Shown here: piece after piece, positions 1 through 29,450 of the stretch
How positions within the stretch are numbered: position 1 is the first letter of the stretch
Layout: each line of letters opens with the position of its first letter
UHGV virus genome: UHGV-0338605
Source of the DNA: a virus
DNA: 29,450 bases
Strand: one strand, 5' to 3'
The notes under the pieces: generated by a model
Seen by the model: only the letters and a program-made list of their open reading frames with translations
What the model was told of the DNA's origin: nothing
The model's database searches: none
Translations under genes and position numbers: made by a program

Positions 1-145
1 AGTTTGACAGGAAAGGTGACTGGCGAATGAAATGGGCGACTTACATCCCGGGGCATCCTGACGCTAATGATGGGTGGGTAATACCTGGTGCGTCGTGGAT
101 ACCATCACACTGGATGCCGCTACCAGAACCGCCGCAGGAGGCAAA

Positions 146-406
146 ATGATGGATGTAAAAGAGAAGGTTTTGCAGGTGATACGTTCCCGTGCGGCCCTGC
201 AAGAGAAAGCTCTCGGCGGGGAATATCCATTCACGATAGCAACCTGGAATCTGCGGTTGGCAATGGAGAAGGAATTTCCTGATGAAGAATGGCGCTCGGC
301 AGATTTGCGCAAAATTCTTATGGAGCTGGCTAAAGACGGAACAGTATCTAAAGATACCCATGCCAGCCGGATTGGTCAGGCGGTATGGAGACTGGAGGTG
401 AGGTAA
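146..406 (+). CDS. hypothetical small phage protein (about 86 aa)
   Basis: AGGAGG at 136-141 precedes ATG 146/149; stop TAA overlaps the next start (TAATG 404-408); no family recognised. Confidence 0.5.
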   Translation: MMDVKEKVLQVIRSRAALQEKALGGEYPFTIATWNLRLAMEKEFPDEEWRSADLRKILMELAKDGTVSKDTHASRIGQAVWRLEVR

Positions 407-744
407 TGGCTAAATCCGCAGCAGAACGCAAAGCCGCGCAGCGGGCCCGCCAGGCTGAATCTGGTAACCGCAAGCTTGAATTGCAACTCGATGAGCAGGA
501 GCATGAGATGCTGGCGCGGAACTGCGCCGCCCGGCGCCCTGGTCGTGCGCCGTATGAGATGAGCGAGTACATCGCGTTGCTTATCCGCCAGGATGATGCG
601 CGAGTTCGTGGCCGTATCAAGTCAATCAGCACCAACCGCTGCGGCAAGTGCGGCGATGCGTTGCCGGTTAAGTCGTGTCCGTGCGATGGTGATTCGGCAT
701 GTTGGGTGACGCGTGGCTGGCATGAGACTAAATTATCAGTGTGA
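406..744 (+). CDS. putative ribbon-helix-helix (Arc/MetJ/CopG-like) DNA-binding protein with Cys-rich C-terminus (112 aa)
   Basis: GGAGGTGAGG before ATG 406. N-terminal RKLELQLDEQEHEMLARN...YEMSEYIALLIRQ fits a strand-helix-helix pattern; C-terminal CGKCG...CPCDGDSAC cysteine cluster. Stop TGA lies inside the palindrome at 741-752. Confidence 0.5.
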   Translation: MAKSAAERKAAQRARQAESGNRKLELQLDEQEHEMLARNCAARRPGRAPYEMSEYIALLIRQDDARVRGRIKSISTNRCGKCGDALPVKSCPCDGDSACWVTRGWHETKLSV

Positions 745-752
745 CATGTCAC
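741..752. repeat. 12-bp perfect palindrome GTGACATGTCAC, copy 1
   Basis: Read directly; identical 12-mer recurs at 2983-2994. Confidence 0.8.
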
Positions 753-811
753 GATATCGACAATAAATTGCAATGGCCGCCGACTATGGCGGCTTTGTTT
801 TGCGTGTTACT

Positions 812-828
812 ATTACCAAAATGGTAAT
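812..828. promoter_or_regulatory. 17-bp palindrome ATTACC-AAAAT-GGTAAT, candidate operator, copy 1 of 6
   Basis: Read directly; 20 bp upstream of the terminase small subunit ATG at 848. Confidence 0.6.
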
Positions 829-847
829 TATTACTTTGGTGGTAACA

Positions 848-1477
848 ATGCCCGCAGAACCTAAAGCACCAAAACGCAAATCAACGCAGTATAAGCCACT
901 GACAGCGATGCAGGAGGCTTACGCGCAGGAATACACCAAATGCCCTGAGAATCAGACTCAGGCAGCGATTAACGCAGGATTCTCACCTAATACGGCAGCG
1001 GTAAAAGCCAGCGTCATGATGCGTGATGAGCGTATCCAGAAACGGATCGCCGAACTGATGGAAGAGCGCAACAAGCGTCTGCGTGTCAGTGCTGATTACG
1101 TGCTGCTCCGCCTGGTGGAAATCGACCAGATGGATGTGCTGGACATCCTGAATGAAGATGGCTCAATGAAGCCGATCAGCAGCTGGCCAAAGGTATGGCG
1201 TACTTCTCTCAGTGCTCTTGATATTGCAACGATAAAAACCACGCAGGCATCACTGCAAAAAGATAATGGTGAAGCGGATCTGTCAGTTGAGGATGTAGAG
1301 CATATTCTCAAAAAAATAAAATGGCCGGACAAGGTGAAGAACCTTGAGCTTATCGGTAAGCACGTCGACGTCAATGCGTTCAAAGAGCGCCTGGAGGTTT
1401 CCGGTACCGTCACGATTGCCGACCGCATGGCGAAGGCCCGTCGTCGCGTGAAAGAACAGGCTGGTGGTGAAGAATGA
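848..1477 (+). CDS. terminase small subunit
   Basis: ATG 848 chosen within ORF 773-1477. Sits immediately upstream of, and overlaps by 4 bp, the large terminase gene; size and basic N-terminus fit small-terminase proteins. Confidence 0.75.
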   Translation: MPAEPKAPKRKSTQYKPLTAMQEAYAQEYTKCPENQTQAAINAGFSPNTAAVKASVMMRDERIQKRIAELMEERNKRLRVSADYVLLRLVEIDQMDVLDILNEDGSMKPISSWPKVWRTSLSALDIATIKTTQASLQKDNGEADLSVEDVEHILKKIKWPDKVKNLELIGKHVDVNAFKERLEVSGTVTIADRMAKARRRVKEQAGGEE

Positions 1478-2955
1478 CAGCTGCAGCCATGTCGCCGGAA
1501 GATCAGCTCGTCGAGGATATCGCATCGTTCACGTATGACCCGCTGGGCTATTCGCTGTATGCGTTTCCGTGGGGCGAAGAGGGAACAGAGCTGGCGCATG
1601 CCACCGGTCCGCGAAAATGGCAGGCTGATGCATTCCGCGAGATACGGGATCACCTTCAGAATCCTGCTACCCGTCACCAGCCACTGATGCTGGCCCGCGC
1701 ATCCGGTCACGGTATCGGAAAATCCGCTTTCATTTCGATGCTGATCAACTGGGGCATGTCCACCTGCGAGGACTGCAAGGTGGTGGTGACCGCCAACACA
1801 GACAACCAGCTGCGCACCAAAACATGGCCTGAAATCATCAAATGGTCGAACCTGGCTATCACGAAAGAATGGTTCACCTGCACCGCCACGGCGATGTACA
1901 GCAACGATCCCGGTCACGACAAACGCTGGCGCGCTGACGCAATCCCATGGTCTGAGCACAACACAGAGGCGTTCGCCGGTCTGCACAACGAGCGTAAGCG
2001 CATCATCGTCGTATTCGACGAGGCGTCCAACATCGCCGATCTGGTGTGGGAGGTGGCCGAGGGTGCGCTGACGGACGAAGACACCGAAATCATCTGGGTG
2101 GCGTTCGGTAACCCGACGCGTAACACCGGGCGTTTCCGTGAATGCTTCCGAAAATACAAACACCGCTGGAAGTGCGCGCAGATAGACAGCCGTACTGTCG
2201 AAGGAACAAACAAGCAGCAGTTGCAGAAATGGGTGGACGACTACGGCGAGGATAGCGACTTTGTGAAGGTCCGTGTGCGCGGGATCTTCCCTGATGCGTC
2301 TGAAAACCAGTTTATTCCATCCGGCCTGACGCAACCAGCTGTTGGCAGGGTTATCACTCCGGCACAGGTCCAGCACGCTGCTGTAGTTCTTGGCGTCGAC
2401 CCGTCTCACCAGGGTAAAGACCCCGCAGTTATCTACCTGAGGCAGGGGCTGCACTGCAAAAAACTCGGGGAGTGGCAGCGTACCACTGACGATGTGCTGT
2501 TTGCGAAAGTGATCGCCGACTTTGAGGATCAGTACCAGGCTGATGCTGTGTTTATCGATTACGGCTATGGCACAGGTCTTAAATCTGTTGGCGATAACTG
2601 GGGGCGTAACTGGACGCTGATAATGTTCGGCAGCGGTACGGCAGATCCTGAAATGGGCAATAAGCGCGGCGAGATGTACAAATCAGCCCGTGATGCGCTG
2701 AAGCTTGGTGCGCAACTTGATAGCCAGGATTTAGCCGACGAGCTGAGCGCTCCTGAATACAAGGTCAGGCTCAAGGACAGCCGGAAGATTTTGCAGGACA
2801 AGGAAGAGGTGAAAGAATTGCTTGGCCGGTCACCTAACAACGCCGACGCCTATGTGCTGACTTATGCTGCTCCGGTTACTAAAAAACAGTTCAATTATGG
2901 GCAGCAGCAAAGCCAGCAGGGTAAGGCTCTCACAGAGTACGATCCCTATGCATGA
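1474..2955 (+). CDS. terminase large subunit
   Basis: 493-aa ORF with a Walker-A-like ASGHGIGKS and an acidic VVFDEASNI motif followed by a nuclease-like C-terminal half; ATG overlaps the upstream stop (ATGA). Confidence 0.9.
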   Translation: MTAAAMSPEDQLVEDIASFTYDPLGYSLYAFPWGEEGTELAHATGPRKWQADAFREIRDHLQNPATRHQPLMLARASGHGIGKSAFISMLINWGMSTCEDCKVVVTANTDNQLRTKTWPEIIKWSNLAITKEWFTCTATAMYSNDPGHDKRWRADAIPWSEHNTEAFAGLHNERKRIIVVFDEASNIADLVWEVAEGALTDEDTEIIWVAFGNPTRNTGRFRECFRKYKHRWKCAQIDSRTVEGTNKQQLQKWVDDYGEDSDFVKVRVRGIFPDASENQFIPSGLTQPAVGRVITPAQVQHAAVVLGVDPSHQGKDPAVIYLRQGLHCKKLGEWQRTTDDVLFAKVIADFEDQYQADAVFIDYGYGTGLKSVGDNWGRNWTLIMFGSGTADPEMGNKRGEMYKSARDALKLGAQLDSQDLADELSAPEYKVRLKDSRKILQDKEEVKELLGRSPNNADAYVLTYAAPVTKKQFNYGQQQSQQGKALTEYDPYA

Positions 2956-2978
2956 AAAAGCCCGCGCATCGGCGGGCT
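2955..2978 (-). terminator. rho-independent terminator for the minus-strand tRNA/Gp49 unit
   Basis: Stem GCCCGC(2960-2965)/GCGGGC(2972-2977) with a 6-nt loop; on the minus strand it is followed by TTTTT (plus AAAAA 2955-2959). Lies just 3' of the minus-strand CDS ending at 2999. Confidence 0.6.
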
Positions 2979-2982
2979 GATT

Positions 2983-2994
2983 GTGACATGTCAC
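2983..2994. repeat. 12-bp perfect palindrome GTGACATGTCAC, copy 2 (14-bp TGTGACATGTCACA at 2982-2995)
   Basis: Read directly, between the converging 3' ends of the terminase large gene and the minus-strand gene. Confidence 0.8.
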
Positions 2995-2998
2995 ATCA

Positions 2999-3406
2999 TT
3001 ATTTTTCGCTCATTATCTGCTTCAGAAGATAACCTTCCAGCATCCAGATTTTATTTACCGCATTTTCGCGGGAAATCTTTCGCCCGATCTCTGGGTCGAA
3101 GTTCTCAGGGCTGGCGCATGCACTCTCGCCGGTGACAGTGAATCCATTTCGCAGCACTAGAACGCAAAACGTAAGTACTGCAGCCTGCTCAGGAATGTTC
3201 AACTCCTCAACCTTTTCATCATCTGACTTTGTATCAGTCAAATATTGATGGCGACCTGCTATACCATCAGCAGCCGTGAAGTAATGCTCACTTACTATAA
3301 CGTCGGCAATCCGTTGTGGCGTAATGCGCGGCGCGTTTAAGCCTTTAGCCTGAATTTCCTGCTCGATTGCCATGCAGGATGGTGCTGGAGATGCGGTTGA
3401 TACCAT
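2999..3406 (-). CDS. small phage protein, possibly Gp49/Gp66-like family (about 135 aa)
   Basis: ORF on the minus strand; ATG at 3406 preceded by AGGTGA (the track's GTG at 3415 is less likely). The C-terminal ASPENFDPEIGRKISRENAVNKIW resembles, from memory, Phage_gp49_66-type proteins; unverified. Confidence 0.55.
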   Translation of the reverse strand: MVSTASPAPSCMAIEQEIQAKGLNAPRITPQRIADVIVSEHYFTAADGIAGRHQYLTDTKSDDEKVEELNIPEQAAVLTFCVLVLRNGFTVTGESACASPENFDPEIGRKISRENAVNKIWMLEGYLLKQIMSEK

Positions 3407-3613
3407 GATTTTCACCTTAAAAAAATGCCCACCGAAGTGGGAGAACTGGAAGCAAGGGTGCCTTCCATGGCTTTACGGGTTTACAGCGCAACGTCATCGC
3501 AATGGCGTTCTGCTGTAAAAGTGACGGTGGTCAGCATCAAGGGAAACTGCCACCGCCAATAGCTACACAGCATCGTTCTTATGGGCGCTTCATCACGGTC
3601 CTAAGGCGTGATC

Positions 3614-3690
3614 TGGTGCGGCATGCAGGATTCGAACCTGCGACCAACCGCTTAGAAGGCGGTTGCTCTATCCAACTGAGCTAATGCCAC
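3614..3690 (-). tRNA. tRNA-Arg (anticodon UCU), argU-like
   Basis: Minus-strand 77-nt sequence GTGGCATTAGCTCAGTTGGATAGAGCAACCGCCTTCTAAGCGGTTGGTCGCAGGTTCGAATCCTGCATGCCGCACCA folds as a cloverleaf: 7-bp acceptor stem with one G-U pair, GTTCGAATC T-loop, anticodon loop CTTCTAA, encoded CCA. Confidence 0.88.
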
Positions 3691-4143
3691 AACGCTGAGA
3701 GCACTCCCATCTTTGCTAATGGGCTTCAAGAGCGGCAGGCCTACCACTTGGAATGCTCTCATCGTTGCATCCTCGTCTCTTCCGAGGTGTCACACCGTAT
3801 CGCCACGATGGTGAGTCGTCATGTCCGTGCTTACCTGACACTGGCTTGCACATTCCGGCTACCCGGTTGGGGAAGTAGCATCAAGGGAACCCATCCGGAC
3901 CGCTGCGGCACATGTGCCATATGCCGTACTGCTACACATCTGAAAGCGCACTCCACCGTTTGGATTTAACGACCAGGCTCAAAGGTCATTCACTGAAGCG
4001 CGCTTTTAGTTGTGTGCGGAGATGATGCTCCGCTTATCCACCGCCTTTACTTTTAAGCCCAATTTATTGCTGCGGTACTCCGGGCTACTGCACAAGCGGT
4101 TACATAACCACCTCCGCAATTCGTCAATTCAACACGCGAACTA

Positions 4144-4160
4144 ATTACCTAAAAGGTAAT
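4144..4160. promoter_or_regulatory. 17-bp palindrome ATTACC-TAAAA-GGTAAT, candidate operator, copy 2 of 6
   Basis: Read directly; about 90 bp upstream of the ATG at 4250 in an AT-rich promoter-like stretch. Confidence 0.6.
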
Positions 4161-4249
4161 ATCTGATGTTATAAGTGTCAATAGCCTACGCTAAATAAAT
4201 CATATGTGGTTAAATTGGTAATAATTTAATTGCGTACGGAGCTATTGCT

Positions 4250-4456
4250 ATGTGTATCGGCAGCAAGCCATCAGTGCCAGCAGCACCAGAAGTACAGGCC
4301 GCGCCACAGGAGCAGGATGCAGCAGTTGTCAGTTCTCGTGACGATGAAGAGCGCCGCCGCCGTGCAGCTGCTGGTCGCAGTTCTACTCTGCTGACTGGTG
4401 CGCAGGGCGACACCTCAACCGCAAACACCAGCGGTAAAACGCTGCTCGGTCAGTAA
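4250..4456 (+). CDS. small virion-associated protein candidate (68 aa), possibly T7 gp6.7-like
   Basis: GGAG before ATG 4250; starts MC..., Ala/Pro/charged rich; lies directly upstream of the portal gene. The gp6.7 resemblance is positional and by N-terminal pattern only. Confidence 0.4.
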   Translation: MCIGSKPSVPAAPEVQAAPQEQDAAVVSSRDDEERRRRAAAGRSSTLLTGAQGDTSTANTSGKTLLGQ

Positions 4457-4470
4457 CGGAGTAGGCAGAG

Positions 4471-6141
4471 ATGGCGGAAACCGAAAAAGAGCGTCTGCTG
4501 AAGCAGCTCGCACAGCTGAAGAATGAGCGCACATCGTTCGAGTCGCACTGGCGTGACCTGAGCGACTTCATCAATCCGCGCGGCTCTCGCTTTCTGACGT
4601 CTGATGTAAACCGTGATGATCGTCGAAACACCAAGATTGTTGATCCTACTGGCTCAATGGCTCAGCGCATTTTGTCCAGCGGCATGATGTCAGGCATCAC
4701 CAGCCCGGCACGTCCATGGTTCAAACTGGCAACGCCAGACCCTGACATGATGGATTATGGTCCGGTTAAAGTCTGGCTGGAAGTCGTGCAGCGCCGCATG
4801 AACGAAGTGTTCAACAAGTCAAACCTGTATCAGTCATTGCCTGTCATGTACGCCAGCCTTGGCACTTTCGGCACCGCCGCAATGGCTGTGCTCGAAGATG
4901 ACCAGGACGTGATCCGCACAATGCCTTTCCCGATTGGCAGCTACTACCTGGCTAACAGCCCGCGCGGCAGCGTCGACACATCCTTCCGCCAGTTCTCCAT
5001 GACTGTTCGTCAGCTTGTGCAGGAATTCGGTCTGGATAACGTCAGCTCATCGGTGCAGGGGATGTGGCAAAACGGCACGTATGAAACGTGGATCGAGGTT
5101 AACCACTGCATTACTCCAAACGTTAACCGTGATACCGGGAAGATGGACAGCAAGAACAAGCCGTTCCGCTCTGTGTACTTCGAGAGTGGCGGCGATTCCG
5201 ACAAGCTGCTGCGTGAGTCCGGCTTCGATGAATTCCCGATCCTGGCGCCGCGCTGGGAAGTTAACGGCGAAGACGTTTACGCATCTTCCTGCCCTGGCAT
5301 GCTGGCACTCGGTCAGGTGAAAGCCCTTCAGGTTGAGCAGAAGCGTAAAGCTCAGCTGATCGATAAGGCTACTAACCCGCCGATGGTCGCACCTACCTCG
5401 CTAAAAACACAGCGTGTTTCCCTGCTGCCTGGTGATGTGACGTACCTCGACGTGTTGAACGGTCAGGACGGTTTCAAACCTGCATACCTGGTAAACCCGA
5501 ATACTGCAGATCTGCTGGCTGATATTCAGGATACCCGCCAGACCATCAACAGCGCCTACTTCGTCGACCTCTTCATGATGCTGCAAAACATCAACACCCG
5601 CTCTATGCCGGTGGAAGCAGTGATCGAGATGAAGGAAGAGAAACTTCTGATGCTTGGCCCGGTGCTGGAGCGCCTGAACGACGAAGCACTTAATCCGCTT
5701 ATTGACCGCGTTTTCTCCATCATGGCGCGCAAGAACATGCTTCCTCCACCGCCGGACGTTATGCAGGGTATGCCGCTGCGTATCGAATACATCTCCGTTA
5801 TGGCGCAGGCTCAGAAATCTATCGGACTCACCAGCCTTTCGCAGACCGTTGGCTTCATTGGCCAACTCGCACAGCTCAAACCTGAAGCGCTCGACAAGCT
5901 CGACGTTGATCAGGCTATCGACGCGTTCTCCGAAATGTCCGGCGTATCGCCAACCGTCATCATTCCGCAGGAGCAGGTTCAGGGCATTCGTGAAGAGCGC
6001 GCCAAACAGGCACAAGCCGCACAGGCAATGGCAATGGGGCAGGCCGTAGCGCAGGGAGCCAAGACTCTCAGCGAGACGCAAACCACTGACCCGAGCGCAT
6101 TAACCGCTATCGCTAATGCAGCAGGAGCACCGCAGCAATGA
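4471..6141 (+). CDS. portal (head-to-tail connector) protein
   Basis: 556-aa ORF with RBS, first large gene of the head module after terminase; size and position typical of podovirus portals; Ala/Gln-rich C-terminal tail. Confidence 0.75.
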   Translation: MAETEKERLLKQLAQLKNERTSFESHWRDLSDFINPRGSRFLTSDVNRDDRRNTKIVDPTGSMAQRILSSGMMSGITSPARPWFKLATPDPDMMDYGPVKVWLEVVQRRMNEVFNKSNLYQSLPVMYASLGTFGTAAMAVLEDDQDVIRTMPFPIGSYYLANSPRGSVDTSFRQFSMTVRQLVQEFGLDNVSSSVQGMWQNGTYETWIEVNHCITPNVNRDTGKMDSKNKPFRSVYFESGGDSDKLLRESGFDEFPILAPRWEVNGEDVYASSCPGMLALGQVKALQVEQKRKAQLIDKATNPPMVAPTSLKTQRVSLLPGDVTYLDVLNGQDGFKPAYLVNPNTADLLADIQDTRQTINSAYFVDLFMMLQNINTRSMPVEAVIEMKEEKLLMLGPVLERLNDEALNPLIDRVFSIMARKNMLPPPPDVMQGMPLRIEYISVMAQAQKSIGLTSLSQTVGFIGQLAQLKPEALDKLDVDQAIDAFSEMSGVSPTVIIPQEQVQGIREERAKQAQAAQAMAMGQAVAQGAKTLSETQTTDPSALTAIANAAGAPQQ

Positions 6142-6437
6142 CGGATATCGATGACGAAGCCCGCAAAGCAGAGCTTGACGCTAAACAGCAACTTCTGGCG
6201 CAGCGCGACATTGACGACATTCAGTTTGTCATGGGTAGCGAGCAGGGCCGCCGCGTGATCTGGTCACTGCTTGAGAAAGGTCAGGTGTTCGGTGCTTGCT
6301 TCAACGTAGATCCACACATCACAGCATTCAACGAAGGGCAGCGCAACCTGGCTCTGGTTCTTTTTCAGCGCGTCATGGCGCACTGCCCCGATCAGTATCT
6401 GAAGATGGCCGCAGAGGCCGGAGAGGACAATTTATGA
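6138..6437 (+). CDS. hypothetical head-module protein (99 aa)
   Basis: ATG overlaps the portal stop (ATGA at 6138-6141), suggesting translational coupling; no family recognised. Confidence 0.5.
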   Translation: MTDIDDEARKAELDAKQQLLAQRDIDDIQFVMGSEQGRRVIWSLLEKGQVFGACFNVDPHITAFNEGQRNLALVLFQRVMAHCPDQYLKMAAEAGEDNL

Positions 6438-6757
6438 CACAGGTACAAACGCAGCGCGTCGTGCGCCTCGATGGTTCCAGCCAGGTAGTTGAGGTTCCGG
6501 ATCCTGCTCCGGCAGTAATTGGCGCTCCAACCGCGACTGATTACGGTGGCGTAAAACTGGGCGCGACAATCGCGGCCCCGGCTGCAATGACGGCCACCAA
6601 GGATACAGCCTCATCGGCATCAGATGTTGCTGGTCTGCTCACCGACCATAACGACCTGGTTACGAAATATAACGCACTGCTGGATGACACCACAGCAGTG
6701 CGCACCACGCTGGCATCAGTTCTGGCGCAACTGAAAGCCAAAACGATCCCGGTTTAA
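6434..6757 (+). CDS. hypothetical head-module protein (107 aa)
   Basis: Internal ATG at 6434 of ORF 6296-6757, preceded by GGAGAGG and overlapping the upstream stop; Ala/Thr-rich. Confidence 0.5.
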   Translation: MTQVQTQRVVRLDGSSQVVEVPDPAPAVIGAPTATDYGGVKLGATIAAPAAMTATKDTASSASDVAGLLTDHNDLVTKYNALLDDTTAVRTTLASVLAQLKAKTIPV

Positions 6758-6768
6758 GGAGATAACCA

Positions 6769-7476
6769 ATGAATTTGTTTGAACGTCTTCTGCATCGTCG
6801 CCTTTGCAACGAACAACCTGCTGATGGTGGCGCAGCTCCTGCTGCATCTGAACCTGCTGCATCAACTGGGGATAATCCGGCACCAGCTGGCGATCCGGCT
6901 AAATCGGAAGGCGATAAGTCACAGCCAGGCGCTGAAGGTGACAAACCTCAGGAAGAAAAACCTGCTGATGGTGATAAGCCAGAAGAGAAAAAGCCTGGCG
7001 AAGAAAAAGAGCAGAAGCAGGAAGGCGCGCCGGAGAAATATGAGTTCAAACCAGCCGAAGGACAGGAGCTTGATGCTGCTGCTCTTGAGCAGTTCGAGCC
7101 TATCGCCCGTGAACTGAACCTGACCAATGATCAGGCGCAGAAGATGGTCGACCTGTACGGCACCAAGATCATGCCAATGGTCCAGCAGCAGCAGGCAGAA
7201 GCCTGGCAGAAGACCACCGAGCAGTGGGCTGCTGACGTGAAGGCAGACAAAGAGATCGGCGGCGACAAGCTCACCGGTAACCTGAGCGCTGCACAGCGTG
7301 CTCTTGCTCAGTTCGGTACGCCTGAACTGAAAGAATATCTGGAAGGCACTGGCCTGGGTAATCACCCTGAACTGGTCAAGGCGTTCGTGAAAATCGGTAA
7401 AGCCATGTCGGAAGACGGCATGGTCGATGGCAGTAATCAAGGCCAGCGTAGTGCGGCCGAAGTGCTTTATGGCTAA
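6769..7476 (+). CDS. scaffolding protein
   Basis: AAGGAG RBS; highly acidic low-complexity N-terminal half (GDKPQEEKPADGDKPEEKKPGEEKEQK) followed by a helical region; located between portal and capsid genes. Confidence 0.7.
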   Translation: MNLFERLLHRRLCNEQPADGGAAPAASEPAASTGDNPAPAGDPAKSEGDKSQPGAEGDKPQEEKPADGDKPEEKKPGEEKEQKQEGAPEKYEFKPAEGQELDAAALEQFEPIARELNLTNDQAQKMVDLYGTKIMPMVQQQQAEAWQKTTEQWAADVKADKEIGGDKLTGNLSAAQRALAQFGTPELKEYLEGTGLGNHPELVKAFVKIGKAMSEDGMVDGSNQGQRSAAEVLYG

Positions 7477-7493
7477 TAAGAGAGGATATAACC

Positions 7494-8480
7494 ATGGCTG
7501 TTAAAGGCGTAAATGCGCTGACGCTGGCTGACTGGGCTAAGCGTACTGATCCAAACGGGAAGGTCGATAAGATCGTCGAACTCCTTTCCCAGACCAACGA
7601 AATCCTGACGGACATGATGTTCGTTGAGGGTAACCTGCCAACCGGCCACCGTACTACCGTGCGCTCTGGTTTGCCATCTGCTACCTGGCGTTTGCTTAAC
7701 TACGGCGTGCAGCCAAGCAAATCAACTACAGTACAGGTAACCGACACCTGCGGGATGCTGGAAACTTATGCCGAAGTTGACAAGTCACTGGCAGATCTGA
7801 ACGGCAACACCGCTGAATTCCGTCTGTCTGAAGACCGTGCGTTCATCGAAGGCATGAACCAGCAGATGGCTCAGACTCTGTTCTATGGCGATACAAGTGT
7901 TAACCCTCAGCAGTTCATGGGGCTTGCTTCTCGTTATTCCAGCAAATCTGCCGGTAATGGGCAGAACATTATTGATGCTGGCGGTACCGGTACCGACAAC
8001 ACTTCTATCTGGCTGGTTGTGTGGGGAGAAAACACGGTTCACGGTATTTTCCCGAAAGGTCAGAAAGCAGGATTACAGACTCAGAATCTGGGCGAACAGA
8101 CGCTTATCGATGCTGCTGGTGGTAAATACCAGGGATACCGTACCCACTACAAGTGGGATAACGGACTGGCCCTGCGTGACTGGCGCTACGTTGTTCGCAT
8201 CGCCAACATCGATGTGAGCGATCTGTCTGTTCCAGCTTCTGCTGCAAACATCGTCACGATGATGGTTAAAGCGCTGCACCGCGTTCCTAACCTGAAGATG
8301 GGTCGCGCGGCTTTCTACATGAACCGCACTGTTGCCCAGGCACTCGACCTGCAATCTCTGGATAAAGCTTCTCTGGCTCTGTCCGTCAAAGAGACTGAGG
8401 GCGAATGGTGGACCACTTTCCGTGGCATCCCAATCCGTGAAACTGACGCAATTCTGGAAACAGAAGCGCGCGTTGTTTAA
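7494..8480 (+). CDS. major capsid protein
   Basis: 328-aa ORF with RBS AGAGGA, directly after the scaffold gene; size and position fit a major capsid protein. No strongly competing ORF on either strand. Confidence 0.75.
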   Translation: MAVKGVNALTLADWAKRTDPNGKVDKIVELLSQTNEILTDMMFVEGNLPTGHRTTVRSGLPSATWRLLNYGVQPSKSTTVQVTDTCGMLETYAEVDKSLADLNGNTAEFRLSEDRAFIEGMNQQMAQTLFYGDTSVNPQQFMGLASRYSSKSAGNGQNIIDAGGTGTDNTSIWLVVWGENTVHGIFPKGQKAGLQTQNLGEQTLIDAAGGKYQGYRTHYKWDNGLALRDWRYVVRIANIDVSDLSVPASAANIVTMMVKALHRVPNLKMGRAAFYMNRTVAQALDLQSLDKASLALSVKETEGEWWTTFRGIPIRETDAILETEARVV

Positions 8481-8531
8481 CGCCTGTCATTAACTAATGG
8501 GCCTTAACCGGCCCATGAATGGAGAAAGAAA

Positions 8532-8972
8532 ATGATCCTCGACAAACTGTTGATGTTCTCCGAGAAGCAGGCGGTTACAGCTTCTGCTGCTTCTACGGAT
8601 GTGATTGACCTTGGACCTATCGACGGCACCCGCCGCGATATCGGTGTGGGTTATCCGCTGGAGTTCTGGGCAACCGTTGACACCACTGCGACCGCTGCCG
8701 GTGCTGCGACTCTTAACGTTCAACTACAGACCAGCCAGGACAACTCCACCTGGACCACTATCTACGATAGCGGTGCTTTGGCACTTGCTGCGTTGACTGC
8801 TGGCAAGCGCCTGTTCTCTGCGAAGGTTCCTGCTGGTGTTCAGCGTTATCTGCGCGTGAACTACACGGTAGGTACTGGCCCACTGACGGCTGGCGCGTTC
8901 ACCTCGGGAATTAACCTGGATGTTGATAACAACAGCCCGTACTACCCGATTCGTTCAAAAGTGACTGGCTAA
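8532..8972 (+). CDS. putative capsid-associated (decoration/cement-type) protein (146 aa)
   Basis: GGAGAAAG RBS; Ala/Thr/Gly-rich beta-type composition; position immediately after the capsid gene. Function is inferred from position only. Confidence 0.45.
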   Translation: MILDKLLMFSEKQAVTASAASTDVIDLGPIDGTRRDIGVGYPLEFWATVDTTATAAGAATLNVQLQTSQDNSTWTTIYDSGALALAALTAGKRLFSAKVPAGVQRYLRVNYTVGTGPLTAGAFTSGINLDVDNNSPYYPIRSKVTG

Positions 8973-8982
8973 GGGGATATCG

Positions 8983-9327
8983 ATGTCAGGTGAAAAAGCA
9001 AGATACCGAGTCCTGCGTTTATCACACATTCATAACAACCTATGGCCTGAAGGCTCTGAAGTTGAGTATGACGGTGAGCCGGGCACGGCGCTGGAGCCGC
9101 TGAACGATGCTGCACGTGCAGCAAAGGCTAAAGCAAAGCACAAAGGCGAACCAACGGTTGTCGTTGCTGAGCATGAGCCGCTGAACGATGCGGATAGCGC
9201 TGATGATGGTCTGGATAAACTCCGCGAAGAGTATGAGTTCCTCTTCAACGAGAAACCGCATCACAACGCCAAAGCCGAAACGCTCCGCGAGAAGATCGCA
9301 GATAAGCGTAAAGAACTGGGCGTCTAA
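8983..9327 (+). CDS. hypothetical structural-module protein (114 aa)
   Basis: AAGGGG RBS before ATG 8983; charged, Lys/Ala-rich; no family recognised. Confidence 0.45.
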   Translation: MSGEKARYRVLRLSHIHNNLWPEGSEVEYDGEPGTALEPLNDAARAAKAKAKHKGEPTVVVAEHEPLNDADSADDGLDKLREEYEFLFNEKPHHNAKAETLREKIADKRKELGV

Positions 9328-9378
9328 GCCTCGCTAATCAAACAGGGGGCTTCGGCCCCCTTCTTGCAGGAGTCCGTT

Positions 9379-9702
9379 ATGGATCTGGTAAACCTCAAAA
9401 CCGGCACCGACACATATCAGGATGAGGATGGTAAAACCCAGACTCGTGATGATTATCCGTGGGGCCTTTGCATTGAGTTGAACAACGAGACGCTCGCCAA
9501 GCTCAAGGCAACGCCTCAATCCGCTGGCACTGAAGTAATGATCACCGCAAAGGCAACTATTCGCTCAACGTCTACCCGCGAAACGGAAGATGGAATGCAG
9601 CATAACGCCAGTCTGCAGATCACTGATATGGCACTCAGCCCCGTATCCGGGGAGCAACCGAAGACAGCAGCGCAAACTCTTTACGGTGGGGAGGATGATT
9701 AA
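9379..9702 (+). CDS. hypothetical structural-module protein (107 aa)
   Basis: ATG 9379 preceded by AGGAG (the track ORF begins at a TTG at 9364); the stop overlaps the next gene's start. Confidence 0.45.
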   Translation: MDLVNLKTGTDTYQDEDGKTQTRDDYPWGLCIELNNETLAKLKATPQSAGTEVMITAKATIRSTSTRETEDGMQHNASLQITDMALSPVSGEQPKTAAQTLYGGEDD

Positions 9703-10307
9703 TGGCCTCCGTTATCGAGATCTGCAACCGCGCGCTGAGCAATATCGGCAACAGCCGCAGCATAAACAGTCTGAATGAAGCCAGTAAAGAGGCCGGACAG
9801 TGCTCCCTGCATTATGATGCTTGCCGCGATGCTGCTCTGGCTGATTTCGACTGGAACTTTGCTACCAAGCGCGTTGCGCTAGCTGATACCAATAATCCAC
9901 CTCCTGACTGGCAATACGCCTACCAGTACCCATCTGATTGTGTTCGCATAACCGAGATCATGCCGACAGGCATACGCAATCCTACTGCTGAGCAGCGCAT
10001 TGAGTATGTTGTCGGTTCCAATGAGGACCTGACAGGTAAGCTCATTTACACCGATCAGCCGAAAGCGTGGTTGAAGTACGTGGCGCGGGTTACTGACGTC
10101 AATATGTATGACGCCATTTTTATGGAGGCGCTTTCCTGGCGTCTGGCTGCTGCTATCAATATGGCGCTGACCGGTAGCGCAGATCTCGGTAACAACGCAC
10201 TGACGATGTACAACCGCGTGATCCTGAGTGCTGGCTCACATAGCCAGAACGAATCACAGGAGCCACAACCACCGGTAGATGAGTTCACAGCAGCGAGGTT
10301 GTCATAA
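9702..10307 (+). CDS. head-tail adaptor / tail tubular protein A-like (201 aa)
   Basis: GGGGAGG RBS; size and position match the gene between capsid and the large tail tubular gene in T7-type order. Positional inference. Confidence 0.45.
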   Translation: MASVIEICNRALSNIGNSRSINSLNEASKEAGQCSLHYDACRDAALADFDWNFATKRVALADTNNPPPDWQYAYQYPSDCVRITEIMPTGIRNPTAEQRIEYVVGSNEDLTGKLIYTDQPKAWLKYVARVTDVNMYDAIFMEALSWRLAAAINMALTGSADLGNNALTMYNRVILSAGSHSQNESQEPQPPVDEFTAARLS

Positions 10308-12778
10308 TGGCTTTTAGCTGGATTCAACCGAGCTTTGCCGGTGGTGAAATTGGTCCGTCACTGTATGGCCGCATTGATATGTCAAAGTATCAGGTGGCGC
10401 TTCGCAAGTGCGATAACTTCATTGTTCGTCAGTATGGCGGTGTCGAGAACAGACCAGGTACGCGCTTTGTTGGCCCAGCTAAATATCCTGATCGCAAGTG
10501 CCGGTTAATCCCGTTTCAGTTCTCGACCGTCCAGACCTACGCGCTTGAGTTCGGTCATAACTATATGCGCGTCATTAAAGACGGAGCTTATGTTCTGACG
10601 ACCAGTAATGTGATTTATGAGCTGGCGATGCCGTATGCTGATACCGACCTTTTCCGCATTAAATTCACGCAGAGCGCCGACGTTCTGACGCTGGTTCATC
10701 CGGCATACCCGCCGAAAGAGTTGCGCCGCTATGCGCATGACAACTGGCAACTGGTTGATGTGGTAACGAAGAACGGGCCATTTGAAGATATCAATATTGA
10801 CGAGTCAGTGACGGTTTATGCCAGCGCCAGCACCGGGACAATTACGCTAACGGCAAGCGCCTCTATTTTTGGCGCGGAGCAGGTAGGCAAATTGTTCTAT
10901 CTGGAACAGCCTGCAGTGGATTCTGTGCCGGTATGGGAAACCAGTAAGAGTACGTCGATTGGCGATATTCGCCGTGCAGACAGTAACTACTATCGCGCCG
11001 TTACAGCAGGCAAAACAGGTACTTTGCGCCCTTCGCATACAGAAGGCACATCATGGGATGGCTGGGGCGGATCCGGTGATGATGATACTGGCATTGAGTG
11101 GGAATATCTGCACAGTGGTTTTGGCATTGCCCGTATCACTGCTGCAAATGGAACTACTGCAACTGCCGAGGTGATTTCCTATATCCCTTCGCAGGTCGTG
11201 GGCGAGGATAATGCCAGCTATAAATGGGCTAAATATGCCTGGAACAGTGTTAATGGTTATCCTGGCACTGTTGTTTATTATCAACAACGTCTTTACTTCG
11301 CCGCATCGACTGCGTTTCCTCAGACTATCTGGGCCAGCCGTACCGGGGATTATAAGGATTTTGGCAAAAGCAATCCTACGCAGGATGACGACAGAATTAT
11401 CTACACCTATGCCGGACGTCAGGTTAATGAGATCCGCCACCTGATTGATGTTGGTTCTCTGGTGGCGCTGACTTCCGGAGGTGAGTACGTCATCACCGGC
11501 GACCAGAACAAAGTGTTAACCCCATCATCATTTGCATTCAGCTCTCAGGGATCAAATGGCTCAAGCAACGTCCCGCCAATTGCCGTGGCGAATATTGCTC
11601 TGTTCGTCCAGGAGAAAGGCAGCGTTGTCCGTGATCTGGCCTACTCATTCGATGTTGACGGCTATCAGGGGAACGACCTGACCATCCTTGCCAATCATCT
11701 TTTTCAGAAGCACAGCATTGTTGACTGGTGCTTCTCGATTGTCCCTTACTCCAGTGCCTTCTGCATTCGTGATGACGGTAAATTACTGGTGATGACCTAT
11801 TTGCGTGATCAGCAGGTTTTTGCATGGGCACCACAATCCAGTACCGGAAAATATGAAAGCACATGCAGTATCAGCGAAGGCAATGAAGATGCGGTGTATT
11901 TCGTCGTTAACCGAACCGTTAACGGGCAAACAGTGAGATACATCGAGCGACTGTCCAGCCGTTTATTTACCAGCGATGAAGATGCTTTCTTTGTTGATTC
12001 TGGCCTTAGCTATGATGGAAGAAATACGTCTGACAGAACGATGACCATCACTGGTGGTTCTGGCGAATGGGATTACCGCGCGGAATATACAATCAGTATT
12101 TCTGGCGGTGCGTACTTCACCAGTAGTGATGTCGGTGCGCAACTACAGTTCCCTTATACCGGAACTGATCCTGATACTGGCGATGAAGTGTCAAAAGAAT
12201 TACGTTGCGACATTATTTCTGTAACCAGCAACACCGCTGTAGTGGTTCGTGCTAACAGGAACGTCCCGCCATCCCTCAGGAATGTGGCCACCACGAACTG
12301 GCAGATGGCGCGCCGGACATTTGGAGGCCTGTCTCATCTTGAAGGCCAGACCGTAAACATTCTCTCTGATGCGAACGTGGAACCACAGAAAGTGGTTTCC
12401 GGAGGTGCCGTCACGCTGGAATCTCCGGGGGCTGTAGTGCACATCGGCCTGCCAATAACTGCTGAATTCGAAACACTGGATATCAACATTAACGGACAGG
12501 AAACGCTGCTGGACAAAAAACAGGTGATCCCCTCCGTTACTCTGGTTGTGAATGCCAGTCGCGGCATCTGGGCGACTACGCCCGGCGGTAAATGGTACGA
12601 ATATCCACAGCGTGAATTCGAGTTCTACGATGATCCTGTTGATGATGCTACCGGAAAAGTAGAAGTGAAACTGGACAGTAACTGGGGCAAAAACGGACGT
12701 GTAAAAATCCGTCAGCTTGATCCGTTGCCGCTGTCTGTTCTTGCCGTTATTCCTCGCCTTACTGTTGGGGGATTCTGA
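10307..12778 (+). CDS. tail tubular protein B / nozzle-like (823 aa)
   Basis: Large ORF, start overlaps the upstream stop (ATAATGG); size and position match T7 gp12-type proteins. Positional inference. Confidence 0.5.
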   Translation: MAFSWIQPSFAGGEIGPSLYGRIDMSKYQVALRKCDNFIVRQYGGVENRPGTRFVGPAKYPDRKCRLIPFQFSTVQTYALEFGHNYMRVIKDGAYVLTTSNVIYELAMPYADTDLFRIKFTQSADVLTLVHPAYPPKELRRYAHDNWQLVDVVTKNGPFEDINIDESVTVYASASTGTITLTASASIFGAEQVGKLFYLEQPAVDSVPVWETSKSTSIGDIRRADSNYYRAVTAGKTGTLRPSHTEGTSWDGWGGSGDDDTGIEWEYLHSGFGIARITAANGTTATAEVISYIPSQVVGEDNASYKWAKYAWNSVNGYPGTVVYYQQRLYFAASTAFPQTIWASRTGDYKDFGKSNPTQDDDRIIYTYAGRQVNEIRHLIDVGSLVALTSGGEYVITGDQNKVLTPSSFAFSSQGSNGSSNVPPIAVANIALFVQEKGSVVRDLAYSFDVDGYQGNDLTILANHLFQKHSIVDWCFSIVPYSSAFCIRDDGKLLVMTYLRDQQVFAWAPQSSTGKYESTCSISEGNEDAVYFVVNRTVNGQTVRYIERLSSRLFTSDEDAFFVDSGLSYDGRNTSDRTMTITGGSGEWDYRAEYTISISGGAYFTSSDVGAQLQFPYTGTDPDTGDEVSKELRCDIISVTSNTAVVVRANRNVPPSLRNVATTNWQMARRTFGGLSHLEGQTVNILSDANVEPQKVVSGGAVTLESPGAVVHIGLPITAEFETLDININGQETLLDKKQVIPSVTLVVNASRGIWATTPGGKWYEYPQREFEFYDDPVDDATGKVEVKLDSNWGKNGRVKIRQLDPLPLSVLAVIPRLTVGGF

Positions 12779-13242
12779 TGATCGATGTTCAAATTATTCC
12801 CGCAACCGAAGAGCATCTTCAGATGATTTTGCCGGATGTTCGTCAGGCTGATATTGACGAACTGTATGCGGTATCACTGATGACTACCGAAGATGCGCTG
12901 CGTGTTGGTCTGCGTACTGCGACTATGGCCTGGTCAGGATTTGCGAACGGAGAACTGGTAACCATGTTTGGCGTATCTCCGGCGTCAATGATCGGTGGCA
13001 ATGGTACGCCCTGGCTGGTCGGAACCAGCCGTATCGAAAAATATCAGAAGACATTTCTTCGCCACTGCCGCCCTGTATTGCAGCAGATGCTGGCAGTTTA
13101 TCCGCGCCTGGAAAACTATGTCGACGAGCGAAACCATGTTGCCAAAGCATGGCTGCACTGGCTTGGATTCAGGCTTGAAGAAGCCGCGCCTTATGGTGCT
13201 CTTGGTCTTAATTTCCACAGATTTCACATGGAGAGAAAATAA
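12778..13242 (+). CDS. hypothetical virion/assembly protein (154 aa)
   Basis: ATG overlaps the upstream stop (TGATG); lies between the tail tubular and internal virion genes. Confidence 0.45.
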   Translation: MIDVQIIPATEEHLQMILPDVRQADIDELYAVSLMTTEDALRVGLRTATMAWSGFANGELVTMFGVSPASMIGGNGTPWLVGTSRIEKYQKTFLRHCRPVLQQMLAVYPRLENYVDERNHVAKAWLHWLGFRLEEAAPYGALGLNFHRFHMERK

Positions 13243-13817
13243 TGTGCGATCCGGTTATTGCTGGTGGCGCAATGCTCGCCATGAGTGGCATTCAGGCATA
13301 CACCCAGTACCAACAGGGAAAGTATGCCTCGAAGGTTGCAGAAGCGAACGCAGATATAGCCACAGCTCAGGCAAATGATGCAATAAACAGAGGTAACGCT
13401 GAAGCTGAGCAACGGCGCAGAGAGACCCGACAGCGGCTTGGTACACAGGCGGCGACAATGGGGGCTACCGGCGCTGATTTATCTACAGGTAACGCGCTGG
13501 ATATATTTGGCGACACTGCCCAGTTTGGCGCTCTTGATTCTCTGACGACGGTGAATAACGCGCAACGCGAGGCTTACGGTTATCAGGTTCAGGCTGCCAA
13601 CTATAAAGCAGAAGCCAGTTCAGCCCGTAAACAGGGGAATGTGGGAGCAGCAACAACATTGCTCACTGCGCCTCTGAAGGCATACGGTGCGTACCAGATG
13701 TTTGGTGGGACGTGGAGTCCGTTCTCTAAAGGAAGTACATCTAGTGGTGGGACGCCAATGTTATCTAACTCAGGTTTTATGAATTCTGACTCCCGATTCA
13801 AAATAGGAGGTTACTGA
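13242..13817 (+). CDS. internal virion protein, gp14-like by position (191 aa)
   Basis: GGAGAGAAAA RBS; hydrophobic N-terminus then Ala/Gln-rich helical region; first of three consecutive genes of increasing size, as in T7 gp14-16. Confidence 0.45.
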   Translation: MCDPVIAGGAMLAMSGIQAYTQYQQGKYASKVAEANADIATAQANDAINRGNAEAEQRRRETRQRLGTQAATMGATGADLSTGNALDIFGDTAQFGALDSLTTVNNAQREAYGYQVQAANYKAEASSARKQGNVGAATTLLTAPLKAYGAYQMFGGTWSPFSKGSTSSGGTPMLSNSGFMNSDSRFKIGGY

Positions 13818-16564
13818 TGCCTGTTGTTCCTACTACATCCGGACGCCAGGTGCAAAGTCGTGGTGTGCAAACCGGTGGTTTTCAGACCTTCGATGTTCCT
13901 CAAGCAGGTCAGGTGCTGGCGAATGTCGCAGATCAGTATGCGGTGGCATATGGTGAAGCCAGGCAGAAAGCGAATGTTGCTATGGCCCAGGAGGCGTTAC
14001 TGCAATTTAACCAATTTGCAGATGACCAGATTAACAACCCTGAAAATGGGCTGATTTCTAAACAGGGTAAAAACGCTCTTGGTCAGAGTGACGCTGTTAT
14101 GAAAAATATGCAGGAAAGGGCTCAGGCATTATTAGGCTCAATTCCTGAAAGTGAGGAAAGGAATAAATTATCCTTTCAACTCCAGCAGTCTATGCAGTCT
14201 TATTACAATCAGGCACGTCGATATGAAGTTGGGCAGTTTCAGCAATTCCAAGATCAAACGTATTTGTCAGGAAATGCATTGGCTGTCACTCAGTCTGCGG
14301 GGCTATATAGCGATAACCAAGCATTTGTCGATTTAGCCAAGCAGCGATTTGAATCTATTGATCAATACGCTGATGCGCATGGGCTTCCTGATGAGTGGCG
14401 TGTTCAGCAGAAAACTCAGCTCAAGGAACAAATGGGGCAGCAAGCATGGATAGGAAATATCGCTCAAAAATACAACGAGTTTCTTCAGGTTAATGGAGAG
14501 CCAGGGGATCTTGACGGTGTGAGTCGTGCAATGTCACATGGTAATTCATTGGATGCTCGTGGGTTACGTAATAATAACCCTGGTAATATTGAAGCGAGCA
14601 AATCTAACCCGTGGGAAGGTCAGATCGGTAGCGATGGACGTTTTGCAACGTTTGCTACCCCTGAGCATGGAATCCGCGCGTTGGGTAAAAATATGTTGTC
14701 TTACCAGCGTCAAGGCTATGACACCGTTAGCGAGATTGTTAATCGCTATGCTCCGGCTAGTGATGGTAATAATACTGATGCTTATATTAGGGCATTGTGT
14801 GGTGAGCTTGGTGTTGGGGAGAATGATCAGCTTGATATCTCTAACCCAAAGACACTAGCTGCTTTATGTGCTGGGATTATTAAACACGAAAATGGCAGTA
14901 TGCCTTATAGCACCGAACAGCTTGAAACTGGTATCTCGGCAGCCCTTGGTCTAACTAACCTTGATTCACCTAAGCGTTATACGGGCAATGCGGCATTTGA
15001 TGCTATGAGCCCTCAAATGCAAATACAGGCATTGAGGCAGGCTAATGAGCTGAGAAATCAGTACCGCCAGCAGTATGCGGACCAGCTTAGCACCGTAGTT
15101 AAAGATGCATATTCAGCCCTTGATGAAGGATTGAAACCTGAGCAGTTACCTTCTGAGGACGATTTTATCCGGGCCAATGGTCCGCGCATTGGCGCTATGA
15201 AGTGGAAGGATATGCAGGCGCAGATACAATATGGAGGTGTCATTGGTGCCGCTAAAGACCTCACTCCAGAAGGACGACAAGACATTCTTGAACGTTTACG
15301 TCCACAGGATCCAAACGCTCCTGGATTTGCAGCTAACCAGCAACGCTGGGAGAAAATGCAGGCCAAATTTAAAGAGATGGATAGGGAGTGGGAGATTCAG
15401 CAGGGAAGAAACAGGTTCGTGTCTTCAATGCAAAATAACTTCCCGCTGGACCCGAACGACAAAAACAATCAGGCAGCGGTAGACCGTTATTTCGCGCAGG
15501 ATATCGCGCCTTCGTTTTCCATATCTGATCCGCAGAGCATCAATACACTGGTCACCGTCACAACTAAAAGCGGCATGATACCAACTCAGGTTAAAACAAT
15601 GCTTAACAGTGGAGCAACATCAAGAGATCCTGCGCTGGTTGTCCCGATGGCAAAATTCTACGGTCAGTTATTCGATAATAATCCGGCGGCAGCGGCAACA
15701 CTTGATAAAAGTACGATGGCATTTTACGGCAAGGTTTACGATTATTCCCGCGCTGGCGTGCCGGAGGATAAGGCTGTTGATATGGCTTACAGCCAGGTGT
15801 TCCAACAGGATGACCGAATGAAACAGATGCTTTCCACTGCCATGCGAGACAAAAAATATGTCGCGGCGAGGGCAACTGCTGCACAAAATAACGCCAGCAG
15901 TCTGACTTCCTTTGGTTCGTGGTCTCCGGATATTACCGATCCAGGAAAATCAAATGCGGCCTATCAGCGAGATTACCAGACAATTTACGATGCTAACTTT
16001 GTACAGACAGGTGGCGATGCAGAACAGGCTGAGAAAATGACCAATGCCATGATCAGAACCACTTGGGGAGTTTCTACGGTTAATGGCAAAGCAGAGGTTA
16101 TGAAGTATGCACCTGAGGCATTGTACGGAGTAAATAATGGTGCTGGTAACTGGATACAGGGGCAGTGGGAGCAGGAAAAACGCGAGCTTAAATCAAAATC
16201 CTTTGGCGGTCCTCGCAGTGATACGGACTTAATACTTGTTTCTGATGGCCTTACGGCAAGGGATAGGAGTTATGCTGTTATGGTTTTACAGCCTGACGCA
16301 AACGGAGCGATAGAACCGAGAAATTATATTGGAGAAAATGGTCTCCCTGTTCGTTTCAAGCCGGATCAGCTGACATCTCCAATGTACAGGCAAACCATTC
16401 AGTTCCAGCAACAGCGTGTTGATGAGGCTAGAGTGCGGAGAGAAGGCAATCCGCTGCCGCAGTTCAGCAATAAAGATGGATATACTCCTCCAGATCTGAC
16501 CAAACCATTCGGTTATGGTTCAGCCAATTACCTTCCGAGCAATATATACGCAGGGGGCAAATAA
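13817..16564 (+). CDS. internal virion / ejection protein, gp15-like by position (915 aa)
   Basis: TAGGAGG RBS, ATG overlaps the upstream stop; AT-rich central segment containing GLRNNNPGNIEASKSNPWEGQIGSDGRFATFATPEHGIRALGKNM, a motif I associate weakly with virion-borne cell-wall-interacting domains. Confidence 0.5.
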   Translation: MPVVPTTSGRQVQSRGVQTGGFQTFDVPQAGQVLANVADQYAVAYGEARQKANVAMAQEALLQFNQFADDQINNPENGLISKQGKNALGQSDAVMKNMQERAQALLGSIPESEERNKLSFQLQQSMQSYYNQARRYEVGQFQQFQDQTYLSGNALAVTQSAGLYSDNQAFVDLAKQRFESIDQYADAHGLPDEWRVQQKTQLKEQMGQQAWIGNIAQKYNEFLQVNGEPGDLDGVSRAMSHGNSLDARGLRNNNPGNIEASKSNPWEGQIGSDGRFATFATPEHGIRALGKNMLSYQRQGYDTVSEIVNRYAPASDGNNTDAYIRALCGELGVGENDQLDISNPKTLAALCAGIIKHENGSMPYSTEQLETGISAALGLTNLDSPKRYTGNAAFDAMSPQMQIQALRQANELRNQYRQQYADQLSTVVKDAYSALDEGLKPEQLPSEDDFIRANGPRIGAMKWKDMQAQIQYGGVIGAAKDLTPEGRQDILERLRPQDPNAPGFAANQQRWEKMQAKFKEMDREWEIQQGRNRFVSSMQNNFPLDPNDKNNQAAVDRYFAQDIAPSFSISDPQSINTLVTVTTKSGMIPTQVKTMLNSGATSRDPALVVPMAKFYGQLFDNNPAAAATLDKSTMAFYGKVYDYSRAGVPEDKAVDMAYSQVFQQDDRMKQMLSTAMRDKKYVAARATAAQNNASSLTSFGSWSPDITDPGKSNAAYQRDYQTIYDANFVQTGGDAEQAEKMTNAMIRTTWGVSTVNGKAEVMKYAPEALYGVNNGAGNWIQGQWEQEKRELKSKSFGGPRSDTDLILVSDGLTARDRSYAVMVLQPDANGAIEPRNYIGENGLPVRFKPDQLTSPMYRQTIQFQQQRVDEARVRREGNPLPQFSNKDGYTPPDLTKPFGYGSANYLPSNIYAGGK

Positions 16565-19500
16565 TGCCGATATATGAACAGGATCCTAAAAAGTTGCTTG
16601 GCGAGGATATTCAGCAAATAGCAGCACCTGATGACAGTAATTTCTATATGGAAACACCTTCTTTGCTTTCTGCTGTGAACCCATTTACCAGTGATCAACG
16701 CGTTCAAAGGTCTAGACAAGCAGCATTTCGTATAGATAACACGCTGGGTAGCTTTATTGCCAGTGCTCCTTTCAGTCAGTTTGACAGGGTTGAAGGATAT
16801 AACCCATTTGATAACGATGCAGCAGATATTAAAGGCTATGAAGATTTTGCAGATTCGTTTATCAACTCCGGTTCGCCTGAAGAAACAATGGCAATTAAAC
16901 ATCGAATCGATCAGCAGAGAGCTGACATGGAATACAATTCAGGCTTGGGATTTGCTGGTACAGTCTCTTCTGTAGCAATGAGATTAGCAGATCCATTCAA
17001 TGCGATTTCTATGTTTATTCCGTTCGGCGCTGTCGTTCGTGGCGGTCGTATTGCAGAAACAGCCGGGCGTTTTGCCCTGGCGAATGCTGCTGGCAGTGTT
17101 GCTTCAGAGGCCGCATTACAGGCCACTCAGGAAGCTCGCTCACCGATGGAGAGCGTATCGAACGTTGTTGTTGATGCTCTCGTTGGTGGGATCCTTGGTG
17201 CTGGTGCACAGCTACTTGCTGGACCTGGCGCGCGCGAGGCAGTGGTTAACTCAGTAGGTAATCATTTGCGAGGTATGGATTCTCCTCAAAGCATTGGTGC
17301 AGCTCAGGTTTTCAATACCACACTCGATCAGGAACAGCTCGCTGGACTTGGACTTGCTAACAAAACGTTGAGTGTCACTCCTGCTGGCCGCTTGGCGCAA
17401 TCACCATCTCTTGTCTCCCGTCAGATTAACCAGCAGCTTGCCGAAAATAACTATTTCTTCGCCAAAAATGATGAGGGGTTGGCTACGTTTACGGCAGTCG
17501 AGACTAAGATTAAGCAATACGACGCCATGCTTTATAAGCAGATGGAAGCCACTCGTGATGCTTACCAGCAGTACAGCAAATCTGTTAGCGCCCGCGGCGT
17601 GAAGAGGATGAACTTTATTGATTTCAATGAAGCTGTTGGCATGGCTATGCGCCGTGGTGATCAGAGTGATATTCCTGAGGTTTCACAAGCAGCCGCCAGA
17701 ATCCGCCCCATTTTCGAGACCACAAAAGCCCGTATGCAGGAACTGGGGATCCTTCCTAAGGATATCGATGTCGTGACGGCGAAAAGTTATCTTCCCCGCA
17801 TTTATAAGTTCGATAAGATACTTTCCGACCGCACTGAATTCAGAGGGCGAATTGCCAACTGGATACAAGGGATTAGTGCCAAAGGTGCTGACAAAGCAGG
17901 TCAGCGAATTGAAAGGATAAATTCATTGCTAAAAACTGCAGAGGAATCGGCACCGCGCGCTGATGCTCTCGCTAGTGAAATCGCTGAAGCGGAGAAATGG
18001 TCTGGTAAAAAAATTCTACTCATGGAAGAACTGGATAAACGAAATAAGCTTATATCTCAGGAGACTGACACACAGGCGCGTCTTACAAGAATAGAAAAAG
18101 AGTTGGCCGAGACTTCATCAGAAAAACTTCAGGCAAGAATGATGAAAGAAAGCTCTGACCTTAAAACACGCCTTGATGATATAGCGCAGGCAAAGAGTGA
18201 GCTTCCTGTCTATCAGCGCCATATGGAGTTGTTGGATAATCCACGGAAATATCGTTCTGAGCTTCGCCGACTGCAAAAACGGGCAAATTCAACCACAAGG
18301 CTGAATGCAAGCCGCGAACGAGCACTGAAGCAGATGGAGCCTCTATCCCGAGAGGAAGCAGAGGACGCTGCTGACGAGATCGTGAATAAAATAATAGGCG
18401 CACCTTCCGGGCTTGTACCAGCCGATATTATCCCAGAGAGACTCGTTGGTCGGGCTGGTTTCACTAAAAGCAGAACGCTGCTTATTCCTGATGAGCGTAT
18501 AGAAGATTTTCTTGAATCAGATGTTAACTACATCATGGAAAGTTATCTCCGGCAGGTGGCACCAGAAATTGAGCTGACTGCGCAGTTTGGCCGTAAAGAT
18601 ATGGGGGAGCAAATCCGTCAGGTTAGTGAGGAATATACCCGGCTAATAAAAGAGGCTAAAACACCTAAACGACGTGCAGTTCTTGAGAAGCAACGGGAGG
18701 CTGATATTAGGGATATTACGGCTATGCGTGATCGACTGCTTGGTACTTACGGTGCACCTCAAGATCCACGCAGTTTCTTTGTTCGTGCCGGGCGAGTTGC
18801 TAGGAATATTAACTTCCTCCGTTTGCTTGGTGGAATGACCGTCTCCGCTGCAACTGATCTGATGCGACCGATGATGCAGCATGGCCTGAGAAAATCTCTC
18901 GGACCAATGGTAAGCATGCTTAAAAATATGGACTCAGTGAAGATTGCAACCAGGGATTTGCGAGAAATGGCCGTTGGGCTTGATTATGTCCTGTCTACGC
19001 GTACAAAGGCTATAGCGGATCTTACTGACCCATATAGCCGGAGAAGCGCCGCTGAGCGAGGCCTGAACTGGATGACGCAGAAATTCGGTAACTGGACGCT
19101 GATGAATCAGTGGAACAGCGCACTTAAATCATGGTCTGGGATGATAGTGCAGTCGAGGATACTTGACGCGGCTCGCCAAGTTTCTGCTGGTGGCACGCTC
19201 TCCAAAAGTGAAATGCGGAAGATGGCACAGGTCGGCATCAATGAAGATGTTCTGCGCCGAATCGGGGAGCAATTCGGGAAGCACGGAGAGGATATGGACG
19301 GGCTGTTAACCGGGCATAGTCATCTGTGGGATGACCGTTTCGCTAGAGAGATTTTCCAGTCTGCAGTGCTGAAAGATGTAGACTCAGTGATTGTAACGCC
19401 TGGCGTAGGTGATACACCGCTGTTTTTTAGTAAAGAAGGCTGGAAGATGATCACGCAGTTCAAAACGTTTATCTTCGCACAGCATAACAGGGTGCTGGTA

Positions 19501-19953
19501 TCTGGTATCCAGCAGGGCGATGCTGCATTCTATCTTGGTGCGCTTGGCACGATTGCGCTTGGCTCAATGGTCTATATGATGAAACAGAAGTTAAGCGGTC
19601 GCGATATTGACTACAGCTGGAATAACCTTGTGAAAGAGGGGATCGACCGGGGCGGAATGCTTGGCTGGCTCTCTGAGCCGCTGAATACCGTTGAGAACAT
19701 AAGCGGTGGTAGGTTTGGTCTTGGCGCGATGTTTGGTGCGCCTCCGGTATCAAGGTTTCAGAGTCGTAATGCTATTGGTGCTTTACTTGGTCCTACCTTT
19801 GATCTTGGCGGTGATGCCGCGACGGTTGCGAATGGTGTACTTAACGGAGAATTTGACAGCCAGCAAACCCACGCGGTCCGTAAAATGCTACCTTTTCAGA
19901 ACCTGTGGGCGATATCACCATTACTAAATAAAGTTGAAGAGCAGATGAAATAG
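16564..19953 (+). CDS. internal core / ejection protein, gp16-like by position (1129 aa)
   Basis: Largest ORF of the module; start overlaps the upstream stop (ATAATG); long predicted coiled-coil-like central region; followed by TAG then the ATG of the next gene. Confidence 0.5.
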   Translation: MPIYEQDPKKLLGEDIQQIAAPDDSNFYMETPSLLSAVNPFTSDQRVQRSRQAAFRIDNTLGSFIASAPFSQFDRVEGYNPFDNDAADIKGYEDFADSFINSGSPEETMAIKHRIDQQRADMEYNSGLGFAGTVSSVAMRLADPFNAISMFIPFGAVVRGGRIAETAGRFALANAAGSVASEAALQATQEARSPMESVSNVVVDALVGGILGAGAQLLAGPGAREAVVNSVGNHLRGMDSPQSIGAAQVFNTTLDQEQLAGLGLANKTLSVTPAGRLAQSPSLVSRQINQQLAENNYFFAKNDEGLATFTAVETKIKQYDAMLYKQMEATRDAYQQYSKSVSARGVKRMNFIDFNEAVGMAMRRGDQSDIPEVSQAAARIRPIFETTKARMQELGILPKDIDVVTAKSYLPRIYKFDKILSDRTEFRGRIANWIQGISAKGADKAGQRIERINSLLKTAEESAPRADALASEIAEAEKWSGKKILLMEELDKRNKLISQETDTQARLTRIEKELAETSSEKLQARMMKESSDLKTRLDDIAQAKSELPVYQRHMELLDNPRKYRSELRRLQKRANSTTRLNASRERALKQMEPLSREEAEDAADEIVNKIIGAPSGLVPADIIPERLVGRAGFTKSRTLLIPDERIEDFLESDVNYIMESYLRQVAPEIELTAQFGRKDMGEQIRQVSEEYTRLIKEAKTPKRRAVLEKQREADIRDITAMRDRLLGTYGAPQDPRSFFVRAGRVARNINFLRLLGGMTVSAATDLMRPMMQHGLRKSLGPMVSMLKNMDSVKIATRDLREMAVGLDYVLSTRTKAIADLTDPYSRRSAAERGLNWMTQKFGNWTLMNQWNSALKSWSGMIVQSRILDAARQVSAGGTLSKSEMRKMAQVGINEDVLRRIGEQFGKHGEDMDGLLTGHSHLWDDRFAREIFQSAVLKDVDSVIVTPGVGDTPLFFSKEGWKMITQFKTFIFAQHNRVLVSGIQQGDAAFYLGALGTIALGSMVYMMKQKLSGRDIDYSWNNLVKEGIDRGGMLGWLSEPLNTVENISGGRFGLGAMFGAPPVSRFQSRNAIGALLGPTFDLGGDAATVANGVLNGEFDSQQTHAVRKMLPFQNLWAISPLLNKVEEQMK

Positions 19954-19954
19954 G

Positions 19955-20806
19955 ATGAAAAAAATAAATTTGTTTTTTGGCATAGTGCTTTCAATAGTCT
20001 CTGTAAATCCTACAGCTGCCAGTTCATTGCAATGCAATAAGGATAACTTTGATGCATGCAAAACGTGTGAACAATTATCAAAGGCTATCGACTTAAAAGA
20101 ACCTAATCGTGGCGATTACTATAGAGGGGCTTTATGGAATGGGCTTTACGCCTCTTATGTAATTAATTGCCCTGTGGTTGCTGAGAAGTTACTGAGCCAT
20201 GGTGCTATACCATCATATGGCGGATATATGGGGTCTATGGGGGCGGTTCTGACAGGAAAATGGCCTCATAACAATGAATCAATAAATCTTTCATGGGCAG
20301 ATTTGCTTATAAAACATGGATTTGATGTTAATAGGCATACGGGGAATTATAAATCAGCTACTGAAGTATGGGCTATAGATAAAAAACAGATTGAATATAA
20401 GTCAGTTTTTGACAAGTTAATTCAATCCAGCGAAGTAAAACCACTCGATCCTTCAAGAAATTTAGAATGGTGTGCGTCTGAAGGGTATCGCTCAGTTGTC
20501 GTTTATTCCCTTAACTCATGTATAGAAAATGCTATAAAACGTTTGGATGATGGTGTTTCTTCAGCGTCTGATATTTCATCAGCAGCCGTAAATTCCTGTA
20601 CTAGCGATGTAGAAAATTTCAATAAGCATTTGGCATGCAAAGCAGCTGTTAAAGAAAACTCTGATAAAGAGAGAAGCGACGTTTACCAGTTATTAACCAG
20701 TGATAGTCAAATGAATAAAAATGTTATTGATATGCTGAAGGAAAGAAATATTGAAACGGTTCTTGAATTTAGAGCTGAAAATCGATCAGCGAAAACTGCA
20801 CAGTGA
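19955..20806 (+). CDS. secreted or periplasmic protein of unknown function (283 aa), AT-rich accessory gene
   Basis: N-terminal signal peptide MKKINLFFGIVLSIVSVNPTAAS; strongly AT-rich compared with the flanking structural genes; ATG one nucleotide after the gp16-like stop; weak ankyrin-like LLxxGA/DVN patterns (LLSHGA, LLIKHGFDVN). Confidence 0.6.
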   Translation: MKKINLFFGIVLSIVSVNPTAASSLQCNKDNFDACKTCEQLSKAIDLKEPNRGDYYRGALWNGLYASYVINCPVVAEKLLSHGAIPSYGGYMGSMGAVLTGKWPHNNESINLSWADLLIKHGFDVNRHTGNYKSATEVWAIDKKQIEYKSVFDKLIQSSEVKPLDPSRNLEWCASEGYRSVVVYSLNSCIENAIKRLDDGVSSASDISSAAVNSCTSDVENFNKHLACKAAVKENSDKERSDVYQLLTSDSQMNKNVIDMLKERNIETVLEFRAENRSAKTAQ

Positions 20807-20812
20807 TCAAAC

Positions 20813-20837
20813 AGGCCGCTTTCGCGGCCTTGTTTTT
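20813..20837 (+). terminator. rho-independent terminator
   Basis: Stem AGGCCGC/GCGGCCT (20813-20830) with TTTC loop followed by TGTTTTT; ends the plus-strand late operon. Confidence 0.7.
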
Positions 20838-20997
20838 AACGAATGCCACCGCCGCCCGGGCGGGAATCCGCAGAACGCCCACCGCAGCGGGAGCCGTCAG
20901 CGGCAGTATCGCTGTCGTGCTGACAACGACCGGCAAAGGCCTGAGTTGAAGCTACCAGAGACAACAAAACGAACAGTGCAGCAAATGCTTTTTTCAT
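20836..20997 (-). CDS. small secreted peptide candidate (53 aa)
   Basis: Minus-strand ATG at 20997 gives MKKAFAALFVLLSLVASTQAFA followed by a short Cys-containing mature part. Coding status uncertain. Confidence 0.35.
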   Translation of the reverse strand: MKKAFAALFVLLSLVASTQAFAGRCQHDSDTAADGSRCGGRSADSRPGGGGIR

Positions 20998-21068
20998 TGT
21001 GACATTTCCATCTATAAGCCACCTCAATGTGGCGTCAATGAGTGTAGCACTGACTTTTGTTTCGTCCA

Positions 21069-21091
21069 CAAAAAAGCCCGCGCCGCGGGCT
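21069..21091 (-). terminator. rho-independent terminator for the 211-aa minus-strand gene
   Basis: Stem GCCCGC/GCGGGC (21076-21090); on the minus strand it is followed by TTTTTT (plus A6 at 21070-21075); sits just 3' of the CDS ending at 21099. Confidence 0.7.
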
Positions 21092-21098
21092 TAAAGAA

Positions 21099-21734
21099 CT
21101 ATTTTATTGGCAGCTTATGCTTTGAAATTATGGCCAATCTGTTTTGGAAGTTTTCCGCATCACCCCATAACCAGGTTTCACCTTTCTCAAGCTCTTCCTC
21201 GTTATTCATCTCTATCAGCTCGCATGTCATCATGTCGTAACCATAGAGGTGGAGGCCAAGTTCCAGTGCGTCATACATGCGAGCCTGCCAGAACGACATG
21301 CCTTCATGAGTCTGGTTGCGATCAGACACGATGATATCGTACCGTTCCAAGAGGTAGTTCATGAAGATGATGCCGGCGAAATCATGAAGCACAGCACGAT
21401 GCTTAGGCTTCTGGGTTCTCCATACCAATATCTGCGTGACAGGACGGCAGTTAAGATAGCTGTCAGGCTGGATAATGACACGATTGTAATACACTACCTC
21501 TTCGGTGAGGTCATTTATCAATGACAGTTCAAAGTGCGCCTGTGGAATCTCGCCTTTCTTACGATCGTCTACACGGACAACGCGGTATCCAGGAGCCAGA
21601 GAAACGCCTTTGACATCAGATGTGACATCGTTGCCGTTCACTAACTCTGAATACAGGGCGCGGTTGTCTGGAGTTTCGTTCAGATGAGCGAAAACCTCAG
21701 TTACCTTTGCTGGATTCAGCAGTTGTTGTGGCAT
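21099..21734 (-). CDS. hypothetical protein (211 aa), accessory gene of unknown function
   Basis: ATG at 21734 preceded by GAGGTG; own upstream palindrome site and downstream terminator; no family recognised. Confidence 0.65.
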   Translation of the reverse strand: MPQQLLNPAKVTEVFAHLNETPDNRALYSELVNGNDVTSDVKGVSLAPGYRVVRVDDRKKGEIPQAHFELSLINDLTEEVVYYNRVIIQPDSYLNCRPVTQILVWRTQKPKHRAVLHDFAGIIFMNYLLERYDIIVSDRNQTHEGMSFWQARMYDALELGLHLYGYDMMTCELIEMNNEEELEKGETWLWGDAENFQNRLAIISKHKLPIK

Positions 21735-21773
21735 ACATCACCTCATAATATATAGATGCTTCTTTAAGCGGGA

Positions 21774-21790
21774 TTTACCATTAGGGTAAA
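21774..21790. promoter_or_regulatory. 17-bp palindrome TTTACC-ATTAG-GGTAAA, candidate operator, copy 3 of 6
   Basis: Read directly; 40 bp upstream of the minus-strand ATG at 21734. Confidence 0.6.
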
Positions 21791-21927
21791 TGAACTATCC
21801 GAATGTTAAACGCCTTCGTACTCGTCAAATTTTCTCATGTGGGCTCCTCCTGTATCGGTGCCTAATCGCTATGGATCACCCGTAAGGTAATAGTACGCTA
21901 TTCACCCACAGTCTGCAATCTGTACAG

Positions 21928-21954
21928 AATTATTTAAAGGCACATCCCTGTGCC
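21928..21954 (-). terminator. possible terminator after the Bro-N gene
   Basis: Stem GGCACA/TGTGCC (21939-21954) with a 4-nt loop; on the minus strand it is followed by the T-rich TTTAAATAATTC; 9 bp 3' of the CDS ending at 21963. Confidence 0.4.
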
Positions 21955-21962
21955 GCCGCTAG

Positions 21963-22658
21963 TCAGAAGAATCCTGCTTTGTCGTTGATGTACTCCGCGT
22001 GAGTCTGGATATCACGCAGGCATTTGCTCACACCAACGATGTAGCAGAACATGGTGGTCAGTTCCGCCGCCGCGCCCGATACGTCATGCCCGTCTTCCTG
22101 TAACTGGTTCAGCAGATTCATCAGCAGTGAGTTCTCCGTCAGGCCGAGAACACCAGACGGCGAATGAATCAGGCTACGGTAGCCGGGCTTCAGTGGGGCG
22201 CTGTAGGTTTTGTTCTCTATCTTCATTGCCTGCATCACTGCTGATGCTGTGGCGTTTGCAACCTGGTCGGCAACCATCTTTATGCGTTCTTCCTGCGGGA
22301 GCGAGTTTTTAATGTAACTTCCGGTGCGGCGGATCTGAGGAAGAACCTCACCTGTAACCCATTTACGAAAGCGGTAGGGGATAGTGCCTGGTGTCACTGC
22401 GTCGCGGCAGCGGAGGATCAGTGTGTAGAGGCCTGACTCGGAGATGATGATCGATTCTTGCTCACCGCCAGGGGTGTCGGTTGAAGCGACGCCCTTCTCA
22501 TCATCATCAAGTTTTCGAACAGCATCTCGATGGTTTGCTATGCCTATAGCCCGACAAACATCTGAAGCGATAAACCATGGCTCACCATTAATGACGATTA
22601 CTCGTATATCGGCTTGGGATTCGAAAGAAAAAATGGACGTGCTTTTTGTAGCTGTCAT
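21963..22658 (-). CDS. Bro-N domain protein (antirepressor-like) with distinct C-terminal domain (231 aa)
   Basis: N-terminal FESQADIRVIVINGEPWFIASDVCRAIGIANHRDAVRKL matches the Bro-N/antirepressor N-terminal pattern; ATG at 22658 with AAGG upstream; C-terminal about 70 aa is paralogous to the small ORF at 23806-24066. Confidence 0.75.
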   Translation of the reverse strand: MTATKSTSIFSFESQADIRVIVINGEPWFIASDVCRAIGIANHRDAVRKLDDDEKGVASTDTPGGEQESIIISESGLYTLILRCRDAVTPGTIPYRFRKWVTGEVLPQIRRTGSYIKNSLPQEERIKMVADQVANATASAVMQAMKIENKTYSAPLKPGYRSLIHSPSGVLGLTENSLLMNLLNQLQEDGHDVSGAAAELTTMFCYIVGVSKCLRDIQTHAEYINDKAGFF

Positions 22659-22926
22659 AGTGGTTACCTTTTAGTCTGGTCAATCACCACTACCGACGCC
22701 AATCGGTTGGTGGTGAACTGTGCAGGGTTGGCGTAACCGGCTAAAAGGACCCGGCGCACCTTTCGGTGCCCCCACACAGCCCACCATAATACGAATGTGG
22801 CCGTGCTATACGCATAAAAAAACCGCTTGCGCGGTGAATGCGCCTTTTAGTAATCCGGGACGCCAATCCCGGCACTGGATTTTGCCAGTGCCCGATTACT
22901 ATGGCACAAGAGGAGTGCGATGTAAA

Positions 22927-22943
22927 TTTACCGAAAAGGTAAT
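22927..22943. promoter_or_regulatory. 17-bp palindrome TTTACC-GAAAA-GGTAAT, candidate operator, copy 4 of 6
   Basis: Read directly, in the divergent intergenic region 22659-23055. Confidence 0.6.
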
Positions 22944-23019
22944 GATAAACGCGGAGAAATATTAAAATCAACCGTATTTGGTTGATTGCGTTTAACGCTT
23001 GATCACCTGAAAGCAAGAT

Positions 23020-23036
23020 ATTACCTTTAAGGTAAT
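23020..23036. promoter_or_regulatory. 17-bp palindrome ATTACC-TTTAA-GGTAAT, candidate operator, copy 5 of 6
   Basis: Read directly; 20 bp upstream of the ATG at 23056. Confidence 0.6.
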
Positions 23037-23055
23037 GTTATTGTGAGGAAAAGCA

Positions 23056-23784
23056 ATGGAAGTTTTCTGGATAGTTGTTGGTGTTGTTACGGTGATTATT
23101 TACGTTATCAACCAGAACAGGACTAAGGTCTCTGATCGCACAGTCGTTAATCATCGCAAAACGATAAAGACCGAAGATGGAGAAATAACGATTAATCGTA
23201 CACAGGTGATAGACCACACCTCCACTCAGTTTCAAAAAACTGGAGGTAATGCGCCGGATATTTCAGTACATCCTGCTTATGATATATCGGTAATCCAGAC
23301 ATATTATAAACAACAGGAGTCAGCAAAAGAGAGGGCGCTGATTCAGCCAAAGCCATTTACAGCAGAGCTTCCACCTGGAGTGTCAACGCGTCCGGCATAT
23401 CATGACAGATTCCCAGGTGATGACATATCGTCTCAGTTACCTAAAAAAGCTCCTCAGGTAGTATCTGAGCCAGCAAGAATACCTTCTGTATCGCCATCAC
23501 AAGAAGAATCAGCTAACAGAGTTTCAAGTGGTAGTAAGCAGTGTTTGCGATGCAGAATAAACCTTCCATATGAAAAATTCAGGAAATCGTCAAAAAATCC
23601 AGATGGATTGACTAAGTGGTGTGCAAGGTGTCTCGATGGCCCAAAGAATACACGCCATATGAAGTGGTGCCCAATTTGTAATGTCCGCAGAAAACGCACC
23701 AGCTTTTACTCTAATAATCAAAATGCGGACGGCTTAATGGCATGGTGCAAAACGTGCTGGGACGAGCACAAAGCGAAACGATAG
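23056..23784 (+). CDS. membrane-anchored protein with tandem Cys4 zinc-ribbon-like repeats (242 aa)
   Basis: GAGGAA RBS; N-terminal hydrophobic helix FWIVVGVVTVIIYVI; C-terminus carries two repeats of C-x2-C-x(17-20)-DGL-x3-WC-x2-C; AT-rich; followed by a strong terminator. Confidence 0.65.
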   Translation: MEVFWIVVGVVTVIIYVINQNRTKVSDRTVVNHRKTIKTEDGEITINRTQVIDHTSTQFQKTGGNAPDISVHPAYDISVIQTYYKQQESAKERALIQPKPFTAELPPGVSTRPAYHDRFPGDDISSQLPKKAPQVVSEPARIPSVSPSQEESANRVSSGSKQCLRCRINLPYEKFRKSSKNPDGLTKWCARCLDGPKNTRHMKWCPICNVRRKRTSFYSNNQNADGLMAWCKTCWDEHKAKR

Positions 23785-23808
23785 GCCGCTCTTGCGGCCT
23801 TTTTTTTA
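23784..23808 (+). terminator. rho-independent terminator
   Basis: Stem GGCCGC/GCGGCC (23784-23799) with TCTT loop followed by T8 (23800-23807). Confidence 0.75.
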
Positions 23809-24066
23809 TGTGGTTTGTTTTCGTAATTGTTCGGCACAATAGTCGAGATGTGTTTGCAGATCCTTCATGGATAGCTGTGAGCTGGTGACATAGTTCACCA
23901 GTGCAGTAAGTTCGGCCAGCGGCCCGTCGACGTTGAACCCGTCTTTATCAAGTTCCCGCAATAAAGTCATAAGGTGCGAGTTCTCCACCAGGGATATAAC
24001 GCCTCCCGGCGTGTGTACTCTTTCATAAAATCCATCTTCCAGTGGGTGGTGATACCGCTGTTGCAT
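23806..24066 (-). CDS. small protein (86 aa) paralogous to the C-terminal domain of the Bro-N protein
   Basis: ATG at 24066 preceded by GGAG (the track ORF begins at a TTG at 24084). About 40-45% identity by eye to residues about 160-225 of the 231-aa Bro-N protein (shared ENS-LM-LL, DG-V-G, AELT, QTH-Y). Confidence 0.6.
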   Translation of the reverse strand: MQQRYHHPLEDGFYERVHTPGGVISLVENSHLMTLLRELDKDGFNVDGPLAELTALVNYVTSSQLSMKDLQTHLDYCAEQLRKQTT

Positions 24067-24141
24067 TAACCATTCTCCATACAAACACTGTATATATATA
24101 CATATATCAGATGAACCACTGTTTCACCAGTATGATTTTTA

Positions 24142-24158
24142 ATTACCTGTGAGGTAAT
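24142..24158. promoter_or_regulatory. 17-bp palindrome ATTACC-TGTGA-GGTAAT, candidate operator, copy 6 of 6
   Basis: Read directly; between the divergent starts of the 86-aa gene (24066, minus) and the tail spike gene (24262, plus). Confidence 0.6.
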
Positions 24159-24261
24159 AACTTTGTTGATTACATCTCGTGCGATTCATATATGGTTCGT
24201 TGGGTAATAGAATAACCAGTAGTGCGGTGCGCCGGGTGCTGCGACTTTCTGGAGTTTAAAC

Positions 24262-26973
24262 ATGACGGTCTCAACCGAAGTTGACCACAATGACTACACG
24301 GGTAACGGGGTCACGACATCATTCCCCTATACCTTCCGAATTTTTCATAAGTCTGATCTGGTGGTGCAGGTTGTTGACCTGAGCGAAAACATCACTGAAT
24401 TAACACTGGACACTGACTACACGGTGACAGGTGCTGGCGGATATACTGGCGGGAATGTTGTTTTATCGTCGCCTCTTGCCAATGGTTATCAGATTTCGAT
24501 ATCCAGAGAGTTACCGGTTACCCAGGAGACTGATCTCAGAAATCAGGGTAAGTTTTTCGCAGAAGTGCATGAGGATGCTTTTGATAAGTTGACCATGCTG
24601 ATACAGCAGGCAATTAGCTGGCTGCGCCTTTCTTTACGTAAGCCGTCTTTTATTGCAAATTATTATGATGCCCTGGGTAACTACATACGAAATCTTCGTG
24701 ACCCGTCACGACCACAGGATGCAGCTACAAAAAATTACGTTGACGGGGTTGCTGAAGGTAACATTTCTTATGCAGATTCTCTATTTAAAAGAACCTTAAG
24801 AGTTCCTGAGGATTATGTTGACCAGATACCATCAAATGCTGATAGATCAAATAAAATACTTGCTTTTGATTCTGGAGGTAAACCGATTGCTGTTTTACCT
24901 GAATCTGGTTCTGCTTCAGATGTTTTAATTGAGCTGGCAAATAACGGTGATAAAAAAATTGGTAGCTCATATGGTGGCACAGTTTATAGCGACTACCAAC
25001 AATCAATTTTTGTCAAAAAAGGAGATTTTTATTCCGGTTTAAGCATATCGGGAAAAGATGATGCCTACCTTTTTTCTGATGGGCTATGGTATGTATGGAC
25101 TGGCGCATTACCGCACACGATCTTGTCGGGTGAAACTCCTGATGTAGAAACAACTAAATGGGCTTGTGTAGGCCTGCTTAATGGGCATGAAATTTGTTCT
25201 GCTCTTAACTATAGCGATTCATGGGGCATCCATGATGATTCACCATTACTTCGCAAAGCCATCATTAGTTTAATAAGAACTGGATATGCAAGATTTTGCA
25301 TTAACGCTGGCGTTACTATTAACCTTTTTACTGATTGCGAAATTCCGTTCTATCTGGATGGGAGGGCTGTGTCTTTCCGTTTTCATGGAGAAACAGCAAT
25401 TGGTTCTTTAGGAAGAGTGTCAGAACTAGTAGTAGCTCTAGGTATTAGAGGTCTTGTATTCGAGGCTATTCAAGTAGAGATTGACCATTTCACTATGCGT
25501 CAGTGGGTTGGTAATGCTGGGCAGTCTATTGTCAGTTATACATCTGATACAGTTACGCTATCTTTTGACCCATGGCCTGACGGACGCACCCCAGTGATAT
25601 GGCCTTGGGGAACTACTGCTGGTGATGGCACTGTTTACACAAGCTTTTTAGAATTTACAACTGACAGTGGTGGTTATTACGCATCTGGCGTAACTCGCAA
25701 CTTAGATGGAACCGTAACACTAACCAATGTCCATCCTATTGGGCCAACTAATACAATCGCTTCCGCAACGATTGTTAACTTTTTCCAGAGTCATGCTAAT
25801 AACTATCCAGAAGGAAGTTTCGCAGATACGGCAGCAGTAATCACCCTGGGGGTATCAGAAAACCCATTTATTCATAACTTATGGGTGCTTGCTGTCTATC
25901 GAGGCTTTGCTCACGGTCTTGGCTCTGGAGCAGGTCCGGGAGTATTGATGGGAAATATCGGCGTATGGTCTGATATTGTCGTAGACAACGCTTTATACTT
26001 TATAGCTAATACTGATGTGAATCCATCATCTGGGCAAGGCATCAACAATGGGATGTTCAATAACATTCAGTTATCAAACGTCCGTCGTGGAATAAGAGCA
26101 CGTAGAGCCTACAATCTTGCATTCACAAACCTTCAGCATATTGCTAGCGGTAATGTTTCATTTGATGCTGTTACTATACTGGCAAATGAAATAGAAGGTG
26201 TTACTTTAAATGGATCTCAGTTTGGTTGGACATCTATCGACTGGGTTATAGATACATGGGTTCCTAAACTACTCAAGTGTACCCGATTACGTCGCTCCTC
26301 TATTACTGGATGCGTGTTCGGTCGACATGATGTAACCATCACAAGAGGTGCCGTAATTGACGTTAAGGACGGCACAATACTAGGTTTAACACTAACTGGT
26401 AATTCTATGGTTACAATCGACGAAAACTCAGATTCAAGTAACTATGGATGGATTGAGTGTAATGAGCTTAAATCATCAGTTATTTCTGATAACTCCCCTA
26501 GTTCAGGTAGTGAGCTTGGTGGAAGCATTAATCTCTCGCTGAGAACTGCTTCTAATGACTTAACAAAATTTGATAACACATATTTTGGTCAACCAGTCAG
26601 AACAAACGCAGAAGCTGGTGTGTTTGATAATGAACTAGCATCCGGTGGAAATGTTTTTGACAGCACAACTGAATACAGAGACGCAGGTAAAATTTTAATC
26701 TTTGTTGATGTAAACAATGCTGCTGTATGGCCTGATAATTCAAGGAATATCATACCATTCGGCGGAGGATTAACAGGAGGTAAAACACTTGGATTGCCTA
26801 CCCCAGCAGTACTCCTGTCATTGAAAAGAAGAAGTGTTCTGGTTGATTTGTCATCTGTGGTTTTTGGTAGCCAGACAATTGGAGTGTATAACGGGGCAAC
26901 TTTGGTATCAACAATATCAACTCCTGGTGTTTATGAGTTTCTCCTCGTAGGGGCAAAATACATAAAATTATAA
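24262..26973 (+). CDS. tail spike / tail fibre receptor-binding protein (903 aa)
   Basis: GGAG RBS; N-terminal MTVSTEVDHNDYTGNGVTTSFPYTFRIF...DLVV is the conserved virion-attachment type of N-terminus seen on many tail fibres and spikes; the remainder is AT-rich and Ser/Thr/Gly/Asn-rich. Confidence 0.75.
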   Translation: MTVSTEVDHNDYTGNGVTTSFPYTFRIFHKSDLVVQVVDLSENITELTLDTDYTVTGAGGYTGGNVVLSSPLANGYQISISRELPVTQETDLRNQGKFFAEVHEDAFDKLTMLIQQAISWLRLSLRKPSFIANYYDALGNYIRNLRDPSRPQDAATKNYVDGVAEGNISYADSLFKRTLRVPEDYVDQIPSNADRSNKILAFDSGGKPIAVLPESGSASDVLIELANNGDKKIGSSYGGTVYSDYQQSIFVKKGDFYSGLSISGKDDAYLFSDGLWYVWTGALPHTILSGETPDVETTKWACVGLLNGHEICSALNYSDSWGIHDDSPLLRKAIISLIRTGYARFCINAGVTINLFTDCEIPFYLDGRAVSFRFHGETAIGSLGRVSELVVALGIRGLVFEAIQVEIDHFTMRQWVGNAGQSIVSYTSDTVTLSFDPWPDGRTPVIWPWGTTAGDGTVYTSFLEFTTDSGGYYASGVTRNLDGTVTLTNVHPIGPTNTIASATIVNFFQSHANNYPEGSFADTAAVITLGVSENPFIHNLWVLAVYRGFAHGLGSGAGPGVLMGNIGVWSDIVVDNALYFIANTDVNPSSGQGINNGMFNNIQLSNVRRGIRARRAYNLAFTNLQHIASGNVSFDAVTILANEIEGVTLNGSQFGWTSIDWVIDTWVPKLLKCTRLRRSSITGCVFGRHDVTITRGAVIDVKDGTILGLTLTGNSMVTIDENSDSSNYGWIECNELKSSVISDNSPSSGSELGGSINLSLRTASNDLTKFDNTYFGQPVRTNAEAGVFDNELASGGNVFDSTTEYRDAGKILIFVDVNNAAVWPDNSRNIIPFGGGLTGGKTLGLPTPAVLLSLKRRSVLVDLSSVVFGSQTIGVYNGATLVSTISTPGVYEFLLVGAKYIKL

Positions 26974-26980
26974 GCTTAAC

Positions 26981-27006
26981 AGGCCGGGAAACCGGCCTAT
27001 TTTTTA
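26981..27006 (+). terminator. rho-independent terminator after the tail spike gene
   Basis: Stem AGGCCGG/CCGGCCT (26981-26998) with GAAA loop followed by ATTTTTT. Confidence 0.75.
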
Positions 27007-27049
27007 CTAATTATTTTTTGAAGTTACTAAATAGTCACAATGAAAATTT

Positions 27050-27065
27050 AAACCATATATGGTTT
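27050..27065. promoter_or_regulatory. 16-bp perfect palindrome AAACCATATATGGTTT upstream of the lysis cassette
   Basis: Read directly; about 60 bp upstream of the holin ATG at 27127. Confidence 0.5.
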
Positions 27066-27126
27066 ATTGTGTGTGATGTGATCACCAACTAATGGGGGTC
27101 TTTATGCACAGTAAACGGTGGTCACC

Positions 27127-27531
27127 ATGTCAGCCCAGCTAACCAGTGAGTCTTTAAATCAGTGGCTTAGTATGGGTTCTCTGGCTGCAGTGATCGCAGG
27201 AGTTCCACCAGAGGTGGCGCTTGGTGCTTTATCAGGTGCGGTAATATTTATTACCTCAGCCGTTGAGTATCCAATACGCCGTCGGGTTCTCCTGTCGATG
27301 CTCAGCTTCCTCTGCGGGCTTCTATTCTACAAACCAACTGCATCAATCCTTATCGGCGTAGCCAGCCTGATCCCAACTATCACGCAGGACTCTTTCGAGA
27401 AAGGGATCGTCTTCTCTGCTGGCGCGTTCGTGTCGGCAATCGTCGCAGTACGTATTGGTATCTGGCTCTATCACCGTTCCGACAATCCACGCGATTTAAT
27501 CCCGGGGAGAAAAGACGATGACAACTCATGA
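27127..27531 (+). CDS. putative holin (multi-pass membrane protein, 134 aa)
   Basis: ATG 27127 preceded by GGTGG (track begins at GTG 27118); several hydrophobic segments and a charged C-terminus; first gene of the lysis cassette. Confidence 0.6.
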   Translation: MSAQLTSESLNQWLSMGSLAAVIAGVPPEVALGALSGAVIFITSAVEYPIRRRVLLSMLSFLCGLLFYKPTASILIGVASLIPTITQDSFEKGIVFSAGAFVSAIVAVRIGIWLYHRSDNPRDLIPGRKDDDNS

Positions 27532-27823
27532 GCTGCTTTTACTGATTGCCAATGCGGTTATCTGTTCAGCTATAGCAATCCGCGTCGGTACATTCAGGCG
27601 TAATGGATCGCAACACCGCCGGTGGGGTGGGTGGATAGCCTACTTCCTTATCGTGGCATCAGCCAGCATCCCCGTCCGGGCTGCATATGCAATCTGGTAT
27701 CACACACCAATGTCCGCTGATTTATCAGAGGTCATCATCAATGCTGTCATGCTTGCCGCCGTTCTGAAGACGCGCGGTAACGTCGTGCAGATATTCAAAA
27801 TATCGAGGTCTCAACATGAGTGA
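27518..27823 (+). CDS. second holin-like / antiholin-like membrane protein (101 aa)
   Basis: GGGGAG RBS; overlaps the upstream gene's 3' end; three hydrophobic segments. Confidence 0.55.
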   Translation: MTTHELLLLIANAVICSAIAIRVGTFRRNGSQHRRWGGWIAYFLIVASASIPVRAAYAIWYHTPMSADLSEVIINAVMLAAVLKTRGNVVQIFKISRSQHE

Positions 27824-28295
27824 ACTTGCATGGATTTCTGAAGGAAGAAAATATATAGGGCAACTGGAAATCAAAGGCCCTCGTCATAATCCTCTAATTC
27901 TCCAGTTCTGGAAGGATATTAAACGAGGTGGTATCAAAGATGATGAAACGCCATGGTGTGCTGCATACGTCGGATCAATGCTCGAGCGTGTCGGAATCAA
28001 ATCAACCCGTTTCGAGTCTGCAAAATCTTACCTCAACTGGGGCGTCGAAATTAGCGAACCAGCTTATGGGTGTGTAGTGGTATTCAATCGTGACGGTGGC
28101 GGACATGTCGGGTTTGTTGTCGGACAGCAACAGAACGGTGACCTGATGGTGCTGGGCGGTAATCAGTCAGATGCCATCAATATTCGTGCATTTTCACGCT
28201 CCCGTGTCACCGGTTACCGCTGGCCTGTTAATGTTGCCAAGGACAACAGGAAGTTACCTTTAATGACCGGCTCATTATCGGTGAGTGAATCATGA
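27816..28295 (+). CDS. putative endolysin (Cys/His peptidase-type peptidoglycan hydrolase, 159 aa)
   Basis: ETPWCAAYVGSML and GGGHVGFVVG motifs suggest a Cys/His hydrolase of the type often found as endolysin beside holins (TIGR02594-like, from memory); overlaps the upstream stop. Confidence 0.6.
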   Translation: MSELAWISEGRKYIGQLEIKGPRHNPLILQFWKDIKRGGIKDDETPWCAAYVGSMLERVGIKSTRFESAKSYLNWGVEISEPAYGCVVVFNRDGGGHVGFVVGQQQNGDLMVLGGNQSDAINIRAFSRSRVTGYRWPVNVAKDNRKLPLMTGSLSVSES

Positions 28296-28774
28296 TCAGA
28301 GCATTCATGAAAGCGTACTGGAAACAGTTGCTTATCGTGGCGATGCTTGCTGCTCTGGTGATCGTCGGCGTTGTTGCCTGGAATGTTCATGGCAGCCGAC
28401 AGTATGACGCCGGGTATGCGCAGGCAAAGACAGACCGTAAAACCGAAGATGATAAAGCTCGTCAGCACGACGAACAGGAGAAAGCAATCAATGAACGTAA
28501 AGCGCAGCAGAGGATCGACCAGGCGCGCAATGATGCTCTTGATGCTGCCGCTCGCGCTGGCAGGTTGCAGCAACAGCTCGTTGCCATCCGTGAGCAGCTC
28601 AGGCAGTATAACGCCATTGTCGGCGCTGGGCCGTCAGCCGCAGACACCGGTGTTTTGCTTGCCGACTTGCTCAGCAAATCTCTCGAGCGAAACCGACAAC
28701 TGGCAGAGTACGCTGATCGGGCAGCCGAAGCAGGAAGAGTCTGTGAAAAGCAGTACGATTCGCTGACCAGGTGA
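28292..28774 (+). CDS. Rz-like i-spanin (160 aa)
   Basis: N-terminal transmembrane segment LLIVAMLAALVIVGVVAW followed by a charged coiled-coil-like region; ATG overlaps the endolysin stop (ATGA). Confidence 0.7.
   Translation: MIRAFMKAYWKQLLIVAMLAALVIVGVVAWNVHGSRQYDAGYAQAKTDRKTEDDKARQHDEQEKAINERKAQQRIDQARNDALDAAARAGRLQQQLVAIREQLRQYNAIVGAGPSAADTGVLLADLLSKSLERNRQLAEYADRAAEAGRVCEKQYDSLTR
28491..28766 (+). CDS. Rz1-like o-spanin lipoprotein embedded in Rz in the +1 frame (91 aa)
   Basis: AGGAG before ATG 28491; signal peptide with lipobox LALAGC; Pro/Ser-rich mature part; entirely within the Rz gene, as in lambda Rz/Rz1. Confidence 0.6.
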   Translation: MNVKRSRGSTRRAMMLLMLPLALAGCSNSSLPSVSSSGSITPLSALGRQPQTPVFCLPTCSANLSSETDNWQSTLIGQPKQEESVKSSTIR

Positions 28775-28941
28775 CATGGCATTTTTCATGGTACTGATTT
28801 CCGGCGACGGTATATAAAACGGTATTGGAAATTTTGTTTCTTTAAAAGTTGTTGTCAGTCAATTACTTATGTTGTCCGTAAATAATTGAGTGGGAATGAT
28901 TTGACCCTGCACTATGAATGAACAAAACCCTCTGTTACTAC

Positions 28942-29450
28942 CTGTCTCTTGATCAGATCTCCTGATCAAGAGACTTCATCACCAGGTAACCCTCAACCAT
29001 ATCCTGAAGTCTGAACCAGCCATCCCACATGACTACCCAACCGGGGCGACCGGTGCGTTTGCTGTCATGCCATCGCCCCAGTTTCGCCAGTTTCAGACAG
29101 GCCCATTTCAGTGTCGGCATCTGTGACGGAAGCGGTTTTCCTTCCAGCTTAACCCACAGCAGTTTCCACTCTGTCGGCGTCAGTATTTTCTCACAGCTGT
29201 CATTTTGTGTTTCTTCACTGATACCGCCCTGCCGCAGGCCCAGCACCCGCACCGCGATAAACGCCTTGATAACCACCATGCGCTCGAGGTTATCCCGGGT
29301 CTGCATTCGCAGCGATTCCACACATGTACCACCACTTTTCCACGCCTTGTGGTATTCCTCTATCAGCCAGCGTCGCTCGTAATGGCTGACGATACGTCGC
29401 GCATCGGCGGCACTCGCCACTTTTTCTGACGTCAGCAGATGCCAGCAGGC
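28942..29450. mobile_element. IS50-like (IS4 family) insertion sequence, one end only; runs off the window
   Basis: 28942-28960 CTGTCTCTTGATCAGATCT matches, from memory, the 19-bp inside end of IS50; the adjacent minus-strand ORF is a Tn5-transposase-like C-terminus. Confidence 0.75.
28953..29450 (-). CDS. IS4-family (Tn5/IS50-like) transposase, C-terminal part; 5' end beyond window
   Basis: Translation contains IEEYHKAWKSGG, DNLERMV, ILTPTEW, DSKRTG, W.GW, matching the conserved C-terminal blocks of Tn5 transposase as recalled; stop TGA lies inside the terminal repeat. Confidence 0.75.
   Translation of the reverse strand, partial: ACWHLLTSEKVASAADARRIVSHYERRWLIEEYHKAWKSGGTCVESLRMQTRDNLERMVVIKAFIAVRVLGLRQGGISEETQNDSCEKILTPTEWKLLWVKLEGKPLPSQMPTLKWACLKLAKLGRWHDSKRTGRPGWVVMWDGWFRLQDMVEGYLVMKSLDQEI

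Follow-up and report, generated by a model that had tools for sequence, protein, structure and literature searches.

Genes and palindromes at the terminase locus

The window, meaning the whole 29,450-bp stretch of viral DNA analyzed here, is an epsilon15-like phage (Uetakevirus). Its terminase genes lie between two copies of a 12-bp palindrome, the first of which overlaps a gene for a 112-aa protein. The features considered below are these:

406..744, plus strand: gene for the 112-aa protein (epsilon15 gp49 / N15 gp46 family, PHROG 536)
741..752, no strand: S1, GTGACATGTCAC, whose positions 2-4 are the TGA stop (742-744) of the 112-aa gene
775..802, plus strand: intrinsic terminator GGCCGCCGACTATGGCGGC, then a T-run; lies 22 nt past S1 and closes the early-right operon
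848-1477, plus strand: terS (Terminase_2), between S1 and S2; context rather than element
1474-2955, plus strand: terL, between S1 and S2; context rather than element
2959..2978, minus strand: hairpin (stem 2978-2959) with T-run tail TTTTCATGCA; intrinsic terminator of the minus-strand cargo gene
2983..2994, no strand: S2, GTGACATGTCAC, the core of a 14-bp palindrome, TGTGACATGTCACA, at 2982-2995
2999..3415, minus strand: cargo gene of the Phage_gp49_66 family, its 3' end abutting S2
20801..20840, plus strand: vacant S3 position, cagTGAtcaaaca, then terminator GGCCGCTTTCGCGGCC and a T-run; the window is without S3
28771..28782, no strand: degenerate copy GTGACATGGCAT (10/12 bases), overlapping the TGA stop of an Rz-like gene at the end of the lysis cassette

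The preliminary description had placed GTGACATGTCAC at 741-752 and 2983-2994 only, the first copy overlapping the stop codon of an RHH-like gene and the second just past the large terminase gene. All three points were borne out: an exact search of the window returned these two matches and none elsewhere, S1 shares its TGA with the 112-aa gene, and S2 starts 28 nt past the terL stop (2955), 4 nt beyond the hairpin at 2959-2978. Dinucleotide shuffles held a mean of 0.02 copies of GTGACATGTCAC, and 0 of 100 reached two. The genes on either side of S2 converge on it, and the site contains neither a start nor a stop of any ORF; it is also the exact point where the conserved segment of terL and terminator gives way to hypervariable minus-strand cargo. 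Along the cargo-gene transcript the order is stop codon, S2, intrinsic terminator. The plus-strand terminator was predicted at 775-794 with a T-rich tail, its hairpin was also returned by RNA folding, and the epsilon15 record annotates its counterpart at 39646-39672. The hairpin at 2959-2978, likewise computed by RNA folding, is kept directly left of S2 in most relatives.

Relaxing the search to GTGAC-NN-GTCAC added one site in the window, GTGACCCGTCAC at 24698 within the tailspike ORF; it is not kept in epsilon15 or phiV10 and is probably a chance occurrence. The degenerate copy at 28771-28782 has an identical sequence in epsilon15, and SPC32H carries GTGACATGTCAT, matching 11/12 bases, at the equivalent place; this copy is a possible weak or decayed fourth site. 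A third full site, S3, is present in epsilon15 (19517), phiV10 (19493), and SPC32H (19634); in SPC32H it abuts the 3' end of ant. A close relative carries gagTGTGACATGTCACA directly 5' of the terminator found at 20801..20840. The window has lost S3 by replacement, with the breakpoint at the palindrome/terminator.

Conservation among close relatives

S1 and S2 are both kept in most of 80 relatives (terL 81-100% identical), which is far beyond chance. Absence of the palindromes from close relatives had been named in the preliminary description as an outcome that would count against it; the relatives retain both. Substitutions at the sites are almost confined to the central 2 bp, and the flanks are mosaic. 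The register of S1 is identical in Uetakevirus relatives, and it is shared by N15-like, P2-like, and other homologue loci. To the right of S1, relatives have a terminator, an antirepressor module with a LexA box, or small ORFs. The right flank of S2 diverges from 4-5 nt past the site, beyond which many different cargo genes are found. In epsilon15, phiV10, and SPC32H, each of S1, S2, and S3 is followed along the transcript by an intrinsic terminator.

The 112-aa protein

The product of the gene ending at S1, a 12-kDa protein, gave a full-length profile match to PHROG 536 (E = 5e-52, residues 1-111), a family currently annotated only as "transcriptional regulator." Homologues occur in epsilon15, phiV10, ZF40, N15, phiKO2, and Yersinia and Vibrio phages, spanning epsilon15-like, ZF40, lambda-like, P2-like, N15-like, and Vibrio phage types. 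The protein consists of a basic N-terminal helix, a predicted ribbon-helix-helix (RHH) core at residues ~20-75, and a Cys-rich C-terminal region (C79, C82, C91, C99) that probably binds zinc. Its AlphaFold model, of moderate mean pLDDT (71) and with the Cys-rich region poorly predicted, has the beta-strand, helix, helix core fold of the RHH (Arc/MetJ/CopG) superfamily and matches RHH proteins. Sequence profiles of Pfam and NCBIfam gave no match to a curated RHH family even at E <= 10, and sequence and profile searches of the PDB matched no RHH protein to it. Our literature search found no characterized member of the PHROG 536 family, no paper containing the 12-mer, and none linking RHH with Uetakevirus.

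The motif accompanies the gene across unrelated phages

Across family loci the motif has the consensus YGTGAC-NN-GTCACR with an A/T-rich center. Of 80 sampled family loci, 58 have GTGAC-NN-GTCAC at the stop of the gene, in most cases overlapping it, and in 79 one or more sites were found within 10 kb. It stands at the stop in 30/30 N15-like loci, and no other spacing was found at the stops of the 80 family loci. The 2-bp spacing was counted 150 and 147 times in 1.49 and 1.33 Mb of family loci (297 in 2.8 Mb); spacings of N0, N1, and N3-N8 gave 4 or fewer each in the same two sets, where ~1.3-1.4 were expected. The half-sites are invariant and the central dinucleotide varies (AT, AG, CT, TG, GC, AC). 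A symmetric Y/R preference, for which the sampling did not select, flanks the core (93%).

Individual lineages illustrate the association. ZF40 myovirus gp22 is followed by TTGTGACATGTCACA 2 nt past its stop, with two more copies in the same phage, and in the lambda-like phage Chlobot a site lies 6 nt past the family gene's stop. The motif also accompanies N15 gp46 (39% identity) and gp13 of a Yersinia P2-like phage (42% identity), and Vibrio K303 has three sites in 36 kb, one of them 30 bp before terS. Among annotated genomes, 12 of 16 sites are intergenic or overlap stop codons. Other lineages also have sites within genes (ZF40 gp08 and gp12, N15 repA), conserved within coding regions of ZF40-like and N15-like phages, and some just before ribosome-binding sites. 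In some relatives and the Yersinia P2-like phage, a site stands a short distance upstream of an antirepressor-type promoter with a LexA box. The bracketing of the terminase genes, which had first drawn notice, is incidental; elsewhere, depending on the lineage, the extra sites surround cI-cro-cII, fall in repA, or precede terS.

At least two phage lineages have the site but no detectable family gene, with GTGACATGTCAC conserved in Klebsiella phage ST16-OXA48phi5.3 (at the cro stop) and in phage BUCT708. Lambda (48.5 kb, no family gene) contains no copy of the 12-mer. An unbiased 14-mer scan tied only 61 of 120 viral loci, among the matches listed, to family-carrying phages; the 14-mer scan of genome collections returned, among the matches listed, mostly chance matches in unrelated taxa. 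Neither scan yields a clean association statistic.

Interpretation of the palindromes

Given that the motif accompanies the RHH protein in many unrelated temperate phages, the palindromes are most likely DNA-binding sites of that adjacent protein rather than terminase signals. The two copies represent a conserved cis-element, probably the cognate site of the uncharacterized RHH/Cys-rich 112-aa protein, for which we infer a boundary role. The suggestion that this protein could be the binder thus gains computational support, as the motif follows the gene with a strict 2-bp spacing. The strict dyad, fixed spacing, free center, and symmetric flanks give indirect support to a dimer that would place a two-stranded beta-ribbon in the major groove; one RHH dimer would contact two 5-bp half-sites across a non-contacted 2-bp center. 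Gene and site form a portable cassette, the site usually overlapping the gene's own stop, with one to three further sites elsewhere in the same phage genome.

The palindromes had also been put forward as pac/cos-associated elements, and S1 does lie ~100 bp upstream of terS, which is of the Terminase_2 type; the Vibrio K303 site stands 30 bp before terS, and several deposited Uetakevirus genomes start near S1. The pac site of SPP1, also of the Terminase_2 type, spans the region upstream of terS. However, the motif and gene are also found far from terminase genes in cos phages or phages with unrelated terminases (Chlobot, Yersinia P2-like, N15, ZF40), the third Uetakevirus site closes the virion operon, at a distance of 17 kb, and record starts near S1 reflect their authors' choice to begin at terS. 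A pac site is terminase-linked, located at terS, and normally single, whereas each Uetakevirus genome has three sites. We therefore reject terminase recognition elements flanking the packaging genes as extremely unlikely, the motif being independent of terminase type and position. Action in RNA, through stop/start coupling (UGA-C-AUG) or through a short hairpin at the 3' end that influences translation, stability, or termination, would account for the many copies that supply the upstream gene's TGA, for the several lineages that start the next gene at the central ATG, preceded by GAGG or AAGG, and for the position of Uetakevirus copies just 5' of terminator hairpins. It is nonetheless very unlikely: variation of the central dinucleotide destroys the ATG and leaves the half-sites invariant, S2 serves no ORF as start or stop, and a dyad with Y/R flanks is a signature of duplex DNA. 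RNA folding yielded a stem of only 4 bp and no fold that was stable or consistent. An intrinsic terminator has a GC-rich hairpin and a U-tract; the palindrome forms a stem of 4 bp at most, and the terminators are separate, adjacent hairpins.

The two remaining alternatives concern recombination and the host. Were the palindrome mainly a recombination linker for module exchange, its association with the gene would reflect a cassette bounded by the linker. S1 and S2 do stand exactly where conserved sequence turns mosaic, the loss of S3 from the window has its breakpoint at the palindrome/terminator, and the phages encode RecT/Exo-type recombinases. Yet homology-driven exchange needs no perfect dyad, 2-bp spacing, free center, or Y/R flanks, sites are also conserved inside ZF40-like and N15-like coding regions, and mosaicism would in any case be expected to set in where the last conserved functional element ends, so we regard a primary linker role as unlikely. 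The linker and protein-site readings are compatible, as a protein site can double as micro-homology. It is more improbable still that a host factor recognizes the sites and the phage protein is unrelated or competing. MatP suggests itself first, since the half-sites match those of matS, of which the phage site is a version minus one central base. The clade holding Enterobacterales, Vibrio, and Aeromonas bears MatP; all hosts seen belong to it, and conserved sites in phages without the family gene also point toward a host protein. Against this, the 2-bp spacing is strict, the 13-bp form shows no enrichment (5 copies in 2.8 Mb) and does not occur in the window, and prophages are reported to lack true matS (PMC3603311). 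Host recognition would also leave unexplained the stop-codon overlap with one phage gene across six unrelated phage types.

Promoter-like strings and other known sites were also considered. A sigma-70 promoter candidate, GTGACA-17-TAAATT at 741-769, was rejected: its start would fall inside the terminator, its -10 is not kept in relatives, and S2 and S3 have no equivalent. An antisense candidate, TCGATA-17-GATAAT on the minus strand at 760-732 with the palindrome in its spacer, was rejected as its -10/-35 are not kept in relatives. The geometry of the latter in the window fits that of a repressor operator. CRP/FNR-type sites would have a spacing that does not fit the palindrome, and the SlmA site, GTGAGTACTCAC, would differ from it at invariant positions 5 and 8.

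A proposed role at operon boundaries

In epsilon15-like phages the palindromes stand where transcription units finish, with the stop codon first, then the site, then an intrinsic terminator. S1 closes the early-right operon, S2 the minus-strand cargo gene by terL, and S3 the virion operon; on this reading, flanking of the terminase genes is a by-product of the layout with no packaging function. At the 5' ends of late units lie Rep operators (TTACC-N5-GGTAA). The earlier proposal of transcription-unit boundary signals is partly right, in that it describes the positions of the sites. If the inference is correct, the layout is unusual: an operator in the regulator's own stop, together with sites at operon 3' ends, would point to boundary control or DNA bridging rather than classic promoter repression. 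Tentatively, the 112-aa protein would be made last from the early operon and would then occupy the boundary sites. Once bound, it might modulate transcription across operon boundaries as a roadblock, as an insulator, or by altering terminator read-through, a suggestion we make with equal reserve. Operators at 3' ends instead of promoters are atypical for RHH regulators, which counts against terminator action.

A more elaborate version, which we think rather unlikely, is a phage-borne MatP/matS analogue ("matS minus one base"), in which a cis-loaded small RHH protein would mark or bridge a few positions on the phage chromosome. Loading in cis would begin from the site built into the protein's own stop codon, and the site pairs, ~2.2-2.5 kb apart, would flank the terminase genes in the window and cI-cro-cII in ZF40-like phages. 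The protein could then act either as a DNA-bound boundary/termination factor at operon ends or by interfering with host machinery, namely MatP or MukBEF/SMC-type complexes. If true, this would be a previously undescribed phage genome-organization or anti-host function.

Should recognition by the 112-aa protein hold, it defines the DNA target of PHROG 536, a family that many temperate phages of Enterobacterales, Vibrio, and Aeromonas encode, among them the model phages epsilon15, SPC32H, phiV10, N15, and ZF40. The one-base difference from matS raises the question of cross-talk, or deliberate non-cross-talk, with host MatP. The motif also marks mosaic junctions and can help annotators of these phages to place the limits of modules.

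Comparison with known systems

MatP reportedly comprises a four-helix bundle (the main DNA-binding motif), an RHH, and a coiled coil, in the 2012 account by Dupaigne. The 112 aa of the phage protein leave no room for the N-terminal four-helix bundle or the C-terminal coiled coil; the phage protein also has a Cys-rich tail and is phage-encoded, with sites on phage DNA. Aligning the family against E. coli MatP with hhalign gave a probability of 0.1%, hence no detectable homology. Host matS is GTGAC[AG]N[TC]GTCAC, consensus GTGACATTGTCAC (PMC3603311; PMC8669397). The phage half-sites are identical to those of matS but the spacer is 2 bp instead of 3. For the 13-bp form, GTGAC-RNY-GTCAC, the window holds no N3 site, and the 1.49- and 1.33-Mb sets hold 3 and 2.

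With the pac sites of Terminase_2-type phages (SPP1/SF6), the palindromes share the location of S1 near terS, but the motif is independent of the terminase. RHH antitoxins and the CopG family (MazE, TacA, ParD, FitA, CopG) autoregulate from promoter operators, unlike the phage sites, and the 112-aa gene has neither an adjacent toxin partner nor a profile match to them. Arc and Mnt of P22, repressors of the antirepressor operon, are each a small phage-encoded RHH protein with a short dyad-symmetric site, as predicted here. Their antirepressor operon also recalls the sites near a LexA-box antirepressor-type promoter and S3 at ant in SPC32H. However, Arc/Mnt operators overlap promoters, whereas the phage sites mostly overlap stops or precede terminators; the operators are unrelated, the proteins share no sequence similarity, and Arc and Mnt are without a Cys-rich domain.

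The Rep operators of epsilon15/SPC32H-type phages, annotated in epsilon15, are likewise a dispersed palindromic set in the same genome, with six exact copies of TTACC-N5-GGTAA in the window (813, 4145, 21775, 22928, 23021, 24143). They differ in sequence and in binder, an HTH repressor, and the two sets occupy opposite ends of units: Rep operators lie at 5' ends (813, 4145, 24143) and the GTGAC palindromes at 3' ends.

Palindromes and genome layout

The window represents an epsilon15-like (Uetakevirus) phage or prophage that encodes terS (Terminase_2), terL, a cargo gene, a tRNA-Arg, portal and virion genes, a tailspike and a lysis cassette. The gene for a 112-aa predicted ribbon-helix-helix (RHH) protein is homologous to epsilon15 gp49 and phiV10 gp55, the final gene of the early-right operon. 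As the preliminary description stated, the palindrome GTGACATGTCAC has only two exact copies in the window, here termed S1 and S2. On average, 0.02 copies are expected, and none of 100 dinucleotide-preserving shuffles contained two.

Features of the window
406-744 (+), gene for the 112-aa protein
741-752, S1; TGA 742-744 within it is the stop of the 112-aa ORF
775-794 plus T-run, intrinsic terminator, 22 nt 3' of S1
813-827, Rep-type operator upstream of terS
2959-2978, hairpin with a T-run on the minus strand
2983-2994, S2, 28 nt past the terL stop and 4 nt beyond the hairpin
2999-3415 (-), cargo gene
3614-3690 (-), tRNA-Arg (anticodon TCT), located in the variable cargo stretch that separates terL from the portal operon; also at the equivalent place in SPC32H and E. 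coli SEC470
4145-4159, Rep-type operator upstream of the portal/virion operon
19955-20840, stretch with a 283-aa ORF and without the relatives' third site
21775-21789, 22928-22942 and 23021-23035, Rep-type operators clustered around 21.7-23.0 kb
24143-24157, Rep-type operator upstream of the tailspike
24698, weaker palindrome copy GTGACCCGTCAC within the tailspike gene
28771-28782, decayed copy GTGACATGGCAT overlapping the TGA that stops the Rz-like gene, where the lysis cassette ends

The Rep-type operator, TTACC-N5-GGTAA, is a dyad annotated as a "repressor" operator in epsilon15; the window holds six exact copies, versus 0.4 expected by chance, and further copies with one mismatch at 831 and 21876. 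Given that these operators lie upstream of terS, the portal operon and the tailspike, the late genes appear to form three separately repressed units. The GTGAC palindromes occupy the unit ends opposite to the operators. S1 follows the last early gene, and S2 follows the cargo gene convergent with terL, with the minus-strand T-run identifying the hairpin at 2959-2978 as the terminator of that cargo gene. A third site (S3) follows the last virion gene in relatives. The decayed copy follows Rz. S1, S2 and S3 each lie 5' of an intrinsic terminator along the transcript. The Rz-stop copy keeps 10-11 of 12 bases (11 in SPC32H, locus L295, at 26696; epsilon15, L003, about 26618) and shares the register of S1 and S3. 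The tailspike copy is not conserved in epsilon15 or phiV10 and is probably a chance occurrence.

Conservation and loss in close relatives

Related prophages, in which the preliminary description proposed to check conservation, keep both palindromes in most cases, as judged from 80 IMG/VR loci with terL 81-100% identical. Half-sites GTGAC and GTCAC are invariant in this set, and nearly all substitutions affect the two central bases (AT, followed by AG, CT, AC and GT). The flanks are mosaic: S1 is followed on its right by the terminator, by a promoter (TTGACT...TATACT) that carries a LexA box, or by small ORFs, and S2 by a wide variety of unrelated cargo genes on the minus strand, which stop 4-5 nt from the palindrome. 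Some loci keep the palindrome even though a further gene separates S1 from the 112-aa gene or S2 from terL.

In epsilon15, SPC32H and phiV10, S3 overlaps the stop of the final virion-operon gene directly 5' of a terminator and lies beside the 3' terminus of ant, the antirepressor gene. S3 is absent from the window: a close relative (L152 3160-3300) carries gagTGTGACATGTCACA before the terminator, where the window has cagTGAtcaaaca before the same terminator. Where the window has the 283-aa ORF, relatives encode a small membrane protein, with the stop codon inside S3, and the breakpoint falls at the palindrome and terminator; the third site was therefore lost by module replacement with a breakpoint at the site itself.

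Several local arrangements accompany these sites. In many relatives (L018, L022, L023, L026, L059-L083 and others), a TTGACT-17-TATACT promoter with a LexA box (CTGT-N8-ACAG) begins within 6 nt to the right of S1, forming an SOS-controlled antirepressor-type module; a Yersinia P2-like phage (L087 9945-10070) has the same arrangement of palindrome and LexA-box promoter, and in SPC32H the characterized ant gene adjoins S3 instead. Damaged copies include S1 of the E. coli SEC470 prophage (L001 3337-3347; a 1-bp deletion, GTGACAGTCAC), S2 of PAT1 (L002 5525; GTGACAGGTCAC) and S1 of phiV10, at the record ends (GTGACATGTTAC), so single sites are dispensable or decaying in some prophages.

Association with the 112-aa gene

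With tblastn, 154 phage records of widely differing kinds proved to encode homologues of the 112-aa protein, and a family alignment was used to sample another 80 loci (the family set).

Palindromes beside homologues in representative phages
Pectobacterium ZF40 gp22 (myovirus), 68% identity: TTGTGACATGTCACA 2 nt past the stop; further copies at 5125 and 7622 flank cI-cro-cII and are conserved in ZF40-like contigs
E. coli Chlobot (lambda-like), 74% identity: GTGAC-NN-GTCAC 6 nt past the stop
N15 gp46 (linear plasmid prophage), 39% identity: CGTGACTGGTCACG overlaps the stop; second copy within repA
Yersinia vB_YenM_31.17 gp13 (P2-like), 42% identity: TGTGACGCGTCACA overlaps the stop, upstream of a LexA-box promoter
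Vibrio K303 (siphovirus-like), 38% identity: three sites within 36 kb, of which one lies 30 bp ahead of terS

GTGAC-N2-GTCAC was present at the homologue's stop in all 30 N15-like loci and in 58 of the 80 family loci overall; no locus had another spacing there. Stop-overlapping sites mostly share one register, with TGA at positions 2-4. At least one site lies within 10 kb of the gene in 79 of 80 family loci, and no site occurs in lambda, which does not carry the gene. Of 16 sites in annotated genomes, 12 were intergenic or on stop codons. On these sequence comparisons, the motif goes with the 112-aa gene and not with the terminase.

Spacing was specific in counts over the terL set (1.49 Mb) and the family set (1.33 Mb). 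N2 yielded 150 and 147 copies, respectively, versus 0-4 each for N0, N1 and N3-N8 in either set, where about 1.3-1.4 are expected. Everted half-sites stayed at background (1 and 3), and direct repeats numbered 14 and 0. Among 203 distinct sites, a pyrimidine precedes the core in 93% and a purine follows it in 93%, a preference that played no part in site selection; the symmetric flanks therefore define the element as a 14-bp dyad, Y-GTGAC-AT-GTCAC-R.

Additional elements were seen near some homologues. N15-like plasmid prophages have conserved extra sites (about 230-660 in L213, L218 and L231; 3238 in N15, L086), one within the 5' part of repA, and a longer dyad, ccccGTGACCCGTCACgggg, about 9.7 kb upstream of gp46; by position, the two roughly bracket repA. 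In one homologue clade (L255, L261, L268, L273, L280-L284, L287, L289), a second short dyad, AACCTG-WTGCAGCAGG, is conserved 10-25 nt past the stop site. Lacking a T-run, it is not an obvious terminator and is possibly another protein site.

Sites in lineages without the family gene

Scanning IMG/VR for TGTGACATGTCACA without prior choice of phage returned at least 120 loci. Among the 120 matches listed, 32 had the family gene in the short fetched stretch, 29 more resembled family-carrying phages, and 59 were tied to the gene by neither test; about 15 of these 59 fell into two recurrent contexts. Representative genomes of the two lineages concerned yielded no family gene in tblastn and HMM searches. 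One lineage is that of Klebsiella phage ST16-OXA48phi5.3, whose site spans the stop of cro and the ATG of the following ORF; the other is that of phage BUCT708, which carries two sites. Conserved sites in such lineages keep other binders or roles in play: they may be served by another binder, a host factor, trans-acting proteins of co-resident prophages, or a protein-independent role. A genome-collection scan gave mostly chance matches in unrelated taxa, with the gene beside the site in 3 of 120 matches listed, all Enterobacterales.

Tandem GTGAC-NN-GTCAC copies with 18-bp spacing occur in unrelated bacteria (L335 200-247, Candidatus Jettenia; L418 2988-3017; L410 5678-5879) and are probably other, unrelated protein-binding arrays with a common half-site. 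Over a 251-bp segment that includes the palindrome, the BUCT708 record (L298, OM816834.1, "Stenotrophomonas phage BUCT708") is about 94% identical to IMG/VR contigs. Most of the stretches fetched from these contigs have a G+C content near 50%, much lower than the approximately 66% of S. maltophilia. Judging from the G+C of these similar contigs, the stated host may be wrong.

The protein and its proposed role

The 112-aa protein matches PHROG 536, "transcriptional regulator" (E = 5e-52), and, profile searches included, matches no sequence in Pfam, NCBIfam or PDB. Its family is small: among 1.84 billion proteins, clustering at 50% leaves 207 representatives. In an AlphaFold2 model based on 43 sequences, the mean pLDDT is 71 and reaches about 90 across residues 30-70. 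The model shows a basic helix at the N terminus, then an extended segment and two helices, and a terminal helix; the Cys-rich region (conserved C79, C82, C91 and C99) is poorly predicted.

The analysis establishes that the sites are conserved, keep a specific spacing and co-occur with the gene, together with the predicted fold of the protein. We propose that one RHH dimer binds each site and that occupancy at operon ends would modulate transcription across boundaries, whether as a roadblock or insulator or by changed read-through. Alternatively, the protein could bridge sites, as MatP does. With a site within the gene's own stop and a terminator next, cis-loading of nascent protein might, speculatively, be favored.

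The preliminary description had considered terminase recognition (pac/cos) and remarked that the palindromes bracket the terminase genes. The copies do flank these genes, and S1 lies near terS; however, the motif is independent of terminase type and position, which renders the bracket incidental and contradicts a pac or terminase signal. Action at the RNA level is likewise contradicted, because the center varies, S2 is convergent-intergenic and the folds are weak, even though such an element would account for the stop and start overlaps.

Two further explanations rank lower than binding by the 112-aa protein. The junction positions would be expected of a recombination linker, which does not account for the strictness of the dyad, the constant spacing or the symmetry of the flanks. 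Recognition by a host factor such as MatP would explain sites in phages without the family gene, but not the tie to the stop codon of one phage gene. The palindrome and the 112-aa protein make a genuine, conserved and apparently undescribed pair: an RHH-type phage DNA-binding protein and a putative operator that incorporates the stop codon of the protein's gene and recurs at operon boundaries.

Comparison with known systems

The host MatP site, matS, is GTGAC[AG]N[TC]GTCAC (consensus GTGACATTGTCAC; PMC3603311; PMC8669397), and the phage site is identical apart from lacking one central base, an intriguing relation. True matS is absent from prophages according to Bobay et al. (PMC3603311). The 13-bp form does not occur in the window and is not enriched in the phage loci (1.49 + 1.33 Mb), and no sequence homology was detectable between MatP and the phage family. 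MatP reportedly contacts DNA largely through its four-helix bundle, for which the 112-aa protein has no place. The likeness to matS is therefore an unexplained resemblance, not membership. An RHH protein with a palindromic operator is a known kind of system; what is unusual here is the placement of the sites.

Follow-up and report, generated by a model that had tools for sequence, protein, structure and literature searches.

The tRNA-Arg(UCU) and the small minus-strand gene located between terminase and portal probably make up the 3' half of an accessory unit that is transcribed leftward in epsilon15-like phages; within this unit, the tRNA appears, from comparisons of related loci, to be an exchangeable element of a larger structured RNA that is itself conserved. 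A broader interpretation, to which we give even chances of being right or wrong, is that the tRNA would be cargo in an undescribed modular structured RNA family of enterobacterial temperate phages, in which a pseudoknotted core is combined with a hypervariable domain, a slot for cargo and, optionally, a 3' domain, and which is transcribed from repressor-controlled early promoters (as PL leader in lambdoid phages, in the ban operon of P1-like phages, and as an antisense unit in epsilon15-like phages); such a family would be a Gram-negative counterpart of the GOLLD and ROOL RNAs with a role in early infection, for example in counter-defence, host takeover or transcript control. The features of the unit in the window (the whole 29,450-nt stretch of DNA that was analyzed, UHGV-0338605) are as follows, with the evidence for each.

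2955-2978, minus strand: intrinsic terminator ending the ORF (hairpin 2959-2978 plus T-run); terminator scan
2999-3418, minus strand: ribosome-binding site AAGGTG and 135-aa ORF of the Acb4 family (PF13876; ATG 3404-3406, stop 2999-3001), swappable ORF slot; Pfam match and relatives
3419-3441, minus strand: intrinsic terminator or attenuator, with the stem-loop CCCAC-UUCG-GUGGG (hairpin 3428-3441) and then U7; scan and stem covariation
3442-3613, minus strand: structured 3' domain with hairpins at 3592-3612, 3523-3557, 3480-3520 and 3448-3466; conserved consensus fold
3533-3545 and 3877-3889, minus strand: 13-nt direct repeat UUCCCUUGAUGCU; epsilon15 comparison
3614-3690, minus strand: tRNA-Arg(UCU), argU-like, CCA encoded; occupies the P6 slot of the structured RNA
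3697-3760, minus strand: helix P5 (3751-3760 with 3697-3706), enclosing the hypervariable domain; compensatory variants
3771-3926, minus strand: conserved pseudoknotted RNA core, 156 nt; covariation
3771-3787, minus strand: P4 hairpin of the core
~3792-3795, minus strand: GGUG, forming the pseudoknot of the core with the P3 loop CACC
3802-3819, minus strand: P3 hairpin of the core
3843-3862, minus strand: invariant GUAGCCGGAAUGUGCAAGCC of the core
~3862-3899, minus strand: core helix P2, closing a variable apex
3906-3926, minus strand: core helix P1
3927-4152, minus strand: optional 5' leader between promoter and core; found in 16 of the compared loci
4144-4160, no strand assigned: repressor operator palindrome ATTACCTAAAAGGTAAT, overlapping the -10 hexamer; motif statistics and epsilon15 annotation
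4153-4181, minus strand: putative sigma-70 promoter, TTGACA (4181-4176), 17-nt spacer, TACCTT (4158-4153); sequence reading

The locus between terminase and portal

The phage is epsilon15-like (Uetakevirus), and its tRNA, 135-aa gene and terminator at 2955-2978 are all located between the genes for the small (PF03592) and large terminase subunits upstream and the portal gene downstream. A preliminary description of this DNA had combined these three elements into one antisense cassette, in which an argU-like tRNA would serve the phage's own acquired genes. Its individual elements were recovered: a complete tRNA-Arg(UCU) on the minus strand at 3614-3690, a minus-strand gene at 2999-3406 with an ATG, a ribosome-binding site and a PF13876 match, and a minus-strand hairpin at 2959-2978 followed by a T-run. 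The tRNA is also phage-borne, as had been argued, since it occupies the same position in the complete phage genomes SPN9TCW, SPC32H and those of the phiV10 type; a function as integration target was rejected, with the epsilon15 integrase and attP located elsewhere. The tRNA and the gene do not make a simple operon, since a second terminator (3419-3441) stands between them. Both are real but ordinary for epsilon15-like phages, and related phage records annotate both. Two features were absent from the preliminary description: the second terminator, and the embedding of the tRNA in a non-coding minus-strand unit of ~700 nt, counted from the putative start to the terminator.

The pseudoknotted RNA core

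The core structure is supported by covariation across an alignment of 56 sequences (alignment A3), in which 95.6% of the cells are paired and 16 of the 30 pairs change on both sides; none of 500 shuffles reached the observed values, and pairing in slid controls was 29-50%. In the pseudoknot helix, pairing is complete (100%) in this alignment, and three of its pairs covary. The core most likely folds as a minus-strand RNA: its abundant G-U pairs fit only this strand, and a fold on the plus strand is disfavoured because they would become A-C mismatches there; one P1 pair is U-G in 55 of the 56 sequences. Folding of the single sequence yielded z-scores of +0.9 and +0.7 on the two strands, no more stable than shuffled sequence and thus uninformative. 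The 5' leader is absent from SPN9TCW/SPN1S, where the core begins ~30 nt after the promoter.

Of 5426 complete E. coli genomes, 2029 (~37%) contain the core, usually just downstream of cI-type repressor genes; 36 of the 61 distinct same-strand ORFs upstream of the core encode HTH plus S24 repressors. Its hosts are Enterobacterales. In lambdoid phages, a PL-like promoter lies behind the cI terminator, and the core begins ~45-50 nt downstream of this promoter; in phage P7, it is found in the C1-controlled ban operon beside a tRNA that ends 15 nt before helix P1, and in P1-like relatives a tRNA(CAU), annotated as tRNA-Ile, adjoins the same RNA core. The core always shares its orientation in these unrelated phages with cI, ban or the tRNA, and not with structural genes. 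Among the E. coli core places listed, almost none has an annotated feature under the match and none has an RNA feature. Searches of Rfam 15 with the core returned no match in the window at the gathering score or at E<=10; for the window and 13 relatives, gathering and permissive E thresholds produced only tRNA, isrK, C4, int-alpA and chance matches. A full-text literature search for the invariant motifs of the core as sequence strings found nothing relevant, and the core is apparently undescribed.

Several other readings of the core were considered and rejected. A plus-strand protein gene (a 73-aa ORF starting with TTG, 3748-3969) conflicts with the spacing of the motifs, which takes many values differing by non-multiples of three among relatives, and with substitutions that are compensatory, not codon-periodic; the same evidence speaks against a 29-codon minus-strand ORF, read by eye from an invariant AUG in P1. 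A sigma-54 promoter reading of TGGCAC-N5 fails on the -12 GC, which is not conserved, in a segment that covaries as a hairpin. The known prophage sRNAs AgvB, AsxR, the Pas sRNAs and STnc100 occupy other positions and are much smaller.

P5, the tRNA slot and the 3' domain

In helix P5, GAGAGCAUUC pairs with GAGUGCUCUC, and the relatives L102 and L134 carry the compensatory combination of AGCGCAUUA with UAGUGCGCU; the enclosed domain ranges from 40 to ~170 nt in relatives. The P6 slot holds a tRNA-Arg in 24 of 137 instances, and most slots hold other structured inserts closed by GUUGUGG...CCACAA; in E2348/69, the slot contains a non-canonical, 113-nt tRNA-like element with CCA. Where a tRNA is found downstream of the core on the same strand, it is always tRNA-Arg(UCU) (28/28). 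In the window, the first four nucleotides of the acceptor stem overlap the GUUGUGG (3687-3693) of the slot helix. The 3' domain occurs in 52 of the compared loci with 70-98% identity, and its consensus fold includes covarying pairs. Epsilon15 lacks exactly the 331 bp between the UUCCCUUGAUGCU copies, and with them the tRNA and most of the core; that an isolated phage with a deposited complete genome lacks them counts against the proposed unit. The ORF and the tRNA each occupy their own slot, both slots being prone to recombination; the scaffold around them is maintained throughout the genus, the core is conserved even among unrelated phage types, and only these two slots vary.

The tRNA and codon usage

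The tRNA is the only one in the window (ARAGORN; tRNA-Arg, anticodon tct, 3614-3690, minus strand), and it matches the Rfam tRNA model RF00005 over its full length with 71 bits (gathering score 29; E=8e-14); the tRNA detectors score it above threshold, and not as a pseudogene. Its argU-like character is borne out by 87% identity to a host tRNA-Arg that is present in every E. coli genome: the D arm, anticodon loop and T arm are the same, with exact matches to host argU in the 7-nt anticodon loop CUUCUAA and the D loop AGUUGGAUA, and the acceptor and anticodon stems differ. The identity elements of arginyl-tRNA synthetase (ArgRS) are A20, C35 and A/G73. With its UCU anticodon in a 7-nt loop, its discriminator A and the ArgRS identity elements read from the sequence, the phage tRNA appears to keep every feature needed for function. 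GenBank records already annotate this tRNA in SPN9TCW, SPC32H, phiv142-3 and the O157 typing phages 9 and 10.

AGA and AGG account for 7.3 and 5.4 per 1000 codons in the window, compared to 1.9-2.8 and 1.4-2.0 in E. coli, represented by a 50-kb sample; AGA usage is about three to four times that of this sample, and the phage exceeds it for both codons. The preliminary description had placed AGA codons in AT-rich accessory genes and the tailspike, which is correct for the low-GC genes and the tailspike (903 codons, 17 of them AGA), and has to be widened to the tail and injection genes; head genes have none, and the 135-aa ORF contains neither AGA nor AGG. The elevated usage agrees with the suggestion that the phage supplies a tRNA for its own acquired genes, but among the four Uetakevirus genomes compared, AGA reaches 6.3 and 4.1 per 1000 codons in the tRNA-less PAT1 and epsilon15, and 5.7 in the tRNA-bearing SPN9TCW; no sign of co-adaptation between AGA and the tRNA was found among these four genomes. 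Codon supply is plausible but not demonstrated, because tRNA-less relatives use AGA at similar rates. At ~11 against 2.1, ATA is in still larger excess than AGA, and the window has no cognate tRNA for it.

The Acb4-family gene and the two terminators

The minus-strand ORF at 2999-3415 would encode 138 aa from a GTG; the likely product is the 135-aa protein, a start that is favoured because the ATG at 3404-3406 stands 6 nt after AAGGTG. The Gp49-like assignment holds, with a match to the PF13876 (Phage_gp49_66, Gp49/Sf6-gp66-like) profile at E=3.5e-35 and 120.8 bits (cut-off 27). This family is now known as Acb4, anti-CBASS cyclic-nucleotide sponges; all eight of the homologues tested bound 3'3'-cGAMP, and specificity differs among them (Chang et al., bioRxiv 10.1101/2024.12.30.630793). 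The phage protein shows similarity to SPO1 Acb4 (PDB 9e4w; E=0.003) and shares with it the ENFxxEIGR motif, F48, F62 and I66; four ligand-contact residues of SPO1 Acb4 (K36, E49, Y57 and T70) are not conserved, and in contrast to the 96-aa SPO1 protein the phage ORF is longer, with an N-terminal extension. By homology, the product is predicted to assemble into a tetramer and to sequester CBASS cyclic dinucleotides. In relatives, the same conserved flanks enclose unrelated ORFs; PADLOC yielded no matches for the slot and neighbouring ORFs. Because the family once called Gp49-like is the Acb4 sponge family, the cassette is better read as an accessory or counter-defence unit than as codon supply alone.

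The U-tract of the terminator at 2955-2978 shares positions with the large terminase gene's stop codon. The ribosome-binding site of the ORF directly abuts the U-tract of the other terminator, at 3419-3441; since this terminator lies between the tRNA and the gene, with the ribosome-binding site right behind it, the ORF most likely needs read-through. Its stem covaries across relatives (CCCAC/GUGGG, CCCGG/CCGGG and CCCGC/GCGGG), and the homologous site in epsilon15 is annotated as a rho-independent terminator. The case for the terminators rests on conservation, because the scan found two compared to 1.5 expected in shuffles, which is no excess. A sub-threshold Rfam Trp_leader match at 2952-3040 is just the terminator.

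Putative promoter and operator

A minus-strand promoter at 4153-4181 is suggested by its hexamers: all five aligned relatives keep the -35 hexamer, the spacing and the -10 hexamer, and in phiV10 they are kept although the spacer has diverged; the geometry is conserved in SPN9TCW, too. The TTGAYM-N15-ATTACC geometry recurs at the 23020 operator, facing the plus strand. A consensus promoter scan did not report 4153-4181, and its -10 hexamer matches in only three of six positions, which counts against the proposed unit. The operator motif ATTACC-N5-GGTAAT occurs six times in the window, compared to 0.04 matches expected by chance, and the epsilon15 annotation marks the homologous site as bound by the repressor, along with a site for IHF. 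Because the operator overlaps the -10 hexamer, the lysogen probably keeps the unit silent, and it would be made on induction or infection. As a caveat, operators also precede other plus-strand structural genes, and the same operator could serve a plus-strand gp3/portal promoter, as the epsilon15 annotators apparently assumed.

Proposed transcription unit and alternatives

The unit would proceed on the minus strand from the operator-overlapped promoter through the 156-nt core, the P5 hypervariable domain, the tRNA slot and the 3' domain to the UUCG-loop terminator, followed by the ribosome-binding site and Acb4-family ORF directly behind the U-tract, and then by the second terminator. Termination at the first of the two would end most transcripts as a non-coding RNA, from which RNase P and 3' processing could release the tRNA; a read-through fraction would express the Acb4-like protein, which may sequester CBASS cyclic dinucleotides as a tetramer. 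The tRNA would most likely supplement the scarce host AGA decoder during translation of the AGA-rich tail, injection and tailspike genes; it would be dispensable and exchanged as a cassette.

A single antisense operon, in which the tRNA and the Gp49-like gene together supply an AGA decoder for acquired AT-rich genes, is unlikely on balance. It would account for the raised AGA and AGG usage of the phage, its tailspike and its low-GC genes; the tRNA(CAU) that adjoins the same core in P1-like phages would read ATA if its C34 were lysidine-modified, and ATA is the other codon in large excess in the window. However, the terminator divides the supposed operon, the tRNA-less PAT1 and epsilon15 are not AGA-depleted relative to SPN9TCW, the larger ATA excess is left without a tRNA in the window, and the ORF itself has no AGA or AGG; lysogenic-conversion genes would not gain from a repressor-controlled unit. 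We give very little credence to the proposal that the plus strand is the active one, with the conserved non-coding sequence serving the late gp3/portal mRNA as leader or RNase III processing site and with the tRNA and the ORF as independent insertions. The epsilon15 record does annotate RNase III, IHF and repressor sites on the plus strand in the homologous region, and operators stand before further plus-strand structural genes; yet many helices contain G-U pairs that are A-C mismatches on the plus strand, the P1 U-G pair being nearly universal, and unrelated phages never orient the core with structural genes.

Two further rival proposals concern the role of the tRNA. The tRNA could chiefly be a structural or processing module of the large RNA, providing RNase P and 3'-end cleavage points or a covalently linked cargo like that of GOLLD linkers, with decoding secondary; we regard this as improbable, despite the prevalence of non-tRNA structured inserts in the slot, the tRNA-like element in E2348/69, the overlap of the 5' side of the acceptor stem with the slot helix, the short distance between the P7 tRNA and P1, and the tRNAs sometimes found in GOLLD linkers (PMC12286853). 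All functional features are kept in this tRNA, the anticodon loop is identical to that of host argU, and the exclusive occurrence of tRNA-Arg(UCU) downstream of the core indicates selection on decoding identity, or shared ancestry. More doubtful still is a counter-defence tRNA that replaces a host tRNA-Arg(UCU) cleaved or depleted by an anticodon nuclease or similar system. Phage tRNAs can rescue infection from tRNA-cleaving defences, and this tRNA belongs to an accessory unit, adjoins a gene of an anti-CBASS family and differs from host argU in its acceptor and anticodon stems. Its anticodon loop CUUCUAA, however, is that of the host, whereas to our knowledge described escape tRNAs differ from the host tRNA in the anticodon loop; no defence specific for tRNA-Arg(UCU) was identified, and PADLOC returned nothing for the neighbouring ORFs.

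Taken alone, the Acb4-family gene and the tRNA add little, being already annotated or classifiable in related phages. The conserved scaffold, whose two swap-slots take an RNA cargo and a small protein, respectively, illustrates in compact form the shuffling of accessory and counter-defence functions in temperate phages. In E. coli and related genera, the covariation-supported pseudoknotted RNA is very common, with neither Rfam model nor genome annotation; it is consistently found at the start of repressor-controlled early transcripts. Should it turn out to function as an early-lytic RNA, the biology of lambdoid, P1-like and epsilon15-like phages would include a widespread component that has gone unstudied, and well-established experimental systems would allow direct testing.

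Comparison with known systems

The rare-codon tRNAs of phages, such as ileZ-argN-argO of Stx phages and the tRNA genes of P1 and P7, are likewise intact tRNAs of temperate enterobacterial phages, and AGA is here too among the rarest codons of the host and over-used by the late genes of the phage. In contrast to these systems, the present tRNA is antisense in the morphogenesis region, located inside a structured RNA and exchangeable with non-tRNA inserts, and AGA usage is similar in relatives with and without it. The GOLLD and ROOL RNAs are also multi-domain phage or prophage RNAs of several hundred nucleotides, in which a variable region has tRNAs next to it or covalently linked; in GOLLD, the linker region sometimes includes tRNAs (PMC12286853). 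The likeness goes no further than this: the present RNA has another sequence and other helices, occurs in Enterobacterales hosts, and is tied to repressor-controlled early promoters. In the window, neither the GOLLD nor the ROOL covariance model matched at the gathering score or with the limit of E<=10, and nine relatives gave no match at E<=0.5. Phage morons resemble the present locus as opposite-strand units with their own putative promoter and terminators and with contents that vary among close relatives; they differ from it in that the scaffold is conserved here across a genus and the core across unrelated phages, with variation limited to the two slots.

The putL and putR sites of HK022 and nutL of lambda are likewise leaders just downstream of a repressor-controlled early promoter, and the core in this window similarly precedes a terminator that would have to be read through for the ORF. 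HK022 put is much smaller than the core; a test for lambda-type nut sites indicated that boxA with a boxB hairpin is not the conserved element of the core. In the core-only search, the phage records examined usually hold one core place, not one per early operon. In Stx2a_1447, a boxA-like CGCTCTTTTTA and a long hairpin, recognized by eye and nutL-like, stand separately from the core, ~200 nt downstream of it.

The minus-strand cassette and its two genes

The minus strand between the terminase and portal genes carries, in order of transcription:

near 4146, minus strand, putative repressor-controlled transcription start
3771-3926, minus strand, conserved core of a structured RNA
3614-3690, minus strand, complete tRNA-Arg(UCU)
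3442-3613, minus strand, 3' domain of the structured RNA
3419-3441, minus strand, short terminator
2999-3415, minus strand, ORF of the 135-aa protein
2959-2978, minus strand, terminator hairpin with T-run

The tRNA (anticodon tct, CCA encoded), which is the sole one in the window, and the 135-aa gene (ATG at 3404-3406, preceded by AAGGTG) with the terminator closing it were recovered as the preliminary description had placed them. On the plus strand they are flanked by both terminase genes (small subunit, PF03592, and large terminase), a small gp3-like ORF, and the portal gene. The second terminator (CCCAC-UUCG-GUGGG followed by seven T) is absent from that description; it sits between tRNA and ORF, and its end abuts the ribosome-binding site of the ORF.

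The Rfam tRNA model matches the window tRNA end to end (71 bits; gathering score 29). A tRNA-Arg that is 87% identical to it over positions 7-77 is present in every complete E. coli genome; the host copy used for comparison, downstream of folD and ybcJ, is the same in the D arm, the anticodon loop (CUUCUAA), and the T arm, which makes the label "argU-like" a fair one, and differs in the acceptor stem, anticodon stem, variable loop, and discriminator, which is A in the phage and G in the host. Since the tRNA is found at this same position in genomes deposited as those of complete phages, and the integrase and attP of epsilon15 are located elsewhere, the tRNA is phage cargo and not an integration target, as had been proposed. 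It is already annotated as tRNA-Arg in several epsilon15-like or phiV10-type phage and prophage records.

The Gp49-like identity of the 135-aa protein is borne out by its match to PF13876 (Phage_gp49_66; E=3.5e-35); the protein also matches phrog_322, and in the phiV10 record the corresponding ORF is described by its similarity to Sf6 gene 66. The founder of PF13876 is SPO1 Acb4 (anti-CBASS 4), which forms tetramers and acts as a sponge for CBASS cyclic dinucleotides; 3'3'-cGAMP was bound by all eight Acb4 homologs tested, and 3'3'-cAA was bound as well by homologs from phages of Gram-negative hosts (bioRxiv 10.1101/2024.12.30.630793). Compared directly with the solved Acb4 chain 9e4w, the window protein gives a match at E=0.003; it keeps the ENFxxEIGR segment, F48, F62, and I66 of SPO1 Acb4, and does not keep K36, E49, Y57, and T70. 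Judged by sequence, it can securely be assigned to the Acb4 family, and it may inhibit CBASS.

A conserved RNA core in unrelated phages

When the non-coding region around the tRNA was searched for distant similarity, window positions ~3752-3933 matched unrelated phages at 71-82% identity, including lambdoid phages (mEp390, mEp460, cdtI, Stx2a and Stx2c phages), P1-like phages (P7, D6, SJ46, RCS47), Klebsiella phage SopranoGao, and others; the matching sites are almost always unannotated, apart from a few that fall on "hypothetical protein" calls. Scanning for exact motifs (TGGCACATG-N40-70-GGAATGTGCAAG) gave matches in at least 120 IMG/VR contigs and in 25 species-representative genomes, the latter nearly all Enterobacteriaceae. 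By blastn, 2029 of 5426 complete E. coli genomes contain the core, with 2662 places in total, 280 of them plasmid-borne, and among the places listed almost all are without an annotated feature under the match. One IMG/VR contig contains two same-strand copies ~800 nt apart (L030 4072-4145 and 4879-4950, minus strand).

Aligned across 56 representatives of <90% pairwise identity, with the structure drawn by eye, the core consists of four hairpins or helices (P1-P4), a closing GCC/GGC helix, and a pseudoknot that joins a loop to downstream sequence. Paired cells amount to 95.6% vs. 29-50% in slid controls; two-sided changes affect 16 of the 30 pairs (138 cells), and the observed pairing and covariation values were reached by none of 500 shuffles. 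Pairing in the pseudoknot helix is complete (100%), and three of its pairs covary. Because G-U pairs are frequent, including a P1 pair that is U-G in 55 of the 56 sequences, the RNA is assigned to the minus strand, the same strand as the tRNA.

Neither the window core nor that of 13 relatives matches any Rfam 15 family. The modular RNA has its nearest analogs in GOLLD and ROOL, two large phage-borne RNAs of unknown function that sometimes come with linked tRNAs (PMC12286853); the core matches neither of their Rfam models. The tRNA and the gene are already known features of the genus Uetakevirus; the modular RNA appears to be undescribed, as judged from Rfam, genome annotations, and a limited check of the literature.

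Variable slots around the core

Just downstream of the core, helix P5 (AGAGCAUUG paired with CAGUGCUCU, with a compensatory variant in relatives L102 and L134) surrounds a hypervariable domain that is 40 to ~170 nt long. The P5 domain of another relative (L065 384-430, plus strand) gives a sub-threshold type I hammerhead hit (28.7 bits vs. 34; E=0.005) with CUGAAGAG...GAAAC core motifs, possibly a self-cleaving insert within the same RNA family. A second motif pair, GUUGUGG...CCACAA, encloses the cargo slot, which is filled by the tRNA in the window; its 5' motif is present in 107 of 137 distinct instances. In epsilon15-like phages (52 loci) the slot is followed by the 3' domain with its conserved hairpins, and the stem of the terminator at its end covaries (CCCAC/GUGGG, CCCGG/CCGGG, CCCGC/GCGGG).

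The region is 95-98% identical to that of the epsilon15-like (genus Uetakevirus) Salmonella phages PAT1, SPN1S, SPN9TCW, SPC32H, and epsilon15, and also matches E. coli prophages, for example in E2348/69 and H10407; phiV10-type E. coli phages match at ~80%. In pairwise comparison the flanks are conserved up to ~2995-3003 and from ~3404-3412, and the ORF between them is replaced in relatives, where the tRNA position varies independently of this ORF slot.

Contents of the ORF slot and of the tRNA position in relatives
SPN9TCW: ORF slot, 168 aa, no Pfam family; tRNA position, same tRNA as the window
PAT1: ORF slot, 143 aa, no Pfam family; tRNA position, unrelated 442-bp insert
E2348/69: ORF slot, 143 aa, no Pfam family; tRNA position, non-canonical 113-nt tRNA-like element with CCA (L003 2238-2350, minus strand; pseudogenic tRNA-Gly according to PGAP)
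epsilon15: ORF slot, PF13876; tRNA position, empty
phiV10: ORF slot, PF13876
Tyrion: ORF slot, DUF551 ORF and an ORF of unassigned family

A 13-nt direct repeat, UUCCCUUGAUGCU (minus strand), is present in two hairpins of the structured RNA, in the apical loop of each (3533-3545 and 3877-3889), and is found in epsilon15 at L001 2672-2684; since what epsilon15 lacks is precisely the 331-bp segment between the repeats, its empty position looks like a deletion. In the tRNA-like element of E2348/69 (folding z=-2.9) the acceptor stem is perfect, D and T arms are present, and CCA is encoded; the extra arm is long, and the "anticodon" loop of 11 nt contains UUGCCAU. An int-alpA RNA lies between the two slot ORFs of Tyrion (L010 767-831, minus strand; 44 bits vs. 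35.8). The annotated large terminase of PAT1 (L139 23824-26274) has 816 aa vs. ~493 aa in relatives and is rich in AGA/AGG; an insertion or fusion may account for its size.

Probable repressor control and the possible role of the tRNA

In mEp390, 733R5, and Stx2a_1447, the cI gene and its terminator are followed by a PL-like promoter with operator repeats and, ~45-50 nt downstream of this promoter, the start of the core. The core is not the nut site, since a nutL-like boxA and long hairpin (read by eye) lie farther downstream in Stx2a_1447. Outside epsilon15-like phages, 36 of 61 distinct same-strand ORFs upstream of the core encode HTH plus Peptidase_S24 repressors. The P7 core is part of the C1-controlled ban operon, beginning 15 nt past a tRNA(CAU); a tRNA(CAU) adjoins the core in P1-like phages that share it.

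In the window, a putative minus-strand promoter (perfect TTGACA, 17 nt, TACCTT) has a palindrome, ATTACCTAAAAGGTAAT, overlapping its -10; the consensus promoter scan did not list this promoter, the -10 of which is weak. phiV10 retains the geometry despite a diverged spacer, and in SPN9TCW the core starts ~30 nt after the TTGACA/TACCTT element. The palindrome ATTACC-N5-GGTAAT has six copies in the window vs. 0.04 expected by chance (812-828, 4144-4160, 21875-21891, 22927-22943, 23020-23036, and 24142-24158). They precede terS, gp3, the Ant region, the 23056 gene, and the tailspike, which suggests that one repressor directly controls several structural and accessory promoters; the equivalent epsilon15 sites are annotated as repressor-binding. 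The operator at the putative start may act on the plus-strand gp3/portal promoter, either in addition to the minus-strand one or in its place.

The best-supported reading is that the cassette is an early accessory unit, probably under repressor control: the short terminator would stop most transcripts, yielding the structured RNA from which the tRNA would be processed, and read-through would allow expression of the Acb4-family protein; the core, too, may have a function. The main rivals differ in the role of the tRNA. One is the model of the preliminary description taken as a pure codon-supply operon, in which the tRNA may serve the phage's own horizontally acquired genes.

AGA and AGG per 1000 codons, from simple longest-ORF gene calls; the baseline is a small E. 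coli sample, and the actual host is probably Salmonella or a relative
Window, with tRNA: AGA 7.3, AGG 5.4
SPN9TCW, with tRNA: AGA 5.7, AGG 4.3
PAT1, without tRNA: AGA 6.3, AGG 4.3
epsilon15, without tRNA: AGA 4.1, AGG 4.2
E. coli 50-kb sample: AGA 1.9-2.8, AGG 1.4-2.0

Usage above the E. coli sample leaves this model unrefuted, and AGA is indeed frequent in low-GC genes, in genes for the tail and for injection, and in the tailspike, where 17 of 903 codons are AGA; the head genes have zero AGA, and most rare codons fall in three low-GC genes (0.37-0.43; 19955-20806, 23056-23784, and 24262-26973). AGA usage does not, however, follow tRNA presence among the four genomes, and ATA (~11 vs. 2.1 per 1000 codons in the E. 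coli sample) shows a larger excess with no cognate tRNA in the window. AGA supply is a plausible role of the tRNA. Alternatively, the tRNA could be a structural or processing part within the RNA: in tRNA-bearing versions the first four acceptor-stem bases are the GUGG of the slot helix; tRNA-Arg is the cargo in 24 of the 137 instances, and other structured inserts of ~80-150 nt fill most of the rest. It could also be a counter-defence tRNA next to the Acb4-family gene.

An RNA-controlled element lies elsewhere in the window, where isrK (77.9 bits) and C4 antisense RNA (77.7 bits) occur in tandem (22706-22891, minus strand) directly upstream of the gene for the 231-aa anti-repressor Ant (21963-22658, minus strand; phrog_130, E=4e-63), a predicted antirepressor module of the P1 immI type; the same isrK and C4 pair is found in Stx2a_1447.

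Follow-up and report, generated by a model that had tools for sequence, protein, structure and literature searches.

The region described here separates the ejection-protein gene from the tail spike gene in a 29,450-nucleotide stretch of prophage DNA (UHGV-0338605, hereafter the window). As the initial annotation had it, the late genes are interrupted at this point by six genes, all of which are open reading frames at the positions given for them (Table 1). A PHROG family matches each of the six over almost its whole length, and genes A to F are therefore real; four of them (B, C, D and F), rather than the three first counted, lie on the minus strand. The patchy composition noted earlier is evident in a GC content that varies between 0.39 and 0.55 over the island, and the terminators are real as well, with 13 terminator-like hairpins found by the terminator scan as compared to 4.3 expected. 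By DNA similarity the element groups with phiV10, TL-2011b, ZX5 and many E. coli prophages. It is apparently truncated, with an IS fragment following the lysis genes, and the window contains no repressor gene.

Table 1. Genes, RNAs and predicted control sites of the region (window positions; minus-strand elements may be given right to left).
Feature	Position	Strand	Details
Gene A	19955-20806	+	283 aa
GC-rich hairpin	20813-20830	+ in hairpin list	Terminator for A, tail-to-tail with B; terminator scan
Gene B	20836-20997	-	53 aa, from inner ATG
Terminator	21074-21092	-	Closes C cassette; also left breakpoint of variable slot 2; terminator scan
Gene C	21099-21734	-	211 aa
Putative Rep operator	21775-21789		Upstream of C; exact palindrome
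Second palindrome copy	21876-21890		Upstream of C; one mismatch
Gene D	21963-22658	-	231 aa
C4 target a2	22674-22667	-	CUAAAAGG; spans D Shine-Dalgarno sequence
C4 target b2	22702-22696	-	UUGGCGU
C4-type antisense RNA	22706-22791	-	Rfam RF01695, 77.7 bits (gathering score 45), E 1e-15
isrK-type small RNA	22816-22891	-	Rfam RF01394, 77.9 bits (gathering score 50)
isrK terminator	22822-22835	-	Terminator scan
isrK copies of target sites	a1 22850-22843; b1 22866-22860	-	
Promoter-like site for isrK/C4/D	-35 22926-22921; -10 22903-22898	-	
Putative Rep operator for isrK/C4/D	22928-22942		Adjoins -35
Putative Rep operator	23021-23035		Upstream of E
Gene E	23056-23784	+	242 aa
Terminator	23783-23800	+	For E; terminator scan
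Gene F	23806-24063	-	85 aa
LexA-box-like site	24088-24103		CTGTATATATATACAT; one mismatch to CTGT-N8-ACAG
Putative Rep operator	24143-24157		Divergent F/tail spike region; epsilon15 counterpart annotated 'repressor' at 19895-19911

Gene F encodes a close full-length homologue of the crystallised Ant protein of phage SPC32H (PDB 5D50_E, 'Anti-repressor protein', E 8.7e-46; PDB 5D50/5D4Z; Kim & Ryu 2013, Kim et al. 2016), is homologous to epsilon15 gp19 and is found in every relative, including epsilon15 and the Serratia and Dickeya phages. As in SPC32H, the gene is divergent from that of the tail spike, and this phage group has a repressor homologous to SPC32H Rep (the phiV10-type repressor matches 5D50_A with E 4e-42), dimers of which are bound by the Ant tetramer, as summarised in PMC9638917. 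A perfect LexA box precedes the F homologue by 19-22 nt in 11 relatives. The corresponding site of the window, 25-40 nt upstream of the F ATG, differs from these by a mismatch in the CTGT half-site, which none of the E. coli, epsilon15 and Dickeya relatives checked possesses, so that SOS control may be weakened here. By homology F is a small Ant protein, here behind a LexA-type site, and it would act by binding Rep. Different from SPC32H, however, the window contains a second, larger anti-repressor with the same Ant domain.

This second anti-repressor is gene D, whose Bro-N domain (Pfam, 2.3e-21) had been recognised from the outset and is fused to an Ant domain like that of F. Residues 150-226 of D match the 5D50_E anti-repressor (E 1e-13), and the paralogy between its C-terminus and F, likewise noted before, holds with 41% identity over 75 aa (E 5e-21). 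In relatives the same Ant domain is joined to pRha-type and P22-Ant-type N-termini, and the phiV10 homologue of D is frameshifted. D is 100% identical to ORF4 of vB_EcoP_ZX5, a tested anti-repressor whose overexpression reduced both the titre of the prophage and the transcripts of the repressor (PMC9782041) and which is preceded by the same pair of small RNAs. Over the part of the locus that was compared, outside the slot of gene A, ZX5 differs in lacking E and in carrying a DUF2335 pair in place of C.

The hairpin-dense non-coding block upstream of D (22659-23055), which the initial annotation had pointed out, contains these two RNAs, isrK and C4, and the pair precedes an anti-repressor gene in all ten related loci, including Serratia. 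C4 positions 44-51 and 58-64 are complementary to target sites in 22667-22702, and the C4 loops are complementary both to these sites, a2/b2, and to their copies a1/b1 in isrK, on which the c4-a1b1 model scores 45.1 bits, slightly under its gathering score of 46.7. Across loci the three elements co-vary: five a' and two b' variants occur, each matching the respective a1/a2 and b1/b2, and the pairing of C4 loop and anti-repressor ribosome-binding site falls into five specificity types.

This organisation resembles the immI locus of P1/P7 (c4-icd-ant1/2; mechanism described in PMC8198154, citing Citron & Schuster 1990), where a C4-family RNA (RF01695) likewise forms part of an anti-repressor operon's leader, pairs through its loops with an upstream and a downstream site, the latter overlapping a ribosome-binding site, and sets specificity types by co-variation of loop and target; that operon also has an operator of the main repressor, as is predicted for the window. 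With the Gifsy-1 isrK-orf45-anrP locus of Salmonella (PMC4825925) it shares the order of a terminator-bearing isrK-family RNA, a C4/STnc1160-like RNA and then an anti-repressor gene, a read-through architecture, and a short isrK RNA having sequence in common with the downstream target. There are differences, however. The interval between C4 and D contains neither an icd-like ORF nor an AUGA-coupled orf45-like ORF, its sole ORF being one of 35 aa that ends 21 nt upstream, so that in its details the mechanism may be neither that of P1 nor that of Gifsy-1. Here a2 spans the Shine-Dalgarno sequence of the anti-repressor itself, and this protein, composed of Bro-N and Ant domains, has no relationship to P1 Ant. 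The element that carries it is an integrated podovirus, and no antQ is found near the locus. P22 immI (mnt-arc-ant-sar), finally, lies at the same genome position, with the ejection genes on one side and tail spike gene 9 on the other, and has a secondary immunity role too, but its regulators and RNA family are different.

The promoter palindromes of the initial annotation also proved real. The motif TTACC-N5-GGTAA occurs at six exact sites in the window as compared to 0.13 expected, four of them in intergenic regions of the island, and phiV10 has 14 sites (0.52 expected), two of which lie between its repressor and cro-like genes. The epsilon15 record annotates ATTACC-N5-GGTAAT as 'repressor' at seven sites, and on the basis of this annotation and their positions we predict that the palindromes are Rep operators. 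The operators at 23021 and 22928 are 93 bp apart, a spacing kept in relatives.

Taken together, the indications are, with a probability of about 0.8, that this part of a Uetakevirus (epsilon15/phiV10/SPC32H-type) prophage serves secondary immunity (anti-repression) and has three variable cargo slots embedded in it. The 4.3-kb island thus is mostly a well-described epsilon15/phiV10-type switch region into which a few uncharacterised cargo genes have been inserted, and is therefore largely ordinary. The part already described is the core, namely the two anti-repressor genes, the two regulatory small RNAs and the predicted repressor-binding sites, and here the earlier statement that no product matches a nameable system does not hold. 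Beyond the core lie A, C and E in the three variable slots and the conserved 53-aa secreted peptide B, and none of these has a known defence-system match.

As the initial annotation proposed, uncharacterised cargo is indeed carried, and comparison of the locus across related prophages reveals a mosaic, the complete arrangement being present in a single one of 5426 complete E. coli genomes. Breakpoints and a presence/absence matrix place A, C and E in slots 1, 2 and 3, which hold other genes in related prophages; slot 1 of TL-2011b, for instance, is a P22-type arc/ant/sar module, and homology to relatives ends at 21075-21093, the left edge of slot 2. Protein A has a signal peptide, eight conserved Cys and ankyrin-like repeats, after which comes a helical bundle. 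B, mechanically listed as 20836-21069, is annotated from an inner start in RefSeq relatives (WP_000708858.1), consists of a signal sequence and a mature peptide of roughly 30 aa with two Cys (PHROG 14503/3117), and is 100% identical among all E. coli relatives examined. C, formerly called an orphan, has 94 close homologues and 936 representatives at 50% identity. It has a predicted GNAT (acyl-CoA N-acyltransferase) fold, a class that includes the toxins AtaT and TacT of toxin-antitoxin systems; different from these, it lacks sequence-level membership in GNAT families, a partner antitoxin gene and a canonical acetyl-CoA motif. AcrVA5 is another GNAT-fold protein. E matches PHROG 6762 end to end and consists, according to the alignment, of an N-terminal membrane anchor, a variable Pro/Ala/Gln-rich linker and two conserved CxxC...WCxxC zinc ribbons, its C-terminal motif being common to EndoVII/HNH/Lar-like families; it is missing in phiV10 and replaced in EC.W1-9.

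Could A, B, C and E then be morons expressed in the lysogen for the benefit of the host, in defence, superinfection exclusion or surface conversion, and constitute the main role of the island? The slots are hypervariable between otherwise near-identical prophages, the alternatives in slot 2 include a YafO-like toxin pair and small membrane proteins, the predicted fold of C is of a class that includes toxins, and secreted A and B and membrane-anchored E recall many exclusion proteins; P22 sieA, moreover, is located at the analogous position. C also occurs as a self-contained single gene in the tail cluster of a Yersinia myovirus, in a Dickeya podovirus and at plain non-phage chromosomal sites, the last without a palindrome, which would suit both a host-beneficial moron and a lytic helper. 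However, PADLOC found no match for the six products or ten alternative cargo proteins, and a putative Rep operator lies just upstream of C, of E and of each alternative slot-2 cassette. C, D, E and F all bear such an operator in their promoter regions and are predicted to be silent in the lysogen. Gene A starts 1 nt past the end of the ejection-protein gene, and the scan revealed no promoter-like site belonging to it. Moreover, ZX5 carries B, D, F and a slot-2 cassette, and its lysogens are unchanged in growth, stress, biofilm and virulence, the phenotypes listed, phage resistance not being among them (PMC9782041). We therefore regard such a main role as possible but unlikely; the lysogen-expressed defence or conversion island of the initial annotation, whose interpretation is partly supported overall, finds no direct support.

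The position of A right behind the ejection-protein gene, and the late-strand orientation of A and E, would also suit ordinary virion or assembly components. This is scarcely credible, as phiV10 and epsilon15 are viable phages without A, C and E, no structural PHROG category was matched by the products, A bears a signal peptide and conserved Cys, and E is antisense to late genes in Serratia phages and part of a non-phage element in Buttiauxella. That the cargo genes are decaying remnants might be argued from the apparent truncation of the prophage, from the frameshift in phiV10 and from the TL-2011b copy of E, annotated merely as a misc_feature. We consider this very improbable, since all six ORFs are intact, an independent genome has copies to which the products of A to E are 100% and that of F 87% identical, and the A, C and E families retain strongly conserved motifs among sequences 36-89% identical.

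How would the anti-repression region work? Judging by where the sites lie and by the epsilon15 annotation, Rep is predicted to occupy, in the lysogen, ATTACC-N5-GGTAAT operators at the promoter regions of F, isrK-C4-D, E and C. F would be held off by the LexA-type box and freed on DNA damage, whereupon Ant would bind Rep and remove it from DNA. The D transcript would begin with isrK, and most transcripts would end at the isrK terminator; those reading through would carry C4, whose two loops may pair with b2 and a2. As a2 is the ribosome-binding site of D, this pairing is proposed to leave D untranslated, and the short isrK RNA, having identical a1/b1 sites, could titrate C4 and so turn on D. 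What is observed in these loci are the RNA families, the complementarity and the co-variation, while processing and decoy action are surmised from the work on P1 and Gifsy-1. Since their upstream regions bear operators, C and E are most likely switched on with derepression and not in the quiescent lysogen; they might serve host-directed or helper functions, A might be read with the late operon, and B, which has no operator, may be expressed in the lysogen. The conserved core serves the phage itself, as its anti-repression (induction) circuitry, and we suggest that it would provide two inputs to induction, the SOS response via F and an RNA-controlled channel via D.

The region between the internal/ejection protein gene and the tail-spike gene is, at its core, known biology. 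It is the anti-repression and secondary-immunity region of the epsilon15/phiV10-type phage group. Its components are an SPC32H-type anti-repressor (Ant) preceded by a LexA-type box, a Bro-N/Ant anti-repressor under an isrK-C4 RNA switch of P1/Gifsy type, and predicted operators of the phage repressor Rep. By DNA similarity, the island (19955-24261) and its flanks match phages of this type (Uetakevirus) and about 1000 E. coli prophages; the whole arrangement occurs in just one of 5426 complete E. coli genomes, at 97.8% identity, and the remaining E. coli genome matches are mosaics. The initial annotation of the island as an observation is confirmed with small corrections, because all six ORFs are found at the coordinates claimed, each with a nearly end-to-end PHROG family match, a terminator scan places terminator-like hairpins at the borders of the island units, GC content varies from 0.39 to 0.55 and the palindromes are present. 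However, four of the six genes (B, C, D and F) and not three run antisense to the late genes. The view that no product belongs to a nameable system has to be given up, as the SPC32H-type Ant, the Bro-N/Ant anti-repressor, isrK, C4 and the Rep operators all have names. A role in defence or lysogenic conversion is likewise without direct support, neither A-F nor 10 alternative cargo proteins of related phages having a match among the PADLOC-DB v2 profiles.

Features of the island, its flanks and further sites in the window (operator, ATTACC-N5-GGTAAT palindrome predicted to be bound by Rep; slots, variable cargo sites)
Feature	Position	Strand	Description
ORF at small-terminase position	773-1477		just upstream of large-terminase gene
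Operator palindromes	813-827, 831-845		within 5' part of ORF 773-1477
tRNA-Arg	3614-3690	-	anticodon tct; terminase-portal gap
Operator	4145		ahead of next late genes
Internal/ejection protein gene	16564-19953		left flank; 1129 aa, annotated DUF919
A	19955-20806	+	283 aa; slot 1
B	20836-20997	-	53 aa
C	21099-21734	-	211 aa; slot 2
Slot 2 breakpoints	about 21093 and 21880-21920		from alignment with relatives
Operator	21775		upstream of C; one-mismatch copy at 21876
10-codon ORF	21806-21838	-	MRKFDEYEGV; between D and C
D	21963-22658	-	231 aa; ATG at 22658
Non-coding block	22659-23055	-	directly upstream of D
a2 (CUAAAAGG)	22674-22667	-	at D Shine-Dalgarno
35-aa ORF	22680-22787	-	overlaps C4 RNA; stops 21 nt before D start codon
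b2 (UUGGCGU)	22702-22696	-	upstream of D
C4 antisense RNA	22791-22706	-	Rfam RF01695, 77.7 bits (gathering 45)
isrK terminator	22822-22835		upstream of D
isrK-family RNA	22891-22816	-	Rfam RF01394, 77.9 bits (gathering 50)
a1 (CUAAAAGG)	22850-22843	-	in isrK
b1 (UUGGCGU)	22866-22860	-	isrK hairpin-2 loop
Operator	22928-22942		abuts -35 of isrK promoter-like site
Operator	23021-23035		upstream of E, 93 bp from 22928 site
E	23056-23784	+	242 aa; slot 3
F	23806-24063	-	85 aa
LexA-box-like site	24088-24103		25-40 nt upstream of F ATG; CTGT-N8-ACAT, one mismatch to CTGT-N8-ACAG
Operator	24143		between F and tail spike
Tail-spike gene	24262-26973		right flank
Transposase-like ORF	28953-29420	-	directly after lysis genes
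Backbone			F in all phages; D and RNAs in all but epsilon15; B in E. coli set except phiV10
Slot 1 contents			A; phiV10 p21; 98-aa ORF; two genes plus P22-type arc/ant/sar (TL-2011b)
Slot 2 contents			C; YafO-like pair; DUF2335 pair; DUF4760; two small ORFs
Slot 3 contents			E; nothing; two other ORFs

F matches the crystallised SPC32H anti-repressor over its full length (5D50_E, E 8.7e-46, residues 1-85 against 2-86), and SPC32H Rep has a homologue in the repressor of phiV10 (5D50_A, E 4e-42); the window does not include the repressor gene. ORF4 of phage vB_EcoP_ZX5, to which D is 100% identical, lowered prophage titre and repressor transcripts when overexpressed (PMC9782041). The N-terminus of D is a Bro-N domain (Pfam PF02498, 76.7 bits against a gathering threshold of 25.6) and its residues 150-226 form an Ant domain (5D50_E at E 1e-13) with 41% identity to F, in line with the earlier description of F as an 86-aa paralog of the C-terminal domain of the Bro-N protein. 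Given the 5D50_E homology, the identity with ZX5 ORF4 and the common Ant domain, D is a second anti-repressor of the prophage and F is, judged by homology, the canonical anti-repressor of the epsilon15/phiV10-type group. The tetrameric Ant of SPC32H binds dimers of Rep and breaks up the Rep tetramer that holds the DNA (summarised in PMC9638917), and by homology F and D would bind and disassemble Rep likewise.

In relatives the D-type Ant domain is also joined to pRha-type and P22-Ant-type N-termini. Phage TL-2011b carries in slot 1 a P22-type arc/ant module (2769-3953) with a sar RNA (2940-3007; RF00262, 44.8 bits); the C-terminus of this Ant and residues 131-231 of D share 84% identity, and a single phage thus holds three anti-repressors with one common domain. 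As to control of F, Kim and Ryu are said to have reported, in J Virol in 2013, that ant of SPC32H is LexA-controlled. In eleven relatives, among them epsilon15 and a Dickeya phage, the F homologue is preceded at 19-22 nt by a LexA box without mismatch (CTGT-N8-ACAG). None of the relatives checked (E. coli, epsilon15, Dickeya) shares the mismatch that this prophage has in a CTGT half-site of the box.

The hairpin-dense non-coding block noted in the initial annotation proved to contain two Rfam RNAs, an isrK-family RNA which ends in its own terminator and a C4 antisense RNA, together with a third element that scores just short of the threshold of the model for the a1/b1 targets. Since the two RNAs explain the block, the possibility that it codes for protein, as mechanically called ORFs at 22720-22965 (+) and 22741-23016 (-) would have it, is ruled out. 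Positions 44-51 of C4, CCUUUUAG, are complementary to CUAAAAGG (8-nt match) and positions 58-64, ACGCCAA, to UUGGCGU (7-nt match). Each target is present twice, once within isrK (a1 and b1) and once just upstream of D (a2 and b2), and a2 overlaps the ribosome-binding site of D itself. The isrK/C4 pair stands upstream of the anti-repressor gene in all 10 related loci tested, including Serratia phage loci in which the N-terminal domain of the anti-repressor is of another kind, and across the loci compared a2 invariably lies 9-17 nt before the anti-repressor start codon. The first loop of C4 occurs in five sequence variants across related loci and the second in two, and in every case both target copies are changed to match (co-variation in 6 loci).

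The D locus shares its logic with two known systems. In the immI operon of P1/P7, according to a passage of PMC8198154 that cites Citron & Schuster 1990, C4 RNA blocks ant expression, and in the isrK-orf45-anrP region of Gifsy-1 it is the terminated form of isrK RNA that switches on translation of the read-through transcript (PMC4825925). Unlike P1/P7, however, the window has no icd-like ORF coupled to D between C4 and D, and a2 covers D's own Shine-Dalgarno; unlike in Gifsy-1, an orf45 with its stop overlapping the D start (AUGA) was sought upstream of D and not found. The 35-aa ORF, the only one between C4 and D, may by analogy be the counterpart of icd or orf45, though it lacks AUGA coupling. 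In the ZX5 record an 'ash family protein' CDS (1779-1892) overlaps the C4 RNA (1821-1906) and is likely a mis-annotation.

The window has 6 copies of the palindrome TTACC-N5-GGTAA, where 0.13 would be expected, and four of them are located in intergenic regions of the island. In the RefSeq record of epsilon15, seven scattered copies of ATTACC-N5-GGTAAT are annotated as 'repressor' binding sites, and one of these separates the F homologue, gp19, from the tail-fibre gene. phiV10 has 14 copies at <=1 mismatch (0.52 expected); they lie in nearly every intergenic promoter region, two of them in the interval from the repressor gene to the cro-like gene. The alternative readings of the palindrome, as a site for a host factor or as a repeat arisen by chance, are rejected on these statistics and on the epsilon15 annotation. 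Bound at such Rep operators, the repressor would keep the isrK-D, E, F and C units off in the lysogen, as the location of the sites suggests. Where isrK and E diverge, six related loci keep exactly the same distance between the two operators, which would allow a tetrameric repressor to form a loop.

Further operator sites lie outside the island. Two palindromes fall within an ORF which occupies the small-terminase position of phiV10 and epsilon15, and both of these phages have an operator site at or near the start of the small-terminase gene (phiV10 87/105; epsilon15 12). Another precedes late genes downstream of a tRNA-Arg gene, and the ~440 bp after this gene (3700-4140) hold no ORF and no Rfam match. 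Near the end of the window, which falls at 29450, an ORF (28953-29420) resembles, by eye only, a transposase fragment. It stands at the post-lysis position where phiV10 and epsilon15 carry the integrase gene, which suggests that the prophage is truncated after the lysis genes.

What, then, is the cargo of the island? A presence/absence matrix of relatives, read together with record annotations, separates a backbone from three variable slots, and the claim of uncharacterised cargo was borne out in that these slots hold exchangeable uncharacterised genes. Four alternative slot-2 cassettes have their own operator copy just upstream of the first gene; the DUF4760 cassette has no exact copy. Searches of PADLOC, NCBIfam and Pfam gave no match for A, B, C and E, and PDB sequence searches (single sequence and profile) with A, C and E gave chance-level matches at most. 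A, which is narrowly distributed, carries a signal peptide and 8 invariant Cys; its model is all-helical (pLDDT 77) and the ankyrin/DARPin matches are weak. Late expression of A is probable, as its start lies 1 nt past the end of the ejection-protein ORF and the scan detected no promoter-like site for A alone. The 53-aa pre-peptide B is identical across all E. coli relatives examined. In E, the N-terminal membrane helix and the first 55 residues are conserved and followed by a variable linker and a C-terminal part with two strongly conserved CxxC...WCxxC zinc ribbons, a motif common to the N-termini of EndoVII/HNH-type phage proteins; the match to PacI is at chance level. In Serratia phages E adjoins anti-repressor genes on the strand opposite to the late genes, and in Buttiauxella it lies within a small integrative element.

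C had been taken for an orphan, but its close homologues in Enterobacterales number 94 and its family has 936 representatives at 50% identity, nearly all of them stand-alone proteins of about 200 aa. The predicted structure has a GNAT fold, and by sequence neither C nor 36 divergent family members match Pfam or the PDB. GNATs bind the acetyl-CoA pyrophosphate by a Q/R-x-x-G-x-G/A motif after strand 4. At the place where GNATs bind acetyl-CoA, the C family has a conserved segment, SD-x-x-QT-x-x-G-x-x-FW, of non-canonical spacing, in the context of a strand at 134-137 and a helix from 143. The gene is rare, its cassette being present in 13 of 5426 E. coli genomes with one weak match among 50,697 phage records. 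Family members are lone insertions in the tail-gene cluster of a Yersinia myovirus and, in the genome position that C has here, in a Dickeya podovirus; Erwinia, Enterobacter and Photorhabdus have them as lone genes at plain sites of the chromosome. A partner gene is absent from all of these settings. C as a TacT/AtaT-like toxin of a toxin-antitoxin pair was accordingly rejected, no partner gene being found in 7 of 7 contexts, and upstream of C in the window there is only a 10-aa ORF. This ORF, which has a strong AGGAGG ribosome-binding site, may encode a leader peptide or have arisen by chance.

An exact ATTACC-N5-GGTAAT lies 40-85 bp upstream of the C-family gene in three prophage contexts with unrelated backbones, the E. 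coli podovirus of the window, the Dickeya podovirus (L021, 4916) and the Yersinia myovirus (L024, 9929); it is absent upstream of the chromosomal copies. The palindrome may thus be part of the C mobile unit. The family comprises >900 clusters with a predicted GNAT fold and is without a Pfam model. We give a probability of roughly one in five to the reading that it is a new single-gene acyltransferase effector that serves in host take-over, counters defence or acts as an abortive-infection toxin and moves between unrelated prophage backbones with its own Rep-type operator, that slot 2, downstream of the anti-repressor under RNA control, is a plug-in site for derepression-timed effectors, and that E and A represent further undescribed functions.

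Taken together, an apparently unrecognised island is now an annotated regulatory map. A LexA-type box precedes one of its two anti-repressors and an isrK/C4 switch the other, the Ant domain is common to both, and every unit has a repressor operator. Much of this is missing from current records, F being a 'hypothetical protein' in RefSeq and the C4 RNA of ZX5 lying under a protein label. The practical leads are modest, namely a large GNAT-fold family and two smaller families in defined, exchangeable slots. The most useful are the unnamed GNAT-fold family of C and the natural set of C4 variants, which through their co-variation of loop and target offer a range of specificities on which RNA immunity of the C4 type could be tested beyond phage P1.

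Follow-up and report, generated by a model that had tools for sequence, protein, structure and literature searches.

The interval behind the DNA-ejection genes of this temperate podovirus (window, the whole analysed stretch of 29,450 nt) carries two accessory genes, a 283-aa plus-strand gene (ORF A) and a convergent minus-strand mini-gene (ORF B), and both very probably encode genuine exported proteins. ORF A closes the ejection operon and is predicted to yield a periplasmic protein with eight invariant cysteines, while ORF B would yield a small periplasmic peptide with a single cysteine pair. The full account, in which two independent accessory genes supply periplasmic disulfide-bonded proteins and ORF A blocks DNA delivery, we regard as plausible but short of probable. 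Both genes are annotated only as hypothetical, and their E. coli carriers include ExPEC and APEC lineages.

Position and distribution of ORF A

The podovirus is temperate and has T7-type core proteins; ORF A sits in a variable stretch that separates its last DNA-ejection gene from the Ant/tailspike region (Table 1). Its upstream neighbour is the last core gene of a gp14/gp15/gp16-like trio, in which the 191-aa member is named 'virion core protein, T7 gp14 family' in RefSeq. The ATG at 19955 follows the gp16-like stop (TAG, 19951-19953) after a single nucleotide (G at 19954), giving the junction TAGGATG described in the initial annotation, and the gene is, as also stated there, more AT-rich than the structural genes, with a GC of 36.9% and GC3 of 28% against 48.2% and 44% in the upstream gene and 49.4% GC in the window. 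The low GC is a constant feature (35-40% in every host). The chance of an open 283-codon frame at this composition, estimated from base composition, is ~2e-9, so the frame is not random. Against the Klebsiella homologue dN/dS is 0.09, and strong purifying selection acts on both ORF A and ORF B.

Table 1 Coordinates of the features discussed, numbered along the window
Feature	Position	Strand	Description
gp16-like gene	16564..19953	+	1129-aa T7-gp16-like internal virion (ejection) protein; phrog_342 'internal virion protein', E=5e-233
ORF A	19955..20806	+	283 aa; WP_001555613.1; phrog_6118; last cistron before operon terminator
ORF A signal peptide	19955..20020	+	residues 1-22; predicted cleavage TAA/SS; no lipobox
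ORF A N-terminal domain	20033..20434	+	residues ~27-160; Cys-stabilised, divergent ankyrin-like; motifs C-x7-C-x2-C, GDYYRGALWNGLY, KWPH
ORF A C-terminal domain	20447..20803	+	residues ~165-283; helical bundle, 4 invariant Cys, motif LDDGxSxASDIA
G+C-rich hairpin	20813..20830	.	late/ejection operon terminator (+, then TGTTTTT); probably also for ORF B (-); conserved recombination junction
ORF B	20836..20997	-	53-aa precursor; WP_000708858.1 'transmembrane anchored protein'; phrog_14503
ORF B signal peptide	20997-20932	-	22 aa
ORF B mature peptide	20931-20839	-	31 aa, one Cys pair
Hairpin at predicted ORF B mRNA 5' end	21018..21033	-	GCCAC-ATTGAG-GTGGC
Extended -10-like element	21041..21049	-	TGCTACACT; candidate ORF B promoter (consensus argument only)
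Intrinsic terminator of upstream leftward 211-aa gene	21068..21092	-	8-bp stem, 6 GC pairs, T-run; insulates ORF B

No sigma-70-like site was found in 19300-19955. Synonymous divergence (pS) over the last 90 gp16 codons is 0.58-0.70, without a drop from the gene mean of 0.61, and as it stays level an embedded conserved promoter is not indicated. A promoter inside the gp16 3' end, lacking both a consensus match and a local fall in synonymous divergence, is therefore unsupported, while a weak or non-sigma-70 promoter for ORF A could still exist. Separated from the gp16-like gene by 1 nt, showing no promoter-like site and ending just before the operon terminator, ORF A is the final cistron of the virion/ejection operon. 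The terminator hairpin (predicted folding energies of -16.1 and -17.5 kcal/mol) is annotated as such in phiV10, and is common to TL-2011b and the ORF A-less prophage L035. The description of both genes as appended to the ejection operon holds for ORF A alone; ORF B, on the minus strand, is a separate convergent unit.

ORF A is limited to one temperate podovirus lineage, in Escherichia, Klebsiella, Serratia, Morganella and Providencia, and in each of the 7 genomic and 30 IMG/VR contexts examined it directly follows the gp16-like gene. ORF A diverges in step with the ejection genes, its identities of 86/58/43/39% standing beside 82/58/44/36% for gp15 and 90/79/56/53% for gp16, a pattern for which vertical inheritance of the module accounts equally well. 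In five genera ORF A has remained firmly associated with the ejection genes, which sets it apart from a casual appendage. The reading frames and spacers (1-31 nt) separating it from the gp16-like gene vary among genera, which excludes a frameshift fusion to gp16.

Of the 120 E. coli genomes sharing this gp16 allele, 106 contain ORF A, and in the other 14 a different cassette begins exactly past the gp16 stop codon; in E. coli ORF A is a swappable cassette bounded by that stop codon and the conserved terminator. TL-2011b and Klebsiella phage ST512-KPC3phi13.3 are related viable phages without ORF A. The slot after the last ejection gene is enriched in envelope proteins, holding a 46-aa two-TM protein in phiV10, ~100-aa polytopic membrane proteins in Serratia and Providencia, and a 146-aa signal-peptide protein in E. 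coli MS20659; it is not reserved for such proteins, as it contains a 204-aa protein without a signal peptide in ST512-KPC3phi13.3. Across 5426 complete E. coli genomes, those 106 with ORF A amount to ~2%, and the ORF B cassette is present in ~9% (~500).

Export signals and domains of ORF A

The N-terminus of ORF A, MKK-INLFFGIVLSIVSV-NPTAA/SS (the slash marking the predicted cleavage), is organised into n, h and c regions like a Sec signal peptide, with a -3/-1 site after residue 22 and, by the same heuristic, no other hydrophobic segment in the protein. Judged by a positive n-region, a hydrophobic h-region of 10-15 residues and a c-region with small -3/-1 residues, heuristic Sec type I features are present in ORF A (MKK, LFFGIVLSIVSV with a mean KD of 2.73, TAA/S) and in ORF B (MKK, AFAALFVLLSLV with a mean KD of 2.82, AFA/G), in agreement with the signal peptides first proposed for the two products. 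All 14 aligned ORF A homologues carry a signal peptide, varying in sequence and length while keeping its hydrophobicity, and AF2 assigns residues 1-24 a pLDDT below 50, leaving this region disordered in the model. The 8 cysteines of the mature part are all invariant among the same 14 homologues, giving 8 Cys in 261 residues against 0-2 in the virion core neighbours of 191-1129 residues (none in the 1129-aa gp16-like protein). We infer from these features that ORF A is exported, as the initial annotation held, and absent from virions. A lipoprotein reading is rejected, since the lipobox ([LVI][ASTVI][GAS]C) is absent from ORF A and the first Cys comes after Q or K (SSLQC, ALAKC, AYSKC).

Two domains make up the mature protein, each of which is also found as a stand-alone secreted protein. 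The ankyrin-like patterns noted in the initial annotation are supported, in the N-terminal domain, by reciprocal profile matches: the family profile of ORF A matches P0127 (E=9.1e-10, 7 stretches, query residues 64-127) as well as P0144 and P0125, all three being multi-Ank proteins according to Pfam, although the Pfam Ank/Ank_2-5 models gave no match to ORF A at E<=1. Fold comparison also points to a relation of residues ~64-127 to ankyrin repeats, a weak similarity amounting to 2-3 degenerate repeats. The C-terminal domain is modelled with a pLDDT of 91-97, its structure matches being only generic helical bundles, and its homologues with a signal peptide exist alone as proteins of 110-160 aa with no Pfam match. 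Stand-alone homologues of the N-terminal domain come from environmental metagenomes, on short contigs that also carry PIN7, DUF4344 and toxin-antitoxin genes; these neighbourhoods gave no functional lead. Conservation of the N-domain motif is very strong in these proteins from non-phage contexts, which speaks for a general ligand more than for one specific to phages.

Neither domain of ORF A has a catalytic signature. Pfam, NCBIfam and PADLOC (PADLOC-DB HMM at E<=1) gave no match for ORF A or ORF B, a PDB sequence search returned no significant match, and PHROGs describes the two proteins only as 'unknown function' and 'membrane associated protein'. No functional study came up in a literature search covering the accessions, the names of the phages and 'transmembrane anchored protein'. 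The two ORF A domains and the ORF B core each define a small secreted protein family without a Pfam model.

The ORF B mini-gene

The minus-strand ORF at 20997-20836, convergent with the 283-aa gene and with a signal peptide of its own, had been proposed to encode a secreted Cys-containing peptide of about 30 residues. This proposal stands: ORF B, MKKAFAALFVLLSLVASTQAFA followed by GRCQHDSDTAADGSRCGGRSADSRPGGGGIR, carries 2 Cys in a mature peptide of 31 aa behind a 22-aa signal peptide, has RefSeq and PHROG entries (Table 1) and is under purifying selection, its secretion being a prediction from the precursor. The length of the open frame is not in itself significant (chance ~0.07 at this GC). 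In the 25-codon core, pS is 0.62-0.95, near saturation, while non-synonymous divergence (pN) is 0-0.18, and ORF B is therefore coding; in the Buttiauxella copy all 16 changes are synonymous. Homologues vary in the sequence of the signal peptide but keep its A-x-A cleavage motif. ORF B is conserved in many Enterobacterales, and its core motif extends to Alphaproteobacteria, where it forms the C-terminal domain of longer Mesorhizobium lipoproteins. ORF B itself has no lipobox, the first Cys coming after GR or GN. The AF2 model of the mature part was of low confidence and was left unused.

That ORF B is not a gene, its conservation being that of a terminator or another DNA or RNA element, is hardly credible, although the ORF is short, a conserved terminator adjoins it and an element at 20811-20874 is retained as a relic in phages without the remainder. 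Such an element would not explain a 25-residue core that is nearly invariant over saturated synonymous sites, a signal peptide that changes in sequence and retains its properties, or the recurrence of the motif as a domain of the Mesorhizobium lipoproteins, and Rfam yielded no RNA family above noise in 19800-21300.

When 12 ORF B loci were compared, 11 of them (all except Tolumonas) had a TAnnnT hexamer at the place matching the -10-like element, with alignment columns T10 and A11 invariant and T15 nearly so; no -35 match was found. The predicted 5' hairpin begins 6-7 nt past the -10 box, again in 11 of 12 loci, on stems that vary (GCCAC/GUGGC, GCCGUC/GAUGGC, CCGC/GCGG, GCUGC/GCAG, ACAAAUC/GAUUUGU). 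With its -10-like box, 5' hairpin and flanking terminators, ORF B is a real, autonomous mini-gene. A functional pairing with ORF A is rejected, as ORF B is present at only 19 of 30 ORF A loci and occurs in ~500 E. coli genomes against 106 for ORF A, and the distribution of the two sequences indicates that they assort independently. Signal peptidase would cut the precursor to give a soluble 31-residue periplasmic peptide with one disulfide, which probably binds a widely conserved envelope target.

Possible roles of ORF A and comparison with known systems

By analogy with known exclusion proteins, a role of ORF A in blocking DNA entry is possible, if doubtful. ORF A would be produced alongside the ejection proteins, leave the cytoplasm through Sec and become oxidised in the periplasm, where it would act as a binder that stops trans-envelope DNA delivery. 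Its target would be the periplasmic conduit of gp14/15/16-type proteins from incoming related phages or, alternatively, an envelope component needed by that conduit; superinfecting phages would be excluded, and progeny would be spared ejection into doomed cells or debris. Neither homology nor a defence-database match (PADLOC) links ORF A or ORF B to exclusion. Against such a role, ORF A is predicted to be soluble and shows no promoter of its own, whereas a membrane or lipid anchor is common to SieA, Ltp, Cor and Llp; synthesis of ORF A may therefore be confined to late lytic growth, a stage at which exclusion counts less. The most specific form of this idea, which we consider unlikely, would make ORF A the first soluble factor in the periplasm to counter, or to assist, a T7-type DNA ejectosome, with domains that recognise the gp15/gp16 periplasmic tunnel of its own lineage and co-evolve with it. 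Made from the operon of its target, it would cap the conduit or cause it to misassemble, giving exclusion at a late stage or in the lysogen, and the 25-residue disulfide core of ORF B would be an undescribed mini-domain binding a universal envelope component.

ORF A could instead be cargo, folded and oxidised in the periplasm at a late stage of infection and freed by phage lysis, in the manner of Shiga toxin, or by vesicles, and acting on the animal host or on other cells, an activity frequent among bacterial and phage ankyrin-repeat proteins. A late-operon gene for a signal-peptide protein with 4 probable disulfides and an ankyrin-like domain would fit this, as would its carriers, all of them animal-associated Enterobacterales, ExPEC and APEC strains included. 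The ANKp proteins of the sponge 'Ankyphage', which have N-terminal signal peptides, dampen macrophage responses (10.1101/608950). We nevertheless judge cargo distinctly unlikely: the ankyrin similarity is weak, confined to the degenerate repeats and without a Pfam match, host-benefit morons are usually shuffled among phages whereas ORF A has kept a single partner gene throughout five genera and diverged in step with it, and the stand-alone N-domain homologues are environmental and lie beside toxin-antitoxin genes, not virulence loci. A similarly low likelihood attaches to a periplasmic immunity or inhibitor protein protecting the lysogen from an envelope-targeting enzyme (type VI lipase or amidase effector, colicin, lysozyme or transglycosylase). 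A binder-type fold with disulfides and the AT-rich cassette behaviour typical of conversion genes would suit such a protein, but a cognate toxin gene is absent nearby in every context examined, no promoter for prophage expression was found, and ORF A resembles the immunity protein 7ubz no more closely than it does dozens of unrelated ankyrin proteins.

Lysis control or envelope remodelling, for example by a periplasmic antiholin-like, spanin- or peptidoglycan-binding factor that tunes lysis timing, is very unlikely, even though late expression and a periplasmic location are both predicted and the invariant aromatic residues Y55, W61, Y65, Y68, W103, H105, W114 and Y148 could form a glycan- or peptidoglycan-binding face. 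The holin/endolysin/spanin cassette (27118-28774) lies ~6 kb from ORF A and is complete without it, the 14 of 120 related prophages described above lack ORF A, and no similarity to known lysis regulators was seen. Strict synteny, probable translational coupling with the gp16-like gene and co-divergence with the core proteins would also suit a role of ORF A as a fourth protein of the ejection apparatus or the virion, in which the hydrophobic stretch at the N-terminus would be a post-ejection membrane-insertion element rather than a Sec signal. We hold this to be extremely unlikely given the canonical signal peptide with its conserved small-residue cleavage site, the contrast in cysteine content with the core proteins, the variable frames and spacers that exclude a frameshift fusion, the lack of homology to the gp14/15/16 families, and the dispensability of ORF A, which is replaced in related prophages and absent from TL-2011b and ST512-KPC3phi13.3.

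P22 SieA is reported to be the only exclusion system of short-tailed phages studied so far (PMC10883804). If ORF A does block DNA delivery, it would represent a second, mechanistically different one, give experimental access to the periplasmic phase of T7-type ejectosomes and become a factor in the choice of therapeutic podoviruses; as a plain conversion gene it would be an ordinary result.

Shiga toxin in lambdoid prophages is a late-transcribed, signal-peptide-bearing, disulfide-bonded periplasmic product released through phage lysis. ORF A would share its late expression, signal peptide, disulfides and lysis-dependent release, but has no homology to it and no toxin or enzyme signature, and lies inside a structural operon, not upstream of lysis genes. 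Morons of the lambda bor/lom type resemble ORF B in their order of terminator, -10 box (a -10-like one in ORF B), small exported-protein gene and terminator, and in their patchy occurrence among related phages; the ORF B core differs in being also a domain of chromosomal lipoproteins in Alphaproteobacteria. ORF A shares with morons an atypical base composition and a presence/absence pattern, but shows no promoter of its own, uses the terminator of the operon and is kept with its neighbour gene across five genera. Ankyrin-repeat proteins, among them phage ANKp and the periplasmic T6SS immunity protein 7ubz, resemble ORF A at residues ~64-127 in both profile search and fold comparison. Unlike them, ORF A has no TPLH signature, its 2-3 degenerate repeats lying inside a Cys-knotted domain with motifs of its own (GDYYRGALWNGLY, KWPH) that is fused to an unrelated helical domain.

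Llp of T5 and Cor of phi80, N15 and HK022 are signal-peptide proteins that stop DNA entry outside the cytoplasm. The secreted Ltp protein of Streptococcus thermophilus phage TP-J34 likewise works in exclusion, stopping DNA entry from outside the cytoplasm (PMC3952083). Like ORF A, all three are phage signal-peptide proteins, several of them encoded beside tail or receptor-binding genes; they are lipoproteins, however, whereas ORF A has no lipobox and no homology to them, and their targets (tape measure protein, FhuA) are not present as such in this phage type.

The closest positional parallel is with P22 sieA, an accessory gene present in 22 of 66 phages and always found between gene 16 and the tailspike gene 9 (PMC10883804). 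SieA blocks the ejection-protein conduit, with escape mutations in gp16 and gp20 (PMC10883804). The SieA family is defined by homology to types A-C, polytopic topology and the motif FxRYPxEAxxFNK (PMC10883804); ORF A has a single N-terminal hydrophobic segment, lacks the motif and shows no sequence similarity to SieA. SieA is a polytopic inner-membrane protein expressed from its own promoter in the prophage, whereas ORF A is predicted to be soluble and periplasmic, has no detectable promoter and is co-cistronic with late genes, and the ejectosome concerned is of the P22 type (gp7/20/16) for SieA and of the T7 type (gp14/15/16) for the ORF A phage. Both are nonetheless accessory genes of temperate podoviruses placed after the last ejection gene and ahead of the Ant/tailspike region, with products located in the envelope (by prediction for ORF A), and the window also carries an adjoining immI-like module of C4/IsrK antisense RNAs and a BRO/Ant gene, as in P22. 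In the proposed DNA-entry block, ORF A would be a soluble periplasmic counterpart of SieA, encoded in the same genomic slot.

Gene order and linkage of ORF A

A prophage in the chromosome of E. coli O166:H15 JNE070796 is 100% identical to the window; the isolated podovirus EC.W1-9 is a close relative, and TL-2011b and phiV10 are more distant ones. The gene order runs from the head genes through the T7-type core (ejection) proteins of 191 aa ('T7 gp14 family'), 915 aa (gp15-like) and 1129 aa (gp16-like) to a variable region, the tailspike gene and the lysis cassette, with ORF A and ORF B placed at the beginning of the variable region. For the 1129-aa protein the PHROG match is phrog_342 'internal virion protein' (E=5e-233), a 1235-position profile ('internal virion protein with endolysin domain'). 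The alignment spans profile positions 192-1227, and the profile's muralytic N-terminus appears to be absent from the protein; its sole Pfam match, a marginal DUF919, is the origin of its RefSeq name. The ~1.5-kb gap between a terminase-like gene (1474-2955) and a portal-like gene (4471-6141) contains a tRNA-Arg gene adjoined by a 138-aa ORF.

The initial annotation placed the start of the 283-aa ORF A one nucleotide past the gp16-like stop, and this junction (TAGGATG; TAG 19951-19953, ATG 19955) stands, as do the higher AT content of the gene (36.9% GC and 28% GC3, vs 48% and 44% for the preceding gene) and its signal peptide, which has a Sec-type n/h/c layout and a -3/-1 site after residue 22. 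Neither a lipobox nor a second hydrophobic segment was found in the protein sequence. The open frame is too long to have arisen by chance at its base composition, the product corresponds to phrog_6118 over its full length (annotated WP_001555613.1), and comparison with the Klebsiella homologue gives a dN/dS of 0.09 at a dS of 0.83.

The 1-nt gap before ORF A is too small for a promoter, and no sigma-70-like site was found upstream in 19300-19955. Over the last 90 codons of gp16, pS between E. coli and Klebsiella is 0.58-0.70 (gene mean 0.61); synonymous divergence is thus not reduced there, and no conserved embedded element is indicated. In the more distant homologues the spacer is 11-31 nt long and includes a Shine-Dalgarno sequence. 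In the simplest reading ORF A would close the late virion/ejection operon as its last cistron, with translation by coupling in E. coli; additional expression in the prophage state is possible.

The full-length family is small (about 25-35 clusters among 5.8 billion clustered proteins searched), covers Escherichia, Klebsiella, Serratia, Morganella and Providencia, and occurs in just one of 50,697 phage records, that of EC.W1-9. In every fetched genomic context a ~1130-aa gp16-like gene immediately precedes it on the same strand, at a distance of 1-31 nt, and ORF A also directly follows gp16-like in 30/30 IMG/VR contigs, one having a 176-nt spacer that probably reflects a frameshifted gp16 end. 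Identities to the window protein in Klebsiella, Serratia, Morganella and Providencia (86, 58, 43 and 39%) parallel those of the gp15-like (82, 58, 44 and 36%) and gp16-like proteins (90, 79, 56 and 53%), so ORF A has long travelled with the ejection module. ORF A is nevertheless dispensable: it is present in 106 of 120 complete E. coli genomes carrying this gp16 allele, and in the remaining 14 the sequence match ends exactly at the gp16 stop codon. In one of the 14, MS20659, the interval from this stop codon to the shared terminator element is filled by two other genes (locus L035, 4955-5857). One is convergent and encodes a 146-aa protein that has several Cys and a signal peptide, the other encodes a 149-aa protein; neither product has a significant Pfam match. 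The GC content of ORF A homologues remains at 35-40% next to gp16-like genes of 39% as well as of 54%. ORF A is slightly unusual in being a quasi-core companion of the ejection genes in five genera, yet of foreign base composition and exchangeable as a cassette.

Coordinates of features in the window and in related loci
Feature	Position	Strand	Remark
138-aa ORF	2999-3415	-	adjoins tRNA-Arg
tRNA-Arg	3614-3690	-	anticodon TCT
gp16-like gene	16564-19953	+	1129 aa
ORF A	19955-20806	+	283 aa
G+C-rich hairpin	20813-20830		between ORF A and ORF B; T-run behind it on plus strand
ORF B	20997-20836	-	weak Shine-Dalgarno; ATG 20997
Hairpin	21033-21018	-	begins at predicted transcription start of ORF B
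Extended -10-like element (TGn-TACACT)	21049-21041	-	candidate promoter of ORF B
Terminator of 211-aa gene	21092-21068	-	upstream of ORF B
BRO-N/Ant gene	21963-22658	-	downstream of C4/IsrK RNAs
C4 antisense RNA	22706-22791	-	Rfam, above gathering score, 77.7 bits
IsrK Hfq-binding sRNA	22816-22891	-	Rfam, above gathering score, 77.9 bits
Two promoter-like sites	22971-22898		near C4/IsrK RNAs
242-aa protein gene	23056-23784	+	phrog_6762
Two-TM protein			phiV10, slot after last ejection gene
~100-aa polytopic membrane protein	L007 8850-9146	same as ORF A homologue	Serratia, after ORF A homologue; unrelated
~100-aa polytopic membrane protein	L013 8838-9140	same as ORF A homologue	Providencia, after ORF A homologue; unrelated
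Signal-peptide protein			E. coli MS20659, ORF A slot

Domain organisation of the ORF A protein

All 8 Cys of mature ORF A are invariant in an alignment of 14 sequences with identity down to 39%, which fits an oxidising compartment. The AF2 model is all-helical (mean pLDDT 78), with residues 1-24 disordered, the N-domain of moderate confidence and the C-domain (residues 170-283) at pLDDT 91-97. An exhaustive profile search revealed the two halves to be separate modules: ~40 clusters of ~160-aa signal-peptide proteins align to the N-domain alone, with the motifs C-x7-C-x2-C, GDYYRGALWNGLY and KWPH. The C-domain alone is matched by a second, weaker group, signal-peptide proteins of 110-160 aa that have LDDGxSxASDIA between two Cys. 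No stand-alone homologue of either module contains a Pfam domain. The N-domain is read as a strongly diverged, disulfide-stabilised ankyrin-type domain, in keeping with the ankyrin-like patterns first noticed, and the C-domain as a separate bundle, modelled as helical and without a specific relative. No feature of the protein points to an enzyme. Among metagenomic proteins (P0085-P0092 and P0093-P0153) the halves define two distinct small secreted protein families lacking a Pfam model. In the N-domain family some proteins have a different C-terminal extension (P0100, P0111, P0114, P0116, and P0122, where it has TPR repeats).

ORF B and its wider family

The convergent minus-strand frame had been proposed to encode a secreted Cys-containing peptide of roughly 30 residues, and we arrive at the same picture: the 53-aa ORF B precursor has a typical signal peptide ending AFA/G and a predicted mature form of 31 residues with two Cys. 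As a bare ORF it is too short for significance. It is matched by 57 protein clusters across Enterobacterales, whose alignment has a variable signal peptide, a conserved A-x-A site and, after the cleavage site, the almost invariant core CQHDSDTAADGSRCGGRSADSRPGG. Within this core pS is near saturation (0.62-0.95) and pN is 0-0.18, and in one comparison 16 changes are synonymous and none is non-synonymous. ORF B must therefore be translated, and this codon-level conservation rules out a mere side effect of the terminator. NCBI's label 'transmembrane anchored protein' derives from the N-terminal helix, which the conserved A-x-A site argues would be cleaved off.

A TAnnnT box with a hairpin 6-7 nt downstream is found at 11 of 12 ORF B loci, from nine genera. 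These leader hairpins have at least five different stem sequences at the same position, so that structure rather than sequence is kept, and they could act as mRNA-stabilising or regulatory leaders. Stem changes (21018-21049, -, in the window; loci L009 and L014-L023) are compensatory substitutions. ORF B ends 5 nt from the hairpin shared with ORF A, annotated in phiV10 as terminator of the structural operon and predicted to be able to terminate in both directions.

About 500 of 5426 E. coli genomes carry ORF B, as do 12 phage records, each of them phiV10/TL-2011b-like. Of 30 ORF A loci only 19 have ORF B downstream, which rules out a functional pair. Phages and prophages lacking ORF B retain the terminator and the last 7-13 ORF B codons at 96-98% identity (window 20811-20874; MS20659 L035 5869-5932; phiV10 L003 5001-5048), which is either a remnant of ORF B or a site favoured for recombination. 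The core motif (C-x12-C-GGRSAxSRPGG) is also present in Tolumonas, Methylobacterium and a Bryobacterales MAG, and in Mesorhizobium (L025, L026, L028-L030, L032) ~115-aa lipoproteins with lipobox LSGC have it as their C-terminal domain. It is thus a small extracytoplasmic domain of wide occurrence that no Pfam model covers; this reach far beyond phages is unusual. Longer secreted proteins of other Proteobacteria and the Bryobacterales MAG (L033; L034) contain it too, and a Pfam scan of three representatives (Mesorhizobium L026, L033 and L034) gave no match.

The variable region and a possible role for ORF A

Between the gp16-like stop codon and the tailspike gene the sequence is mosaic, and here the C4 and IsrK RNAs, upstream of the BRO-N/Ant gene, make up a P1/P7-type immI-like antirepressor control module. 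The 242-aa protein encoded further on (conserved as phrog_6762, no assigned function) combines a hydrophobic N-terminal segment with 8 Cys and with two CxxC-type zinc-ribbon/endonuclease VII-like matches at the C-terminus (Stc1; phrog_1035, phrog_5558). Small envelope proteins are frequent in the slot immediately behind the last ejection gene, and the membrane protein of Serratia and Providencia is a second envelope protein in the ORF A slot; in one Klebsiella phage the slot protein lacks a signal peptide.

ORF A in the periplasm might bind the T7-type conduit that related phages form, or else a component of the envelope which this conduit needs, and binding would block trans-envelope DNA delivery. 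We rank this role first because of the binder-type fold, the periplasmic address, and the fixed linkage to and co-divergence with the ejection genes, and hold it only tentatively, on position, fold class and analogy. Its main weakness is that nothing points to prophage-state expression; an ORF A made only late would protect the infected cell and progeny, not the lysogen. Rivals to the blocking role, ranked below it, are an ankyrin effector released at lysis or directed at the host, a periplasmic immunity or inhibitor protein, and a lysis modulator. Least likely is a virion protein, as the 8 invariant Cys contrast with the 1, 2 and 0 Cys of the three core proteins.

Neither ORF A nor ORF B belongs to a described family, but their kind is already familiar, that of exported accessory proteins in the temperate-phage variable region beside the ejection and tail genes; ORF A would be of greater interest if shown to be a soluble anti-ejectosome factor. 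The accessory gene sieA of P22 is invariably found between ejection gene 16 and tailspike gene 9, and SieA interferes with the gp20/gp16 conduit, blocking DNA injection (PMC10883804). The mosaic gp16-to-tailspike region of the window, with its immI-like module, has the same layout as that of P22.

Follow-up and report, generated by a model that had tools for sequence, protein, structure and literature searches.

The 211-codon gene at positions 21099 to 21734 on the minus strand of the window (the entire 29,450-nucleotide stretch of viral DNA that was analyzed, UHGV-0338605) is very probably a mobile accessory gene, i.e., a moron. Profile and sequence comparisons place it in a large, as yet unnamed family of accessory genes carried by prophages; it is not the orphan that the original prediction had made of it. 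The gene is preceded by two copies of a palindrome that, by its position in related phages, is the 17-bp operator of the prophage's own repressor, and its expression probably begins upon infection or induction, not in the quiescent lysogen. According to a structure model, the product is likely to adopt a GNAT-like fold with a functional cleft.

Genomic setting and local signals

The window corresponds to a prophage of the epsilon15/phiV10/TL-2011b type (Uetakevirus-like podovirus). The gene had been described as antisense to the late operon; it overlaps no late gene and is located in a 3.4-kb accessory island (20836..24084) flanked by two late units, with the internal-virion-protein genes on one side and the tailspike gene (at 24262) on the other. 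The internal-virion-protein unit, which extends to 20806, is closed by a terminator of its own (20813..20830). In order, the island encodes a 53-amino-acid secreted peptide (minus strand), the target protein (minus), a Bro-N antirepressor (minus), a 242-amino-acid protein (plus), and a 92-amino-acid protein (minus). The features of the target gene and of its surroundings are as follows.

20836..20997, minus strand: downstream neighbor, gene for a 53-amino-acid secreted or membrane peptide (phrog_14503, "moron")
21068..21092 including the T-run, minus strand: intrinsic terminator, stem at 21092..21074 with 8 pairs (6 G-C), followed by TTTTTTGT
21099..21734, minus strand: target coding sequence, ATG-initiated open reading frame of 211 amino acids, PHROG 1349 family, GNAT-like predicted fold
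21744..21739, minus strand: Shine-Dalgarno sequence GAGGTG, 4 nt 5' of the ATG, read from the sequence
21791..21773: proximal operator copy, ATTTACC-CTAAT-GGTAAAT, with perfect 7-bp arms, ending 38 nt from the ATG of the target gene
21806..21838, minus strand: mini-ORF of 10 codons (MRKFDEYEGV) with its own AGGAGG site, in the leader between both operator copies
21876..21890: distal operator copy, TTACC-ttacg-GGTGA, with one mismatch, in the conserved backbone and directly abutting the -10-like TACTAT
21890..21918, minus strand: candidate sigma-70 promoter, TTGCAG (21918..21913), 17 nt, TACTAT (21895..21890), scoring 7/12
21939..21954, minus strand: hairpin GGCACA-GGGA-TGTGCC, followed by TTTAAATAATT, 3' of the antirepressor stop codon, weak terminator candidate
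21963..22658, minus strand: upstream neighbor, Bro-N antirepressor gene, identified by profile matches and by the related region of phage ZX5
22706..22971, minus strand: immI-type antirepressor control region, with a promoter, an operator, C4 a1/b1 sites, an IsrK-like sRNA, and a C4 antisense RNA

The reading frame is annotated in RefSeq, as an identical "hypothetical protein" (WP_001136300.1) is encoded by E. coli O166:H15 JNE070796 and by IAI39. The protein is computed to be acidic and soluble (pI, 5.3; 24.6 kDa) and has no transmembrane or hydrophobic segment. Inspection of the flanks bore out the local signals that had been noticed initially: the GAGGTG ribosome-binding site is present 4 nt before the ATG, the palindrome placed about 40 bp upstream is perfect, and the strong terminator reported directly after the stop codon starts 6 nt past it with a folding energy of -16.1 kcal/mol. 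The palindrome had, however, been taken for the promoter site of the gene. It is actually one of eight operator copies (see below), the best candidate promoter being located some 150 nt upstream. An RNA hairpin or terminator at the palindrome (21791..21773) was also considered and rejected in view of its weak fold (about -5 kcal/mol). The leader matched no known RNA family in Rfam. The hairpin located 3' of the antirepressor gene (-10.1 kcal/mol) was present in every backbone compared.

In phage ZX5, the DNA closely related to this region includes ORF4, an annotated anti-repressor whose action as such was demonstrated by overexpression (PMC9782041). Just upstream of the antirepressor gene of the window, Rfam searches identified the IsrK-like sRNA, the C4 antisense RNA, and the C4 a1/b1 sites, indicating that the target gene lies directly behind a P1/P7-type immI module. 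The antirepressor promoter (TTGATT, 18 nt, TATCAT; 22971..22942) is contiguous with an operator (22942..22928). The likeness to immI of P1 and P7 belongs to this neighboring unit, which combines an operator-overlapped promoter, C4 a1/b1 sites, C4 RNA, and an antirepressor. The target gene directly follows the immI unit but is not among the genes described for P1/P7 immI, and its operator, leader, and terminator are its own. On the other side, the gene for the 53-amino-acid peptide has its own promoter-like site (TTGACG, 16 nt, TATAGA), without an operator.

Family, variable slot, and mobility

The target protein matched the profile of PHROG 1349, a family of unknown function, over nearly its entire length (E value of 2.9e-78; residues 1 to 209 aligned with positions 10 to 210 of 210). 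A word-indexed search in Enterobacterales retrieved 94 clusters at 90% identity, whose members were 36 to 95% identical to the target protein and whose source genera include Salmonella, Dickeya, Serratia, Klebsiella, Yersinia, Erwinia, Photorhabdus, and Xenorhabdus. An exhaustive profile search gave 913 representatives at 50% identity, 412 of them with E values below 1e-10; among those listed, nearly all were single-domain proteins of about 200 residues. PHROG 1349 was matched by all of the 75 remote relatives. Pfam afforded no match for the target protein at an E value of ≤0.1 and none for the 75 remote relatives at ≤0.01, and NCBIfam had no match for either. Likewise, the target protein and two profiles had no sequence match in the PDB. 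Longer family members, which were scanned for domain fusions, provided nothing informative except one DUF5397 tail. A literature search for WP_001136300.1, for GNAT proteins in connection with prophage defense, and for DUF4760 found nothing relevant. GiPD474 and HepS were ruled out as related proteins, since they are an ATPase and a HEPN protein, respectively. The family comprises roughly 900 clusters (50% identity) and is distributed over prophages of the podo-, sipho-, and myovirus types in Enterobacterales, among them E. coli, Salmonella, Yersinia, Erwinia, Dickeya, and Photorhabdus/Xenorhabdus; it is unnamed and lacks both a Pfam model and a solved structure.

The flanks of the slot that houses the gene were found in about 500 of 5,426 complete E. 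coli genomes. The slot is limited on the left by the terminator hairpin (21068..21092), which is common to all cargo types, and on the right by a backbone segment. Among the ~500 genomes with this backbone, 13 carry the target gene. A second allele, WP_001260052.1 (210 amino acids), fills the same slot in 93 genomes and is 30% identical to the target protein (BLASTP E value, 2e-17; hhalign probability, 99.6%). The alternative cargoes are a DUF4760 protein, a YafO toxin with a small partner, a DUF2335 pair, and two small membrane proteins. The corresponding slot of phiV10 holds no such cargo. The mini-ORF of the leader was considered as the truncated start of another cargo, a possibility that was discarded because its sequence does not occur at the start of any of three alternative cargo proteins examined.

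Elsewhere, the family occupies strikingly varied positions. Members were found between the genes for the major tail protein and the tape measure in some prophages, between the tape measure gene and gpM in a lambda-like Xenorhabdus prophage, between the tail tube genes and the presumed tape measure gene in an E217-like myovirus prophage of Yersinia, after the Rz genes of the lambdoid phage LLS (gp57), next to the attachment site in P2-like Erwinia prophages, and in Photorhabdus islands and P1-like prophages. Homologs also exist in lytic jumbo phages, BFVD matches including a protein of Agrobacterium phage Atu_ph07. A lone copy in Erwinia amylovora, located between ihfA and btuE, looks like a remnant beside the attachment site of a P2-like prophage. 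This copy, considered for a dN/dS comparison, is not syntenic across species, the other Erwinia loci being elsewhere.

Clustering of the neighbors at 106 loci revealed no partner gene conserved across contexts; a Bro-N antirepressor gene was found beside the family member in 35 of the loci examined. Comparing the neighbors of homologs had been recommended as a check, and the variety of contexts upheld the accessory character of the gene. A terminator follows the stop codon immediately in 17 of 17 flanks read (the window and 16 homolog loci), including those of members co-oriented inside tail operons. The own terminators and the absence of a conserved partner indicate moron behavior and argue against a structural role or a toxin-antitoxin pair. 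In addition, the gene is an insertion between neighboring genes of related phages, and the same flanks hold other genes elsewhere. It resembles in this respect classical morons, such as bor and lom of lambda and sieA of P22 (near immI), and also in having its own terminator, a frequent location in the late region, and a variable presence. It is preceded by a candidate promoter.

Putative immunity operator and predicted regulation

The motif TTACC-N5-GGTAA, with at most one mismatch, occurs eight times in the window, versus 0.41 expected, and none of 100 shuffled sequences reached eight sites. All eight occupy regulatory positions: two in tandem before terS, one before the head-tail adaptor operon, two before the target gene, and one each before the antirepressor/C4 unit, the gene for the 242-amino-acid protein, and the tailspike gene. 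The genome of phiV10 contains 14 sites, versus 0.83 expected. Three of these are adjacent copies located between a cro-like gene and the repressor gene divergent from it, which is flanked by further copies. The same pattern was observed in the JNE070796 prophage, where three copies lie between cI and cro. A set of three 17-bp palindromes between a repressor gene and a divergent cro gene typifies operators of the OR type, and on the basis of this position the palindrome was assigned to the prophage repressor. In ZX5, a close relative, overexpression of the repressor silences late transcription (PMC9782041).

The operator appears to move with the gene. Phage LLS has a single perfect operator site, and its immunity region differs, with no match to that of the prophage. 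These observations indicate that the operator travelled with the cassette. In the window, the proximal copy is the first internal element of the cassette, and a 101-nt segment including the mini-ORF separates the operator of the backbone from this perfect operator near the ATG. Two relatives (L016 and L017) lack this segment and retain one hybrid operator instead, suggesting that operator copies recombined with each other. The movement of an operator-gene cassette between unrelated phages provides a concrete case of morons bringing or losing regulation.

The candidate promoter of the target gene was not reported by a consensus scan, which gave a score of 9/12 to the antirepressor/C4 promoter. 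In the latter, the -10 element directly abuts the operator (TATCAT-TACC...), and the layout at the target gene matches this arrangement. The same layout was found upstream of the second allele, upstream of gp57 of LLS (TTGGCT, 17 nt, TACTAT-TACC-cagaa-GGTAA), and at Salmonella-, Dickeya-, Xenorhabdus-, and Yersinia-type loci. The candidate promoter scores only 7/12, yet the combination of a -35 element, a 17-nt spacer, a -10 element, and the palindrome recurs in LLS, in Yersinia, and at four other homolog loci (L115, L017, L026, and L027). Since a stable lysogen requires the antirepressor promoter to be silent and the target gene displays the same layout, control of the target gene by the repressor would be the simplest reading. 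In phiV10, an operator-like site is present 40 nt upstream of oac, which reportedly acts in lysogens; if so, a nearby operator is not by itself proof of silence in the lysogen.

By definition, classical morons are expressed while the prophage is repressed. In contrast, the target gene has two copies of the immunity operator, at the promoter and in the leader, which points to repressor control. The proposal that the gene is a prophage-expressed accessory function is therefore retained only in part: the self-contained, mobile accessory unit is supported by the variable slot and the terminators, whereas its expression by the prophage is made less probable by the immunity operator. This shifts the search for expression of the gene to infection and induction, beyond the resting lysogen.

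Solitary copies of the gene deserve separate mention. Intact copies in E. amylovora and Photorhabdus have no operator, and the E. amylovora copy is preceded by a homologous promoter (TTGATT, 17 nt, TACACT) from which the palindrome is absent. Such operator-less copies fit a host-beneficial, constitutive function better than one serving the phage only.

Predicted fold and possible functions

An AlphaFold2 model of the target protein, based on a 40-sequence alignment, had a pLDDT of 86.4 and a pTM of 0.83. A Foldseek search of the PDB with this model returned GNAT proteins, the best structural match being the GNAT-like domain of ICL2/Rv1916. In BFVD, the best matches were uncharacterized phage proteins (TM scores of 0.6 to 0.8), followed by "NAT_SF" and acetyltransferase proteins. 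The model contains strands at residues 49 to 55, 66 to 73, 78 to 87, and 97 to 105, a helix at 118 to 130, a strand at 133 to 135, a helix at 142 to 157, and strands at 161 to 166 and 198 to 203. This predicted order fits the GNAT core β4-α3-β5-α4-β6-β7, and the β4-α3-β5-α4 arrangement with splayed β4 and β5 strands, characteristic of the core fold, is seen in the model. Remote-homology searches and fold comparison had been advocated for this protein. They led to PHROG 1349 and to a GNAT-like predicted fold, but not to any sequence match in Pfam, NCBIfam, or the PDB.

The residues kept in at least 76% of the divergent family are N23, Y81, Q100, W104, R105, D137, Q140, T141, G144, W148, and W189 in the numbering of the model, to which one is added for the numbering of the ORF (e.g., D138 and W149). 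Residue W148 of the model is invariant across the divergent family. The conserved residues map to β4 and to the β5-α4 junction. In GNAT enzymes, the cleft formed by β4 and β5-α4 holds the pantetheine of the acyl-CoA and the acceptor. The canonical Q/R-x-x-G-x-G/A motif was not recognizable after β4 (WRTQKPKHRAVLHDFAG) by inspection, without structural superposition, and the family consensus is variable in this region, with only L-[AP]-[GST] at the N terminus of α3. The structural neighbors in the GNAT superfamily are NatD/Naa40, Hat1, AAC(2')-Ia, and the C-terminal GNAT-like domain of ICL2/Rv1916. The target protein differs from solved GNATs by its low identity (6 to 12%), the absence of a match to the Pfam GNAT clan, the unrecognizable pyrophosphate motif, and an extra short helix ahead of α3. 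Catalysis is not proven because no sequence link to GNAT entries of Pfam or the PDB was found, even with the 75 remote members. Our confidence that the protein transfers an acyl group from acyl-CoA is slightly less than even, and the protein could be a pseudoenzyme.

Effectors with a GNAT fold are known from other phages: Cas12a is acetylated by AcrVA5, and Mom of phage Mu is responsible for a DNA adenine modification. Like the target, AcrVA5 and Mom are small accessory proteins encoded by single phage genes and have a GNAT-type fold; both counter host immunity. A Mom homolog was present among the weak BFVD matches (rank 40; TM score, 0.34), and the target protein has nothing specific in common with AcrVA5 or Mom beyond the superfamily fold. 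In comparison to the GNAT toxins TacT, AtaT, and KacT, it lacks a conserved adjacent antitoxin (106 loci) and a match to the Acetyltransf family of Pfam.

We tentatively favor, at somewhat below even confidence, an explanation in which the gene is a repressor-gated moron that encodes a divergent acyltransferase-like enzyme serving the phage. The soluble ~24.6-kDa PHROG 1349 protein would be the cargo of a mobile single-gene moron, housed in a hypervariable slot directly 3' of a P1-type immI module. Transcription would most likely start from a weak sigma-70 promoter whose -10 element abuts the 17-bp immunity operator, with the second operator copy 38 nt before the ATG, and would be closed by the strong terminator. 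The prophage repressor would keep the gene low in the lysogen, and expression would follow when the repressor is absent or inactivated, as in a fresh infection or upon induction. The divergent GNAT fold would then mediate acyl transfer to a target in the host or in a competitor, or binding of an acyl-CoA-like ligand for such a target, e.g., to neutralize a host defense or to remodel the host. That the protein acts for the phage in the absence of the repressor, in counter-defense or host takeover, is itself a tentative proposal.

A different role, in defense or superinfection exclusion, would be played by a moron expressed in the lysogen that blocks other phages from the quiescent prophage, by acylating a component of the incoming phage or, in an Abi-like manner, a component of host translation. 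This possibility is suggested by the hypervariability of the slot, which also hosts the YafO toxin-antitoxin pair and small membrane proteins, by the presence in this slot of two alleles with only 30% identity, suggesting diversifying pressure, by the terminator of the gene, and by the intact solitary chromosomal copies, which carry an operator-less version of the same promoter. It is also consistent with the position of the gene between injection proteins and tailspike, which we take to be equivalent to that of the sieA/immI region of P22. However, the operator overlaps the start of the promoter exactly as it does at the antirepressor promoter, homologs are found in lytic jumbo phages, and no partner or antitoxin gene is conserved. 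In addition, PADLOC-DB v2 contained no match for the target protein at an E value of ≤1 and none for the second allele or the alternative cargoes of the slot at ≤0.01. A defensive function in the lysogen, by either means, therefore appears unlikely.

We consider it improbable that the protein is a non-catalytic, GNAT-like ligand sensor or protein binder, which might modulate the antirepressor/repressor switch or sequester a host factor. The missing canonical CoA motif and the lack of sequence similarity to active GNATs would be accounted for by such a function, and the best structural match, the GNAT-like domain of ICL2/Rv1916, binds acetyl-CoA allosterically and not as its substrate. The Bro-N antirepressor gene located beside family members at 35 loci would also fit, but most contexts outside epsilon15-like phages have no antirepressor neighbor, and conserved polar residues (Q101, R106, D138, Q141, and T142 in the numbering of the ORF) are found at the position of the GNAT active cleft. 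A role in the virion or in tail assembly, which the co-orientation of family members among tail genes in several prophages might evoke, is extremely improbable: the gene keeps its own terminator and large flanking gaps even among tail genes, is carried by only a minority of otherwise near-identical prophages (13, plus 93 with the second allele, of about 500 genomes with the backbone), has an enzyme-like predicted fold, and belongs to a family also present after lysis genes, beside attachment sites, and as solitary copies. Homology to a structural or assembly protein, which would have contradicted the original prediction, was looked for in PHROG and Pfam and was not found, in agreement with the view that the product is not a virion protein.

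Returning to the repressor-gated moron serving the phage, the gene is an unnamed variant of two familiar types, the moron and the GNAT-fold protein, and no new principle is shown. A broader proposal, which we regard as rather unlikely, is that PHROG 1349 constitutes a new class of phage acyltransferase-like effectors, located on portable repressor-gated cassettes and covalently modifying a component of host immunity or translation. If so, the cassette (promoter, immunity operator, gene, and terminator) would fire only without the repressor, thereby securing the lytic program, and the two 30%-identical alleles in one slot would have different target specificities resulting from an arms race. 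The confident GNAT-like model and the conserved cleft make the family a directly testable enzyme candidate.

Operator palindromes across the genome

The 17-bp operator palindrome (ATTACC-N5-GGTAAT), assigned by position to the prophage repressor, occurs at 8 sites in the window versus 0.41 expected, and it precedes nearly all of the transcription units, including those of the late genes. Phage phiV10 contains 14 such sites, among them the cI-cro region. Cluster A mycobacteriophages have a genome-wide "stoperator" arrangement, which these scattered palindromes resemble.

Operator-palindrome sites in the window
813-845
4145-4159
21775-21789
21876-21890
22928-22942
23021-23035
24143-24157

Control region of the antirepressor gene

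The region upstream of the antirepressor gene is an immI module of the P1/P7 type, housed by an epsilon15-like podovirus prophage.

22706-22971, minus strand, immI-type region (promoter, C4 sites, sRNA, antisense RNA)

An operator overlaps the promoter of the antirepressor gene (TTGATT-18-TATCAT). Matches identified 5′ of this gene score 45.1 bits for C4 a1/b1 sites, 77.9 bits for an IsrK-like sRNA, and 77.7 bits for a C4 antisense RNA.

Exchange of cargo in the variable slot

The leader of the 211-aa target gene carries a minute ORF between both copies of the operator.

21806-21838, minus strand, 10-codon ORF (MRKFDEYEGV) with a strong AGGAGG site

This ORF is kept in prophages carrying the DUF4760 gene as alternative cargo, where a terminator follows it, and is missing from L016 and L017, two loci of relatives. 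The ORF was also considered as the beginning of an alternative slot cargo, a possibility rejected since no match was found among the cargoes checked. L016 and L017 (~5880-5998) display one hybrid operator versus two copies located 101 nt apart in the window (21773-21890), suggesting, from this sequence comparison, that cargo exchange uses the operator copies as recombination junctions.

The exact slot of the target is filled in E. coli 09-02E (L115, 1767-2399) and in 92 other E. coli genomes by WP_001260052.1 (210 aa), a second allele of the target's family with 30% identity to the target. Lambdoid phage LLS carries an 84%-identical copy (gp57) 3′ of the lysis genes, with the operator still attached.

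Other genes of the island and a LexA-box-like sequence

20836-21073, minus strand, 53-aa gene and upstream region (phrog_14503, "moron"), downstream of the target
23056-23784, plus strand, 242-aa protein gene (phrog_6762)
24088-24103, LexA-box-like sequence CTGTATATATATACAT (1 mismatch versus CTGT-N8-ACAG)

The 53-aa product is a Gly/Arg-rich peptide with a signal peptide. Its gene lacks an operator and has its own promoter-like sequence (TTGACG-16-TATAGA), which comes immediately after the terminator of the target; the gene may therefore be the truly lysogen-expressed member of the island. The 242-aa gene starts 21 nt downstream of an operator; its product has a zinc-finger-like C-terminal segment of ~45 residues matching endonuclease VII, HNH, and Lar-like restriction-alleviation PHROGs (E values of 1e-10 to 1e-5). 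The LexA-box-like sequence has the tailspike gene on one side and, on the other, the minus-strand gene for a 92-aa product, which is epsilon15 gp19-like.

Follow-up and report, generated by a model that had tools for sequence, protein, structure and literature searches.

The window, by which we mean the whole stretch of 29,450 nucleotides analysed here (UHGV virus genome UHGV-0338605), is an epsilon15-like (Uetakevirus) prophage, and E. coli JNE070796 carries a prophage with 97% similarity to it. Two genes on its minus strand, which were both present where the first-pass annotation had placed them, encode a Bro-N protein of 231 aa (21963-22658) and a small ORF of 86 aa (23806-24066). The features of the region are listed below in the order of their coordinates, with type A denoting the stand-alone Ant domain and type B the Ant-like domain at the C-terminus of the Bro-N protein.

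21963-22658, minus strand: Bro-N/Ant-C fusion of 231 aa, putative second antirepressor, 100% identical to vB_EcoP_ZX5 ORF4 (QTH80016.1)
21981-22211, minus strand: Ant-like C-terminal domain (Ant-C type B), residues 150-226, from phmmer against 5D50_E
22338-22610, minus strand: Bro-N domain, residues 17-107 (Pfam: PF02498), E 2.3e-21, 76.7 bits against a cut-off of 25.6
22667-22674, minus strand: CUAAAAGG, overlapping the Shine-Dalgarno sequence of the Bro-N gene, complementary over 8 nt to the C4 loop CCUUUUAG (22741-22748)
22696-22702, minus strand: UUGGCGU, second C4 target, 22 nt upstream of the Shine-Dalgarno match, complementary over 7 nt to ACGCCAA (22728-22734)
22706-22791, minus strand: C4 antisense RNA (Rfam: RF01695) within the Bro-N gene leader, scoring 77.7 bits where the gathering threshold is 45
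22816-22891, minus strand: isrK-type sRNA (Rfam: RF01394), including a terminator hairpin and U-run of its own, scoring 77.9 bits where the gathering threshold is 50
22898-22926, minus strand: promoter-like TTTACA-17-CATAGT with TG, start near the 5' end of isrK, from a sequence scan
22927-22943, no strand: operator-like site with one mismatch, directly next to the -35 of the isrK-type promoter and 269 nt ahead of the Bro-N ATG
23020-23036, no strand: exact predicted Rep operator, its centre 93 bp from that of 22927-22943, located 20 nt ahead of the plus-strand ORF 23056-23784 and its ATG
23783-23800, no strand: GC-rich hairpin from a terminator scan, terminator common to ant (minus) and ORF 23056-23784 (plus)
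23806-24066, minus strand: ant, encoding a stand-alone antirepressor of 86 aa (Ant type A) that is orthologous to SPC32H Ant, epsilon15 gp19 and phiV10 gp24
24075-24078, minus strand: Shine-Dalgarno GGAG of ant, read from the sequence, GGAG being invariant in nine relatives
24086-24105, no strand: LexA-type SOS box before ant, the variant ATGT-N8-ACAG and not CTGT-N8-ACAG
24142-24158, no strand: exact predicted Rep operator ATTACCTGTGAGGTAAT from a motif scan, between the divergent ant and tailspike genes
24185-24213, plus strand: promoter-like site TTCATA-17-TAGAAT of the tailspike gene, within the best-conserved intergenic block

The first-pass annotation had proposed that the C-terminal part of the Bro-N protein and the small ORF are paralogous. 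BLASTP aligned residues 149-223 of the Bro-N protein, which correspond to its last ~75 residues, with residues 2-76 of the small ORF without gaps and with 31 identities over 75 positions (41%, E 5e-21). This search was run with the 92-aa form of the small ORF that starts at a TTG, and the residue numbers given here are those of the 86-aa form. The Smith-Waterman score of 170 lies far above that of the shuffled controls, which was 26.7 +/- 4.4 with a maximum of 60 in 2000 shuffles (z ~32). Moreover, phrog_450 matches both the C-terminal domain of the Bro-N protein (E 4.2e-36) and the small ORF (E 2.1e-45). Positions at which the type-A and type-B domains agree include Y5, H18, P20, G22, L26, S30, M33, L36, D42, G43, V46, E52, Y59, T72 and H73, and in the Bro-N protein D189/G190, E199 and T219/H220 are among the residues conserved in the Ant family. 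The paralogy is real, and that the small ORF is a conserved coding gene is borne out by ~130 close homologues across the Enterobacteriaceae and by the crystal structure of a homologue with 85% identity.

The small protein is the primary, autonomous antirepressor Ant, which has been characterised in SPC32H. It matches the PDB entry 5D50_E, named 'Anti-repressor protein', over the full length (phmmer, residues 1-86 against 1-86, E 2.1e-46) and is 85% identical to SPC32H ant. The structure model of the small ORF is moderate with a pLDDT of 75.7, which is enough for Foldseek to reach 5D50 (probability 1.0 for 5d50_E). Its sole Pfam match, DUF724, is below the threshold and was rejected as chance. 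The gene lies beside the tailspike gene and is divergent from it, a position that is the same in SPC32H. The Ant of SPC32H reportedly functions as a tetramer (PMC9638917), and this tetramer is reported to bind two Rep dimers through the C-terminal tetramerisation domain of Rep and to break the DNA-binding Rep tetramer, leading to prophage induction.

Upstream of ant, the Rep operator is followed by the LexA-type box and then by the ribosome-binding site, the same order as in SPC32H. Seven relatives carry TACTGT-N8-ACAGT at the position of the box, and its first C is replaced by A in the window and in the Klebsiella phage ST512-KPC3phi13.3. The box of the window is mismatched in the normally invariant CTG. 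Kim and Ryu reportedly found in 2013 that ant is under LexA control in SPC32H. As ant stands behind a LexA-type box in the window too, Ant would be an SOS-responsive trigger, and LexA may still bind the variant box.

The Bro-N protein matches phrog_130 'anti-repressor Ant' (E 3.7e-63). Bro-N is its sole Pfam match, and neither P22_AR_N nor ANT (Pfam: PF03374) was found in it. Residues 150-226 match residues 3-79 of 5D50_E (phmmer, E 1e-13). An AlphaFold2 model of the full-length protein with 23 close homologues has a mean pLDDT of 49.6, a low confidence that gives no structural support. The gene is an accessory one, driven by a separate promoter and controlled by isrK/C4 RNAs of its own; it lies ~1.1 kb away from ant, and its product is a fusion and not a stand-alone protein of ~86 aa. 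The Bro-N protein is a putative second, separately regulated antirepressor with a diverged Ant domain. The identical ORF4 of vB_EcoP_ZX5 has been published as an "anti-repressor": over-expression from the GST-fusion vector pGEX-6p-1 reduced the lysogens from 10^9 to 10^6, about 1000-fold, and the repressor mRNA by 75%, an effect which is not assignable to one domain (PMC9782041). This phenotype is what a second antirepressor would give, and not what would come from an inhibitor of Ant.

Of the two RNAs in the leader of the Bro-N gene, C4 is found at the matching place in five relatives and the isrK-type RNA is likewise present in five, and both C4 target motifs repeat within isrK. Two short leader ORFs, 22664-22777 (37 aa, GTG) and 22680-22787 (35 aa, ATG), stop 5 and 21 nt ahead of the Bro-N start codon and are candidates for a leader ORF like icd or orf45 that may be translationally coupled to the antirepressor gene. 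No LexA-type box was found before the Bro-N gene. Through their complementarity to the Bro-N ribosome-binding site, the C4 loops would pair with it and hold off translation, and the isrK-type RNA would release translation from C4, as in P1 immI and in Gifsy-1 isrK-orf45-anrP. With such an sRNA switch, induction or anti-immunity may be reached by a further route that works without a LexA box.

The motif ATTACC-N5-GGTAAT is the annotated repressor operator in the GenBank record of epsilon15, with three copies on each side of the repressor gene, and the site homologous to 24142-24158 is annotated there as 'protein_bind: repressor'. With up to two mismatches, the motif occurs ten times in the window, compared to 0.82 expected. 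Nine out of nine relatives keep the operator at 24142-24158, which precedes the ATG of the small ORF by 76 nt. Before the Bro-N gene, four relatives have a similar operator-like site ~51 nt before isrK, and in TL-2011b it is found at matching coordinates. The first-pass annotation had described the motif upstream of each gene; this is exact for the small ORF, and the nearest site of the Bro-N gene has one mismatch. The rep gene is outside the window, and a Rep with homology to 5D50_A (E 4e-42) is encoded by phages related to that of the window; in ZX5 the Rep is QTH80031. From the operators and these relatives we infer that the phage has a cognate Rep, which would act at the putative operators of the window.

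The Ant domain was found in 34 phage records, which are essentially the same as the 37 records with a Rep of the SPC32H type, and it is confined to phages with such a Rep. The pairing seen in the window recurs in part of these: Ant and a Bro-N-type fusion occur together in 21 of the 34 records, and 13 records, including SPC32H and epsilon15, have Ant without the fusion. Among 5426 complete E. coli genomes, 528 have ant and 469 (~9%) have the type-B domain, the latter mostly in prophages which also carry ant. Near-identical type-B copies are found on other N-termini, namely P22_AR_N (TL-2011b gp42, accompanied by an Arc-like gene and a sar RNA) and AntA (phiv142-3 Orf8), and TL-2011b has three Ant-domain genes in total. 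Elsewhere the Ant domain is joined to Phage_pRha or ORF6N, and it is always C-terminal. A word-indexed search with the C-terminal domain gave only short proteins, and an exhaustive profile search was needed to detect the fusions. The N-terminal domain is hence interchangeable between Bro-N, AntA and P22_AR_N, and the Ant domain appears to behave as the target-binding module. The divergence of type B follows the divergence of Rep (type B / Rep: Tyrion 78% / 78%; Klebsiella 53% / 45%). Between phages of E. coli and of Salmonella, Ant type A keeps 88% identity, whereas their Reps share only 42% over the full length and 38% over the C-terminal half. Neither NCBIfam nor PADLOC matched any protein of the region, and a reading as a defence system is unsupported.

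Taken together, the region probably comprises two antirepressor genes, both of which inactivate one prophage repressor (Rep of the SPC32H type) via homologous Rep-binding domains and which differ in their inputs, SOS for the one and an sRNA switch for the other. Direct observations carry this reading: both proteins are homologous to the crystallised Ant, the Bro-N protein is identical to ZX5 ORF4, the RNA elements are present and complementary to their targets, the operator sites are there, and the domain occurs in the same phages as Rep. That the type-B domain binds Rep is predicted from its relationship to Ant.

An alternative that we consider unlikely is that type B does not act on the resident Rep as Ant does, and that it either just lets a DNA-binding Bro-N regulator oligomerise or targets a heteroimmune Rep, in cross-talk or superinfection anti-immunity. 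The Bro-N domain is usually taken to bind DNA. The high conservation of type A across diverged Reps, set against a type B that diverges with Rep, hints at different specificity rules; furthermore, gp23 of phiV10, which has a natural frameshift after residue 181, is annotated as 'anti-immunity', and the Gifsy phages are known to have trans-acting antirepressors (PMC3121763). However, the domain is restricted to phages with this Rep family, and type B tracks the resident Rep, which favours the resident Rep as the target. The ZX5 experiment also used the cognate phage (PMC9782041).

The first-pass annotation had suggested that the two proteins could make up a two-component regulatory pair, with the small ORF as partner, competitor or decoy for the full-length one. 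We regard such an obligate pair, in which the small protein would assemble with the Bro-N C-terminal domain, compete with it or serve as its decoy, as rather improbable. Mixed oligomers of Ant and the Bro-N protein, for example mixed tetramers, are conceivable because Ant was reported to be a tetramer (PMC9638917), so that homologous domains could mix. The genes are also adjacent, co-occur in 21 of the 34 phage records and are found together in the majority of such E. coli prophages (469 compared to 528 genomes), and P0138 is a natural chimera of both subtypes. Against it, Ant works alone in SPC32H and is alone in 13 of the 34 records, the two domains are merely 38-41% identical, and ant and the Bro-N gene have separate promoters and unrelated control elements. 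The type-B domain moreover occurs on three N-terminal scaffolds, and TL-2011b has three Ant-domain genes. Over-expression of the identical ZX5 ORF4 drove the phage away from lysogeny, which is an antirepressor-like phenotype and the opposite of what an Ant inhibitor would do (PMC9782041). What stands of the suggestion is that both genes are regulatory and have the operator motif in common, whereas the obligate partner or decoy logic is unsupported and Ant is autonomous. A toxin-antitoxin or decoy pair was also rejected, with no toxin-like domain and no operon in the window and with Ant alone in many phages. Finally, it is virtually excluded that the similarity is due to chance or that the small ORF is no gene, for which no support was found and which is contradicted by the z of ~32, the E-value of 5e-21, the crystallised protein with 85% identity and hundreds of conserved homologues.

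Beyond the reading as two antirepressors, we put forward as a speculation, which may well prove wrong, that the SPC32H-Ant fold is a portable 'repressor-specificity warhead', which epsilon15-like phages would graft onto antirepressor cassettes taken from immunity regions of the P1/Gifsy type (isrK-C4-Bro-N or AntA) and of the P22 type (arc-sar-P22_AR_N). Type A would be broad, SOS-triggered and tolerant of Rep divergence, and type B would co-evolve with the resident Rep, be immunity-specific and perhaps form mixed tetramers with type A that integrate the SOS and sRNA signals.

The Ant-C domain has no Pfam family and corresponds to phrog_450, which is annotated as "unknown function". The analysis gives a predicted, structure-backed Rep-binding function to this unnamed C-terminal domain of the widespread Bro-N, AntA and P22_AR_N "antirepressors". 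Since ant and type B share prophages, two or three antirepressors would be directed at one repressor type, each with a different sensor: a LexA box, an isrK/C4 RNA switch or Arc/sar. There is also a gap in the literature: the antirepressor tested in the ZX5 study is the accessory one, and that study missed the canonical Ant orthologue, which is annotated as a hypothetical protein in ZX5. The two genes are well suited to studying why redundant triggers of induction persist in temperate phages and how the specificity of antirepressors evolves.

The paralogy is thus embedded in a prophage-induction module that is largely explained by known systems; every component is of a known kind, and the advance is incremental. 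The closest system is Ant-Rep of SPC32H (Kim & Ryu 2013 J Virol; Kim et al. 2016 PNAS; PDB: 5D50, 5D4Z). The small ORF shares with it the 85% identity, the length of 86 aa, the place beside the tailspike gene, the operator and the LexA-type box, but the window has ATG for CTG in one half-site of this box. SPC32H and epsilon15 furthermore do not have the second gene of the window phage, in which the 41%-identical Ant domain is fused to Bro-N. vB_EcoP_ZX5 shares the genus and the leader RNAs, besides the 100% identical ORF4; its paper calls ORF4 an anti-repressor from the Bro-N domain and does not mention the SPC32H-Ant-like C-terminal domain (PMC9782041). In P1/P7 immI (c4 RNA-icd-ant) and Gifsy-1 isrK-orf45-anrP, the order of an isrK-type RNA with terminator, a C4-type RNA and an antirepressor gene is as in the window (PMC4825925). 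The C4 loops are likewise complementary to two motifs at the downstream ribosome-binding site that repeat upstream in isrK, but the C-terminal domain of the effector in the window is of the epsilon15/SPC32H Ant type and not of the P1 or Gifsy type. P22 immI (mnt-arc-sar-ant) is similar in that its antirepressor genes adjoin the tailspike gene, whereas the window has no arc, mnt, sar or P22 ANT C-terminal domain. The sister phage TL-2011b has an Arc-like gene, a sar RNA and a P22_AR_N antirepressor that ends in the Ant type-B domain. Domain shuffling among the Bro-N, KilA-N, Rha and AntA phage regulators was reportedly described by Iyer, Koonin and Aravind in 2002. The window resembles these in having a conserved N-terminal module with variable C-terminal modules, of which stand-alone versions exist, and differs from them in that the C-terminal module is tied to a solved antirepressor-repressor complex and has a concrete predicted function.

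Both ORFs were recovered on the minus strand where the first-pass annotation had placed them. The Bro-N domain (Pfam) covers residues 17-107 of the 231-aa protein (E 2.3e-21) and, as had been proposed, the C-terminus of this protein aligns with the small ORF, ungapped and with 31/75 identities (41%). The BLASTP E-value of 5e-21 and a Smith-Waterman score of 170, against 26.7 ± 4.4 (maximum 60) for 2000 shuffles (z ~32), show that the paralogy is real. An 84-aa stand-alone homologue (P0138) has an N-terminal half of type A, the type of the small ORF, and a C-terminal half of type B, the type of the Bro-N protein. This chimera shows recombination between the two paralogue lineages.

Features of the locus (window coordinates)
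21963-22658, minus strand: gene of the 231-aa Bro-N protein
22706-22791, coding strand of the Bro-N gene, in its 300-nt leader: C4 antisense RNA (Rfam, 77.7 bits)
22816-22891, coding strand of the Bro-N gene, in the same leader: isrK (Rfam, 77.9 bits)
22898-22926: promoter-like site, which would place the transcription start at the 5' end of isrK
23806-24066, minus strand: the 86-aa small ORF
24086-24105: putative LexA-type box before the small ORF, reading ATGTATATATATACAG, with A replacing the first C of the normally invariant left CTG

The small ORF is an SPC32H-type Ant. The sole PDB match of its predicted model (pLDDT 75.7) is to chains E and H of 5D50, "Rep-Ant complex from Salmonella-temperate phage" (probability 1.0), and by sequence it matches the 5D50 Ant over the full length (E 2.1e-46). 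It is 85% identical to the annotated ant of phage SPC32H, which is located in the same place, beside tsp. Upstream of SPC32H ant follow the operator ATTACCTTACAGGTAAT, the canonical LexA box TACTGTATGTTTATACAGTG, GGAG and ATG, the same elements as before the small ORF. Kim & Ryu (2013) reportedly found that ant is repressed by LexA and that SOS leads to prophage induction via Ant, not via Rep cleavage. Whereas the box of SPC32H is canonical, the putative box in the window has the A for the first C; this variant is also found in Klebsiella phage ST512-KPC3phi13.3, with the canonical form in seven other relatives. The variant could weaken SOS repression and raise spontaneous induction. Ant is described as tetrameric, with two Rep dimers bound per Ant tetramer and the Rep tetramer disrupted (PMC9638917), and the contact goes through the C-terminal tetramerisation domain of Rep (PMC9986798). 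The orthologue in phage vB_EcoP_ZX5 (QZE12053.1; 2089-2346 of record L004) is annotated as hypothetical protein.

The window region shares 97% identity with a prophage of E. coli O166:H15 JNE070796, 93% with Escherichia phage TL-2011b and, in parts, 89-92% with ZX5, phiV10 and other Uetakevirus (epsilon15-like) podophages. Counterparts of the small ORF are epsilon15 gp19 and phiV10 gp24, and its slot is constant in the relatives, with tail genes on one side and a divergent tailspike gene on the other. Among complete E. coli genomes, none matches the ant allele of the window at more than ~80% DNA identity; its nearest counterpart is in Enterobacter phage Tyrion, a pattern that indicates recombination at this locus. 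A tRNA-Arg gene (anticodon UCU; 3614-3690, minus strand) lies between the terminase and portal operons.

ATTACC-N5-GGTAAT, which the GenBank record of epsilon15 labels as repressor operator, occurs 10 times in the window (<=2 mismatches) against 0.82 expected. The first-pass annotation had put one such site upstream of each gene. This holds for the small ORF, with an exact copy 76 nt upstream (24142-24158), but the site nearest to the Bro-N gene (22927-22943) has one mismatch and lies 269 nt before the ATG. In epsilon15, three copies are found on either side of the repressor gene, and single copies precede the small terminase gene, the portal operon, gp19/tailspike and ruvC. Three of these single copies have counterparts in the window: terminase at 812 (a tandem pair, 812-846), portal at 4144 (4144-4160) and gp19/tailspike at 24142. 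The copies before terminase and portal suggest that the prophage repressor also acts directly at late transcription units, beyond the immunity region.

Another exact copy (23020-23036) directly precedes an opposite-strand ORF of 242 aa (23056-23784, plus strand), with 20 nt to its start codon; this ORF separates ant from the isrK-C4-Bro-N module. Its product begins with a hydrophobic helix, carries CxxC zinc-ribbon repeats towards the C-terminus, and matches phrog_6762 and, weakly, Stc1 and endonuclease VII-like proteins. The ORF is intact in E. coli JNE070796, unannotated in ZX5 and phiV10, and in TL-2011b only a misc_feature 'similar to hypothetical protein'. Downstream of the Bro-N gene lies a 211-aa ORF (phrog_1349; 21099-21734, minus strand) with operator-like sites upstream at 21774-21790 (2 mismatches) and 21875-21891 (1 mismatch). 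Its slot holds other genes in other phages, such as a YafO-family toxin in TL-2011b.

Residues 150-226 of the Bro-N protein match the crystallised Ant (E 1e-13). PHROG 450 (88 positions, "unknown function") hits the small ORF (2.1e-45) as well as the Bro-N C-terminus (4.2e-36), and no Pfam family covers this Ant-like domain. The protein is 100% identical to ZX5 ORF4, the only one examined as 'the' anti-repressor in the published ZX5 study, where its over-expression reduced the cells that carried the prophage from 10^9 to 10^6, with a 75% drop in repressor mRNA (PMC9782041). The same protein is phiV10 gp23 ("anti-immunity protein"; 2549-3228 of record L002), with a frameshift after residue 181. 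The frameshift splits off the C-terminal domain, and this natural truncation mutant is useful for probing the role of that domain.

In the leader of the Bro-N gene, the C4 loop CCUUUUAG is complementary to CUAAAAGG, which overlaps the Shine-Dalgarno, and C4 ACGCCAA is complementary to UUGGCGU, 22 nt upstream of that target. Both target motifs are repeated within isrK. Loops and targets follow the a/b-site logic of the P1/P7 immI region. The operator-like site at 22927-22943 abuts the -35 of the promoter-like site; an equivalent lies ~51 nt before isrK in ZX5, phiV10, phiv142-3 and Tyrion, and in TL-2011b at the same coordinates as in the window. isrK and C4 precede the second antirepressor in 5/5 relatives examined. 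The layout matches isrK-orf45-anrP of Gifsy-1, where the read-through transcript is translationally silent and the short IsrK RNA turns on both the translation of the antirepressor and the induction of the prophage (PMC4825925). The C4 RNA is overlapped by two short minus-strand ORFs, 22664-22777 (37 aa; 'ash family protein' in the ZX5 annotation) and 22680-22787 (35 aa), whose ends lie 5 and 21 nt upstream of the Bro-N start codon. Each may be a coupling ORF of the icd/orf45 kind, or else an artefact of annotating across the RNA.

Only 67 Ant-domain clusters (E <= 1e-3) emerged when 1.84 billion representatives were searched exhaustively with a profile, and in these the fused domain is C-terminal without exception, with Bro-N, AntA, Phage_pRha or ORF6N as N-terminal partner. 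By tblastn, the domain is present in 34 sequenced-phage records, nearly all ~38-45-kb podophages and many of them Uetakevirus. The co-occurrence raised in the first-pass annotation is found in 21 of these, with two or three copies; the other 13 have Ant alone (SPC32H, epsilon15, other Salmonella phages, PAS61, BUCT554 and BUCT711). SPC32H-type Rep, such as that of ZX5 (E 4e-42 to 5D50_A), occurs in essentially the same records, and the Ant domain is, judged by this distribution, a mobile C-terminal module tied to Rep. The second gene of phiv142-3 has an AntA N-terminus, a 91%-identical type-B domain and the same leader RNAs. A third antirepressor in TL-2011b (269-1453 of record L001) has P22_AR_N as its N-terminus, followed by a C-terminal domain virtually identical to the one in the Bro-N protein of the window; an Arc-like gene and a sar antisense RNA (Rfam, 44.8 bits) lie in front of it. 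Among 5426 complete E. coli genomes, 528 have ant and 469 have type-B domain DNA (>=90% identity), the product of which goes by three different names.

Ant type A shares 88% identity between E. coli and Salmonella phages, against only 42% overall for Rep (L010 8186-8767 vs L006 32693-33286, both phage records), with values of 54% for the N-terminal domain of Rep and 38% for its residues 92-198, the C-terminal half crystallised with Ant. The conservation of type A despite Rep divergence may stem from broad specificity or from a recent swap of ant alleles next to the tailspike recombination hot spot. Type B and Rep diverge together (Tyrion 78%/78%, Klebsiella 53%/45%). Across three lineages, these identities hint that the two types may follow different specificity rules.

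The simplest account would be two parallel antirepressors, three in some phages, which converge on one repressor, each combining a Rep-binding domain of one kind with a sensor of its own: a LexA-type box for Ant, the isrK/C4 RNA switch and operator-like site for the Bro-N fusion, and Arc/sar for the P22-type fusion. The first-pass annotation had instead read the stand-alone copy as a partner, competitor or decoy of the Bro-N protein. Mixed Ant/type-B oligomers are possible given that Ant acts as a tetramer, and P0138 is a natural chimera of the two types. This logic is nevertheless not required, because Ant does without the fusion in many phages, control of the two genes is independent and the over-expression phenotype of the fusion is antirepressor-like, not anti-Ant; the paralogy stands, and the first-pass reading is supported in part.

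The parallel antirepressors and their controls are all of known kinds: SPC32H Ant, the ZX5 ORF4 Bro-N antirepressor, isrK/C4 and the Rep operators. That the accessory antirepressors of these phages, whether Bro-N, AntA or P22_AR_N, have the SPC32H Ant fold in common as their C-terminal module appears undescribed in the literature searched, and is a useful annotation-level insight rather than a new kind of system.

Follow-up and report, generated by a model that had tools for sequence, protein, structure and literature searches.

The spacer ahead of the Bro-N gene of this phage raises a simple question: what does a GC-rich, hairpin-dense block contribute to the gene that follows it? The window (the whole stretch of DNA analysed here, 29,450 nt) is an integrated prophage resembling TL-2011b, to which it is 98% identical over the block. 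The gene itself (21963-22658, minus strand) codes for a Bro-N domain protein of 231 amino acids and putative anti-repressor (Ant), which matches Pfam Bro-N with 76.7 bits and PHROG 130, “anti-repressor Ant,” with E = 3.7e-63. These matches suggest that the protein acts as an anti-repressor, and TL-2011b annotates the gene as a putative one. In RefSeq, a protein of the same 231-aa length is annotated as a BRO-N protein, and the spacer is left without any marked feature.

A sequence-only reading of the window had described the block at 22680-22920 as much richer in GC than its surroundings and had offered three options for it: a structured 5' leader of the Bro-N mRNA, a small RNA, or a recombination or replication element. 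The difference in composition is there, with 55.6% GC in the block compared to 33.3% in the rest of the intergenic region (22921-23055) and 49.4% in the window as a whole. The Bro-N gene itself has 52% GC, so the contrast is mainly with the AT-rich promoter half of the spacer. The block also folds stably on both strands. The minus-strand RNA from 22891 to 22640 reaches -105.1 kcal/mol compared to -81.6 ± 5.2 kcal/mol for dinucleotide shuffles (z = -4.5, with none of 200 shuffles as stable), and the plus-strand RNA is nearly equal (z = -4.25) because it contains the same inverted repeats. The block is real and non-random.

No protein seems to be encoded here. The plus-strand open reading frame (ORF) at 22720-22965 (81 aa), which had been taken for non-coding translation, has no Pfam match, and indels of 1 nt and 6 nt in the relatives break every frame. 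A 91-aa ORF on the minus strand and an ORF resembling orf45 of phage Gifsy-1 were considered as genes and rejected, since neither has a Pfam match or a conserved frame. The ATG ORF at 22787-22680 (35 aa) stops 22 nt before the Bro-N ATG. Among 63 sequences there is no conserved reading frame, the length of the open stretch, the stops, and the start codons all being variable, and four relatives do not have any ORF of at least 25 codons that ends near the Bro-N ATG. The conserved small protein that would have spoken against a structured RNA is therefore not found among the relatives.

Two RNA families in the Bro-N leader

When all Rfam models are run against the window, two families exceed their gathering scores within the block, both on the minus strand and both over the full length of the model. 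The isrK family of Hfq-binding RNAs (RF01394) matches 22891-22816 with 77.9 bits (gathering score 50; model positions 1-77), and the C4 antisense RNA (RF01695) matches 22791-22706 with 77.7 bits (gathering score 45; model positions 1-87). A third family, c4-a1b1 (RF03163, “a1,b1 targets of C4”), reaches 45.1 bits at 22904-22852, which is just below its gathering score of 46.7. By these matches, the leader of the anti-repressor gene carries a well-known phage immunity module, with an IsrK-like small RNA first and C4 second. Two of the three earlier options hold side by side: the block is the predicted transcribed leader of Bro-N, and it contains small RNAs as two units, one IsrK-like and one C4.

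Other candidates were set aside. Weak Rfam matches at E values up to 10 (lysM-TM7, IMES-4, FtrA, CRISPR-DR57, and snoRNAs) are far below their gathering scores. The same is true of all plus-strand matches at E up to 10, and the G-U pairs described in the next section also favour the minus strand over a plus-strand RNA. According to ARAGORN, the block has neither a tRNA nor a tmRNA, and the one tRNA of the window is tRNA-Arg at 3614-3690.

The features of the leader can be followed along the minus strand in the direction of the predicted transcription. A promoter scan places a sigma-70 promoter at 22898-22926, with the -35 box TTTACA (22926-22921), a 17-nt spacer, and the extended -10 box TGcCATAGT (22906-22898). 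Position 1 of the isrK model comes 7 nt after the end of the -10 box, which predicts G22891 as the start of transcription. A promoter of the form TTGAC-N17-TATAnT is found at the same distance in P1, APSE-7, the Stx phages, and Gifsy-1. Abutting the -35 box of the leader is a palindrome, TTACC-N5-GGTAA (22928-22942), which is kept in 75 of 78 related loci. The motif occurs eight times in the window, compared to 0.41 expected, and every copy is within a spacer upstream of a gene. By analogy to the Oc4 and Op51 operators of P1, the palindrome is a candidate operator for a DNA-binding protein. The few left-end ORFs that were scanned include no evident gene of the HTH type. A second promoter-like site (TTGATT at 22971-22966 and TATCAT at 22947-22942) has the palindrome just downstream of it.

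The first unit is an IsrK-like short transcript (22816-22891), equivalent to the a1/b1 segment of P1. The names of the sites follow from the homology to P1, in which the a sites are complementary to a junction of C4 and the b sites to a loop. The unit begins with hairpin 1 (22891-22872, the CACTGG/CCAGTG repeat) and hairpin 2 (22871-22856, CCGGGA/TCCCGG). Site a1 (UUGGCGU, 22860-22866) is located in and beside the loop of hairpin 2 and is an exact 7-nt complement of the C4 segment a', while site b1 (CUAAAAGG, 22843-22850) is an exact 8-nt complement of the C4 segment b'. An intrinsic terminator follows, identified by a terminator scan, with its stem at 22835-22822 and a U7 run at 22821-22815. 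The promoter-like and the terminator-like sites stand where the isrK family expects them, and both are conserved in the relatives. Another helix, GCGCAU/AUGCGU (22843-22838 with 22814-22809), brackets the terminator and its U-run and is present in the MFE fold; together they make up the nested repeat of ACCGC/GCGGT within CGCAT/ATGCG. Since the bracketing helix spans the terminator and the U-run, it can form only in a read-through transcript.

A spacer of 24 nt separates the IsrK part from the C4 antisense RNA gene (22706-22791). C4 comprises a closing stem (22786-22770 with 22727-22711), hairpin I (22769-22756, GCACC-TTTC-GGTGC), and hairpin II (22755-22736). Segment b' (CCUUUUAG, 22741-22748) lies in the loop of hairpin II, and segment a' (ACGCCAA, 22728-22734) is the single-stranded junction that joins hairpin II to the closing stem. 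When the ends of the annotated P1 C4 are transferred via the model alignment, the mature C4 is predicted to extend from 22785 to 22709. The invariant AUGGUGGG at the position of the P1 cleavage and the ...CACCACC 3' end point to the same 77-nt RNA, and this 77-mer alone folds to the family structure with -45.1 kcal/mol.

Beyond C4, the a2 hairpin (22685-22715, the repeat CACCAC..CCGA/TCGG..GTGGTG) presents site a2 (UUGGCGU, 22702-22696), an exact 7-nt complement of a', in its loop. Five bases of the 3' strand of the C4 closing stem are shared by the outer stem of this hairpin (CACCAC/GUGGUG), which means that the two structures are mutually exclusive. This overlap, along with the helix that brackets the terminator, may organise processing or switching. 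The last element is site b2 (CUAAAAGG, 22667-22674), which is again an exact 8-nt complement of b'. It contains the SD sequence AAGG (22670-22667), positioned 8 nt 5' of the Bro-N ATG (22658). On the minus strand of the 29-kb window, an a site followed by a b site within 45 nt is found in only these two places, both of them in the leader.

All five hairpins listed in the sequence-only reading are present in the sequence and can be assigned to parts of the module as given above. The list did not include the dominant element, which is the 17-bp closing stem of C4, nor did it include hairpin II. The antisense logic was absent as well, that is, the two C4 segments that are complementary to two pairs of target sites, one of which is over the Bro-N RBS.

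Coevolution of the helices and the pairing sites

Relatives were collected by a search of IMG/VR with the Bro-N protein, which gave 79 loci at 75-100% protein identity. The upstream sequences of these loci fall into 62 distinct versions, or 35 over the leader alone, at 74-99% nucleotide identity, and nine distant phages were considered in addition. The covariation statistics refer to an alignment of 45 sequences of distinct relatives. Across this alignment, the named structure is 96% paired, 29 of its 58 pairs are changed on both sides, and none of 500 shuffles reaches the observed covariation. When the partners are slid by one to three columns, pairing falls to 36-47%. The helices, in other words, are kept through compensatory changes in the loci of the relatives, which is the covariation that the sequence-only reading had named as a check.

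The same holds for the individual parts. The closing stem of C4 is 99.7% paired, with five doubly changed pairs, and its two hairpins are 95% and 89% paired; in hairpin I, all five pairs are changed on both sides. The a2 hairpin is 96.8% paired (5 of 10 pairs changed on both sides), and the helices of the IsrK part are 82-98% paired, again with compensatory changes. The helix that brackets the terminator has compensatory variants as well, including GCACAU/AUGUGU, GCGACAA/UUGUCGU, and, in P1, GGACA/UGUCC. As for the pairings between sites, a1 and a' are paired in 100% of the cells, with four of six pairs changed on both sides, and b1 and b' are 95% paired, with six of eight. Site a2 is 98.9% paired with a', and b2 is 82% paired with b' on an alignment that is partly out of register.

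The three-way complementarity is maintained even as the sequences themselves change. Five a-types were counted; in the close relatives, these include UUGGCG/CGCCAA, UUUGCA/UGCAAA, and UUGGUC/GACCAA, and in distant phages UUGACAG, UUUGAGAC, and UUGCUAC. The b-type differs in almost every phage group. In the close relatives, the b-types are CUAAAAGG/CCUUUUAG, CUACA(A/G)AGG/CCUUUGUAG, and CUAAGUGG/CCACUUAG, of which the CUACA(A/G)AGG type is a 1-nt insertion that is present in all three copies. In every sequence from the close relatives, the copy in C4 matches those on either side of it. Matching triplets are found in distant phages too, with UUGACAG (a) and GUUAGUG (b) in P1, UUUGAGAC and CUAACAAGG in APSE-7, and UUGCUAC and UGACUA(C/U)(U/C)G in Stx2_131990. 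The sole exception seen is IdasGreatGrand (L086), in which no obvious complement of b2 was found. In every relative examined apart from this phage, b2 lies across the SD of the gene that comes next.

The alignment also bears on the idea that the block is a DNA-level element, such as a recombination site or a replication origin, or else a small protein gene. The dense inverted repeats and the two ORFs that cross the region, of 81 aa on the plus strand and 91 aa on the minus strand, would be in keeping with it. However, at two positions of the C4 stem, 39-44 of the 45 sequences have G-U, a pair that would turn into a C-A mismatch on the opposite strand or in DNA. Neither a plus-strand RNA nor a structure at the DNA level is compatible with these conserved pairs, and the strand is fixed as the minus strand. 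The strong matches to two RNA families are likewise strand specific, and both crossing ORFs are broken by indels in the relatives. We consider this explanation scarcely credible, and the recombination or replication option of the sequence-only reading is rejected.

Homologous loci in other phages

The comparison with CHARACTERISED systems covers P1, Gifsy-1, APSE-7, Stx, and other phages. The closest in layout is the immI region of P1 and P7. In the P1 record, the experiment-based features are, in order, Oc4, P2c4/P1c4, a1, b1, the 77-nt C4, a2, b2, icd, and ant1/ant2, and Rfam gives C4 (68.8 bits), c4-a1b1 (51 bits), and a sub-threshold isrK (35 bits) at the corresponding positions. The parts come in one and the same order in both loci: a promoter, a pair of hairpins of which the second has a1 in its loop, b1, a terminator-like hairpin with a U-run, a 77-nt C4 with a long closing stem and two hairpins, a2, b2 over the SD of the following gene, and an anti-repressor. 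The lengths of the sites are equal (7 nt for a and 8 nt for b), and the same C4 model is matched, with the higher score in the window.

C4 of P1 and P7 pairs with a2 and b2 at the RBS and blocks the synthesis of the anti-repressor (PMC12197685; P1 record), and the heteroimmunity of the two phages is accounted for by differences in the short a and b sequences (PMC12197685). The RNA is cut from the operon transcript, with RNase P making its 5' end, as stated in the part of PMC11143913 that cites Hartmann et al. 1995.

There are also clear differences. P1 depends on the icd ORF and on Rho-dependent polarity, both of which are absent in the window; here the SD under b2 is that of the anti-repressor gene. 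The distance from the C4 match to the Bro-N ATG is only 47 nt. Given this distance and the position of b2, the locus would work like immI without being an immI operon with icd. The anti-repressor of the window is the 231-aa Bro-N protein rather than Ant1/2, the a and b sequences differ, and the candidate operator of the window is a palindrome, unlike the asymmetric 17-bp C1 operator of P1. Finally, immI of P1 (promoters P51a/b and operator Op51) belongs to a plasmid prophage, unlike the integrated prophage of the window.

The second homolog is the isrK-orf45-anrP-isrJ locus of Gifsy-1 in Salmonella. Its isrK scores 79.3 bits, and 25 nt after it there is a C4 match of 69 bits (34214-34131) that coincides with the published “orf45” and with the processed RNA of about 80 nt called STnc1160. 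The a sequence is the same as in the window (UUGGCGU/ACGCCAA), and b2 (AUCACCGG) overlaps the GGAGG SD of the anti-repressor gene anrP about 50 nt after C4. The b sequences of the two loci differ, and no isrJ homolog follows the gene in the window. Also, the published orf45 overlaps C4 and ends at the AUG of anrP, whereas the window does not have an ORF in that form.

In Gifsy-1, some transcripts stop at the IsrK terminator and others read through it, and the latter are the source of the processed RNA of about 80 nt (Hershko-Shalev et al. 2016, PMC4825925). The longer mRNA is silent in translation, and IsrK supplied in trans raises the translation of anrP 140-fold (PMC4825925). By the Rfam match, the region with which IsrK pairs in trans is C4. 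The IsrK paper itself likens the locus to P4 CI and not to P1 C4 (PMC4825925).

The APSE phages of Hamiltonella have the same arrangement as the window, with isrK, C4, and a BRO-N gene directly after C4 (LR794147; PMC7313666), in another phage family and with the a and b types of APSE-7 given above. The authors drew no link between isrK and the a1/b1 sites (PMC7313666). The tandem of isrK and C4 is above threshold in APSE-7, in three types of Stx phages, and in Ayreon, PhiR49_2, IdasGreatGrand, and HEMP4. The next gene in these phages encodes Ant, a Bro-N protein, or an unnamed protein. Similar leaders are also widespread among complete E. coli genomes, being present in 2487 of 5426, with up to six per genome.

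A more remote likeness is that to the CI RNA of P4, with its sites seqA and seqC. Like the proposed C4 of the window, it is a processed small RNA from a leader that pairs with repeated upstream and downstream sites and keeps lytic or anti-immunity genes off. It differs in that it acts by premature termination of transcription and controls replication genes. The CA RNA of N15 is of the same kind, being likewise processed from the leader of its operon and pairing with repeated sites.

Control of the anti-repressor

Very probably, then, the module is a homolog of P1/P7 immI and of the Gifsy-1 isrK locus that serves an anti-repressor operon of the prophage as its RNA-based control region, with C4 as the lock and IsrK as the source of decoys. 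The most likely mode of action is that processed C4 blocks the translation of Bro-N and that the IsrK transcript with its decoy sites can counteract it. Transcription would begin at about 22891 on the minus strand, with a DNA-binding protein at the palindrome next to the promoter setting its level. Many transcripts would end at the terminator (22835-22815) and yield a 76-nt IsrK-like RNA that carries a1 and b1. Those that read through would carry C4, which, by homology to P1, would be excised as the 77-nt RNA, its 5' end being cut by RNase P. The loop segment b' and the junction segment a' of C4 would then pair with b2 over the Bro-N SD and with a2 in the loop of its hairpin. Since b2 covers the SD, translation of the anti-repressor would fail, and repression would be kept up, whether of the prophage or of a superinfecting phage with the same a/b type. 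The a1 and b1 copies, either in the leader or on the free IsrK RNA, would compete for the C4 segments and relieve the block, as is the case for IsrK in Gifsy-1.

Some points speak against this scheme, among them the missing b2 complement of IdasGreatGrand and the absence of the icd and orf45 relays. RNAcofold of C4 with either target gives no intermolecular pairing and no net gain (-62.0 compared to -62.0 kcal/mol), a result we regard as uninformative because loop-loop contacts lie outside its model. The energies of simple duplexes beat just 97-98% of shuffles, and the pairings are short at 7 and 8 bp.

One alternative is that the locus works only by activation of the Gifsy-1 type. The sites a1 and b1 would pair with a' and b' in cis to give an inactive leader, free IsrK would open it in trans, a small upstream ORF would be coupled to the anti-repressor, and C4 would not be a repressor in trans. 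This has been demonstrated genetically at the homologous locus of Gifsy-1 (PMC4825925). In the window, the MFE structure of the full leader indeed has a1/b1 paired in cis with a'/b', and ATG 22787 opens the 35-aa ORF at the position of the first orf45 AUG. However, that ORF ends well short of the Bro-N ATG, its frame, length, and start codon vary, and 1-nt indels in b1 and b' are met by compensation at the level of the RNA, not by conservation of a frame. Even the amino acid sequence of orf45 is not conserved, according to PMC4825925 itself. Nor does a cis-only model need a2 and b2 to covary with a' and b', or b2 to be over the Bro-N SD. Activation alone is improbable as the account of this locus. 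At the same time, constitutive expression of the C4-equivalent RNA (STnc1160) in Gifsy-1 enhanced the toxicity of IsrK and did not counteract it (PMC4825925), which a simple scheme of repression by C4 and titration by IsrK does not predict.

Another alternative moves the control from translation to termination, as in P4 CI. C4 would act on the nascent a1 and b1, and possibly again on a2 and b2, to modulate termination, and read-through would be the main level of control. In support, b1 ends where the conserved bracketing helix starts (22843), so pairing at b1 could change the folding of the terminator. The P4 CI RNA works by termination, and the idea was raised by the authors of the IsrK study (PMC4825925); in P1, C4 ultimately lowers the transcription of ant. 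Yet the position of b2 over the SD in nearly all relatives argues for translational control as the conserved step, the terminator scan has no terminator-like site after a2/b2, and for IsrK in Gifsy-1 the change in transcription is 8-fold compared to 140-fold in translation. As the main level of control, termination is rather improbable here, and it may be an additional layer to translational repression by C4.

The element, though functional and well conserved, is already known. Both families are in Rfam, homologs have been dissected in P1/P7 and Gifsy-1, and isrK, C4, and Bro-N are annotated in APSE, so specialists in phage immunity RNAs will find nothing surprising here. The local variations are minor, namely, a Bro-N-type Ant that would be the direct target of C4, no ORF lying between them, the palindromic candidate operator, and the several a/b types among near-identical prophages. 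What may be under-appreciated is the equation of IsrK with the a1/b1 segment and of orf45/STnc1160 with C4, though it is direct from the Rfam matches; in the literature searched, IsrK and C4 are handled as separate RNAs (PMC12197685 and PMC7313666).

A wider reading can be put forward tentatively, and we consider it somewhat more doubtful than probable. IsrK and C4 would together form one RNA toggle that gates the translation of the anti-repressor in many enterobacterial prophages, with IsrK as the a1/b1 decoy (an anti-antisense RNA), orf45/STnc1160 as C4, and the a and b sequences as a two-part address for cross-repression. In the window, the toggle would act directly on Bro-N, with no relay through icd or orf45. 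If true, the a/b address would decide which co-resident prophages cross-repress and which ignore each other.

For annotation, the spacer of about 400 bp before the Bro-N/Ant genes of TL-2011b-like prophages, which is treated as “empty,” holds two RNA genes. For the biology of these phages, the module would be a post-transcriptional lock on the anti-repressor and hence on prophage induction and superinfection immunity. The coordinated a/b variation among near-identical prophages would then be a natural case of the switching of immunity specificity of the P1/P7 type.

Counterparts of the C4 leader in Gifsy-1 and E. coli

The isrK locus of the Gifsy-1 prophage (NC_010392) contains a full match to the Rfam C4 model, scoring 69 bits at 34131-34214 and coinciding with the element published as "orf45" or STnc1160. 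The downstream site b2 of Gifsy-1, in the region 34076-34100, is complementary to the loop of hairpin II in this C4 match and overlaps the Shine-Dalgarno sequence of anrP. The C4 RNA of P1 goes unmentioned in the IsrK paper (Hershko-Shalev et al. 2016, PMC4825925).

The leader (window 22659-22895) has homologs in 2487 of 5426 complete E. coli genomes, with up to six per genome, and 88 of the places in this collection are on plasmids. Most are either without annotation or covered by calls for "ash family" or "Rha family" proteins.

Additional helices in the leader RNA

On the minus strand, a GCGCAU/AUGCGU helix (22809-22843) surrounds the isrK terminator together with its U-run. Only transcripts that read through the terminator can therefore form it. 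The helix is missing from the Rfam isrK model, and it shows compensatory variants among relatives, including P1 and Gifsy-1. Possible roles are in processing or in anti-termination.

Further along the same strand, the sequence CACCA(C) belongs both to the outer stem of the a2 hairpin (22685-22715) and to the C4 closing stem, where it ends the 3' strand (22711-22727). Since both conserved structures use this sequence, they are mutually exclusive, which suggests that the RNA switches conformation or that one state is confined to the time before C4 is excised or after it.

Hairpin 1, the first hairpin of the leader transcript, varies in another way. In three related prophages from IMG/VR (L040, L049 and L051), its loop, corresponding to window 22878-22883, is inverted from CAAAAT to ATTTTG while the stem stays the same, as if the hairpin had been flipped at the DNA level.

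Neighboring genes and other features

The product of the divergent neighbor of the leader (23056-23784, plus strand) is a 242-aa protein that has a membrane helix at its N terminus and Cys-rich repeats at its C terminus; the repeats weakly resemble endonuclease VII or Lar-like zinc ribbons (PHROG 6762). The annotation of phage TL-2011b has no CDS for the homologous region, which carries just a misc_feature ("similar to hypothetical protein"). A 92-aa ORF (23806-24084, minus strand) is paralogous to the C-terminal domain of the Bro-N anti-repressor but stands alone, with 41% identity over 75 aa, and matches PHROG 450 (E = 1.6e-45). Its product might act together with the anti-repressor or compete with it.

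Elsewhere in the prophage, a minus-strand tRNA-Arg gene with the anticodon UCU (3614-3690) is flanked by the terminase and portal genes, which run on the opposite strand. A minus-strand ORF at 28953-29420 has borderline matches to a Tn5-type transposase dimerization domain and a DDE domain and is probably an insertion sequence fragment at the prophage end.

A dispersed set of palindromes

The palindrome TTACC-N5-GGTAA, often extended to aTTACC...GGTAAt, occurs eight times in the window compared to an expected 0.41 (813-827, 831-845, 4145-4159, 21775-21789, 21876-21890, 22928-22942, 23021-23035 and 24143-24157). All eight copies are in spacers 5' of genes. They precede the genes for the small terminase and the portal, a 211-aa ORF, the gene at 23056, and the pair formed by the tailspike gene and the 92-aa ORF, the latter having one copy upstream. 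Another copy is next to the promoter of the C4 leader and is conserved in 75 of 78 related loci. This spread-out arrangement recalls the scattered C1 operators of P1, and the set looks like candidate dispersed operators of a single prophage regulator.
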